From Antedon mediterranea (lineage: Eukaryota; Animalia; Echinodermata): a stretch of 64,000 nt of DNA. The first letter of the stretch is position 1. Every line of letters starts with the position of its first letter. A model generated the notes under the pieces. The model did not search any database, was not told the origin of the DNA, and worked only from the letters and a program-made list of their open reading frames with translations. The DNA is taken from the NCBI RefSeq assembly GCF_964355755.1, contig NC_092671.1:4712001-4776000 (forward strand), given 5' to 3'. The position numbers and the translations under genes were made by a program. This document shows positions 1 to 64,000 of the stretch, in pieces.

Positions 1-3000
1 TGCGTGCTTGCTGTTAGACCTTTCACCAGCAACTCGTCAGTTTTTCCACCCGTAACGTTTATGTAGGTCTGACTAATAAGAGCAGAGTTGATGAATACTT
101 TGTACCCGCTGACTTCGCAGCTCTGAGGTGAAGGAGTCCAGGTTAATCTGACATCATTGGGTGAAAGAGCTTCACCCCTAAGCTTTGATGGATTCACGTC
201 GCTGCGAGCTGATAAAATTAGATAAGAATAGTTTTACACTGGCCGCTATCTTTGTTAATAGCTATGTGAACAGATGTTAAGTGTAAGTATAAAGTTTAAA
301 ATAATTCTTTAAAATCTAAATGTGTCAAACTTCACCATGGAGCGAGTGAGCCTCAAACCCTTGCCGATGTTATGGATACGTAATTACAGTTCCACTGTCT
401 TAACCGTTCGGACACTCACTCGCTTATACCACACTCATTCGATACATTGCCTACAGAGTTAATTTTAATAAAAACAATTTTTTTAAATAATACAGACAGA
501 AAATAACTTACTGTTATTGATAATTTCACAAATGTAGAACAAGTTCATGTCACATTCCAAGTCGTTAAATCGTCCGTTATTTCGCATTTCTACACAGTCC
601 TGGTTACCGATCTGGTCATTTGGTTGGTTCGTTTGCCAATTACTCTCACCCCATGATCCAATGGAAGAACAATCAACCCATGTCCAATCATTCTCAACAG
701 ACTGGTCATGAAGACCTAAAACATTATCATATCAGTAATATTAGTACTACTGTAGCAGTAGGCTGTTGACCAAATGTTTTTTGAAAATGTTGTAGATGTT
801 AGTAGCACAGCAATATCGATTATTATTATAAAATTTATTTCCATTAAGCTATGTCTACACTGTCAAACTAGTTTGACAAAAACAGTGTGATGTACTTAAA
901 TATGGTAGTGATATGCCCAGTTCCAAATATGGTAGTGATATGACATCATCATGTCCATAAATGAGCACATCTTCACATAAACATTGATACTGTAGTTGAC
1001 AGAGCTTTTGGATGTGAGCACAACTCAAGTAATTTGGATGTTACTAGCCTTCAAATAATTTTAAGCAATTGTATGTCAGCATGAATTTCCTTTTAGACAA
1101 ATAAAATGAACTATGGATCAACCAAATTGTTGCTTGTGATTGATCAATTAATTTGCGTTGCGCCTACGTCGATGCGTTGCGTCAAAGTGGCAATCAAGCT
1201 TAAATCTGCAGGCCTTGTCTTTTAAGGCGAGCGAGTGCGATCACCCACCTAACACACTCCTAAAATGCCCTTGAGCAGTGCGATATACAACATGCTTAAA
1301 TTTAGTAAACTTCTACACACCAACATACAAACAGCACACCTACAGCACCCCGGAATGTATTGAGGAGTGCATTTCTGACTTACCGACCCACCAGTCGCCT
1401 TGTGTTCTCTCCATCACATTCTGCAGCTCAGCCTCTGTGTCAATGATAGCCAGATCACCACCTGATGTGGCTTGGCAGTCGGCTCTTGCATCGTGCCAAC
1501 TCACAGAATTGTTGACAAATTTATAGCATGCATAGTCTATGAGTTCCCATCCACTTGGGCAATGGCCTAAGTTCAAAACAAATAAAAAATTACAGTACTT
1601 ATATTTGAGAAAATGTTATGTTTTCTTAATGACTAAACATACTTTTACAATATAGTAGGTTAAAAAAGACCTTGGGGCCCTTTGTAAAAAAAAATGATTC
1701 TGCTCGAGACACTTGCTTAACTGTATTCAGTAGTAAAATCTTATACAAGCTTTTGTTGATGGTCTTTTTCATGTTTTACTGTATTTATTCTGTTTTTATC
1801 TATCTTTTTCTTTGGATGAATAAATGAAATACAGAGAGTGAAAGTAAGTCATATTATTTGCCAAAAATAAAAACTACAAGATAGGAAGACTATTTAAAGT
1901 ATATTTTTAATTTTTCTAAAGAGTAAAGATGAAAACTATGTTCGTGCAAGTGCCAACATTACCTGAAAATGAAGGTGTTTTAACAGTTGTAGACGTGTCA
2001 AAGGTCAACAGTCGAAGTTCACTGTACGCTGCAATCGAGAACGTATACTGTCTGTTTTCCTTAAGTCCACTAATTCTCACTGAATTTGTTGAAGCCCCAG
2101 GTACATTGATGGTGGATTTTACGGGATCAGAGTATTCAATCTGGTAGCCGTCAACATCACAGATAACGTCAGATATTTGCCAGGTTAGCTCAACAGTGTT
2201 TGGGTTTATCACTGATCCTTTGAACATAGACGGATTGGCTGCATCAGGATCATATTCTGTCAGGGAAGGAAATGCCATAATATTTATAATAGTATTGATG
2301 CATCAGTAAATAAAGTTGCTTATTAATTGTGCAGGGTTAAGATGGTGAGAATCAATCCAGGAGCAGCATCACTAAAGAAGCTATCCTGGAGCAGTGGTCC
2401 CAGAAAAAGCAGCTCCATGAGAAACAGCTAAGACCAGTATCTCTAGAGAAGCATCCCAGAAGAAGCTACCTTGGGAGGAGAAGCAGTAGCAACAGAGAAG
2501 CAGCTCTTGAGCAGCATCAACAGAGCTAAGAGACTAAGCAGCCCCAGAGCGACTACCCCAGAGAACAGCTCCAAAGAAGCAACTAAGAGACACAGTCCAC
2601 TACAAAGGCCTGAGCAATGAGACTCTATTTTTTAATTAACATAATTTAAAAATATTTTTTTTTAAGAATCAAACATTAAGCAGTTTTTATCCAAAAAAAA
2701 GTCAAGACATGATAATACAACATACCTTCTGAGATTTCACAAATATACTGTGCATATTCAGAAGCACAGACATCATCTCCAAAACCCTCACGTAGGATAT
2801 TGCTAACATAGTACCCACAGTTCTCAGTATCTGTGTTATCTGGTTCGTTGTCAAGCCAGAAGCTGGATGCCCAGGAGGAGGGAGGGCTGCAGTCTAACCA
2901 ATGCCAATCACCTTCCACTGTTTCATCAGAATACCCTTTAAGGCAAATGTTATATAGTTACTTGTTATGTTAACATCAGGCTTACTGTTAGCTCAATTTT

Positions 3001-6000
3001 GAAATGTTCAACCAAGCGACTCGCTTTGTTGTGAGGTGGCAAATACTACCAAGCCTCAAGGAAAAATGAAAAAAGTGATGTTGTTTAATAATGCCTAGTG
3101 TAGCTTGCTTGCTTACAGACAATATTTTCAGATGAGACCAGAACAATTTAAGAAAGCAGTAACTCTTAGAGAACAGTATTTTTCAAAGTTACTAGTGCCA
3201 AAATAATTTTAAACTGTCCATCTTGTTAAGGAGTGTATGAAGGGACACAGTGATAAACTTTCTTCAAGGATCTCTAAATGTGACCAGGGAGATATGTGAC
3301 CTATAAAGATGATACATTTTGTGCACTAGAATATTTCCTTTTCATAATTATCTGAAAATATGATGTTATAAGGACTGTTAGAAAAAGGAGTACCAAAGAT
3401 TTAAAAAATGAGTGCCCTTATTTGTCAACAAAATTAGTTGCATACCTATCCAATAACTATTAGTATTCGTTTTATTGCGAATGTACTCGCTTTCCGTCTT
3501 GGTTTTAATCAGGACTAGGTCTCCATTTTCGGCTTTCATACACTCCTTCCTAGCTTCATTCCAAGATACGGGCGTGGCAGACGTGACAAATCGGTAGCAT
3601 GCGCCTCCAAAACCAGTCTCCCAACCATCAAATCTGCTACAAGGATCTGAAAAATGAATAATAATAATAATAATAACAACGTCGAGAGGAAAAAACAGTA
3701 CTGGGTTTGGTCTACTAGCGTTCCTGCTCCCAAAATTCATCCATTCATAGAAGCACTGATGAAGAAAGTCTATCGATGGTGACTAATAGAGTGGTCCCGG
3801 GACATGACAATACTTCGACTTTATATACAAGAATAAGAGCTATAAGATCTAATTTTATAGCTTCCTGGTAAAACAACATTTCATACCTCCAGCAGGTAAA
3901 GTTGTAGCGCTGGCGACTGCTTCGTATGCCAATGTACCGGTGGTAAGTACGGCAGCTAGCTCAAATTGGTATGTGGTTGATGGTTGCAGACCAGTGACAT
4001 TAGCGGCATTGGTAAGAGCACCTGGTACAAACATAGTTTTCTGGTAAAAAAAAAGAATTTTTTAATTTTCAGGACAACATTCCTTAAGTTTAAATTTTTA
4101 CCACATATTGTTTCAAATATAAATAACAAAATTACCATTGTGTTGTTAATGTTGTATCTAATACTGTAGCCTTCAATGTCACAATTTATATCAGTTGGTC
4201 TCCACGTCAAAATAGCATTGTCTGGAGAAAAACTAACGGCAGTAAACAAACGTGGGTTGAAGTCCTCTGGTACGAAATCTGTGAAATTAAAACAAAACAT
4301 TATTAGCATGCTAACATTTTTAATTCCTCATATCCAACGTAAAAAGATGGTATTTTTTTCATTTGGTATTGTATATTTATATATTTTGCTTGCTCTGTAC
4401 TTTTTGTGTTTTTAGTAGTGTGTCAAACAAAAAGTTTCCAATTTTTATATTTCCTTTCATTTCTCGACAACAAGCGGTCCAGGGGTTGCGACAGAAACAG
4501 AGCACCATAACACATTTGTGTCAGCAACCCCATTTATAAATATTGGACAATACATTTATTTTTATTCTTTTTTTTTTACAATACTAGCTCTATATAATAC
4601 TACATTAATATTCGTGAGACGAATATGTTCATGAGTTTTAATATAACAAAGATGATGTATGTTTCAATACTAAGGCTTAGCCTTATCCAGGGGACATCCC
4701 TATAAGGGGATACTTTGGTGACCCCTGAAGGTGTCCCTTTAATAGGGGTTCTACTGTATTGTTATATATTGATATAATGTCAGACAACATACAGACAATC
4801 ATTTGAACTCTGTTCCTTAATTTCATATAGTTTTAAACAGTACATATAGAAGTTGATCTCCCTTAGAACATACGGTAAAATAATGTAAAGTTGAGACTGT
4901 ATATTATGTGCAAGACTATACCATAATGAGAAATGAAATTAAAGAAAAACAAAAATAATAAAACAAGATATAACTGTCCATACTTTTGGGGATGACTTGA
5001 CAGATGTACTGGGAACGGCTTAAGCATTGTAGATCATGGTATTTGCCATTAGATCGTAGCTGGCCACAGTCTTGACTTCCAACAACATCATCAGGTTGTT
5101 CTACTCCCCAATTACTGAGTGTAAAGTTACTGGGAGCAGTACAATCAACCCACTGCCATTTGCCCTCAACAGCAACATCATAATAGCCTACAAACAATAG
5201 AGAAACATGACAATCTCTTTTTTCACAGGCAAATTACATATTTTTATAGGAATAAAAGTGTATTCTTTATATGTATGTTTTATCATATAGAACACATGCA
5301 TCCTATATTAAATAATTGATGTAAAGCTCTGTCTACACTATTAAACTAGTTTGACAAAAAAAGTGCCCAAATATTTTATTTGTCACATAAAGTTTCATAG
5401 TGTAGACAGAACTTAAGGTAAGACTTTAAACAACTTAAGTCGGATACAATTAAAATCTCAATTTTTTATGATTTTCATTTAAAGTCAATTTTAATTTTGA
5501 TAGCCTTATTTCTAAGTTTCCAGTAAATAAAGTAGTAGGCCTATTTAATTTCATTTCACATTAAACTCACCAATCCAGTAATCACTGGTAATATTCCTAA
5601 CGTTCATGACGTAATCTAATGCTTCTGGAGTATCAATTTTAGCAAGGTCAGAGTTCAAAGAAGATTGACAATCTGCTCGTGCATCATCCCAGGTACGACT
5701 TGTCAAAGAGAACTTGAAACAGTTGTAGTCGTAACCAATCTCATATCCAAACGGACATTGCACTAAAAACAAACAAAAACATAATACATTATATAGTATG
5801 TCCTAATTATGTTTTAAATAATGGAATATTTAAAAGATCAATTTGCTGTTCTGTTATTGAATTATTAGAGCAATATACATTGGATAGATCAAATGGCAAC
5901 AGCTCAATAATAGCAACGATGGAATTTCTCAAAATGATTAAAAATTAAAATATTTCCACACCTGATTCATTAAGTGTTCTGATTGGACGGAATTGGCCAT

Positions 6001-9000
6001 ATGACAAATCTCCGACCATTGTTGTTGCAGCAATGGAGAATATGTAAATGGTCCCTGGTATTAGATCACGGACAACCGCTGAACTAGTATCCGCACCGGC
6101 GACCTCCATGACCATGGTTTTAACGCCATCTTGGTAGTTGATTTTATAGCCAGTGACATCACAGTTCAATCTTGATGGCCGCCAGCTAAAGCTTGCTGAT
6201 ACAGGGTTAAGTGCTTGACCTCGGAAAAGAGTAGGATTTGCCTCATTTGGAGAAAATGCTAAAAACACAATAATTAAGCATTATTAAATTGAATACAAAT
6301 CAATAAAACACCAACAAATTATTAACCATTATATTATTAACTACCACTTACGTTTTTTGCGCTTTTCACAAATGTAATAATTTTTATTTGAACATGTCTC
6401 ATCTTCCCATTGTCCAGCATCATTCATCTGACCGCAATCACTCTGACCGTTACTATCATCAGGTTGGCCACGAGCCCATTGTGAACGTTGCCAGATGTTT
6501 GGTGAACTACAATCTACCCATCGCCAACTGTCTTCTGTAGCTTGGTCATAAAATCCTTCAAAAGTATCAATTTCCAATGTTATAAACTTTTTTGAAGATT
6601 GCATTTGTGAATATATATTCAAAACAACCTTTTTGATAAAACACCAACTATAACAAAATACTATATATGGTTTACAATTTATGTTGTTTACAAGGTTATT
6701 TAAAAATACACATTCGTCGTGTAGTACATGGCATATGATCTTGTATAATCTGCATCCTCTATTTTGCATACATTGAATTAGGCATTTTATAACATACCTG
6801 GAGTCACCAACCTAGCATACCAAGGTGAAACTTCGCATACTTATATTATTTTTCTACTTGCAGTAGGTGTATCCATTTTTCCATCTCAACTCATAAAAAT
6901 ATTCCCTCTTTTCACTCATTTTAGAATAATTTTAAAAACAAAAAAAATGGTCTTACCTATCCACCAATCATTTTTCATATTAGTCATGTTTTGTATGTAG
7001 GCATGCTCCGATTCGTCCTCGATAATTACAAGATCGCCATCTTCAACACTCATGCAGTCTTTTCTTGCATCTGACCATGTCCGAGAAACATCACTGAAGC
7101 GGTAACAGGTGAAAGAGGGTCCTACTACCCAACCATCTGGACACAACTCATCTATTGTTGTAATTTAAATATTATTTTAATAAAATTTAATTAAATGCAA
7201 TTATACAACTGTGAAAAGTGTGTATACTGTTAATACCTCCGCCAATGGAGGTTACATCTTGATTTATTTGTCTGTTTTTCTGGAAGATATTGTCAAAAGT
7301 ACTAAACAGATTTGTACCAAACTTTTACCATAGATAGACATTAGTTTATGGATGATTCCATTTAATTTTAGCTGTATGCAATTAAAAGTTATGTGATCTA
7401 TGCACGATTTGTTTCTTTGTTTTATCTTCACAAACAGAAATCATAAATACACCGACTCAGTGAGCTTGAACTTCAGATCATTATAGTTGTAACATAGCCT
7501 GATGGCGTAAGTGGAATACAAGTTTTGGTTTAAGAGGCAATACAGTGACCAATGTCGGTTTAGTAATATCATAATATATCATAAGTTTTGTTTAACATAC
7601 CTACTGGCTTGAATGTTTTTACTGTGGCAGATTGTTCATAAGGTAACAAGCCAAATGTCTGCAGAATCGATGCAACCTCAAATATGTAAGTAGTATCTGG
7701 CGCTAAGTTATAAACTAAAAGACTAGTAGTTTCAGATCCATTGATACGAAGTAAAACCTTTAAAACAATAAGGATAAGAATGTTGTGTGATTACACTATT
7801 ATAAATTGTATTTAACAAAAGGAGACTTAAATATGCAATCCCACTGAACTCGATTTCCACTTGGACACAACACAAGGTAAGTGTTTCGCAGAAAATTAGA
7901 AAAATCATACCAAAACCTTAAGAAAGAACATCATTACAACAGTGTGAAATCTGGGCTCAAACAAGACAACAAGACAAAAGTAACTAATTGAGGACATTAC
8001 ATTGTGATCTTAACTTTTGCTTTCTGCCAAAACTATGAATTACGAAATTAAGAAAGCCATTTTTCAAGGTGATAATGTAGTATGACTAAGAAAGTTCCAA
8101 GTCAAGTCATACCATTTGTACTGGATTTGTTGGCTAGCTGAAACCATCTTGATCAATTTATCTGGGCAAGTGCCACTAAGTAAAACTTACTATTCATTTG
8201 GTAAGTCTTGCCAAAAAAGTCAATAGCGATGTAAACAAGTATGATATAAAACAATTAACGATGTGAAAAAGAAAACAACTTACATCTCCATTTGTTCCAT
8301 TGAAACGTACACTATAACCAAGAACATCGCAATAGCGGACTGGTCTGCGCCATGTCAGGGTAACAACCGATTCTGTTGAAGCAACTGCTTGAAATCGAGT
8401 CGGAGTAGCATCGTCATCATTGTATACTTGAAAAAAAAAATAGATAATAAAAATAAATTCGAAATACATTGTTAAGAATATTTAAAAATCTTTAAAATAA
8501 CTTTATAAACAAATGATGGAATGAGCAAAATGATACACAATGGTACTGTAAAGATAAAATTCTTTAAAAAAGTGAGACTAAAAAAAAAAAACCGAAACTA
8601 CTGTAAAGCTTGTAAATATGCATTTCAATTAAACACAACTTATATATTAGATTCGCTGTGCTGAAAATAGTCACATTTTCAAAACTTTTCAAAACAGATT
8701 TCTTAAAATGACGTGGCTTTACTGGAGATGCTCTATACATTATCTCCATTTCATTAAACTGGTTTTTTTTTGCAAAGAATGAGAAAAAACATAATGTAAC
8801 ATAATAAATAAAATGTATTTGTAGACAAAATCTTTGGCTTGACTGCAACAAACATAAATCTGTCGTATTGGAAACAAACTACGCCTGCATTGATCATTGG
8901 AGTTCTTCAACATACTTACATCTTTCGTATTGTTCACACACGTATTTCATTGGTATTGTGCAATCTTTATCATCGTAAAGTCCTGTGGCGCTTGAAATCT

Positions 9001-9796
9001 GAGCACAATCGGCGCCATTGCCATTATCAGGTTGACCAGTTGCCCAATTGGACTCGGCCCAATCTGTGTTGGTCAAGCAATCAACCCAAAACCATTCTTC
9101 TTCTACAGATCCGTCATAAAAACCTAAACAAATTTAACAGAAATATACAGTTTATAAACTATGTCAAAATTAGGAAACCAGTTAATATAAACCTGTATTA
9201 TTTGTAATATTTTTAATTTTACACTAAAAAAAAATATTTGGATTTTCTTGAATTTTAGTTTCTTGTTTTACATTTAAATCAAATTTAACTCCAGCATGGT
9301 GTGCTTATTTCGATTTTTGCCTACAATTGCGGACTTTTAACTGCAAGCAAGGTAGAACAACTGCTAATGTCTTCCAGAACAATAACTGGCTTTGATATTG
9401 GTAAAAAATATGGTAGTGATATGCCCATATGGTAGTGATATTCACAAATATGGTAATGATATGACATCATCATGCCCAAAGTTGGGCACATCACATGTTT
9501 TTGTCACATAAAGTGTGATAGTGTAGACAGAGGTTTATGCTAAACTAATTTGAGTTAGGTCAGATCTAACTTGAATAGGAGCCCGTCCGTAGTCTTTAAG
9601 CACTTACCAATCCACGAGTCATCTCCTATAAGCTTATTAACATAATCATTTTCTGCCTTGTCATTGATAATAACAAGATCACCACCAGGAGTAGACAGAC
9701 AATCTAAGCGAGCATCAAACCAGGTCTTGGATTCCGAACTGAATTTATAGCACGTCACATTATCATTTCCAGCGCTGTAGCCTACTGGACATTTGT
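1..9796 (-). CDS. Second (C-type lectin-FN3) x5+ block of the giant gene, truncated by the window edge
   Basis: Five CTL domains (QPD, QPD, QPD, EPD, QPN motifs) alternate with FN3 domains; the last FN3 exon is open at position 1. Confidence 0.88.
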
Positions 9797-12700
9797 CTAA
9801 AAAAACAAAGATGGTCAATTACAGTTAAGTAATGCAAAAAGAAGAGAAAAAATTGTCTCCAAATCTATTCAAAAATTGTATTACTTAATACAAAAGTTAA
9901 AACTAAAATAAATCTACTTGTTTTAAATGCAGTATTATAAATGTTATACCGTACAATTATGGCAATAACATGATTAGAGAGATAGATATAAAGGAGTGGA
10001 ACAATTATTATCTCAATTATAATCAGTTTTCACAATCAGCCATTAATAGCCAGCTCCAGAGAAATAAAAATCTAACGTCTGTGAATGGCTATCAGAAGAA
10101 AGAAGTAGATAGGTTTGATAACCACAAATAGACGACATCTTGCCAAATTCTAACTACTTACATATAGCTTTCCAGGTGAGATCAAATCCTTTTGACGTTG
10201 TGGATAAATCTGAATTCAACTGTATGTTCAATCCATTGCTGGTACTAACAATGCTCTCAGGCAGTTCAGAGCCGGTTAGGACCTAAAGAAAACCAATAAC
10301 ATTTTTTTTTAAACACTAGAAAATCCCAAATCGCAATTTAACATCATGGCTATCTTCCAATTTACTCACAACTGTTTGGTCGTCCACTTGGTCTAGAGTG
10401 ACGCCGCCAACGACGAGGAAGTCTCGTCCGGTCTCCAAGTCAAATGATTTGAATGTAAGTTCAATATTGAACTCCCCTGAAACCTGGATAATCCAGATGC
10501 AGTCTGCATTGTTGGGATAATCCATCGGATAACTGGGGGATGATATCTGGCCACCTGATCCAAATAATGAATTGATTCCACATGAATCTGAAAATAAATA
10601 ATATTGATTGATTGGTTGATTGATTGTTTGATTGATTGATAACAATTGCATTCACTTCAGACATTATAATCCAAATGAAGGCCTTCCCAAGCTGAACTGA
10701 TGTATTGAATCTATGCTACAAACTGAATTTTTTTTAAAAGATAGGCTAAAGGCCAGAGGCGACATACCATCATAGACATCAATGATGTATCCATCACCAG
10801 TAGTGGTTGCATCAGAGGTAAACATGATCCACAATTGGTTAGACTTTGTGGAATAGGAATCCGACTGCTGGGACATAGATCCAGTTGCTATTAACATTTT
10901 AGAAGATAATTCCATAGGATCCTGCCCACTTCCAAATGATAAGAAATCATACCCTTCCTCTGCAAGAAGAAATATAAAATATTACTACCCATGAAATGAC
11001 GGGAAATTGTATTCTATATTTTCTATTTATATTATTAGTACTGTAGAACGTCCTTTACACTCTTTTTGAAAAACAATATTGTGTTATAAAACAAGTCAAA
11101 ACTAATCAAATATTAAAAGTAAATTGTACCATTATAGGATGAAAATTGAATAGCTACTTCGAAGTATCTTTGCATTAAACTTTCGACGTAATTAAAATCA
11201 GTCATTCTCGAGTGGACCTCGAACCCATGACCTCCGGATAACTGGAATTCATACCTTTAAACCACCGATGTTGCATCGATGATTTAGTTTTTATTGTTAT
11301 TATTCATGTTGGTGCAGTATCCGCTGCTTCTTTAGACTTGAATCTAACCCCTAGAAAATCTAACTTACTACATTTACATCAGAATTATGGCAAACATTTG
11401 ACCAATTATTATTGTATTATATGTTCAAAATGGGAATTAATCTTTCAAAACTTACCAACATCCAACATTCTAATTTGAAATCGTATAAAAGATCCTCGCC
11501 TGCTTGATATCTGATACAAACAGTACTCATTGTCGTCGTACGGACTTGGATTGTTCACAGATTTTAATTCGATATTGCCACCATCAGGAATTACTAACTT
11601 GTTCTGAACACAACCTGTTAAATACACATACATACATGTTTAATCTTACTGTACTGTTCTATTTTAATGTTGTGCCACAAAGGCATACAATCTATAACAA
11701 ATTCATTCAATTCTCAAGTGCTGACTGACATTTCCTATCATCCTAAACAATATTTAATTAGTTTCATATCATATGTGGTATCACATGTGGTGTCTGTATC
11801 ATGAAATGTTAGGTTAAGGGTTAGGCTAGGGTCTATGATACAAGGTACCAATGCTGTATCACACATTTTGCCTATGATACTGGACCCAACCAAGTTTCTT
11901 CTTAATAGAAGATACGATATAAGATATTTTCTATTCTAAGCAGCACAAAAACTCTAATAACACATTCAACGTTTTCAAGAATCTGATAAACACTAGGTCT
12001 ACTAACTGGGCTTGCTGTACACAGACAAATCAAATCCGCCAGCAGTAACCGAGTCATCAGAAATTAACTGTATCCAGGCATTATTGCCATCCACAACCAT
12101 TTTGGAGGGTAAATTTGGACCGCTGAATCTACCAACAATTGATGCGACATCCAACTCGTCATCTCCTACACCAACCAAAATATAATCATAACTGAAAGAA
12201 AAGAAAATTTAGAAAATATTGAGTGAATTTTGATATCATTTGTTTATTATTTTATGTGATGAATGCACATTAAAATCTGAAATCTTTATTTTCAAATTTA
12301 ATAAGAATAAATAATAATATAAACATAAAAATCTATTTGATTTTAAAGCCTTTTCTACACTATCAAACTTTATGTGACAAAAAATGTGATGTGCCCATAT
12401 ATGGACATGATGATGTCATATTACTACCATATTTGGGTACATCACACTTTTTTTGTCAAACTAATGTAGAGAACTTAAGATAAGTTCCCACACAAAAATG
12501 TTAACAATAGATATCTATTGCTTACCCATATTCTACATCAAATTTATTAAATTGTATAACGATTCCGTTGTTTTCAGATCCCATGATTTTCCAGACACAG
12601 TTTACATTGTTTTCATAATTGTTGGGATACAATGGACTAGTAATATCCTGAGAGCCAACAGTAACATTTACTGTGCTTCCACATGTTGCATGTGGCTTTT

Positions 12701-15700
12701 GTGAATCTAACATGGTTATAGTCTTGTCAGTAATAAGGTCTAAAATAGAAAAACAAACACGATTAATCACAATAATTGATTTGATCAACTTTGTTTTAGA
12801 AATATATGACATCTACAAAATAAAAAAAAGCAGAAAACATTATAGAGGTCACTAAAAATGAGATTTTCTCCAATTTAAGATATATATAAACATACGTTTT
12901 TATTTTAGATAATTGCAACTCCTTATGATAAATGCGTAAACAGATTTGCCGATATATATATATACTCTATTTTTTGGTAAAATCAAGAACCTGAATATTA
13001 GGGATATCGGTAATGATTATGTTATGGATAGTTGTGACAAATTTGACGAAATATAATTACCTTTCACCATTCACCTCATGGCATTATTTGTACCATTCAA
13101 CCCATAATCATTCATTATTTGTATATTATTTCATTTATTTAGCATTATACTCACTGGGGTCAACCTGCTCAGCAGACAAGCTAAATCCTCGTCCAGTTAT
13201 TGAATAATCTGACGTCATGGTAAATGTAAGGACATCAGATGTGGAAAAGATGGTTTTAGGAAGAACATCTCCTGTCACGACAGTCTGTCCATTAAATGAC
13301 AATCGATCATACGCGGGTTCAAGATCAAGGTCAAAGAAGTTGACAGCGATGACGTCACTGCTTTCACTTGCCGTTAAAGTCCATGTGCAGTTCTCGTAAT
13401 TTGGATATTGGTTTGGATAGCTGGATGACTGGATGCGTAGCGATGTACCAGATTTTAACGTAAACGCATACTGACATTGTTTACTCAACGGAAGTTCTAA
13501 TAAAGAAAAGTTAGTTTAACTTTGCTATCTATGCATAATAAGCCAGTGCACAACATAATTTAAATTACTATAATTGATTTTTTTCTATTCTGCATTGTTT
13601 ATTCCTTATGGACCTTGTAAAAGAACACACATTTATTTTTAAATGTCTAATTAATTAAATGAAATATACAAAGACAAACTTTTTTCGTGGGCCCGAAAAA
13701 GATGCGAGAGTGATATTGGGTAAGGGACAGTGAGAGTCATTGGTTCAAGAGCTGTCTGTGTCATATAGCTTGTAAGTCAAGATACTTTTAATACTGTCAA
13801 TGCCCTTTCCTTCAGATGGGATGTAAAGCTGTTAGTGCTGTGCTGTACACTATATTTAAGTAGAGATGAGGGTCATCATCTCTCCTATGCTGCACTGTGG
13901 TTAATTGCATACGTAGAGGATATGTAGAAATTTTCCACCTAAACAGAGGATACATTTACATTAAACTTGCTCAATAATATTTACCTGCTTCGTCTTCTTT
14001 ATAAACGATCCAAAACCCAGTTCCTTGGGTGAGAGACGATCCAGAAACAAAACGAACTTCAACGGAATTGCTCATGCTGAGGTAATCTTTAGGGATGTTT
14101 GTACCACTTAATGTCTACAAAATTAAACAGTTTATAGAATTAAAGGTTTGCTTTGCTATGGGCGAATATCTTTCTGTTTTACCTTGATGTAGAGACTTAA
14201 TACAGCTGCAGCTTGTGTGTACCTCCCAGGTCAAAATTTAAATTACATTACATGTAAATGTGTGTGATGCAGTGTTGGAATTCACATGATGGGGAGTTTG
14301 AGGCCAACGCTCTTACAATGCTTGTGTTCTTAAGCAAAACACTTTCTTTACGTTTGCCTCCATCCACCCAGGTGTACAAATGGGTACCTGGTATAGTTAA
14401 CCACTACTAATTACTAGCTGCAACATTATAGGAACAGACGTGTTTGATCCAATCCAATAATGTAAACACCCTTTGAGGTTTTGAGCAGTATTGACAAATT
14501 ATTATTATATATCTATCCTGGCCTTTTCAATTATTGAACAAATAACTCAGTAATAATAAAAAACCGGATCTCACCAACATCTGCGGGCTTTCAACTCCAC
14601 TGTTTAAATCTGTGATTATTAAGGAATCGTCCATACCAATAAGATCGATATCCATGAAACTCAACCTCACACGAGACTTGGCATCGGTAAGTGTGACTTG
14701 GTAAGCACAGTTCGCATTCGGTGGGTAGGGACTTGGAAAGTTAGGAGAGGTTATGTTGCCAGTACTATCTGTAAAGGGCGGCTGACCATTACAAGCATCT
14801 AAAAAGAAATACAGTTATTAATAAGGAAGGGATCATGTAAAATTATTCTACTACTGCAGTAACAGTTTACTACAGTTTTAACCTGTTCCTGCAATTATTT
14901 GGCAAATGTATTTTTGGGTAATTAATCATACACATTGTTTATTGCAGTGACTGCCTTATTGAACCAATTTCAATGTATGAAACAATTGAATAAATTTCAA
15001 CAAATTTATTGCAGTAAACAAAAATATTTTTGACAGTCACGATCACTAAGTTAGTGTTAATGCTTATATTGAATAGCATACTAAATAGTGTAAATTTGTT
15101 GAAAAAAATATTATAACTACTGCAAGTACTGGAATTTTAAAATGGTTACATTGGACGAAATTGGCACATCGGCAACAGGATACCCCAGTACAAATATTAT
15201 CCACTAAAAACTGGTATTCTAATTTGATATAAATTTGATGCCACTTTTGAAAGTAGAAACACCAAGAAAATATAATATTAGTGATCCGGAATGTATACAT
15301 GTGAAGAATTAAGTCTTATCTTTACCATTTCAAGCTGCAGTATTCAAAATTTGCTTTAAAAAATAATAAACCAAAAACAAACCGTTGGTAAAATTCTGTG
15401 TAGCCACTGTGATAGCCTCACTGTATCCAACATTTCCCCATGCTGTGAAAGCGCTGATGCTAAACATATACATGGTATTAGACTGTAGCCCATCAATGAC
15501 GGTCATGTCACTGTCCTTGCCAGGAATTACGGTTTGGATAGAAGGGTTGCTGTACATGATTCTATACTCTAGTACTTCACAATTTTGTGGTGATGGTGTC
15601 CACTGTAATGTTACACTGAAGGCAGACGTTGCCTCACCAGAGAAACTTCTTGGGTTGATATCATAATCTAAAAAAGACACGAACATTTTTTATTCTAAAA

Positions 15701-18700
15701 AGGGTAGAGGTAAGAGAGGCGAAAGAGGAATAGATGGCACTCAGATGTTTGCTTTGAAAGTGAGTTAGGAACACTTTGTTAGTAAATGTACACCTGTTAT
15801 GTCATTGTTAAAGCTCTGCCAACACTATCAAATTGTATTTGTGCCCATATATGGATATGATGATACCCTATCACTACCATATTTGGGTATATCACACATT
15901 TTTGTCAAACTATTTTGATAGTGCAGACAAAGCTTTAATGTACTATCAAAAAAATAATTTCAATTACAGCATTTACCAAATTCTACAAATTCGCAAACGT
16001 ATTTGTTAATTTGATCACATGACTTGACATTCCAGGTGCCAGATGACATCATCACCACGCAGTCTTGATCATCTTCTTCGTTAATTGGTTCGTCGGGACC
16101 CCATTGCTGCTGTTGCCATGGTGATGTGACGTTGCAGTCACCCCAAAAGAAACTACCCTCCTCAACTTGGTCATTTAGTCCTAAAAAGAATTGTATGATT
16201 ATGGTTTAATTTTCAATAATATTTTAAAGAACTTAAAAGAACGATTGACTGATGGCATTAAATATTCTATAGTGGAACAAATGTTATCATCTGAATACCA
16301 AGAAACATGCAGAATGGGCAGATATATGAAGTGGTCTACAAAATAACACAAATATTCCAAAATTGGAAAGATTTTTTTTTTTACTTTCTTCTAGCCACAA
16401 TAAAATACTATACAAAGTCATTTAATATAGCATATTCATTATCATTACCCAAACATTATTGTAATGGATAACGGATTCATATTTTTAATGCACTTTCTAC
16501 AATGACAACAGTCTAAAAAATTAAATGTTGCAAAAACTTTCATCTTTCTTGAAGTATACCAATAATGTTTGGTTTTCTAAATAGTCTAATTTGTCAAATG
16601 CAATTTATGCCAATTCAATTATACAAAATGTGAATATTGTGTAAATTACAAAGACCTACCAATCCAAAGATCTCCACTTGTCCTGTCCATCAGCATGGTC
16701 TTCTCTTGTTCATCTTCAATAATTACAAGAACCGCATCATCTTCCATACACTTTCTCTGAGCATCTGTCCATGTTACTGACTCGCTGCTAAACTTGTAAC
16801 ATACACCATTGATCTTCTCATATTTATACGGACACTCTCCCTCTGGTAAAAAAACGACTTATGATTATAGTAGTGAAATATGTGTGCAATTTAGGCTTAA
16901 AATATCAAATAATTATCCAAACCAAAAGTAAAAGAAAGTACTGAAAATTCATTAAATAGAGTACAACTAAACAAATTTTCAAGCATTTAATAAATAATTA
17001 CTAATATTTTGGCTTTTGGTTTATTCAACATTCATACTAAAGCTCTGTCTACACTATCAAACTATTTTGAAAAAGAAAGTGTGATGTGCCCAAATATGGT
17101 AGTGATATGACATCATGTTCATGAGCACATCACACTTTTTTGTCAAACTAGTTTAATAATGTAGACAGAGTTTTAGGCCCATGGTGGAAAAAGGGAAATG
17201 GAAGAACTGGCACCAACACCTCAAATGCATTCAAGCAAATCAGAAAAATGTAATAGGTCTTTTCTATTATGTAAAGATACTGTACCCACATGTATTGTCA
17301 AAACTAAAAGAAACATTGAACATAAAGGAAATAATAAAAAATAAATAATAATAAAATAATATATTGATGTATCATTTAATTTTTTTTTTCATTCATTTTA
17401 AAATATGTATCTCTCTGGGCATACCTGCTTTAACAAAAGTTGTTAATCTAACTGACTCGTTTGCTACAAGAGGCAGGTCATCATAAAATGCTTTTGCGTT
17501 GATCATAAACGTGTAGTTACTTTCTGGTTCCAACCCTGAAACCATACCATAACTTGCATTGCCCCCTGCTATGAAATGAGTAACAGGATCGTCCCCTCCT
17601 TCTGTAATGGTATAGCCGATGACGTCACATCTTTTAGGGGAAGGAGTCCATGTTAAGTTGACGCGGTTGTATGAAATAGTTGTACCGTCGAGCATGCTAG
17701 GGTTTTGCATCTTGGTGTCAATCCCTGTAAACAAATACCGTTCAAATATTATTAAAGATGCATTGTTTGTACTCCAAAAACATAATAAAATCAAACTTAT
17801 TATCAGATTATGCCATTTTGTAGTTTAAATAAAGTTATTCACCTCCGTCAAACTATTATGTGACATTAACATATTTGCTAAAAACATTTTTCTTTTTTAA
17901 TCTTTAATGCTAAATTCTATAGTAGTACAGTAGGCCTACTATAATTTATACTTTTTCACTAAATATATTTTTTATTTCAACTTAGAAAAAACAGAAGCCT
18001 TGCCGGTTGCACAATGATTTAAAAAATTTACAACTATAGCTCAATCCGATTCTTTTTTTTATTTTTTTTTTTCCCGTAGGATCATCCACCATTATTGCAT
18101 TTTCTTCTCCATTTCATAAACATAACATACTATAAGTGCTAATATAAGTTTTGTATACCAATCTATAACAATTCTTTAAACCGAGGTATACTGTAAAATC
18201 CCATAGTAATTTTCATTTATTCTACATTTATTTAGTCATCAATTACAGTACATCATAATTACAGTACAACTGAAAACAGGGATCCTGCATAAAAAAGCTG
18301 TAGCTTCGTTTTTTTGTAGGACCCTTTTACATAAGAACAAGTATATAGAACTTAAATAAAACAAAGGTGTTGTTAGTCAGCATATAGTGATAAAAAGTAT
18401 TTTTTGACCTGTTTTTTTATACATTCATTTTGTTTCTTTAAAATAACCAGGTTTATTACCACCATTTCAAGTAAATTCTTTCCACAATTTTGGTCCATAT
18501 ATGTTGTACCTATGTTGATGTTATGATAATGTTAATAATGTTAAAATAAATGTTGAATTAAATTGACAAACCTTCTTTTGGAATTTCACAGATGTAATAA
18601 TTGGTACGTCCACAATTAGCATCATTCCACTGACCAGTAATGGTTAATTCACCACAGTGTTCGATGGTATTCAAATTTCCTGGTTGACCTGGTGCCCAGT

Positions 18701-21700
18701 TGCTTTCTTGCCATGTATTGGACATTGAGCAATCAGACCAGTACCAACTGCCTTCGGAAACGATGTCATTGAAACCTTTAAAAAAACAAGTTTACCAAAT
18801 TATAAATAAGGATAAGAAAGACTTTAATTACTAGCAAAAATTTTAGTAAAAATTGTTATAAACTTTCACTGAAAATCATATTGAAAAAAAAAACAATGTT
18901 TTCATAATTAATTTTTTAAAGATATTACTTTGTTTGGAAAGGTACTCTTCATTATATGTATTATTATCCATTTATTATTAATTTATTTATTTTCAGTCAC
19001 ATTCGACAGCCACCAATGGAACGGATTCAAAATATTTATAACAATATAAAATATTTAAAACATTATAACAATTTTAAACAATATCACATATCTTATTACA
19101 AAAACATTGATAACTATCCAAAAAAGTGTCAATGAAATTATCTTTTTCAATTTTTTAATTTATTATTCATTGTATTAAACATTATTTCTATTTATTAATA
19201 TCGTTTGCATATAGAAAAATACAAAAGAGTGCAAAGTACAACAATCTAGACAACACAAAAGAAATAAAAAAATAAAACAAACATCGTACCAATCCAATAG
19301 GTGTCCGTCAGGGTGGTGCGTCTAACGTACAGAAGCTCTACATTAGTGTCAATGTTGATAAGGTAGGCCCCATCTTCTGAACAATCATTCCTAGCTTCCT
19401 CCCAAGTGACAGCCTCCTTCACAAACTTATAACAGCTGTAATCATTTCCTTCATCATAGCCTAAGGGGCACATAACACCTGTAAAATAATCATATTTAGT
19501 ATGAAAGATTATGATTTGTTTAATATTATAAAGATTTATAACGCATGCAAAAGGAGAGACACAAGGTTATTGTTGACTGTTAAAAGTAAGTTTAAAAAAT
19601 AATATTTATACAAAATAAAATTAAAATTCTATTTAAAAAAAAAAGGGGGAATACACATTAATGGTAAAGTATGCCACAAATATTAATCATGACAAAAAAA
19701 GAAGCCACAAATATTATATATACATACCGGTTAAAACTCTTTCTACACTGTCCGCTGGTAAGGTTCCGTAGGTCACAGTTTTTGCTGATACGGAAAATTC
19801 ATATTCCGTAAGTGTGTCAAGTTTAAAAAACACTTTAGCGTTGCCCCTTGGATCATCTACGTCATAGTAGGTAGGTGATTCCCCAACTTTAGTGTTATTA
19901 ACAACGTAGCCAAGTACGTCGCACAGTCGGATAGATGGCGTCCAGTACATCTGCACAGTCGTTGGCTCCAAGAGATCCACACGAACAAAGTTTGGATTAA
20001 CAGAAGTTTCGTTTGAATCTAAAAAATAACGTTTTTTATCATAAATATACCGTAAAAAAAGCCAAAGGCGGCTCCTTTTTTTAGTGTTCTTGGGTGAGCT
20101 TCTTTTTAAGATGAGCTCCTTTTCGAAATAAGCTTCTTTTTTAGATTACTTTTGCAAACTAAAGAGGGGGCTTCTTTTCGAAATGAATGCTGTAAATTTT
20201 GTGAATTGCTACCACAATAACATGATTACCTGTCCATTTTACAATCACCATTGTAAACTGCAAAATAAATGTATGATATAAACTACATTATATCTGCATC
20301 ACAAGTTATCTCTGCATTAAATCACCTTGTTTCTTTGATATTCAAAATAGTCTATGTCGAAAAGAAGCCCATACTATCTTGGATTTTCAAAATAGGGTTC
20401 TTTTCGAGATTATTTTTACAACACAGTAGGCCTGTATATTGCATCTAGAACATTAGTGTTATTGAATGTTATGTATTTGTTGAATGGGCAGAATATCTGT
20501 TGAAAGATTTATTGTCCTATTTAACTCAGCTCTGCATTGAACAGTCAATCTTTCAAGTAATGAAAATATTCTCCCTATTCAACTTATAAACATTCATTAT
20601 TTCTGTACTGTTAAATGGTTACTTTACCTCTAGGAAAATATTCACATACGAATGCATTAGTTTCATTGCATGGTTGAGAATCCCAGCCATTGGCATCCAG
20701 CATCACTGCACAATTAGGTTCTGTATATGTATAATTAAGCTGAAAGTTGTCATATGCTGGACGTTGACAAGTGTTGATTTGTGACCATGTGTTGTCAGCA
20801 TCCCAATCATAGAGACCTATTGATATGGAAAGAAATAATACACAAATAATGAATGTTTTATTTAGGTGAAATATGAAACGTGATATGAGGCGAAGCTGAG
20901 TGAAAATAAAATATTAATACAACAGTTATTATAACATAATACTGTATAATGACACTAAGAAATTAAAGAAACGTTACCAATATAATATTTCTTTAAATTC
21001 CTATTATTTTTTGTATATATTTTTTTAACATGTAATAGTAATAATTTGAGATCAACCATTATTACTTACCAAACCAAATATCAATGTTGTTTGACTCTAA
21101 AATTGCATTAAGATTATCTTCAGCTTCTTCTGAATCAATAATAACTAGATCAGCATCGTGTGTCTGTAGACACTGCCGCCTTGCCTCTACCCATGTCAAT
21201 TCATCTTGATTCACTTGGTAGCATTTATTGTTTAGCACATTGAGTTGATAATTCAAAGGACATTCTGAAGAAAAAATACATGAGATAAGCTCTCGGAAAC
21301 TGAGTGAAATACTCGGCAATGTGTAGATAGTGACAGAGGGCGTGCTATTGAATATTTCGAACAATAATTATTGAAGATATAGAAATCTCAAGATTTTAAC
21401 AAAGCTTTTGTAATAATACTAGATTTTTCTAAAAATTAATAGGAATCTTTTCATATACATGTTTCCAAAAATTCAGGACAAAAACTTATTGATGTTGATA
21501 ACTTTTGACATTATTGTGCAAAAAACATACATACAGTACATACATACAAAGCAATTAGTAAAATAATTGGCAAATGTATTGCAAGCATTTTGGCTAATAA
21601 CATAGTAATAGTGGAATAAAAGAGAAAAAAGATAGCTTTGGAAAGCATAAGGAAAAAGGTTTACCTAGTTGGACATCAGTGGCATCTAAAAGTTTCAAGC

Positions 21701-24700
21701 TGCCCTCTAATGGACCCTCTACGAAAGCATAAGTGATTAGCTCAAAAGAGTAGTTGGTGGCAGGCGTTAGATTGCTTAACCTTGCTGAGGTCACTGTAGG
21801 CTCAAACATCTGGTCTGACACAATTGAACCATTGGATGATGTTATGAGTTGATATCCAGAAACATAGCAACCAAGCGAAGAGGGCGTCCAAGACAGATTG
21901 ATTAGATGTGCGGTTTTAGATGAGACCATAAAACGTGAAGGGTTTTGTTCATCACTACCAAAACCTAGATAAATGAAAAATATCATAGGAAAAAAAAATC
22001 ATTAATTCATGCCCTGAAACGATGAATACAGAAAATTTGGATCTGTCTAGTGCTTCCAACCAAGGGTTCATTGAAAAAAAAAAAATTTCATTTTAATCAA
22101 TTATCAATCAATTATATAAGTCAAAGATGCTCTCCAGTTGGCATGCCATCATGAGATGAGAGCGCGTCGTCTTGTATTAATTAGTCTGTACAGTTTTTTT
22201 TTTATTTATACATAATTTTACTTTCTATGGACCAAAGACTTCGAAATAAAAGATTGAATTTAATACCTTTATCTTCTTTGCATATGTATGGGAAAGTCTG
22301 ATTACACATATCATCAGTGTATTGTCCATCCATATTGAAGCGTACACAGTTCTCTACAGTGCTGTTTGTCGGTTCAGTCACAGCCCAGGATAAGTTACCA
22401 GCAGGAACGTATTGGCAATCCACCCAAACCCACGATCCTTCCTCCGGTAGGTCACTCAAGCCTGCCAAAAAAAATTGTAATTATAGTTTTTGACATTAAT
22501 TGGTTAGTAAATTTACTTAATATGTATCAAGGTTGAAACAAATGGAATGAATATTATATGAAGGACCTTATTAACATAATTGAATAATTTGAAAATATAA
22601 CAATAGGGTTAGTAATAATGTGATTTATTTATTCTCCTTGAGCATTTCAAATTCAATTTTAATTATAAACAGGAGTTTTATTATCATTTTTGCACAATTG
22701 GAAAAGAAAATGTTTGTTTTCTTTTTTGCACAACATTACTACTAAAGTCAAATATAGAAAATATCATTTACCAATCCACCAGTCTTGGTTAGCCTCAGTC
22801 ATGTAACGTTGTATGTATGCAGCCTCTGCTGCATCTTGTATGACAACAAGATCACTATTAGGTGTTTGAAGACAGTCTTGTCTGGCTACAACCCACGTGT
22901 TTGGTTCCTCTACAAACTTGTAACAAGTCTCACCATCATTACCAGCAATGTAACCATCAGGACAATTGTCTGTAACAATAAAATTTATCTAGTATTAAGA
23001 TTTATGATTTCTTTAAATATAATAATTAGTTGTGTTTATGTTTATGGGGTTCTTAGGAATTCTGTTAAATAAGATTTTATAAAACTTAAAATAAAAACTT
23101 TATATTATGTATATCTTTATACACCTTAATACATTTAAGAAAATAATTGGATGATGAAATTAATGTTCGAAGGCTCGAATCGAACCCCAACCAACATCAG
23201 AGTGGTCAAGAGGTATGCCAGATGCCAGAATGAATGTCATGGGTTCGATTCTCACTGAAAATGACGCATTTTTCACAATTCATAATGTAGTAGGGCCGAG
23301 TATGGCAAACATCTGGCCAAGAAAATGTTACTTACAAATCACTCGGTAGCTGATGTTAAAACCTTTAGCGTTGTTTGTACCATCACTTTCAAATCGTAGA
23401 GACAAACCATTCAAGTTACTATAAACATCATCAGGTAGACTGTTTCCAGAAAACTCCTAAAATACAAACACATATTAATGATTTCACAGGTAAAAATCTA
23501 TCTAATGGTCGTTTTGGAATAATATCTTAGTCAAGGCTAGCTTTGACTTTAGATTGATAGGAAAACCAATATTTGTTTGACTTTTTAAAAAAAAAAATCC
23601 CTGTAGCCTACTAGTTTTCCATTTTTGTAGTAAATTAAACTAAAAGTAATACAATTTTCTCTCTGGACAAAAAGCCCAGTTTTTTCAGTACAGTACTTTA
23701 GTGTATATTCTGTATACCAAATAAATAAAAAATATAATCTCAAAACACATCAATAATAATGGTTGATATTGTCATTCACACCAAATATTCTCTGTTTGAT
23801 CCGTCGCTGACACCACCGACAAACAACCGATCATAATACGATTCCGTCTCAAAATCATGGAAAGTAAGATGAACTCTGTAAAGTCCAGTGATTTGTATGA
23901 TCCAGATGCAGTCGGCATCATTAGGATAAGAAAGAGGATAGCTTGGTGAGGTTATTACGCCATGATCTTTAAATAAACTTTCAATTATACAGCCATCTGC
24001 AAAGAAAAAAGATATATAGGCCTATAAATTGAAACAATACAAAGAAAGCCCATTCCACTGCGCTTTGATGCGATTTTCACTGCCAGGATTTTAACCTTTA
24101 AAGTTATTTTTTCCAAAAAAGGGGCAAAAATCAGCTTGGCATGCATCACTGTCCTTAAGCTCTATCTACACTATCAAACTAGGTTGAAAAAAATATATAT
24201 AAATATGGATGATGTCATTGTGTCAATATATGGGCACATCACATTTTGTTGTCACATAAAGTTTGATAGTGTAGACAAGGCTTTAAACAGTATAATCTAA
24301 AGCTCTGTCTCAACTCTTACAGTCGTTTGTCATGACAAAGCTGACTTTGTATATATTTTGTATTTGTTTTTCTGTCGAATTTTTTCTTTACTGTCTACTT
24401 GCACATTAAGATATAAAAGAGATATAATAAAGTTCAGTTTAGTTCAGTACTGTTTATTTAATCCATTTATTTTGTAATTTTATTAAAAATCATGCACAAA
24501 CGCATTTTGATTGCTCACCATCAGAGACTTGAAACTTGAAGCCAGACACACTGTCTCTGATTGTAGCAGCAACCCACAGAGTGCTATCAGAAATGAGGAA
24601 CGATCCAACACTGTTCCTCCCTGTCAGAACCCTTTGCCGTGATGCCACATTAGCAGGGTTAGAGCCGGTTCCAAACTCAAGTGTTTCATACAGGTTTTCT

Positions 24701-27700
24701 ATCAAAGAAAAATATAAATACATGCAATTGTTATGATAACCAATCGCAATATAGCCAGCAACAATGTGACTTTTACATAACTACTTTGAAGTAGCTTTAC
24801 ATTAGGGAGCCACAGTTAATTGGTTAATGTTTGCCCAGCATCAGAGTAGGGCAAGCATTGACCAATTAGGAAGACGTGATTTTTTGACTGTTTTTACTTT
24901 ACTCTGCAATAGGGAACTATTAATCCTTTAGTTGCTGTGCATGTGGAAAGCTTTGTGATGCAGCATTTCTTCATATGTTACAGGCCTCACATATGATAAA
25001 TATGTGACACTGTAACACAGACCTTGCCAATGATACTGAACGAATTACTGATTAATATATTACTATACAGTAGAACACCTCCTTTGGGACACTACTATTG
25101 AGGGGATACCCTAATAAGATTCTCATGAAACAAATGAAGGGCATTATTTGCTTTAAAAGGGGACACTATTTAGACTCAAATGCGTCCCCTTAATAGGAGA
25201 CCTACTATTAATACAATTATATTACAATACCTAATACCAAATCTGTGAAACCCAACTGTATATGTTTGCCACGTGGTGCCTTTATAATCCACTGACAGTA
25301 GCCTTTGTCAGTTGACGCATAACTAACATCATATTTCTCTCCAGATGTCAATGTATACTCATGGATACAATCTAGAAAAAAGAAATATAATTTTAACTTT
25401 GACAAAAGAGATTAAATTAAAAACAATTTTTACACTTAACCCTGAACATTTTCTATGTTAATGTCAAATTAAATATTCAACGATAACCTTCTTATTTTGT
25501 CCAGGTACGACTGATTTGCGCTAGAGTGTTCTTCACAAAGGTATGCCAAGTGCAGATACGAAACAAGTTGGCAGTGACCACACTCTCTGCCATAATCATC
25601 TGTCAATGACAGCCCACAGCTCTTCTAAAGGACCAGGGTTTCAACTTCAATGTAAGTTCTTACAATGTGTCAGATTTTCTTTAATTAATGTTCAAGTTTG
25701 TAGCCAAATTTGTGCAAAGCCAAAGCATTAAAGGACAACTTAACCAAGAACCATATTTTGACAACGTATTAGGGATGTACATATAATTTCAGAACAATTG
25801 TGAGATTTACGATATTTCTGCGCGCAGCCTTAGAACCAACGGCGTAAATTGTGCTTAACAAATTCTACCTCATGAGTTTATTTTATGGTTCTTGGTAAAG
25901 TTGTCCTTTAACTCTCTACATGATAATTTTACTCTCAACTACCTCTATTTTTCTATTTAACTCTCCAAGATTTAACGCCATAACTACACACTATGCATCA
26001 TAACTCCAGAATATTAACTTACCAACTGCCGGAGACACTGTTAACATAAATCCTTTTCTCGAACCAGAAGAATCCGCATTAAATTGAATCCAGGCATTCT
26101 CAGAATCCAGGACAATGTCTTCTGGTAGATTTGAACCCGTGAAGATGGCGTACCTTGATGCCATGTTGGATGGATCGTTACCAGTTCCAATCACCAACAC
26201 ATCATAACTGTAAATGGTAGTTAAACAGAAGTATTATCATTATTTGCAGTAGAATTCCTAATAAGGGGACACCTTCAGGCCCCTAAAAAGTGTAGGATGT
26301 TCACTGAATTGTTAAAGCATAATAAAAATGGAAAATGGCCCCATAATAGGATTGATCCAAAGGGGGTGGGGGATTCTACTGATGATGATGAAATGGCCAG
26401 ATGGCCAATGTTATTGATCTATGTTTCCCCTATGTTACCTTTTTTTAAAAATTAAATAAACACTTTAACAGTTAAATCCCTATCCATATTTATAAATATA
26501 GAGGGGCGTTATCTTGTAGTAATATATCTTGAGTTTTTAGTATATTTATTCAACTTCACATGATGAAAAAGTTCTACTATAATCAACTTAAGATAAGGCA
26601 GAAAAAGTTGCAGGTCTAAAAACATAAGCAGTGAGTCAAGTCAACTTAACCTACAATAGGGACTTTATGAAACAGGAAGGGAAGACGGGAAGCCATAGGA
26701 TAGTGCTCAGGAAAAATTTATGAGCTTTAACAAAGTGGGCGGAGCTTAGCGTGAAATTCCTTCTTAACTTTTTGAGAACGATAAAGTTGTCATTTTCCCA
26801 TTTACGGAAAACTAGAAATAAAACTCTAAACAATATTTAGGAAATGCAAAAACAAATTTGACTGTCTTATCTATGAAATGTTGGATATCAGACAATTAAA
26901 ACCTAGTCTGAATAAACAAAGTGACTCTGTAAAAGCTAAGCTTTTCATTTGACAGGATGTTAGACAATAGGTCTTTTGTTATTTAAACTTTGACCCTTGG
27001 CTTGTGCTACTTAATTAGTTGTTGTTTTATATTTTATTCATTGGACTTGATAATGACCACATGATGGAGTCGAAACGTCGTTCTCTTTTAAGCGTTATTT
27101 TTATATTATATAAATATTTGAACTTCTAATTTAATTGTTTAATGAAATAACATTTTTATTCGGTTAAAATGGCTCTGTTAAAAGCATCGTTTAAATGCAA
27201 GGCCCTATAGCTAGGCCTACGCTATCACCAGAGCCAAGCAATTCAGAAGAGGATGGATCGGAGAAATATACTGCTGGTCAACGGGTGCGTAACTAATAAA
27301 CGGCTATGTTGACTGTATATGATTTTACGCTCTAGCGAACACCGGACATTCGTCGTCCACTTCCTAACCGTCGTGTAATACTTACATGTACTCAATATAA
27401 AAATCAGAGAAGTCTATTTTGAGTCTCTGCTCAGGATTTCCAATCAACAACCAAGTGTATACAATATCATTAGGATATTGATTAGGATACTCAGGACTTT
27501 TTATTACAACTGTGAGACAAAAAAAGAAAGAATCATTCAGGATTTATAAAACAGTAAATGAATACTACAAATAAACTGATCCAAGTGTTTACAGTGCGTG
27601 CCGTCATGTGTCGCAGCAATTTGATTTTAATATGTGATGTGATATTCTTGCCTTTTAAATATTAAATATTAACTAGAATTTAATTCGTCACTTTGACGAA

Positions 27701-30700
27701 TTATAGGTGATCATTTTTATCATTTTAATGAAATTAACATTTTTTAAACATGCATGTACGTTAACATGCGATCGTAAAAAGTTGATGTACGCCATCCTAT
27801 GACATGATGCATATACACTTATAGTGCTGAGTTGTACCTATTATGTGTCATATACAATATGTACAGTATATACTGTATATCTATATACAGTGTAGCATAG
27901 GTGAAATTATGGGACCCACATCATGTTCTAATTTTTTGGTATGATGGAATTATCGTAATAAACTCGAAGATGACAATTTCGAAAGATAATGAATTGAGCA
28001 AATAAATATACGGATTGGAAGAGAATTTGACACGTAGAAGCGCAATGCGCGCTCTTTGAAATTTGTATAAATTTGACGAAAGAGAGAAAAAAACTACTTT
28101 TTAACTTCAACTGACCATTTCATAATGTCACAACATCCGATAGGCCTAATTTTTATATGAATTCATATCTACATTTCATCAGCTTTTATAATAAATTATA
28201 ATCTTCAAGGTCACCTTTAATTCTGAAGAGCTGTAAGATATTCAAATATATGGTGTAGCTGAAAATACACGACCTAGGTTATTCAGGTTTTTACGCATGA
28301 TGCCGTCATCAAAATGAAAATGTTGACAACTCATGAGAAAGTTAATTAATTGAGCAAGCACATACTAAAATTTGTGCAAAAATTGGGTTCAAATAACGGA
28401 GATGCGCTCTATTGAATGTGATAACCCACACAAAAAGATAAAAATTACTAATTTTTTAATTCAAGTGGCCTTTTGATGACGTCATACCATTTTGTACGTC
28501 TAATGTGTATATACATTTATATCTACAACTCATTTGCTTCCATATTAAGTTAAAAAAATTGGGGGGTCATCTTCCATTCTGAAGAGTTATATTCATTTTA
28601 AAAAGGCCCTACTTTTTACCATTTTTAGCACTTTTGTACAATTAATGTGCGCATTTTGTCATTTTTAACGTGCTCGTATAGCGTTATTTTAAGTCTAAAT
28701 GGACTAAAAAACGGTGAATGTACTAAGGATGGTGCGTAAAATGGGATTTATATATCAAATTTTATTTTTTACGCTTTTTAAGTAACGCGCGCGCAAAAAC
28801 GTGTTTTTGCGCAGTAATTTTTAGGAACACGCAAATGGCCTAATTCATGCCCTAAATTGATCAAAACTCAATTTTGAGCTTTTTAAATTTTAAACACGCA
28901 ATTTCACGTGGATGACCTTGTAACACGTAAGTTTTTATTTGATAATATTTTTACCCTTCACCTGAACTTTACGTATAGTGAATTTTATTGATATGTAATA
29001 AAGAGTTATCGAGATATGATTGATAGTGTAATTTCACAAAATCGCGTATTAATGACGTCACGGTTAAGTGATCACGCTGAAAAGCTTATTATGGCTAAGT
29101 TAAAGTATTTGAAAGACATGGTGAAATTTTTGTGATCGTTGCCATTCAACTTTTTGAGATATTTGTTACACAAATTTGTACAGAGAGAAATAAATAATAA
29201 GAAAGAGAAGACTAGATTTGAACTCGTCACTTTGACGAGTTCGGGTTATCCGCGCATACGCAACATGCACATACTTTAAACTATATGAACCTCGACAATT
29301 ATTATGCCATCCTTTGACATGAAATAAATATGTTTACAGTGCTGAATTGTACCTATTATGTAGCATACATCATATTACAGTATTTTACAGAATAAACTGT
29401 ATGTTATATACAGTGTAGCATAGACGAAATTACGAGACCCATCTTTTAAATCCAATTATTAACACGATAACATCATCAAATTGACATATAAAGATAACCA
29501 TTTTAGAAGATAGTTATCTAAATAATTACATTAAAACAAATTTGAAGAATTTTGGGCACGTAAAAGCGAGATGCGCTCTAATTAATGTGATGAGCAATAA
29601 CGAAAGAGTAAAAAACTCTATATTTTACATTCGTGTGGCCATACGATGACGTCATAACATCCGAGGGGTAAAAATTCTGCATGAATTCATATCTACAACA
29701 TATCTACTTACATATAAAATTTAAAAAATTGGGGGTCGTGGATGATCCTGAGGAGCTATAATAGATTAAAAATAAGCATAATTTTGACAATATTTTGTAA
29801 CTTTTTCAACTAAAACGCACGCAAATGGTATAAATCAACGTGTTCGTATGACGTCATTTTAATTTGAAATGATGTCAATCTTTTTTAAAATGACTAGGAA
29901 AGACTGTAAAATTATAATTCAAGAGAAAAACACACGATTTTTATGCTCCGTGCGCACCTTACGCGTAATTTTTTTCGCGCGCGTGGGAATTTTTTACATG
30001 CTCAAAATCTCATGATCAGCGTAGAAAGTTGATTAGAAATTAATTTTGCGCATTTTTAAATTTTAAATGCGCGTGCGCGCGTAACTTCTTGTAAAACATG
30101 CCATTTTTAATCCATAGAAAGTTTGCCCAAGATATGACTTAAATTTTCACCAAGTGTCAATACAAAATAACTTTTGGTTTATAATCTATGATCAATCATT
30201 GAAATTCATAAAATCGCGCGTAACTTACGCTGCGCGACTCTAACGTCATATAACGAAGTTTCTTGCACATCTACACATACAGGTCAATCTTTTGACAAAG
30301 TTATACAATCTTATGTTCACAAGTAATAGAGATATGCTGGTCACAAAAATCCGGGAAAGAAAGAAGAACTAGACATGAAACTCGTCACTTTGACGAGTTA
30401 GTTATCCACTCGACAAACGTCACGTGCACGTCATACGTTAGAATATTGCACACAGAAAAATATTAAGGCATTATGAACTGAACTGAAGAATATGATATGT
30501 TGTTATTTCTGAATTCTGTTATTTTGTGTCATATACATAGTAACAGTACAATCTGTATACATTATCACAAACAGTGTAAAATAGGTGAAATTACGGGACC
30601 CGTATTTTATTGTAATTTTTAACATCTTGACGGTTTCAAAATGAAATGTAAAAGTAGAAATTTCTGAATGAAATTATCTCAGCAACAACGTATTAATGTG

Positions 30701-33700
30701 TAGAAGAAATTTGAATACGTGAAATATTGATGCGCGCTCTTTTAAATGTAATGAAATATAATGCAAAAGATGAAAATACGACTTTTTTTATTTAACTGGC
30801 CATATGATGACGTCACAACATTCAATTGGCACAATTTACACATGATTTTGTATCTACAATACAATAGCTTCCTGAAAACGTTTTAATTGTGATTATCACA
30901 TTTTATTCTTACGAGGCATAACAGATTAAAATTTACTGTAAAGATGAAATTAATGACCAACGTAATTTAAATTTTTAGGCATAATGACGTTAAAAAAATT
31001 AAAAAATTTTTAATTCATGCAAAAGATAGTTGATAGATCTAGAATATATTAAAATCGGAATGAAAATGGACAACGAATAAGTGGAGATGCGTTCTATTAA
31101 ATGTGATGAGCTATGACGAAAGAGACAAAAATCCTATATTTTATATTCGCGTGGCCATACGATGACGTCACAATGTCCGGTTAGCCATATTAATGCATGA
31201 TCAGATATCTACAACTCATCAACTTCCAGAATATGTAATTAAAAAAAAAGTTCTCCATGTAGTTTAGAATCTATGACTGTTTAAAAATAGGCATAATTTT
31301 GACGAATTTTGGAACTTTTTCACCAAATACGCGTGCAAATTATCTAATTCGACGTGCTCGTATGACGTAATTTTAAGTCGAAATTGTTTAAAATTTGGTA
31401 ACATTACTAGAAAAGGCTGAAAAAACATAAATCAAGCGAAAAAAATATGTTTTTAACGCTACGTGTGCACCGCGTGCGTAAAAATGTTCGCGCGCGTGGG
31501 AATTTTTGACATGCTCAAAATGACATGAAACGCATAGAAAGTTGATTAGAAGTTTATATTTCGCACGTTAAAATTTTAAACGCGCGTGCGCGCGTAACTT
31601 TTTGTGAAACATGCTATTTTTAATCCATAGAAAGTTTGCGCTTGATATGACTTAAATTTTCACAAAGTTTCAAAACAAAATTATGTTTGGTTTTTAGTCT
31701 ATGATCAATCATTGAAATTCATAAAATCGCACGTAAGTCACGTTGCGCAACTCTGACGTCATTCAAAAATAGGAGGTGCACAAGTTCACGTAAATGTCGA
31801 TATGTTGACAAAGTTACGATATGTTCTGTCTACACGTTTTAGAGAAACGCGACGCACAAAAATGACAGAAAGAAAGAAGTACTAGACATGTAACTCGTCA
31901 CTTTGACGAGTTAGTTATCCGCTCGACAAACGCCACGTGCACGTCATACGTTAGAATATTGCACACAGAAAAATATTAAGGCATTATGACCTGAACTGAA
32001 GAATATGATATGTTGTTATTTCTGAATTATGTTATTTTGTTGTCATATACATAGTATACACAGTACAATCTGTATACATATCACAAACAGTGTAAAATAG
32101 GTGAAATTGGGACCCGTATTTTATTGTAATTTTTAACATCTTGACGGTTTCAAAATGAAATGCAAAAGTAGAAATTTCAGAATAAAATTATCTCAGCAAC
32201 AACATATTAACGTGTAGAAGAAATTTGAATACGTGAAATATTGATGCGCGCTCTTTTAAATGTAATGAAATATAACGCAAAAGATGAAAATATGACTTTT
32301 TGTATTTAACTGGCCATATGATGACGTCACAACATTCGATTGGCACAATTTTCTTATGATTTTGTATCTACAATACAATAGCTTCCTGAAAACGTTTGAA
32401 TCGTGATTATCACATTTTATTCTTACGAGCTATACCAGATTAAAATTTACTGTAATGATGAAATTAATGACCAACGTAATTTAAATTTTTAGGCATGATG
32501 ACGTTAAAAAAATTAAAAAATTTTTAATTCATGCAAAACATAGTTGATAGACCTAGAATATATTAAAATCGGGGTGAAAATGAACAACGAATAAGTGGAG
32601 ATGCGCTCTATTAAATGTGATGAGCTATGAAGAAAGAGACAAAAATCCTATATTTTATATTCGCGTGGCCATACGATGACGTCACAATGTCCGGTTAGCC
32701 ATATTAATGCATGATTCGATATCTACCACTCATCAACTTCCAGAATATGTAATTTAAAAAAAGTTCTCCATGTAGTTTAGAATCTATGACTGTTTAAAAA
32801 TAGGCATAATTTTGACGAATTTTTGAACTTTTTCACCAGAAACGCGTGCAAATTATTTAATTCGACGTGCTCGTATGACGTAATTTTAAGTCGAAATTGT
32901 TTAAAAGTTGGTAACATTACTATAAAAGGCTGAAAAAACATAAATCACGCGAAAAAAATATGTTTTTAACGCTACGTGTGCACCGCGTGCGTAAAAAGTT
33001 TCGCGCGCGTGGGAATTTTTGACATGCTCAAAATGACATGAAACGCATAGAAAGTTGATTAGACGTTGATTTTTCGCACGTTAAAATTTTAAACGCGCGT
33101 GCGCGCGTAACTTTTTGTGAAACATGCTATTTTTAATCCATAGAAAGTTTGCGCTTGATATGACTTAAATTTTCACAAAGTTTCAAAACAAAATTATGTT
33201 TGGTTTTTAGTCTATGATCAATCATTGAAATTCATAAAATCGCACGTAAGTCACGTTGCGCAACTCTGACATCATTCAAAAATAGGAGGTGCACAAGTTC
33301 ACGTAAATGCCGATATGTTGACAAAGTTACGATATGTTCTGTTTACACGTTTTAGAGAAACGCGACGCACAAAAATGACAGAAAGAAAGAAGTATAATAC
33401 AGAAAAAAACTAGATTTGAACTCGTCACTTTGACGAGTTCGGGTTATCCGCGCATACGCAACATGCACATACTTTAAACTATATGAACCTTGACAATTAT
33501 TATGCCATCCTTTGACATGAAATAAATATGTTTACAGTGCTGAATTGTACCTATTATGTAGCATACACCATATTACAGTATTTTACAGAATAAACTGTAT
33601 ATATGTTATATACAGTGTAGCATAGACGAAATTACGAGACCCATCTTTTAAATCCAATTATTAACACGATGACATCATCAAATTGACATATAAAGATAAC

Positions 33701-36700
33701 CATTTTAGAAGATAATTATCTAAATAATTACATTAAAACAAATTTGAAGAATTTTGGGAACGTAAAAGTGAGATGCGCTCTCGTTTAAACGCAATGAACT
33801 TTGACGCAAGAGATGAAAATATGACTTTTTGAATTCAACTGGCCATATGATGACGTCACAACATCTGATTGGCAAAATATTCACATCAATTCGTATCTAC
33901 AATCCAATAGCTTCCAGAAAACGTTTTAATCATGATTATCACTTTTTAATCTGACGAGCTATAACAGATTGAAATTTACTGTAAAGATGAAAATAAGTGA
34001 CCCAAGTTATTTACGTTTTTAGACATGATGACGTCATAAAAATTAAAATATTTTTAATTCATGCGAAAGATAGTTGATTGACGTAGACAATATTATAATT
34101 TCGGGGGAAATGGAATACGTATAAGCGAGATGCGCTTTGTTGAATGTGATGAGCAATAGCGAAACAGTAAAAAATCCAATATTTTACATTCGTGTGGCCA
34201 TACGATGACGTCATAACATCCGAGTGGTAAAGATTCTGCATGAATTCATATCTACAACATATCTGCTTACATATTAAGTTAAAAAAATTGGGGGTAACGG
34301 TTGATCCTGAGGAGCTATAATAGATTAAAAATAGGCTTAATTTTGACATTATGTTGTCACTTTTGCAACTAAAACGCGCGCAAATGGTGTAAATCAACGT
34401 GTTCGTATGACGTCATTTTAATTTGAAATGATGTCAATCTTTTTTAAAATAACTAGGAAAGACTGTCAAATCATAATTCAAGAGAAAAACACATGATTTT
34501 CGTGCTCCGTGCGCACCTTACGCGTAATTTTTTTCGCGCGCGTGGGAATTTTTGACATGCTCAAAATGTCATGATCAGCGTAGAAAGTTGATTAGAAATT
34601 AATTTTGCGCATTTTTAAATTTTAAATGCGCGTGCGCGCGTAACTTTTTGTGAAACATGTCATTTTTAATCCATAGAAAGTTTGCCCTTAATTTAACTTA
34701 AATTTTCACAAAGTGTCAATATATAATGACTTTTGGTTTATAATCTATGATCAACCATTTAAATTCATAAAATCGCGCGTAACTCACGCTGCGCGACTCT
34801 AACGTCATATAACGAAGTTTCTTGCACATCTACAGCTACAGGTCAATCTTTTGACAAAGTTATACAAAGTTATGTTCACAAGCAATAGAGATATGCTGGT
34901 CACAAAAATCCGGGAAAGAAAGAAGAATAACTAGACATGAAACTCGTCACTTTGACGAGTTAGTTATCCGCTCGACAAACGCCACGTGCACGTCATACGT
35001 TAGAATATTGCACACAGAAAACTATTAAGGCATTATGACCTGAACTGAAGAATATGATATGTTGTTATTTCTGAATTCTGTTATTTTGTGTCATATACAT
35101 AGTATACACAGTACAATCTGTATACATATCACAAACAGTGTAAAATAGGTGAAATTATGGGACCCGTATTTTATTGTCATTTTTAACATCTTGACGGTTT
35201 CAAAATGAAATGCAAAAGTAGAAATTTCAGAATGAAATTATCTCAGCAACAACATATTAACGTGTAGAAGAAATTTGAATACGTGAAATATTGATGCGCG
35301 CTCTTTTAAATGTAATGAAATATAACGCAAAAGATGAAAATACGACTTTTTGTATTTAACTGGCCATATGATGACGTCACAACATTCGATTGGCACAATT
35401 TTCACATGATTTTGTATCTACAATACAATAGCTTCCTGAAAACGTTTTAATCGTGATTATCACATTTTATTCTTACGAGCTATAACAGATTAAAATTTAC
35501 TGTAAAGATGAAATTAATGACCAACGTAATTTAAATTTTTAGGCATGATGACGTTGAAAAAATTAAAATATTTTTAATTCATGCAAAAGATAGTTGATTG
35601 ACCTAGAACATATTAAAATCGGGGTGAAAATGGACAACGAATAAGTGGAGATGCGCTCTATTAAATGTGATGAGCTATGACGAAAGAGACAAAAATCCTA
35701 TATTTTATATTCGCGTGGCCATACGATGACGTCACAATGTCCGGTTAGCCATATTAATGCATGATTCGATATCTACAACTCATCAACTTCCAGAATATGT
35801 AATTAAAAAAAAGTTCTCCATGTAGTTTAGAATCTATGACTGTTTAAAAATAGGCATAATTTTGACGAATTTTTGAACTTTTTCACCAGAAACGCGTGCA
35901 AATTATTTAATTCGACGTGCTCGTATGACGTAATTTTAAGTCGAAATTGTTTAAAAGTTGGTAACATTACTATAAAAGGCTGAAAAAACATAAATCACGC
36001 GAAAAAAGCATGTTTTTAACGCTACGTGTGCACCGCGTGCGTAAAAAGTTTCGCGCGCGTGGGAATTTTTGACATGCTCAAAATGACATGAAACGCATAG
36101 AAAGTTGATTAGAAGTTGATTTTTCGCACTCCAAAATTTTAAACGCGCGTGCGCGCGTAACTTTTTGTGAAAGATGCTATTTTTAATCCATAGAAAGTTT
36201 GCGCTTGATGTGACTTAAATTTTCACAAAGTGTCAAAACAAAATTATGTTTGGTTTTTAGTCTATGATCAATCATTGAAATTCATAAAATCGCGCGTAAG
36301 TCACGTTGCGCAACTCTGACGTCATTCAAAAATAGGAGGTGCACAAGTTCACGTAAATTTCGATATGTTGACAAAGTTACGATATGTTCTGTTTACACGT
36401 TTTAGAGAAACGCGACGCACAAAAATGACAGAAGGAAAGAAGTACTAGACATGAAACTCGTCACTTTGACGAGTTAGTTATCCGCTCGACAAACGCCACG
36501 TGCACGTCATACGTTAGAATATTGCACACAGAAAAATATTAAGGCATTATGACCTGAACTGAAGAATATGATATGTTGTTATTTCTGAATTCTGTTATTT
36601 TGTGTCATATAGTATACACAGTACAATCTGTATACATATCACAAACAGTGTAAAATAGGTGAAATTACGGGACCCGTATTTTATTGTAATTTTTAACATC

Positions 36701-39700
36701 TTGACGGTTTCAAAATGAAATGTAAAAGTAGAAATTTCTGAATGAAATTATCTCAGCAACAACGTATTAATGTGTAGAAGAAATTTGAATACGTGAAATA
36801 TTGATGCGCGCTCTTTTAAATGTAATGAAATATAATGCAAAAGATGAAAATACGACTTTTTTTATTTAACTGGCCATATGATGACGTCACAACATTCAAT
36901 TGGCACAATTTACACATGATTTTGTATCTACAATACAATAGCTTCCTGAAAACGTTTTAATTGTGATTATCACATTTTATTCTTACGAGGCATAACAGAT
37001 TAAAATTTACTGTAAAGATGAAATTAATGACCAACGTAATTTAAATTTTTAGGCATAATGACGTTAAAAAAATTAAAACATTTTTAATTCATGCAAAAGA
37101 TAGTTGATAGATCTAGAATATATTAAAATCGGAATGAAAATGGACAACGAATAAGTGGAGATGCGCTCTATTAAATGTGATGAGCTATGACGAAAGAGAC
37201 AAAAATCCTATATTTTATATTCGCGTGGCCATACGATGACGTCACAATGTCCGGTTAGCCATATTAATGCATGATCCGATATCTACAACTCATCAACTTC
37301 CAGAATATGTAATTAAAAAAAAAGTTCTCCATGTAGTTTAGAATCTATGACTGTTTAAAAATAGGCATAATTTTGACGAATTTTGGAACTTTTTCACCAA
37401 ATACGCGTGCAAATTATCTAATTCGACGTGCTCGTATGACGTAATTTTAAGTCGAAATTGTTTAAAATTTGGTAACATTACTAGAAAAGGCTGAAAAAAC
37501 ATAAATCAAGCGAAAAAAATATGTTTTTAACGCTACGTGTGCACCGCGTGCGTAAAAATGTTCGCGCGCGTGGGAATTTTTGACATGCTCAAAATGACAT
37601 GAAACGCATAGAAAGTTGATTAGAAGTTTATATTTCGCACGTTAAAATTTTAAACGCGCGTGCGCGCGTAACTTTTTGTGAAACATGCTATTTTTAATCC
37701 ATAGAAAGTTTGCGCTTGATATGACTTAAATTTTCACAAAGTTTCAAAACAAAATTATGTTTGGTTTTTAGTCTATGATCAATCATTGAAATTCATAAAA
37801 TCGCACGTAAGTCACGTTGCGCAACTCTGACGTCATTCAAAAATAGGAGGTGCACAAGTTCACGTAAATGTCGATATGTTGACAAAGTTACGATATGTTC
37901 TGTCTACACGTTTTAGAGAAACGCGACGCACAAAAATGACAGAAAGAAAGAAGTATAATACAGAAAAAAAATTTGATGAAACAGGACGATTACAAGGAGT
38001 TATCCGCTACTAAGCGGATAACTAACTAGACCTGAAACTCGTCACTTTGACGAGTTAGTTATCCGCACGACAAACGCCACGTGCACGTCATACTCGTTGG
38101 AATTTTGCACACAGAAAAAGATAATGGCATTATGACCTGATCTGATCTGAAGAATATGATATGTTGTTAGTGCTGAATTCTGTCAATTTTGTATCATAGT
38201 ATCAGTATAAACAGTATAATCTGTATACATATTACATACAGTGTAGAATAGGTGAAATTACGGGACCCGTCATTTATACCATTTTTTAACATGGCGACGG
38301 TATCAAAATGAAACACTAAAATAACAATTTCGGAAGGATATTATCTCAGCAACAACATATTAACCTGTAGAAGAAATTTGGATACGTGAAATATAGATGC
38401 GCGCTCTTTTAAATGTGATGAACTATGACGCAAAATATAAAAATACAACTTTTTTTATTCAACTGGCCATATGATGACGTCACTACATCTGATTGGCAAA
38501 ATGTTTACATGAATTCGTATCTACAATCCAATAGCTTCCAGAAAACGTTTTAATCGTGATTATCACATTTTATTCTTACGAGCTATAACAGATTAAAATT
38601 TACTGTAAAGATGAAATTAATGACCCACGTAATTAAAATTTTTAGGCATGATGACGTCATCAAAATTAAAATATGTTTAACTCATGCGAAAGATAGTTGA
38701 TTGACCTAGACAATGTTAAAATCTCGGTGAAAATGGAAGATGGATAAGCGTGATGCGCTCCATTGAATGTGATGAGCAATAACTAAAGAGACAAAAATCC
38801 TATATTTTACATTTGTGTGGCCATATGATGACGTCACAACATCCGTGAAGAAAAAATTCTGCATGAATTCATATCTACAACATAACTGCTTTCATATTAA
38901 ATTAAAAAAATCAGGGGTAACGGTTGATCCTGAGGAGCTATAATAGATTCAAAATAGGCATAATTTTGACAATATTTTGTAACTTTTGCAACTACAACGC
39001 ACGCAAATGGTCTAAATCAACGTGTACGTATGACGTCATTTTAATTTGAAATGATGTTAATCTTTTTAAAAATGACTAGGAAAGGCTGGAAAATCACAAT
39101 TTAATAGAAAAAAACATGATTTTCATGCTGCGTGCGCACTGCACGTGTAAAATTGTTCGCGTGCGCGGGAAATTTTGACATGCGCAAAATGTCATGAATG
39201 GCGTAAAAAGTTGATTAGAAATTAATTTTGCGCATTTTAAAATTTTAAATGCACGGGCGCGCGTAACTTCTTGTAAAACATGCCATTTTTAATCAACAGA
39301 AAGATTGCCCTTGATATGACTTAAATTTTCAGAAATTGTAAAAAAAAAAATTATGCTTGGTTTTTAATCTAAGATCAATCATAAAAAATCATAAAATCGC
39401 GCGTAAGTCACATTGCGCAACTCTGACGTCATTCAAAATAGGAGGTGCACAACTTCACATAAATGCCCATGTTTTGACAAAGTTATGAAATGTTATGTTT
39501 ACCCATTTCAGAGAAACGCGTCTCACAAAAAGGAAGGAAAGAAAGAAGAATAATACAGAAAAATATTGATCCAATACAATCACAAGGAGTTATCCGCTAC
39601 TAAGCGGATAACTAACAAAGAAGATGATGAAGAAAAAGATATTTACAATCACAAGGGTTATCCGCAACTTAAAGTTGCGGATAACCAAAAAATTTGATGA

Positions 39701-42700
39701 AACAGGACGATTACAAGGAGTTATCCGCTACTAAGCGGATAACTAATAATACAGAAAAAAAATTTGATGAAACAGGACGATTACAAGGAGTTATCCGCTA
39801 CTAAGCGGATAACTAATAATACAGAAAAAAAATTTGATGAAACAGGACGATTACAAGGAGTTATCCGCTACTAAGCGGATAACTAAATAACAAAGAAGAT
39901 GAAAAAAGATATTTACAATCACAAGGGTTATCCGCAACTTTATAAGTTGCGGATAACCAAATAAAGATTTCATACAATAACAATAGGTGATCATTTTATT
40001 CTAAATGATCACCTAATAAGGTAAAAGGTATGTGAGTCATGTGAACATAGATAAATGAACTGTGTGGAGATCGTAATGCCTCAGAATTGGTTGGATGGTC
40101 ATTTTCCCCTTAACCTCTCTATATTAATTTTTAAGTAGGTGCTCATTTACCCGTTGAGACTGGTGTTTTTATCGGGAATTGAACCTGGGTCTTCTCCTAT
40201 ATGATAGTGAATTGTCCTAACCACTCTGAATGATATCACATTTTAAACAGACGAAAAAAATGATAGTAAATTGAACTTTGCCCTTAATTTTCTACACCAC
40301 CAAGGAAAAATTGCACTACACACTGGCTATTAAACAATCAGATAGCACGAAATGTATTATTTGAAATTAATCCTACCTCCATTTGCTGGAACATTGTATG
40401 TATAATTATTAAGTGTTGCTGTTGGAATTGCATCAGATGGCTTGTTGTTATGAACTTCTGGAAAAAAGAAGAAATTTGACAGTTAGAAATGTGTCAACCA
40501 TGATAGCTCTAGCACAATTAACAAGTCCCTAACCATGTGTAGATTGAGGGTTCAAACACCCACCCCCCACCCCCTTTTTTTGCTTGAAGCTTTTTTCTTC
40601 TAGAGACAAGCAGCGGAAGTATGGGTTAAACATGCCAAATCCCTGTAAAAATCCGGGGGTCTTTCAATCCATGACACTTCACAAGGGCTTTTAGCAAACA
40701 CAGATATTTCTTGCAACCACCTAACTTTAATTGTAGAGCTCTACGGAAGTTGTATGTCATGTTCCACCCATCCTCTGTCTACACTGTCAAACTCTATGTG
40801 ACAAAAAGTTTGATATGCTCATTATATATTAATATAAATATTTATATCTGTAACTCTGACAGAGTGTTCTAGATGGCATAAATAAATGCTGATTCAAAAT
40901 AAGCTATGAGTTGTTAATGAAGGCTTGTCTGACCATTCCAACATATGGACATAATGGTGTTATAGCACTAGCATATTTGGCCATATATTTGGGCATCACT
41001 TCCATATTTGGGCAAATCACAAACTATTTTGATAGTGTAGACAGAGGTAAGACCTTCTGTGCATTTAGGCCATATACTTTTTTTGAACAAAATGAAAATG
41101 CACATAAATATAAATATTTCAACCTACTGTTCGTAGTAGAAGTTTGATACACTTGTAATGTCAATGCAAACCCACGTCCACTGCTAGAGTAGTCACTAAC
41201 AAACGTAATAGTAACTTTGGAACCTTGTGTTCTTAACTGATCGTATACCACTTGATTTCCAGTAAATTGCAAATTCCCACCATTTTCGCTAGTAATATAC
41301 ATAACATCATACATGTTTTCCATGTCAATATCCAGTATATCAATCACAATTTGTTGACCAGAGGAAGCGGAGATTTCATATACAGATTGCATTAGATTTG
41401 GATAATTATTTGGATAGTTCGAGGAAGTCAAGCGTAACAATGAGCCGGTCTTAAGTGTTTCTGTTATTACATTTTGTTTACGATCTGGAACTGTAAAGAA
41501 AATAATAGATAACATATTAGTAATCATAACACACCTAAGAACATTCTTACCATTTGATTGCTTCGAATTCAAATAGTGGCATTCATAATTTCAGTCTATT
41601 CAATGGAAATGTTCTGCTAAATTATTCTATTCAACAGCCAGATTGTTGTACAAATGTTGAGGTTGTTGCAACGCAGGCCAATAAACCAATCTATAGTAAG
41701 CTATGGATTATCATTTAGCATCTGATTTTTGTATATAGTACTTAATAGTGTATTTCTATTCAATTACCAACCTCCTGGACTGTCCTCTATGTGCATTCGA
41801 AACCCAGATCCACTTGTAGATCCCATTGAGTAGAAAGTTACATAAATCACACTAGCACTGGTCACATAATTTTTAGGTAGATTTTTGCCATTAAGGCGCT
41901 GTAAAAAAAAAAACATATGAATATTGACAATAGTACAATTTGCATTTTAAACAAAAAGAGAAAAGGTTCAAGCTAACAGGCAAATAAAAAAAAACATGAC
42001 AAACACAAACCACACAAAATGCAGGTAAAAACTCTAGAGATTGTTGAACCAACACTCTTAACCACCCAAAATGGTAATGACGCAACAAAAACAACATTTG
42101 TTTACCAAATACTTATCTGGATAGCTGTCATCCTCAATCTGTAGATAGTCATCACTACTGATGTCAAAGGCATCAAAGACAAATTCAAGTCCACTGGTGT
42201 CATCTGATGAATGTAGCATATATGTGCAGTTAATCTGTTCAGGATAAACATCGGGCCAAAATAAAGATGAAATATTTGCTGGGCTACGGAAGTGTAGAAG
42301 CTCATCACAGTCAGTTTTGACTACAAAAGAAATAATTAGTTACATAACATTACATAACACAAACACACACATTGTTGCATTATTGCTGTTGCAGTGAGTA
42401 ACCTTAATGGATGGACCCTTCACAGTATTTTTGAAATAAATGGATACATTAACATACCTAGCCTAGGCTATGCCTAGAACTGTAGTAGTACTAACCTAGG
42501 GGAATCCCTAACCTAGTAGGTCTAGGCATAACTAGTTTAGTAGTAGTCCACGGTCTATCTAGCTCTCTGGCCTATCTTTGCTAGTTCTAGATAGAGTAGC
42601 CTACTAGCTAGGCCAAGCAAGGCCCTATCGTAATAGCCTCGTCCTGGTTGATACTATAGGCCTATACTACAGACAGGAGCAGCATTAATAACTATGATGG

Positions 42701-44503
42701 TATCCTTTAAATCAAGTCTTAATCTTATTTTATATAGGCCTAACAACGTCAAATATTAAATTAGCAGATTTATAAAGATTATAAAGATATATGAAAAGAG
42801 CGGTCAAATTAAAACCGAAAAACAGTCATGCTCTGCTAAAAAAAATCTATTTTAAAGAGGGCGCAATAACAAATAGTAAAAATAATATTCGGCAAAATTT
42901 GATTAACATAAATAAAAGTACATAGGCCTCAGAGTAGTCGACCAAACCAAGTCAGAAAATATTTAAAAATGGATTGTTTACTACATTAAAAATACATGTA
43001 ATTAAATTGTTTTTGGTGTTCATGCCATTTTTACTAGAAAACTTACATGAAAAACTGTAATTTAAAGAAAAAAATAGTCACAAGTTTGGGTTTTGGTTAT
43101 AAATCCCATTATTTGGTCTTTTTTGTAAGTTTTTTAAATAACTTAATTAAAATTGCCTATTTCAAAGTATGATGTTATTAATCTGGATCCCCATTGTGAA
43201 AATACATTATAAGCAACAATACATTTAAATTTGGTAAGTTTCAGACTGCTGACCATGGGTGAAGCTCTGTCTACACAAAATTTATGTGACAAAAATGTGA
43301 TCATTTGCCCATGATTACATATTTGGGCATATCACTACCATATTTGGCCACATCACACTTTTTTGTCAAACGAGTTTGATAGTGTAGACAGAGCTTAAAT
43401 GTGCTCACATGGACTGACATTTAAGAATAGTTTTTAATAGTAGGTCTATAACATTTAGACTAAAATAGCGATTGTTATTTCTTTAATGATAGGAATCTTT
43501 TAAAACGTCTGTACCTGAAGTATTGTACGATAACGAGAATCCCTTTCCATTGATAGATTTATCCGTGATAAATCGAAACCAAACTTCTCGGCCGTTTAGT
43601 TCCAAAGTATCTGGGATATTGCTGGTAGAATCATCTCCTGTTAGATACTCGGCATTTTCAATATCACTGGAATCGCTACCAATACCATAATACAAGATGT
43701 CCAACTTATTTTCCAGTTGAAAATCTGTAATTGTGACTGTATACTGGTACGCTAACGGAACGTCAATGACGTATGTGCAATCTAGGTTATTGTCGTAACC
43801 ACCAGCCGGATTATTTGAAATATCACCTGTAGATTCAGTGTAGGTTCCACCGCATGACGATTGCCCTGAAAGAAAAAGCCATAATAGTGAAGACAGTACG
43901 CAATCATTGTTTCTCTCTACAGATATCCGGCCCTGCTGTAGGCCTAGTAATGAAGAATTCTGACCTAGAGAACTTGGTCGAAATCCTGCTCGAGAATTAT
44001 CAAATAGACTCATACTATAAAGGCCTATAATAAATATTTATAATATACGCATTAATTAGGCCTTCCGTTCGATTATGTGCAACATATATAACATCTAGAT
44101 CACTAACAATAATGATGACTATAATTATGCATAGAGCACCTATTACATCAACATTTTTTAAAGAAAAAACATTAATGCATTATTTATTTTGCATAGTGGA
44201 TCACAGGTAAAAGGGTTGATAGATTTAGTTTTTTTAATTTCAAATTAGTTAAAAAAAATTCCCTTAGTCCATAATCAAGTGTAACACTGTATTCAATCTT
44301 ATCTTACTTAGATCTTACTTTCTATATGCTTAGAAAGCGTGCTAGAGGCTTAAAACAAGTAAAAATGAATCAAAACAAATACATTTGAAGAAGAAAAAAA
44401 GATTATAAAACTACATACCGTTACTAATGGGAACATTAATAAAGTTTAAAATAACTCCAATTATCAGTAACCTGTAACCCAACATTCTCGTCGGTTCCTT
44501 CAT
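1..44503 (-). CDS. Giant secreted or cell-surface CUB / C-type lectin / fibronectin type III mosaic protein (cubilin-like or mannose-receptor-like by domain content); 3' end lies beyond the left edge of the window
   Basis: Manually spliced GT-AG exons keep one frame: 44503-44419 (MKEPTRMLGYRLLIIGVILNFINVPISNG, signal peptide), 43865-43515, 42320-42106, 41898-41772, 41490-41128, 40457-40377, 27509-27386, 26207-26023, 25371-25231, 24698-24519, 23996-23782, 23456-23336 (CUB1-6); 22969-22772, 22461-22267, 21964-21665, 21264-21070, 20816-20628, 20018-19728, 19478-19290, 18775-18572, 17724-17425, 16842-16660, 16180-15977, 15667-15383 (4x CTL-FN3); 14798-14575, 14114-13985, 13496-13155, 12739-12526, 12191-12007, 11614-11456, 10959-10768, 10587-10370, 10282-10162 (CUB7-11); 9796-9608, 9123-8920, 8426-8284, 7757-7601, 7151-6957, 6555-6352, 6258-5962, 5762-5571, 5187-4984, 4278-4136, 4040-3887, 3646-3446, 2935-2726, 2256-1963, 1566-1384, 715-512, 208-<1 (5x CTL-FN3). 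Motifs: SPxYPxxYPNNxxCxW and FxSDxSxxGxGF (CUB); CPxGW..CYKF..TWxxAxxxC..WIG..QPD..C..WxDxxC..YICE (CTL); LTWxP..GY..GLxPxTxYxF (FN3). Domain-boundary introns are phase 1. About 10.1 kb of CDS is visible. Confidence 0.9.
335..423 (-). mobile_element. Truncated 5' head of the same tRNA-derived SINE
   Basis: Closely similar to 51703-51790 (ACCATGGAGCGAGTGAGCCTCAAACC...CTTAACCGTTCGGACACTCACTC). Confidence 0.7.
847..1006. mobile_element. Harbinger-like MITE copy
   Basis: AGCTATGTCTACACTGTCAAAC...GTTGACAGAGCT with the internal ATATGGTAGTGATATG repeat. Confidence 0.65.
2355..2600. repeat. Degenerate purine-rich low-complexity repeat (AGAGAAGCAGC-like)
   Basis: Recurrent GAGCAGC / GAGAAGCAGCT / CAGCTAAGAGAC motifs inside an intron. 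Confidence 0.45.
10162..14798 (-). CDS. Second CUB x5 block of the giant gene
   Basis: GNITSPNFPSPYPPNANCAY; SSSYPNQYPNYENCTW..MTSDYSITGRGF; ITSPLYPNNYENNVNCVW; ISSPSYPMDYPNNADCIW. Confidence 0.88.
10604..10640. repeat. (GATT)n microsatellite just upstream of a splice acceptor
   Basis: ATTGATTGATTGGTTGATTGATTGTTTGATTGATTGAT. Confidence 0.8.
14270..14395 (+). mobile_element. Degenerate SINE remnant with a CORE-like central domain
   Basis: GTGTTCTTAAGCAAAACACTTT...TGCCTCCATCCACCCAGGTGTACAAATGGGTACC resembles the central conserved domains of invertebrate SINEs. Confidence 0.45.
15383..22969 (-). CDS. First (C-type lectin-FN3) x4 block of the giant gene
   Basis: Four repeats, each two CTL exons split at WIG plus one FN3 exon of 285-300 nt; matches ORF-track fragments 22202-22468, 21594-21986, 19714-19980, 17393-17794 and 15330-15686. 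Confidence 0.88.
17041..17172. mobile_element. Harbinger-like MITE copy
   Basis: AGCTCTGTCTACACTATCAAAC...GTAGACAGAG. Confidence 0.7.
23336..43865 (-). CDS. N-terminal CUB x6 block of the giant gene (exons 2-12), interrupted by a 12.9 kb intron (27510-40376)
   Basis: Examples: CGGTYTESTGDISNNPAGGYDNNLDCTYVI...FITDKSINGKGF; SSNYPNNYPN...FVSDYSSSGRGF; the exon 27509-27386 (VVIKSPEYPNQYPND...) continues in frame from 40457-40377 across the large intron. Confidence 0.85.
24158..24282. mobile_element. Harbinger-like MITE copy with TTA target duplication
   Basis: TTA|AGCTCTATCTACACTATCAAAC...GTTTGATAGTGTAGACAAGGCT|TTA. Confidence 0.7.
25067..25208. mobile_element. Degenerate Tc1/mariner-type MITE (TACAGTAGAAC...GTTCTACTGTA family); fragments also at about 4685-4759, 26247-26300 and 49872-49930
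   Basis: TA-CAGTAGAAC termini with recurring GGGGACAC / GTGTCCCCT-TAATAGG internal motifs. Confidence 0.5.
25732..25907. mobile_element. MITE with TTAA target duplication (Kolobok-like termini)
   Basis: TTAA|AGGACAACTTAACCAAGAACCATA ... TATGGTTCTTGGTAAAGTTGTCCT|TTAA. Confidence 0.7.
34930..38024 (-). mobile_element. HINE family C copies 3 and 4 (C3 body 34930-36443 without its own 5' end; C4 complete 36444-38024), nested in B2
   Basis: Two CTAG/stem-loop 3' ends (34930 and 36444) but only one 5' hairpin (about 37998-38024). Confidence 0.78.
38025..39615 (-). mobile_element. HINE family D (C-type termini, partly B-like interior), complete copy inserted at the C4 5' terminus
   Basis: ACTAGACCTGAAACTCGTCACTTTGACGAGTTAGTTATCCGC ... 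CACAAGGAGTTATCCGCTACTAAGCGGATAACTAA. Confidence 0.8.
43263..43395. mobile_element. Harbinger-like MITE copy
   Basis: AGCTCTGTCTACAC...GTTTGATAGTGTAGACAGAGCT. Confidence 0.7.
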
Positions 44504-45290
44504 TGCCAAACGTTCCGAGAGTGCGTGTGGATAAGATCACGAGAACGTTACAAGTACAGCTAATAGGCGTAGGTCTACACATTGTTCTAAACTCTTATTG
44601 AACTAAGTCAATCCTATCTAATTATTATCTTTTTAAAAAAACATCCCAACCCAATGGTATCTTACCCATTATGATAACAATTTGATTTTGGCAAGCATTA
44701 TCGATTAGCTATTCTCCCAATGTAAATAACTAAACCTCAGTCATACCAATTTTGAACTCCCGCAAATATTTTGACTTGGACTTCGAACAAACTTTGTGAA
44801 CACACTATTAAATTAGCAGAATCATCATTAGTTGTGATGACAGTGTCTGGTACCAGCCCTAAAAGCACACCTTGTGTTGATGGTTTCAATTAAAAAACAT
44901 TTAGTTAAGATAAATTCCACCCTAGATTATAACCAGTGAGATGATAATGGCATGGCGTATGTACAAAAGGTAAATGCAGTCAGTTGATTTATCAGACAGT
45001 TATCTAAAAAGGCGCGTTACATAAAACGAACTCAACTTCCAATTTCATAACGGTTTTGCACATGTTATCTTTTTGTTAACCACTTAAAATTTAATCTACA
45101 CGTTAATATCAAACATTATTAACATCAATGGTATTTCATTTTATCAGACAACATACCTTTCTCATTGAAATACACCTCAACAAACGTTTCTCTCTCTCTC
45201 TCTCTCTTTTTAAACAAGGCAATTAGGTATATGGATTTAATCATTTAAAAAATGTTTCAATAAATATACAGGATAGGCCTACTGATGTAA

Positions 45291-45417
45291 AGCTCTGTCT
45301 ACACTATCAACATACCAATTTGGACATGATAATGTCGTATCACGACTATATTTGGGCATATCACTACCATGGGCACATCACACATTTTTGTCAAAGTTTG
45401 ATAGTGTAGACAGAGCT
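45291..45417. mobile_element. PIF/Harbinger (Tourist-like) MITE, representative copy of the most abundant family in the window
   Basis: TIR AGCTCTGTCTACACTATCAA.../...TTGATAGTGTAGACAGAGCT with TAA flanks. Related copies at about 847-1006, 5325-5413, 9410-9535, 12347-12475, 15811-15934, 17041-17172, 24158-24282, 40772-41048, 43263-43395, 50596-50765 and 57550-57687. Confidence 0.75.
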
Positions 45418-45931
45418 TAAGAGTAGCTATAATGTAGTATAATAAGTAAAGTTCCATTTACATGAAACGCCAAAATGTCTTTAGGAACAAAGGCAAAACT
45501 CCAAAGATCCATAGCACACAACAAAAACTACTGTAGTCTTTGGCGAGTATAGTTGAAGAAGTCGTGAGAAATAAAATACTGATCTGACAAGATTTGAAAC
45601 CCAAGACCCAATGATCGGTAACCAAGCATTCAAACCACCGGGAAATTCCACTCCATTATGCTGACAAAGCGAAACATGAAAGAGGATAAGTGTGAACTGC
45701 AGGTTTAAAATTATTTTTATGAGATATTAAAAAGTGCAATCATATTGATGACTTCCAGTTTTTTAAGACTTGAACGCCATTTTAAACAGGACTGCACAAC
45801 TTTGTTTGTCATGTGTTAAAATTGGAATTTCTTTTATTTTAATTATGATAATAATCGTTAACCTGGAATATTATTATGTTATGTATTATTATATATTATT
45901 ATGGTCAATTATTTGGTTTCCTAGATTTATG

Positions 45932-46087
45932 AAAATAACGATTGTGAGGCATTTGATAAAAAAGCAAACTGCCTTGAAATGTCTTGACATGTTTCGAGAA
46001 ACTATTCTCATCATCCGAACAGAAAACAACGCAGAGACATTTTAAGTCAGTTTGCCTTTTTATCAAATGCCTCACAATCGTTATTTT
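45932..46087. repeat. Inverted repeat of about 52 bp enclosing a degenerate hammerhead-like motif (possible Penelope relic)
   Basis: AAAATAACGATTGTGAGGCATTTGATAAAAAAGCAAACTG.../...CAGTTTGCCTTTTTATCAAATGCCTCACAATCGTTATTTT; the minus-strand centre reads CGGATGA-T-GAGAA(TAGT)TTCTC-GAAACATGTC. Confidence 0.6.
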
Positions 46088-48239
46088 GAAAGTTCGGTGG
46101 AATCATATGATTTATTTATAAAAATTCTTACAATTTGCATGAATTTTGTTGTAAATTTGTGTAATTCTTAAACTTCAGGAATAATTAATTATGTAGTTCC
46201 CATTGCAGAGTGTTGGAAATGTTAAGCTACTCCAGCTGGTTGCAATAATACATTATTCAACTTGTAGGCGTTACATAAAACAAACTTCACTTTCAACACA
46301 CGTTTATTTGCACATTTTAATCATAATGATCACGTTGATCGTTTTATCTATACAAATGAAACGTCTCTCACCATGATTGAAAGTGATGTGTTTGATCGAC
46401 TGTACACAACCAATAATTCGTTATATAAGGAAAATCTTGCATGTTTGATGTTAACAAATTACCATGACTACAAAAAGTGCCATCTCCTTGGTAAATACGT
46501 TTATTTGTTAATTACAAAACTTGGACTTTGAGAAAAGTAGCAAAAACTTTATTATTGCTATAGAATGTTTTGGTTTAAAAATTAATCAAAGTAATTGTAG
46601 ACTCTAATGCATGACTTGCACTTTTTCCTAAGTGACGTTTTACAAATAAACGCCTAAAAGATATCAAGAAAACACGAGAAGACCAAACTAGACTCAATTG
46701 TAAATCTTTACAATATCATATCTTATTTTGTAGTATTTAATTTGAATACATAGCTATTAATCGTTGATAATTCGTTTTCTCATAATTATCCTCTTTTTTT
46801 AACATTATTTTCTGTACATAATATCTGTAGATAATAATTATTATAAAATTCAATACAGATAATACATTTACAACTGTGATGTAACAAATAACAAATATTT
46901 CGTTTGAAATCGATTCTCCAAAATTTGGAAAGTTTTCCATTCGAGATTTCTGATTAGGTCAAACTCACTCTCAGAAACTGAACCAAAATATTTGTCAAAA
47001 TAGTGACAGAGGGCACACAATTTAATATTTCGGCCCATGTTGAAAATACAGATAATTTAGTAGGATTTTATGACGTCATCAACATATCGATATTGAAAAT
47101 AGTTATGCAAAACAAAACAGATAAAACAAACATAAAAACAATTAATACATTTGGCATTAATTTATTGTACAATGTACTGGGACATTATTACTTCAAGAAA
47201 TTAAGTAACATTTTAAATATGATTTAACATTATTTATTAAAAGATTTGCACAATTATAACTTTCAAATTATAATTTAGGAAAATTTATTCATATTAATAT
47301 ATAAATCCAAAGGCAAATTACTGAAAAAATGACAATGCTGTCATATATTAATATATATATGCATATTTCATATACCAACAAAATTTTAAGAATCAACAAT
47401 AATAGAAACCTTAAACTTTCCAACCATAATTTAGACAAATTTAATCATAATTATATTTACATATTATATATAAGTAGTATATTTAAAATAAACAAACAAT
47501 TTCATCATATAATTTAAAATTATTTATTAAAAGAATTAGCATAGAATTGCATAATAACCTGTTTAAATTAAGTCAGTATAAACCTTTAGTTTAGGCAAAT
47601 TTATTTTATAATTATATTAACATTACTGTAGTTTAAAATGTGGCCAAGAAACAGCATCATATTATTTTTTCACAACAGTGGTTCATTGCATTTGACTACT
47701 CCTAAAAAGGCGAATTCACAACATACTTCTGGAGCTGAAAATATTATCAATGAATATTTTTATAATTACAGTCGAATTACACGACTCTAAAAAGTGTAAA
47801 CCATTTAGAAAAATCTTTTCTTTTCTTTAAGCTCATTTTTCACTACATAAACTTATTTGCACAAATCGAAAGAATCAGCTTATATGCATGCATGCTATGT
47901 TTCCAAATCCCTTTCTGCAACAAATTCTAGTTCTAGTTTTTGATCCAGTGAATAGTTTTAACAGCAAAGAAACTATTATTTGTCACACCTATTAGCATGC
48001 AATTCAAAATCTCATGAAATGAAAATGCCAGCTATTCGCTCTTATATTGGAAAGAATAGCGTGATCTTTGATTATATTGAATTCGTGCCAATAAATTTGC
48101 CAGGTGAAAAACAGACTCAGGTTCCAAAAGGTTATATGTTTCAACGTTATTACAGAAGATTATATTTTTCAATTAACAATATAAATTTTAAACCCGGAGC
48201 TACCCTTTAAGAGAGATGACTGCAAAATGAACTGCACGG

Positions 48240-50896
48240 TTACTTAGCAACTTCTGTGTCAAGGTAGTAGCCAAGGCCGTGTCTCGCTTGCTCTAGAATG
48301 CTGGCAATCTTAACAGATTCTTCATGATTCATTGTTGGATGCTCTTTCAAACCTGTGAATAATAAAACAAATTTAAGGCTATGTTCACTAAGGCTACGTT
48401 CTGTTATCTGGAAATACTGTAGTCATTAAATCAAATAATTGACTCACCTTGCTGTAAGCAGTCTCTGACAGCTTGGGCTTCAAAGCGCATTCCAGTACTG
48501 TTGTCAAAGTTTAAAGGTTTACCTGGTTTTGGTAAAATAAAACTAAGGTTCTCCACTCCTTTCTCATCTGCAATTTGAAGATGGGTTGGGCACCAAAATG
48601 GAAAAAATATCTGGAAAAAAAAACGGTATTTAATGGTGTAATGCCATATGCTCCTCCAACAATTGCTCGCGTACAGCTTATGGGTTGTTCAGACATGCAA
48701 CAGTAATGGTGTTGTAATTAAAGCAAGTCATAAACTAACAGTGGCAAACAAAACTTGGTAAAGTTTGCTATTGTAGGCATAATATTCATTAGTTATCATT
48801 GCATACCCTCATTCTACCTCTGGTACCGACAATATCAGCTTCGTTTGGCAGAGTACATGTACCGGTGCATGTTAGAACTGCAATGCCATTGTTAGGAAAT
48901 AATAACGTTGTTGTACTTGTCTCATCCACTCCTATAAAAATATTTAATAATATTTATCATTTTTATACATGCGTAACCCCCCCCCCCCCCCCCACAAAAA
49001 AAAGTGAAGTAACAGAATACCTGATTCTGCTAGGAATCCTTTAGTTGTGACAGATAATGGCATCTGACCTGAAAATACCATAAGTGCAAGCTGCACTGTG
49101 TAAATACCAAGGTCTAATAGAGTACCTCCTCCCAATTCTGTAAAAGCAAAATATATTTTTTTTTTAGATTTTAAAAGAAAATTATACACAAAATAAATAG
49201 TTTATATTCACACTTTGGCAACTGAAATACATTATACAGTAGAACTTTTTTTTAAATGATAAGCAGGAAAGCATTCTCTGATAAAAACTAATTTGCATAG
49301 GATCACTAATTTGCATAGGATCACTAATTTGCATAGTATCACTAATTTGCATAGGATCAATAATTGTCATAGGATCACGAATTTGCATAAGATCACTCAT
49401 TTGCATAGGATCACTCATTTGCATAGGATAACTAATTTTCATAGGAATACTAATTTGCATAGGATTACTAATTTGCATAGGATTACTAATTTGCATAGGC
49501 TAACTAATTTGCATAGGATCACTAATTTGCATAAACCACTATAGATTTCCCACACCTTTGCTTGAAACTCTTGATACTCCCATGAGTGGGTACCCAAATG
49601 ACGCCATCACACACTTAATATCGCCGATTCTTCCTGAAGAAATAACTTCTCGCACTTTATTATAAACTGGAAAAAATCTGCTCCACACAGCCTGCAAAAT
49701 ATTCAAATGAAATACTACAATTGAAACAAAATTATTGGTATTTGAGTGAGAACCAAAAAAATCAGATTCAGTAAAACCATGGGATACACCTATAAGAAAT
49801 ACCAATATAAAGTGGACATTATCCTGTAAAACGAACAAACTAGGATAATATATGTTTTAACAGCCAATCTATATTCAGGGGACACCTGTTGTATCCTAAA
49901 GATGTTCCCTTATAAGGAGTTCTACTGTATCTCTTTTCTCACGTACTGCTTGGTGCTAGAGACGCAACACAAGAATGTTGGTGCAACATAAGTAATTTGA
50001 CCAATCACAAGCGATGAATTAATATTCAAACGGTAACTTGTCATTGGTCAACTCTCTTGCATTGCATCTACGTAACATTTTTGCATTGCGTCTCTAGTGG
50101 GAACCAAGCTTAAACAATATTTATATATATTTAAACTGGATTTTGTTTTTATTCGGAATAAATTCTGATGGGCTGACTATGAAATGAGAAAAAAGCTGTA
50201 TGGAGACACTATATTTTTTTCCCATGAGATGACAAATAAATGAATGTTGTGTATATATGACAAGAAAAAATTGTAAAAAAATATTTTATACTTGCAGCAT
50301 TTCTTTTATATAGCGACATTTTGATTATTTGTTTTCAGAGAGCATAGTAAATCTAAATTCTACACTGCATTTTGACTTAATATAGGTAAAACATATGGCA
50401 CACATACGAATAAATACTTGAGCTGGGCAGACAAAAATCGATTGGTGGGCATAACATAAATAAGACAATAACTACAAGGGGAATGCCTACAAGTGTAGGT
50501 ATATGAAATGCAATGTGTGCCTATATAATTTTCCTAAATTAATATAAATCCAAATTGCAGTCTAGAACCTAGACAACCAAACTGTATCTTGATAAAGCCT
50601 TGTCTACGCTATCAAACTAGTTTGACAAAGTGCATATTATGGTAGTGATATACCCAAATATGGTAGTGATATTCCCAAATATGGTACTGATATGACATCA
50701 TCATATCTATATATGGCCACATCACATTTTATTTTCACGTAAAGTTTGATGACGTACACAAAGATTAAGAATACATAGTCTGTTTGAACTTCCTATTTGT
50801 TTGATAATGAATGATTAACAATCTGTGGTGCTAATAATAATATAATGTCGAAATACAAATAAAATATACATCATTTTAAAGATTTTAGGTCTCAAG

Positions 50897-50936
<40 letters not shown>

Positions 50937-53163
50937 GTAAGCAGATAAAAAAAACCAGAAAACAAAGATGATAAAGATCTGTTTTCCTCCTTTATAGGAT
51001 AAACAAACCAAATCCTACATTAATGTCATATTAAGTTTAACTCATATCATGTGGAAGCTTACAAACTGGAAAATCAAATTTACACACATTTTAAAACTCA
51101 AATTCTGGTTTGCAACTCTTGTATTTTTAAATGGGACTTCCCAAATAACCACACATCAATCTTACAACATCAAAGTCAACTTTATTGTCTTATTTAAAGT
51201 CTACCATCTATTGTTTGCCTTCACCTTTCACCTTTATGTCTGGTTTAGAAAAGTATTTTCAGTCTGCACAATTTCTAACTACGAAAAAATCCGCTAAACT
51301 TGTTTATTTTTAATATGGGAAACTTCACAAAAAAACCCTACTGTATATAATCAGTCTCCAATAATATATTGTAGCAGGAAAGAGTGAAATTTCACTCTCT
51401 CCTGATTGTAGACAGTACCTAGAAAACAAACAATCATGAAAAATCATGACGCCTCTTACCAAAAGTTAGGATGGGTTGATTGATTGAAATATATATTTAT
51501 ACTGGGTAACCTCTTCAGTCAAAGACTGGTCTCCCAGAGGGCCCAGTTGGTGATCAGTGGCTGTGATGTACTAATACACCGGGGTAACCCCCTACTCGTC
51601 TCAAAAGATGTACTAGGTTCTTTAAAGTGCACACGAGCAAGTTGTGTACACTGGACCTACGGTTTATAGTCCTTATCCGAGAAGACTCGTTCTACCACCA
51701 GAACCATGGAGTGAGTGAGCCTCGAACCTCTGCCGATGTTATGGCTACGTGATTACGGTTCCACTGTCTTAACCGCTCGGCCACTCACTCACTTATACAT
51801 GCCCCGACTGGAAAGTGTTAAATATCAATTTAAATTTCTTTAAGCTGTTCCTGAGACCAGGCTGGATTAGATCAATGAATCGTTTTCACATGAATTGATG
51901 AAAATATATCGATGGAATGCTCCAAACGAAAGTCATTACAGAGATATGCTGATTTTGATAACTTATGATTGAAATGATAATGATCAATAATGAAAAAATA
52001 AAAGATTGAATTGAATTAGATAATATTATGATGGCGATGATTATTGTCATAATGATGAGGAAGAAAAAAATGATGGCAGCAATGCGAGTAAAAATTATTT
52101 TCTTTGCTGCCTTGATTTTTTATTTTGTTGGTCTTTTTCACAGCTTTTCAATTACTCAAGGGCCAAATGAGAAAAAACAAATTAGAAATTTGAATTAGAA
52201 ATTAAAATTAATTTTATCTATTAATACAGCACTTAAAAGTTAAACCTGATAGGAAACACACTTTTTTTAGGCATGAAAATGAGGAACAAAAATGAAGATG
52301 ACGGGAAACAATGTCATTAAAATGTATGGATATGAAGTGAGTGATGAAAGGATGGATAATGAAATTGATAAATGAAATAAATGAAATGTGTATGGATAAA
52401 GTTATACCTCCATCATGAAAAGGTTTTTTTCTTTAGCTAGTTCAGTTATTTCTTTGACTTCATCAGCATTCATACCAAGAGGCTTCTCGCATAAGATGGG
52501 TTTACCATGGTTCAGAAAAAGCTTGCATAAACTTAAGTGCTGAGTATTAATAGAACCTATGTATATGACATCTGTGAACAAACAGTAAATTATAACAATA
52601 GAAAAGAATGTTAACGCGAGAAGTTTTTTAAGGAATGTTTTAAGAAAGAAGCTCATTCCAATCCATAAACCTTTGACTTCACAATGCATGCATTGCGATT
52701 GATATTTGCTATTTTTTTTAAATAATTTATATAATCATAATGCATCTGCTCTGTTGGAAGAAACAATTAACAATTACTATACAATATACTTTTATAGAGT
52801 TATTGTGCTTTAACACTGTTTATTGTTTTCTTTTACAATAAAAATGGTACATTTTTAAACAACATTAAAATAAATAATTCGCATTGAAAATAAATAATTC
52901 GCATTGGAATTAGTTTAAACGAGGAACCTATTCAAAATCTAAGCTAAGGTATTATACTTACCAACATTGGCGTCCATAGCCAATTCTTCATATGTCCCGT
53001 AGGCAGATTCGATCTTGTGATTACCAGCAAAAACCTTTGCATTTTCCAGTGATCTGGCAGCAACTGCAGTGACTTTGTGCTCTTCAGAATCCAGCGTTCT
53101 GAGGGCTACAACAAAATCATTTGAAATTTTACCAGCACTGCAAATTCCCCATTTAGTTGACAT
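48240..53163 (-). CDS. DHDH: Trans-1,2-dihydrobenzene-1,2-diol dehydrogenase (dimeric dihydrodiol / D-xylose dehydrogenase, GFO/IDH/MocA family), 339 aa
   Basis: Exons 53163-52962, 52571-52408, 49691-49556, 49137-49021, 48931-48807, 48610-48448, 48352-48240 total 1020 nt in frame. Motifs MSTKWGICSAGKISNDF, AVAARS, GKPILCEKP, FMMEAVWSRFFP, ELGGGTLLDLGIY, GVDE, FWCPT, NFDNSTGMRFEA are typical of animal DHDH. Confidence 0.95.
49287..49533. repeat. 18-bp minisatellite (ACTAATTTGCATAGGATC), about 14 units, in DHDH intron 3
   Basis: Direct reading of the tandem units; it explains the spurious ORFs (MQISDP)n and (HRITNL)n. Confidence 0.95.
49948..50111. mobile_element. Second MITE family (TIR AGCTTGGTTCCCACTAG.ACGCAA); other copies at about 59288-59415 and 1100-1200
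   Basis: Shared GACGCAA...GACCAATCACAAG...TTGCGT..CTAGTGGGAACCAAGCT structure with inverted symmetry. Confidence 0.6.
51476..51790 (-). mobile_element. tRNA-derived SINE, near full length, in DHDH intron 2
   Basis: The minus-strand head GTGAGTGAGTGGCCGAGCGGTTAAGACAGTGG...GGTTCGAGGCTCACTCAC carries pol III A and B boxes, and the tail is (ATCA)n. A second head-only copy lies at 335-423. Confidence 0.75.
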
Positions 53164-53705
53164 TTTTAATGTACTATACAGGTAGTTTGATGTTAAAATA
53201 ATTGAGTTTAGCTCAGTTGGGTTGGAAGGTTGTTAGGTTCTTGGTTGTAATAGGCGTGAAAAGAACAAAATACAGTACACACATGATGATCAAAGGTCAA
53301 ATTTCGTTATGCTTGATCGAGTCATCTAGGTCAGTAAATGACCTTTCAAGCAACCCTGGGGGATGGCATAGCCCATCATATCGTGGATCGGGATGTTTTT
53401 GAGGTGGACGATTTATTCTAGAAAATATGTGAAGCTAATAGTTCCGAATTTTGGTACTAGAGTTTAGAGTGTTCTAAAAAAAAGAATGGGTTTAATCTTT
53501 GGAGTTTTTGAATTACGTACAATTTAACACGTAGACCTAGTACTTGATAAGAGTATCAACCCCGTGATCGCAGCTGTTTGTTTTGATTCGACGATGTGCA
53601 TCAGTCTATGTCCCCGTGTAATTCGTCACAAATTTAATCATTTTTTATCTGCAACGTGTATGCAATCTGTTACATTTATACTGTTTTAAACAACAAAAAT
53701 CAGTT
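53164..53705. promoter_or_regulatory. Putative bidirectional promoter shared by DHDH and DAP
   Basis: The divergent ATGs are only about 540 bp apart, with local CpG enrichment (GATCG, TCGT, CGACG, CCCGTG) relative to flanking introns. Confidence 0.6.
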
Positions 53706-55894
53706 ATGTCGGCAGCAGAACAAGCTGAATTAAAAGGTGGACATCCACCGGCAGGTTAGGTTATTTTGTTTTTATAAAAACGTGTAATATAACGTGTAAT
53801 ATAAAAGACGTGTATTTGTGATTTAAATTTGTCTTAACGCTAGCTAGGCCAGATGGAAGACACTGTCTTTGCAACTTTCTGACACGCTAGCCTTAATCAG
53901 CTAGGCTAATGGACAGTCCGACACACACCCTGGGCCTCCATAAAAAATTGGAAGACTAATGCGTTTGGATACTGTTGTGCCTGTATTATTTAATAAACCC
54001 CCTACTACTACTAGGCCTAGCTAGCTAGTTTTGATTCATTCTGGTTGGAATAAATCTATGCATTATATTTTTATTTTAAATAAAATGATAAATTAATTAT
54101 TTTTATTGTATATATAAATTATATATTAATATAAAATATAATTATTAAATATCGAATTACCAAGAGTGTATTTAAACGTTGTATGCCTATAACAGTTGAT
54201 ATATTTCATTGTTTTTAGTGAAGGCTGGTGGCATGAGGATAACACAAAGTGGCAAGCAAGCTTATGAAAAACCTGAAAAAGATGAAGATGCTGATGACTA
54301 TGTGGAACCAACAAGGTCAGGATGATCCCTGCTACAACAACCTCAACCACTACTGACCAGCACCTCCCCCCCCCCCCCCACCCCCAAATAATTTGCCAGT
54401 CCCCCTCCCCTCCATTAATTAACACTGTCCAGATATAGTAAAAGGCACCCCTCCCAACTCAACTTGAAGCCCCTCAGATCTCCATATAACCCCCATAATC
54501 TCCCACCCACCCTCCTCACCATGCATCTGCACAACCTGTGCCCTGCCACTCCCATCCACACATACTCAACTATTTGAACCTCTACTTAACACCATCTCTA
54601 ACCTACCATGCCAGTTCTCCCTCCTGGCCGCGATTTTTTTTTTTCGTACATAAGTTGGGGACCCCATCATGAAACGTCACAAAATAAACATGAATAATTC
54701 ATCAGTTAAATTTTCTTGTTCCGTGTGCACCCAAGCGTATAGCAACAAGAAGTGATTACACAAGTGCGGTACGATTCTAGGCCTATCTCCGCTGCGCTGT
54801 TGAAGAATAGCGGCGTTTTGTGTGGATTGTCGAAATAATCGGCCTTTAGTTTATGGTGTTTTTAATATAATTTATTACTAAAGAATTACGTGTTAAAATT
54901 ATAGTTTCTATTAATACTATTAGGCCTAATTATTAGTCTCTAAACCCATGTCTATTCTAGTAGTAGCTGTGTGGATGTGTGTGACGTGTGTGTGTGTTAG
55001 GTATGACCAAAGATAGTTACACTATCTTTGGTATGACACAATCCGAGTAATAAGTCAGCAAAATTAAACAATAAACATTACACAAAAATACATTTTTTAT
55101 TCTCGTGGGTCAAATCTTCCCATCTCATGTGTTCATATACGCGCATTTTTAAAGTTCCTTTGAGTACATGCATATTGTTTGATAATAAAATAGCAGAATT
55201 AAAAAATACAGTACACAAATTATACACATTCTTTATTCTTGTGGGTCTAAGCTTTCTTTGGGCTATGTCCAATGAATTACTACTTAGTTTAATGTCTTGC
55301 CGTACTTGCTTGCCTAGCTGTCAAATAGCCTCGACTCGACACATTTTGTGTGAAGAAGAGTGCGCGAAGGCAATCGCGTGAATTTACTTAGAATCCTAGG
55401 CCTACTGTAGAAAGTATTGTATCGCAGTTGTGTAATCGCTTCTTGTTGCTATAATACGCTTGGGTGCACACGGAACAACACATTTAACTGATGAATTATT
55501 CATGTTTATTTTGTGACGTTTCATGAGGGGGTCCCCAACTTATGTACGAAAAAAAAAATCGCCTCCTGGCCCCCACTTTGTTAAACATACATAGCACCCA
55601 TACTCAATCACTTAAATCTCCACTTTCGTGACCCAGACCCTGCCAAACCCCCATCCCAACTTTATTATTAATTCATCCCCACACAAGAATTTCTCTATTA
55701 AATTCCTTCACATTTTGTTCCTCAGTCCACCACAAGCCAATAACGTGCGTCTGTTAATCTCTGGTGCAGTCACTAAAGGGAATAAAGATTTCCCGACGGA
55801 AGCTGTCAAGAAAACACACGATAAGCCACAACCGACACATTCCAAGCATGTGGATACTAAACCAAAGCATAATGTACAACAGCCCCGCAAGTAG
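53706..55894 (+). CDS. DAP: Death-associated protein 1 (DAP family), 104 aa
   Basis: Exons 53706-53754, 54219-54315 and 55726-55894 (315 nt) splice to MSAAEQAELKGGHPPAVKAGGMRITQ...SPP...LISGAVTKGNKDFPTEAVKKTHDKP...NVQQPRK*. GHPPAVKAGGMRI, GxKDFP and the terminal QQPRK are DAP hallmarks. Confidence 0.95.
54630..55562. mobile_element. Non-autonomous Mutator-like (MULE) element of 933 bp in DAP intron 2
   Basis: TIRs of about 135 bp (GCGATTTTTTTTTTTCGTACATAAGTTGGGGACCCC... / ...GGGGTCCCCAACTTATGTACGAAAAAAAAAATCGC) are flanked by a perfect 9-bp TSD CTCCTGGCC (54621-54629 and 55563-55571). Confidence 0.8.
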
Positions 55895-57549
55895 AGGGCG
55901 TAATTTGCATTTTCTGGCCGCTGACATAGTATATGACCCACTATTGGGGAATCTGAATGTCGATTTACAGAATGGCAAATATATCTGAATAAGGTTAAAA
56001 ATCATGGAAATTAACATTTTATTTGAAAATGAAATTTAATTAGATGATTTTCTAAGTAGTATACATGTATTTTAACACATACTAAGAAATTAATAGAGGA
56101 TATATTTTGGGGGGACATATTCACTGTTTAAGTACATATAATGAATCTATAGGGTAAAGCATGGAGGTATAACATTAAACTGAAGAGCTTGTATTAGCTA
56201 ACCGAAATTCGTGTCCTAAAACAACAAATTAGATATTTTGTCTATAGAGTTAAATTGCTTATATAATAATTTGTTTTCTGTTTTTGTTCAACAGCAGCAG
56301 CATTACACACTTCATTGTTTATGTAACCTTAAAAAAAGAAATTATATATAGACATTGTTATGGTACAGTGAGCTTATTTAATGTCAACAATTTATCAAGG
56401 ATATAGTCATTATTAAAGGTTACAATTATTAAACAGTGTTTTGGAAATTGTTACATTTACTGTAGAATATTAGAAATAAAGCAAATTTAAACACTGTATC
56501 TAGATTACCCAAGGCAAACTAGCAACAGGATGCTGAGCTCCAAAGATCAAATGGTTTATCTCTGGCTGCGACACAATCAGTTCCACGCATCTTAATATAT
56601 AAATAATGTATATGTACTGTAATAGAATATGTACATAGTACAGTACTGTTGGTGTTTGTCGCAGCCAGGCATAAGATCAAAAGACTGTTACAAGTTCCTA
56701 TCTTGGCATGGCGAACTCAGCGTCCTGTTGTTAGATTGCCTTGATTTCACACAAGAACAGTGTGCCTACTGTATGTATTCATCTTTTTGCACAGTCATGT
56801 GTATAACAGACTATATAATTATCAACACACCCACACACGCAAATAATAATTTTGGTTTATGAATATATTACTACTACTTAGTATATCAAGTATACTAGTA
56901 TATTACTACTACTGTATTAGGAAATAGGATAACAAATTTTAACATTTTTGTAAAAATTATGAAATCATATATGGCTTTTTTGCTGTGGACCAAAATTAAA
57001 AGTACATACTGTATTTATTTTAGGAAATTTTTCTTCTAATTTAGTCATGAAGTTACAAAAATGAGGTTGGAAGGTTATTTTATTTTGGTAGACTTGCTAC
57101 CTGGCATAACTTAACACTATTAAGTTTGTATTTTATGGATAATTCTTTGAAAAATAGCATAAGGCTAAGACTATTTCATAGTAAAAGTAATTTTGAAAAG
57201 GATAATTTACTAACACAATACTTAAAAATGTTCAATATCCCATTATGTATTATCATTGGAAGCAAAATTTTCTTTCCTTATTGTAAGTAATTGAATGTTT
57301 GGGTTATTTTAGGGAACGAACGTAATATTTTAAAAGAAATGTTTTCTTAAGGATAATGATTCCTATTTTGAATGAAAAAAAACAGTCTTGTGATATTCTT
57401 ATTCAATCTGATATATTTGTTTTAATTTGAATAAAATACAATCAAATGTACTAATATGATGTTTAGAGTTTGATGTTACCTGCAAAATCAACTTCAAAAA
57501 TATTTGCCAGACAATTTCCCATGAAAAATTAGCCAACTACACAAAGGTT

Positions 57550-57687
57550 AGCTCTGTCTACACTATCAAACTTGTTCCAACAAAATAAGTGTGATGTGCC
57601 CAAATATGGTAGTGATGTGACATCATGTCCATATATGGGCACATCACATTTTTTTGTCACATAAAGTTTGATAGTGTTGACAGAGCT
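57550..57687. mobile_element. Harbinger-like MITE copy
   Basis: AGCTCTGTCTACACTATCAAAC...GTTTGATAGTGTTGACAGAGCT. Confidence 0.7.
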
Positions 57688-57865
57688 TTAAGTTTAGTTA
57701 AATAGTAATCATTAGGGTGAGGTAGTGGGTAGTAAGAATAGGAAATATGGTCAAAATTGTAATGAGGTGTACACGTCAATGAGGAATATTCTTTATTTAC
57801 CTATTAGATTACTTGGTTGCTATTTTGCTGGTGACAACTGTACCCGAGTGCCACCAGGTATGGAA

Positions 57866-58525
57866 ATATTGATATAAAGTTTGCAGTACACCACGTATGA
57901 AAAGAACTGTTGAGTTTCTCGATGTTTGATCAATATGCTTTGATCGTCCTTTAGGAGTGAGAAACGAGAACGATCAAAGCATATTGATCGAAATGTCGAG
58001 AAACTCAACAGTTCTTTTCAGAACTAATATACGTGGTAATACATTTCGATCAATATGCTCAGGAGTGAGAATGTGCATTCTTATTTGACAGGCACTCCTG
58101 AGGACGATCAAAGTATATTGATCGAAATGTCGAGAAACTCAACAGTTCTTTTCAGAACTCATATACGTGGTGTACCGCAAACTTTATATCAACATTTGAT
58201 TTCGCCATGCAATCCTTCTAACAATATATGGAAATATTGTATGGTGAAAATTGAAATGACATATGTATGTATACATCAATGATGTTAATGTAATATATTG
58301 TTTGAAGGTTTGCATGGTGAAATCAAATGTTGATATAAAGTTTGCGGTACGACACCACGTGTATTAGTTCTGAAAAGAACTGTTGAGTTTCTCGACATTT
58401 CGATCAATATGCTCAGGAGTGAGAATGTGCATTCTTATTTGACAGGCACTCCTGAGGACGATCAAAGTATATTGATCGAAACGTCGAGAAACTCAACAGT
58501 TCTTTTCAGAACTAATACACGTGAT
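57866..58525. mobile_element. Penelope-like retroelement relic: inverted and tandem pLTR-like fragments carrying minimal hammerhead ribozyme motifs
   Basis: A unit of about 100 bp (GAAAAGAACTGTTGAGTTTCTCGACATTTCGATCAATATG and its reverse complement) is repeated in both orientations. It contains CTC-CTGAGGA-C-GATCAA(AGTATA)TTGATC-GAAA-CGTC-GAG. Confidence 0.6.
58449..58488 (+). ncRNA. Minimal type I hammerhead ribozyme motif (Penelope-associated type); second copy at 58095-58134
   Basis: Stem I CUC/GAG, core CUGAGGA, 6-bp stem II, GAAA, palindromic ACGU in place of stem III, and a GUC cleavage triplet. Confidence 0.55.
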
Positions 58526-60669
58526 GTTAATGTAGGGGTTGAATGATGCGTCCCTCTTGTGTGTTCTTGCCTATTCTTTTCAAGATAAAAGAGAGTTCAT
58601 AATTTTATTTTGGCTGTCAAATGAGAATGCACAAAATGTAGATGAGTACAGTAAACAGTAAAAAACATCAACACTACATTCATAATATTGGTTTTGTTTT
58701 AATATCCTGTTATAGAAATCAACCACTTTCATAAAATCATTTGGTCTAGAAATTTAAAACCTATTGCTTATACTGTCTCTTAAGCCTGTTTTACACTAAG
58801 CAAGCTATTTTACTTTGTTTTTAAAGTCAAATGTTCATTTTATTGTAGTCCCAAAAAGTGACAATGTTCTACTACTTTGCCGTGATAAAAGACACAGCCA
58901 ATCAAATTCAAGCAAATCCAAGCGATCACCAAGCATTTTAAGGAAACTGCAAACACATTCTGATCGTTTCGTAGTGCACAACACGAAAATAACTTGTCTA
59001 GTGTAAACTCTTTATAAAATAATTTCCTTGACATAAATTGCAATAAAAATAAAACAATTACCAATCTCATTAAATGTTAAAATATCATTATGGCATCAAC
59101 ATTTCAACAATACTTTATATGATTTATTATTATATACCACCCTATTCTACAAAGGTATGTGGTACAATATCAGATGTTGAATAAATAGGCTAATATATCA
59201 CTCTAAAATGACATAAATAATCCGTTTTGATAAAGTTTCAAGCAAACTATTAACTGCGCATTTGAATTATTTTGACATGGTCCCTTAAGCTTGGTTCACA
59301 CTAGGACGCAATGCAAGGGTATAAGCGCAACTGAATTACCTGACCAATCACAAGAAATGGCATATCCAATCTGCGTTGTGCTTATGCAGTTGCATTGCAT
59401 CCTAGTGGGAACCAGTTAGGGTAAGAATGGTAAAATTTTTCCTGCTTCCTACAGTCTTGTGTGGCTGATTTTGCCATTTTCCCTTAACTGGACCCAAGCA
59501 TTTTTAGGAATTATGAATGTGGTATACCAGAAACTTTACTTCTTTTTGCCAATAAAATAGCAAGTCACACAGTATGTCTCAATGGTACAAAGCATAAGTT
59601 GTTTAACAATATAAAACTAAAATAAAACCTTTGAATAAAGCACATTATAAATCTTATTTATGTAACATAAATATAATAAAAGTATAAATTATATATTATT
59701 ATAACTGATATGAAACCAAAATTGCACATCCCGATATCTGCCTTAAATCACTTAATTTTTAAATAAAAAGGTAAATTGATGACAATAGAAGTAAAAAATC
59801 TGTTCTTATCTATTGGTGACAAAAGGATAAGCTTTCCTTTGGCACAAAAATGTCACACATGTAGCCAACATTATGGTTATAGTTTACACTAATGAGTACA
59901 CTTTAAATACTAAAACCGGTCTGAATAACATGTTCAGTTTTGTTACATCCAAATTTTCATTACATCACAATGTTGCTTTTAATAAAAAACATTTTTTTTT
60001 TAAATCCAAAAAAAAATTCCCTTATTTCAATACATCCATTAAAAAAAAAATACAAAAAGAACCTATTATATTATTTGGAAAGAGTATAGGGGTTAGGTTA
60101 CATTTTCAGTCCCTATCATCTGGCTAACAAACCCTACCAGTCCAATCACTCTATCTTACAAAAACAAGAGTGGCATGCCCCAATGGGATGAAAGATATAA
60201 GATAATATATTTTAAATTGGTCCATCATAAAACATGTTGGAAATTCATTTTCTAAATGGCTTACATACAAAGACTATAAATAAATGCATTCATTTCTACA
60301 TACTTTTTTCTACCTGCAATTATACTATCAAATATCATAATTGATTCTAATAATACATTAAAACTTGATACATATAAACTAATACATTATATAATAGTAC
60401 TTTTGTTTACAATATGTTTTAAATCTAAAACTATATATTCATATATTTTTTTATATTATGGAATTATTTTTACATGATATCACATTGAACAATATAAAAC
60501 AACAAAGCTGATAATGTTCTTCTCACTTTTCCTTCATTGTCATGTCCGTATACAATTAATCAATCCTAGAAAACTCTGCCATTGAGCAGAAAATCAATCG
60601 CTGTTATTGGCCAATTGTCACCTTACATCTCATAAACAGCAGAAGTTGTGTACAATATATGTACTACTG

Positions 60670-60920
60670 GAAATCAGGTGGATCCAGGTGTATGCACAAG
60701 CAGATTGCCAATGTGGATGTACAGGCATGTACTTTTGCATCCACCTGTGCATTCAAAAGTACATGCCCAGTTGAATTTTTAGATGATGTACAGGTGGATT
60801 TCCAGATGGATGCCTAGTTGGTTGCCCAGTTGGATTTCCAGGTGGATGCCCTGTTGGATGCCTAGTTGGTTGCCCAGTTGGATTTCCAGGTGGCTGCACA
60901 GGTGGATACATAGGTGGTGT
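60670..60920. repeat. Degenerate 12-bp tandem repeat (CAGGTGGATxxx / CAGTTGGxTGCC) with a 48-bp higher-order duplication
   Basis: GGATGCCTAGTTGGTTGCCCAGTTGGATTTCCAGGTGG occurs twice, within a 12-nt periodicity. Confidence 0.75.
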
Positions 60921-61129
60921 GTTATAAAACTACATACTGCACAGCAAATCCTTTTATATCATGCATAAGAATAAGGGTCTTTATAATAACCCTGAGAATT
61001 TAAATTCTAAATAAAAATTAAGTACCCTGAGAACTAATCAAGTTAGAAGATGGTTATAAAGCAAAAAAAATAAACATTTTGGTATTAATATCAGAAATGG
61101 ATTATTCCAAATTTTTCACAAATTTAGGA

Positions 61130-64000
61130 TCCTTTATACTCTAGTAGCTAGATCAACTTTCGTATGCACTTTGAGGTCCAGAGAATTTGACTTCAGAAAT
61201 TGGTTTAGGGTGGTCAAACAATCATTTTTGGCTTGGTTACACATTTTGAAAATGTGGCGAAAGGTCAAAAGGTCAGGGTCAAATGTTAGAAGATCAAACA
61301 CCATTATGTCTTTAAATCTCGACAACCACTGGTCACAGCGAGGTAATTTTGGTCTCAAATTGATCAGAAGGTATACATTCATATTCAGTCTAATGAAACA
61401 TTTTAGTCGAAAATGACCGGAAATGCCATTTCTGACCTTTGACCCATAAACCAGGGCATGTCTGTATCTCCGTAACTATTGGCCGTAGAGACTTTAATTT
61501 GGGCTCAAATTGTTCGAAATATACATTTAGTTATTTGTTACACATTTTGAACAATGTTACAAAAGGTCAAAAGGTCAAGGCCAGGGGTTATATGAATAAA
61601 CACAAATAGGTATTTGTATCTCGGCAACCACTGGTCACAGCGAGTAAATTTTGGTCTCAAAATGTTCAGAAGCTATACATTCATATTCAGTCTAATGAAA
61701 CATTTTAGTAAAAAATGAACGGAAATGACATTTCTGACCTTTGACATACATACCAGGGCATCTTTTTATCTCTGTAAGTACAGGTCGTAGAAACTTAAAT
61801 TTAGTATCAAATTGTTAGAAATACACATATTTACATTCATGATGATGAAGAAATACTATTAATTACTAATCTTTTAAATGAAAAACATATCTACCCAACT
61901 TATCATTAGACAGTAATGTTATGCAATAATTGATGCTTAATGATTTCATTATACTGTAGGAATTAAAACAAATCCTTTACTGTTTGTAATAATTGTACTT
62001 TTGCTTATAATAATGCTAGAAAGTATTGTTGACCCCCGAACATTCAAACATTTTGAGAATGCTAGAAGTAATTTACTGTAGTTACCCGAATAAAAGCCTC
62101 GGGTATTTATTTATTCAGGGAAGGCGTTTATTTTGTTGGGTGTAATAATGGTAACATGTATAATCAAATATACACCCCAGATATATATATATATAAAATT
62201 ATATATATAATAAGAATAATAACGGGATTAAACCTCATTCTATCCTGGTGGAAGTACAATCATGTAATAAAAGGTATCGGAGACCACAATAATAGATCAA
62301 GTCATTGTCATTATTACGTATTACACTGTTGCATAATAGTTTTGAATGTCAACGACAAAACTTACACATATACACGTCTGTTCCCAGTGTAGATAATAAA
62401 ACAATATATATTTCTGGAGATTTATTATCAATACCACTAGAAACGTTGACATGTTTTAGGTACTGAATGCATTGACAATAAAAGCATCAGAAGTTTATCA
62501 TAATAAAATCATACTACCACACTGTACTACAGTACACAAGGGTGTTTTCAGGAAAGCTGGACATATCGTACAATAGTAATGAAACTATGTATTGGCATTT
62601 AAAACTATGCAAAAGATTGTTGTCAAATTGTAGTTACAAACAAATAGATGATAGAATGAAGATCCATTATGAGTGCAATCGTGTCAGGATAATGATGTGT
62701 CATTGTTTTACTGGCACCTGGAGGAGAAGATCCATTTAATGGAATCAGATGGAATCTATCACTTCTATTTTAAAAGACAGAAACATTTCGTTAAAAAGCA
62801 TAAAGAGGAAAACGAATCATGTAAAGTACCTTTTATCAGTTGAGAAACGAAATACAATTATTAAAATTAGAGTATTCCTTCAAATAAACACCACCATTCC
62901 CTCCAATAGAACACCACGTGGAATAAACGCCCCGCCACATGCATTTACACAATAATTGTATCACGTCAACACATTTCATTAACTACCATAATCTACAATT
63001 TACCAAGCATTTTGACATAATTTTATCACTTTTTGATATTAATTGTGCAGTATTTTTTTACATCTAGGTGGTATTTATTTGATTATACATGTTACCATAT
63101 TATACCCCAAATAAAGATGCCTCCTTTCCCCCTAAAAACCCTTTTGAACAATAAATGCCTGGGGCGTTTAATTGGATACATATGGCAAGTTACTTCTAGC
63201 ATTCTGAAAAGAACTGCTGAGCTTAACGTTTCTATCAAAATGTCCTCGGGGACAGCAATAACTAGTACTTGAAATTAAAACAATTTAAAGTATCAGTTAT
63301 TGCATAACATTACTGTCTAAGGATAAGTTGTGTAGATATGTTTTTTGTTTGAAACATTGGTAATAGTATTTCTGTTCATCTTTTAACCACATTTTCTATT
63401 ACATTGAATGTAAATATGTATATTTTGAACAATTTGATACCAAATTTAAGTTTCTACGACCTGTACTTACAGAGATATGAAGATGCCCTGGTATGTGGGT
63501 CAAAGGTCAGAAATGGCATTTCTGATCATTTTTGACTAAAATGCCCCATTAGATGGAATAGAAATGCATGCCTTCTGAACATTTTGAGACCAACATTGAC
63601 GTGCTGCAACCAGTGGTTGCCGAGATACAAGTACCTTTTTTTATTTGTTCAAATAACCCTTGACCTTGACCCTTTGACCTTTTGTAACATTTTTCAAAAT
63701 GTGTAACAAATAACAAAACATATATTTCGAACAATTTAAAACAAAAATCAAGTGTCTACGACCAGTAGTTACGGAGATACATACATGCCCTGGGTTGTGG
63801 GTCAAAGGTCATAAATGGCATTTCCGGTCATTTTTTAATAAAATGTCCCATTAGACTGAATATAAATGTATACCTTCTGATTAATTTAAGACCAAAATTA
63901 CCTCGTTGTGACCAGTGGTTGTTGAGATTTAAGGACATATTTGTGTTTGGTCTTATGACCTTTCACCTTGACCTTTTGACCTTTCGCCACATTTTCAAAA
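61130..64000. mobile_element. Large foldback / long-TIR element: arms of 600 bp or more (61244-61839 and 63405->64000) built from subrepeats of about 150/300 bp rich in AGGTCA
   Basis: TTTTGAAAATGTGGCGAAAGGTCAAAAGGTCA at 61244 is the reverse complement of the last bases of the window. The inner junctions ...ACATATTTACATTCA (61839) and TGAATGTAAATATGT... (63405) also match. The right terminus lies outside the window. Confidence 0.7.

What the first reader, a model, noticed from the sequence alone, without database searches (positions are those of the whole stretch)
27672..40016. Matryoshka nest of eight self-targeting Helentron-type elements: 3' ends open in series and 5' hairpins stack like closing brackets
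Seen directly: eight left ends (ACTAG plus the CGTCACTTTGACG stem-loop) at 27672 A, 29211 B1, 30368 C1, 31881 C2, 33409 B2, 34930 C3, 36444 C4 and 38025 D. There are also eight right-end hairpins, ending at about 38024 c, 39615 d, 39688 b, 39746 c, 39816 c, 39886 c, 39960 b and 40016 a. Family-specific sequence pairs left with right ends in last-in-first-out order, and host sequence rejoins across the junctions (e.g. GAAGTA|TAATACAG, GAATAA|CAAAGAAG). Every insertion landed within about 75 bp of the previous element's 5' end, mostly in or beside its GAAA microsatellite, and in the same orientation. None of this family is seen elsewhere in the 64 kb. Established: subTIRs, a 5' hairpin, a 3' stem-loop, a microsatellite and no TSD define Helentron-associated elements (HINE/DINE-1/pearl type). 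Inference: the family actively targets its own 5' subterminal region. This would be a safe-haven strategy that grew one intron by more than 12 kb without touching exons, and gives an ordered stratigraphy (A oldest).
Basis: partly seen in the sequence, partly recalled or inferred. Interest (0 to 1): 0.88.

Follow-up and report, generated by a model that had tools for sequence, protein, structure and literature searches.

The report
Intron swollen by nested rolling-circle transposons
Eight copies of small non-coding transposons of the rolling-circle (Helitron2/Helentron) type sit one inside another in a single intron of an animal gene, all facing the same way and joined 56-74 bases from an earlier copy's front end, which likely reflects a preference for landing on their own kind that is already reported in fungi but is rarely preserved this completely.

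Summary
The nest is real. Eight 3' ends and eight 5' hairpins lie at the stated places (within 1 base), all on the minus strand. They make up 12,344 of the 13,618 nt of one intron of a CUB/lectin/FN3 gene. The ends meet the tested Helitron2/HINE terminal features; no transposase is present and no partner could be sought. Strict last-in-first-out pairing fails: C3 lacks its 5' end inside B2, one spare 70-nt C 5' end lies outside it, and D sits beside C4, not inside it. Depth is 6-7, and the inner order is unresolved. Contigs from two organisms show further same-strand 5'-end-to-family-tail junctions absent from this window, including cross-family ones, alongside copies in unrelated DNA. Self-insertion is therefore probably genome-wide, but the enrichment is only bracketed (about 3.5- to 3,000-fold). 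One sample likely carries the empty site. Likely cue: a resident 5' hairpin plus the adjacent same-strand T/pyrimidine tract. Self-insertion near the 5' end is published for Fusarium Helitrons, and this scan noted four similar nests on other genomes. 'Safe-haven strategy' is untested.

The parts
27672..29210 (-). Element A, body and 3' end (outermost; 3' stem-loop, 13-bp subTIR of its own family)
   Evidence: 73-74% identical to B2, C and D
39960..40015 (-). Element A, first 56 nt (5' hairpin)
   Evidence: hairpin -11.3 kcal/mol, z -5.5
29211..30367 (-). Element B1, body and 3' end; lacks one 357-nt internal repeat unit relative to B2
39886..39959 (-). Element B1, first 74 nt (5' hairpin)
   Evidence: z -9.0
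30368..31880 (-). Element C1, body and 3' end; 99.5% identical to C4
39746..39815 (-). C-type first 70 nt; rejoins C1 exactly
39816..39885 (-). Spare C-type 5' end (70 nt, identical to the previous one); no open body to pair with
31881..33408 (-). Element C2, body and 3' end
39688..39745 (-). Element C2, first 58 nt
   Evidence: rejoin with 3 extra A
33409..34929 (-). Element B2, body and 3' end
39615..39687 (-). Element B2, first 73 nt
34930..36443 (-). Element C3, body and 3' end only; its first 70 nt are missing at the place where nesting predicts them
36444..38024 (-). Element C4, complete and uninterrupted (1,581 nt)
38025..39614 (-). Element D, complete and uninterrupted (1,590 nt), head-to-tail beside C4 inside B2
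   Evidence: 85% identical to C
41128..41490 (-). Host exon upstream of the intron (CUB domain)
   Evidence: (PF00431, E 1.5e-14)
27386..27509 (-). Host exon downstream of the intron (first half of a CUB domain); acceptor 162 nt from the nest
   Evidence: (PF00431, E 5.7e-06)
27510..41127 (-). Host intron, GT...AG, 13,618 nt of which 12,344 are the nest

Best explanation
The stretch is a nest of eight non-coding Helitron2/Helentron-type elements on one strand, joined 56-74 bases inside one another's 5' ends, likely built by repeated rolling-circle insertions that a transposase encoded elsewhere is predicted to aim at an intact resident 5' end. Shown: anatomy, junction positions, co-orientation, no target duplication, and further 5'-end-to-tail junctions in two organisms. 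Inferred mechanism: the target is a resident's 5' hairpin/subTIR (where RepHel binds and nicks) together with the T/pyrimidine tract that follows on the same strand. Joining the incoming strand to that same strand fixes orientation and distance. Each insertion separates the resident's hairpin from its tract, so only the newest copy stays a full target and the nest grows inward. The two irregular ends are likely by-products of mobilising nested copies: start at an outer 5' end and stop at the first 3' end gives a doubled 5' end (C1 plus spare), and start at an inner 5' end with read-through gives two bodies with one 5' end (C3+C4). Odds: real nest by self-insertion about 0.9; genome-wide preference about 0.8; hairpin-plus-tract cue about 0.5.
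For: Termini and rejoins. All five nested insertion points fall in the innermost copy; if any resident 5' end or tract would do, that has chance 1/120. TT sites in the first 85 nt are only 4.3-4.7% of a copy's TT sites, so TT preference alone does not explain it; that zone holds 9 of 17 (C4) and 17 of 31 (D) 8-nt pyrimidine runs, against 1 on the opposite strand. None of 19 comparable host pyrimidine tracts in the window carries a copy (tract-only null 6e-6). Contig joints absent from the window: table 5 lists 9 joints, none changing strand, 8 clearly from a 5' hairpin into a family tail and 1 ambiguous (39938>39982). They include A into A (depth 3564 in X1, single-copy flank 204-272), C/D into A (both organisms) and C into C; table 5c adds A into B, B into C- or D-like tails, and a fifth 5'-end type. 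One search shows 3' ends joined to C and D tails in X5 (depth 2441, 2076) and B into B. Precedents: doubled 5' ends by self-insertion in Fusarium; 3' read-through shown for Helraiser.
Against: No genome was held, so copies and flanks could not be counted; the enrichment bracket from contig depths is 3.5- to 3,352-fold and depth is not a copy number. Doubled-5'-end units can multiply by transposition, so junction depth overstates independent insertions. One search offered only 56-74-nt tails as landing zones, so it cannot show insertions elsewhere in bodies, 284 joints and 321 table-5c rows were not shown. Five of the 9 joints have under 30 letters on one side at 90% likeness. Many 5' ends lead into unrelated DNA. 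D sits beside C4, so one of those two insertions used only one of the two cues. At least one of the 19 host tracts (27533) is a splice acceptor where insertions would be purged, and 8 of 19 have a YAG nearby. No transposase was found and nothing here tests binding or nicking. No long read spans the nest.
Confidence: 0.72

Rival explanations
1. Sequence-only preference: the transposase favours (TTTC)n-like pyrimidine tracts on one strand, and each copy happens to carry the best such tract near its 5' end; the hairpin plays no part.
For: A review states that MINE-1 helitrons insert at GAAA microsatellites (PMC3812793 passage; the primary paper was not held). The 5' zone holds each copy's strongest pyrimidine window and it is strand-asymmetric. 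Five of six sites are followed by pyrimidine-rich sequence. The window outside the nest has only 4 doubled TTTC/GAAA units.
Against: Tracts left behind older copies' bodies stay available, yet all five nested insertions went to the innermost copy (1/120); 0 of 19 host tracts are used; element A itself landed in plain AT-rich DNA; B2 landed in a T-run 58 nt from the end, ahead of the microsatellite.
Confidence: 0.25
2. The two irregular ends come from recombination or slippage after insertion (loss of one 70-nt unit inside B2 and gain of one outside, or loop-out and re-entry of a C body), not from rolling-circle end shuffling. This leaves the nest itself intact as an explanation.
For: Exactly one C 5' end is missing inside B2 and exactly one is spare outside; moving C3 between C1 and C2 would restore perfect nesting (reasoned). 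The 70-nt units are 100% identical tandem copies.
Against: C1/C4 versus C2/C3 diagnostic sites (32 columns, positions 171-1467) show no switch within any copy, so a crossover would have to fall in the first ~170 nt. Doubled 5' ends that transpose as units are documented in Fusarium.
Confidence: 0.35
3. Assembly artefact: near-identical repeats were stitched into a false or mis-ordered nest.
For: No long read or contig spans the structure. C1 and C4 share a 682-nt identical run. The matched minus-one/plus-one anomaly could be a mis-ordering. The flank contig of sample S1 does not run into element A's 5' end.
Against: No N in the window; all copies differ (0.5-27%) at scattered sites; five rejoins are exact or differ only in A count; same-kind junctions occur in independent runs. 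The S1 flank contig stops matching at 40014 with 27 letters unlaid, the figures expected for an empty allele.
Confidence: 0.07
4. Insertion is random and selection leaves only harmless insertions inside existing copies (a filter, not targeting).
For: The nest begins 162 nt from a splice acceptor in a gene with many short introns, where other insertions may be purged.
Against: Selection on the host cannot tell the first 75 nt of a copy from the other 1,500 nt, nor force one orientation; none of the nested insertions is in a body.
Confidence: 0.04

Closest known systems
HINE / DINE-1-like non-autonomous Helentrons (Thomas, Vadnagara and Pritham 2014, PMC4067079; passages read) and oyster Cg_HINEs (PMC7492417; passages)
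   Same: Non-coding; subTIRs, 5' inverted repeat, 3' stem-loop, 4-nt microsatellite near the 5' end, internal repeats, T-rich target, no target duplication, variable number of terminal T.
   Different: No nested self-insertion at a fixed 5' zone appeared in the passages read. Internal repeats here are two ~355-nt units about 70% alike, not satellite arrays. The 3' ends finish with CTAG(T), as in canonical Helitrons.
Helitron2 / HLE2 (Bao and Jurka 2013, PMC3627910; HELIANO, PMC11417382; passages)
   Same: 5' T, 5' ATIR within 2 nt of the end folding into a hairpin, 3' ATIR directly before the 3' hairpin, mostly T^T or T^C sites.
   Different: The 3' ATIR ends 31-33 nt from the end (defined as about 20-30). 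The group is defined partly by RepHel phylogeny, which cannot be tested without a coding partner.
Fusarium FoHeli elements with multiple 5' termini (Chellapan et al. 2016, PMC5148889: passages and section 10; PMC13342296: passages)
   Same: Same-orientation self-insertion 31-85 nt from the 5' end, proposed there; doubled to five-fold 5' ends that transpose as units.
   Different: There mostly the products are seen (several 5' ends, one 3' end). Here the full intermediates survive, 6-7 deep, in an animal intron, and elements with different subTIRs (A versus B versus C/D) target each other.
Maize Helitrons with multiple termini (Dong et al. 2011, PMC3288121; passages) and Helraiser 3' read-through (PMC4778049; passages)
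   Same: Nested copies give elements with extra ends; preference to insert near other Helitrons is stated; 3' terminators can be bypassed.
   Different: These are canonical HLE1 elements; no fixed 5' landing zone is described, and Helraiser showed no local hopping in 701 events.
MINE-1 of Lepidoptera (seen only through a review passage, PMC3812793, and a reference title)
   Same: Helitron-like element that inserts at GAAA microsatellites.
   Different: Its target is described as host microsatellites; here the microsatellite is carried by the element next to its own 5' hairpin.

Membership tests
Helitron2/HLE2 | 5' end begins with T; 5' ATIR within 0-2 nt folds into a hairpin | tested here: met
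   All four 5' types fold with z -5.5 to -9.0, 0 of 200 shuffles as stable
Helitron2/HLE2 | 8-15-bp 3' ATIR immediately before a 3' stem-loop, about 20-30 nt from the end | tested here: met
   Read: A 13 bp, B 10 bp, C 12 bp (C1 one mismatch), D 11 bp; ends 31-33 nt from the terminus, slightly beyond the stated range; stem-loop present in 8 of 8
Helitron2/HLE2 | Insertion at T^T (or T^C) without target duplication | tested here: met
   With the terminal T given to the 3' end: 4 of 6 sites T^T, 1 T^C, 1 T^A; no duplication in 6 of 6 rejoins. The T is ambiguous between element and host
Helitron2/HLE2 | RepHel transposase in the HLE2 clade | not testable with these tools
   No Pfam hit in 6 of 6 nest ORFs of 60 aa or more; no genome held
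HINE (non-autonomous Helentron) | Non-coding, with microsatellite and/or internal repeats | tested here: met
   (TTTC)n-like tract 69-95 nt from the 5' end; 353-357-nt internal repeat in A, B2, C4, D
HINE (non-autonomous Helentron) | Variable number of terminal T at insertion | tested here: met
   C2 rejoin +3 A versus C4; B1 rejoin +1 A versus B2; judged against sister copies, not true empty sites
HINE (non-autonomous Helentron) | Autonomous partner sharing subTIRs and encoding Rep/Helicase plus endonuclease | not testable with these tools
   No genome; no family copies in JGI metagenomes or viral contigs
HINE (non-autonomous Helentron) | Boundaries confirmed by an empty site; dispersed copies | tested here: inconclusive
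   Dispersed copies: yes. Empty site: S1 flank contigs stop matching at 40014 with 27 letters unlaid, as an empty allele predicts, but the letters were not displayed
Canonical Helitron (HLE1) | 5'-TC start, no 5' hairpin or ATIR | tested here: not met
   5' ends start TAG or TGG after a T and carry hairpins and ATIRs
Canonical Helitron (HLE1) | 3' hairpin followed by CTRR | tested here: met
   8 of 8 end in CTAG(T) about 9-11 nt after the stem-loop
Satellite or rolling-circle tandem array | Head-to-tail near-identical units from one template | tested here: not met

The most novel reading that the evidence does not exclude
Helitron2-type transposases use a resident copy's own replication origin as a dedicated landing pad: a 5' hairpin plus the same-strand pyrimidine tract 55-75 nt downstream. 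The rule crosses families with different subTIRs, each insertion destroys the pad it used and supplies a new one, and so nests grow inward indefinitely at one neutral spot. This would be a self-renewing target site for a eukaryotic rolling-circle transposon.
Probability: 0.35. Interest if true: 0.75.

Novelty: new variant of a known kind. Interest (0 to 1): 0.5.

Why it matters
How Helitron2/Helentron elements choose targets beyond 'TT' was not settled in the papers I read. This locus preserves the intermediates that were only inferred for Fusarium elements with multiple 5' ends, fixes the landing zone to 56-74 nt, shows cross-family targeting, and suggests a two-part cue that can be tested by counting in one assembly or in a plasmid assay. 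It also shows a route by which an intron grows about tenfold (1.3 to 13.6 kb) from one site, and how new chimeric ends and short tandem arrays of 5' ends can arise. Repeat annotators would misread such nests as satellites or fragments.

Tried and rejected
Whole-genome copy census and search for an autonomous partner: no genome held. JGI metagenomes: 0 hits for the 3'-end pattern; 77 hits for a 5'-hairpin pattern, none with more than 67 nt of similarity and none to element bodies, so not family members. Viral contigs: 1 hit, only the stem-loop motif in unrelated sequence. Rfam: 0 matches at E 0.1 over 27600-40100. Pfam: 0 of 6 nest ORFs. No RNA holder listed. Contigs covering only part of the stretch, and the lack of a spanning contig, are not used as evidence of absence. 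Strict eight-level nesting rejected. TT preference alone rejected. Recent exact duplication of C1/C4 not supported: 7 substitutions and several indels are scattered, most private to C1. Two papers could not be read: the MINE-1 primary paper and a maize paper sought by a recalled id. Eight answered literature searches found no description of a deep 5'-zone nest in an animal; most subscription papers and all supplements (for example Fusarium Table S6) were not seen, so this is weak. Look-ups of this scan by sequence and by place returned nothing.
Full report
Setting. The window is animal-type DNA (GC about 0.33, no N). Minus-strand exons match Pfam CUB, Lectin_C and fn3 (6 of 6 exons of this gene that I scanned). 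The nest, 27672-40015 (12,344 nt), lies in a GT-AG intron from 41127 to 27510 (13,618 nt; 1,274 without the nest), 1,112 nt from the donor and 162 nt from the acceptor; the flanking exons join in one open frame. No whole genome was held.

Anatomy. The stem-loop pattern occurs 8 times in 64 kb, always about 14 nt after ACTAG, all in the nest and on one strand. Self-BLAST shows no family sequence elsewhere. Read on the minus strand, each element starts with T and a 5' hairpin (z -5.5 to -9.0), carries the matching 10-13-bp repeat just before a 3' stem-loop, and ends in CTAG(T). This fits the Helitron2 and HINE definitions in the passages I read. There are three subTIR types (A; B; C/D) and one shared 3' stem-loop core. 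Identities: A to others 73-74%, B2 to C about 80%, D to C 85%, B1 to B2 95%, among C 96.6-99.5% (the A-B1 global alignment failed and is ignored). Reconstructed lengths are 1,581-1,595 nt, except B1 at 1,231. No coding capacity (0 of 6 ORFs with a Pfam hit) and no Rfam match.

Nesting. Five host copies rejoin cleanly: B1 sits 56 nt into A, C1 74 nt into B1, C2 70 nt into C1, B2 58 nt into C2, and the C3/C4/D block 73 nt into B2. There is no target duplication; two rejoins carry 1 or 3 extra A relative to sister copies, as reported for HINE ends. A stack parse matches family at 6 of 8 closings. It fails because C3 has no 5' end before B2 closes, and because two identical 70-nt C ends follow when only C1 is open. 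C4 and D are complete and lie head-to-tail. The nest is thus 6-7 deep. A is first at this site, then B1, C1, C2, B2; the order of C3/C4/D is not readable, and blocks may have arrived ready-made. In line with C1 being older here than C4, most of their differences are private to C1.

The two irregular ends. Rolling-circle mobilisation of nested copies predicts both: start at an outer 5' end and stop at the first 3' end gives a doubled 5' end, the model drawn for Fusarium; start at an inner 5' end and bypass one terminator gives two bodies on one 5' end, with bypass shown for Helraiser. Against this, one missing and one spare end cancel exactly, which a single rearrangement or mis-ordering of C3 would also give. 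The 32 sites that separate C1/C4 from C2/C3 show no switch between positions 171 and 1467, which limits any crossover to the first ~170 nt. I put end shuffling somewhat ahead of local recombination and assembly error low.

Is it more than chance? A 75-nt zone on one strand of a 1.59-kb copy is 0.024 per event, 7e-9 for five. TT sites in the first 85 nt are 4.3-4.7% of all TT sites on both strands, so TT preference does not help much. The zone does hold the strongest pyrimidine window of C4 and D, and 8-nt pyrimidine runs are 16 to 1 and 30 to 1 in favour of the element's own strand. Outside the nest 19 comparable tracts carry no copy; 8 have a YAG nearby and at least one is a real acceptor, so purifying selection is a confounder. 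All five nested insertions went into the innermost copy, the only one whose hairpin and tract are still joined (1/120 if any 5' end or tract would do).

Evidence from other DNA. Nineteen runs hold part of the stretch; I laid 4 of them on 36444-41600 and 2 on 39817-40200. All are contigs. Summed depth is about 1e5-3e6 on elements against 200-270 on unique flank in X1 (organism A), and similar in X5 (organism B); the tool warns this is not a copy number, but the family is clearly abundant in both. One search lists 9 joints, none changing strand: 8 run from a 5' hairpin into a family tail and 1 is ambiguous; 4 have 30 or more letters on the short side. With the 12 of 20 rows shown in table 5c, they cover A into A, A into B, C/D into A, C into C, B into C- or D-like tails and a fifth 5'-end type into A and C. 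One search shows 3' ends joined to C and D tails in X5 and a B-into-B junction in X1 and X5; most rows there were not displayed. These junctions are not in the window, so self-insertion is not peculiar to this locus. Copies in unrelated DNA are also common: loose ends behind A's 5' end in 11 and 14 contigs (X1) and 8 (X5), with 118 rows not shown. A rough bracket for A ends in X1 gives about 20 copy-equivalents in family tails, 0.4-12% of A ends, against 0.11-0.004% at random: 3.5- to 3,352-fold. It is inflated if doubled ends multiply as units, and offered only tails as landing zones.

Empty site. In sample S1 (runs X1, X3) flank contigs of 816 and 180 nt match from 40014 outward and leave 27 letters unlaid. 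An empty allele shares exactly two bases with the window at that point, whereas C/D or B ends would match to 40013 or 40015; 27 is also the count expected where empty and filled paths merge at word length 31 (the word length is from the tool text). The letters were not displayed, so this is a likely, not proven, presence/absence polymorphism.

Mechanism. Shown: structure, positions, orientation, recurrence. From established Helitron biology: RepHel binds and nicks the 5' end, unwinds 5' to 3', and forms circles. Inferred: an incoming strand is joined to the same strand of a resident copy, at a T 55-75 nt past its 5' hairpin, where a T/pyrimidine tract begins; bound transposase or local unwinding at the resident origin supplies the target. 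Each event splits hairpin from tract and brings a fresh pair, so the nest grows inward. The main rival is a pure microsatellite preference like that reported for MINE-1 (review passage). The side-by-side C4/D pair shows that one cue can suffice at least once.

Comparison and novelty. The elements pass every terminal test for Helitron2/HINE that could be run; the transposase tests could not be run, so 'Helentron' in the strict endonuclease-bearing sense is unproven. Self-insertion 31-85 nt from the 5' end was proposed for Fusarium elements in 2016 (passages and section 10), with up to five 5' ends in TR4 (passages); maize Helitrons with multiple ends were traced to nests (passages). Eight searches did not turn up a deep, bodies-retained, cross-family nest in an animal; subscription papers and supplements were not seen. 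This scan has noted four similar nests in other genomes, unchecked by me and not counted as support.

Verdict. A real and well-preserved nest, less tidy than first described, of a known element class showing a behaviour known in outline. Its value is a sharp, testable rule for Helitron2 target choice. Interest 0.5.

Noticed in passing
window 27672-40015: Families only 73-85% alike keep nearly the same total length (A 1,595; B2 1,594; C 1,581-1,586; D 1,590 nt) and the same 353-357-nt internal duplication, which hints at a length constraint.
   Followed up: no
window 29211-30367 versus 33409-34929: B1 lacks one 357-nt internal unit and differs from B2 at 6 of 368 sites before the gap but 51 of 783 after it, so one of them looks mosaic.
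   Followed up: partly
runs X1 and X5 laid on window 39869: Contigs show a fifth 5'-hairpin type of the same group, not present in the window, joined to A and C tails.
   Followed up: no
window about 30340-30373 and 34900-34931, minus strand: The B-type pyrimidine tract is followed within about 25 nt by a YAG on the host transcript strand, a possible cryptic splice acceptor.
   Followed up: no
window, about 13 places, e.g. 17037-17176, 43262-43398, 57550-57690: A separate dispersed ~140-nt palindromic repeat (MITE-like) occurs in many introns in both orientations; it never lies inside the nest.
   Followed up: no
window 61233-64000: Inverted pair of ~700-nt repeats (61244-61938 and 63288-64000, 85% alike) built of ~295-nt subunits; may be the arms of another element cut by the window edge.
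   Followed up: no
window 57864-58527, 54630-55562, 49284-49534: A complex fold-back repeat, a 150-nt inverted pair about 630 nt apart, and a short-period tandem array.
   Followed up: no
window 53232-48243, minus strand: Exons of a second gene that by recall resemble a dihydrodiol-dehydrogenase-like oxidoreductase; the two exons scanned gave no Pfam hit at E 0.01.
   Followed up: partly
window 1-44037, minus strand: The host is a very long mosaic extracellular protein with repeated CUB, C-type lectin and FN3 modules that runs off the window.
   Followed up: partly
L002, L012, L017, L026, L041, L050, L053, L058, L067 (match at the positions): A dispersed ~110-nt double-hairpin repeat in apparently bacterial metagenome contigs (9 of 16 loci examined, of 77 fetched) has a first hairpin like the C/D 5' hairpin; the likeness was selected by my pattern and is probably incidental.
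   Followed up: partly
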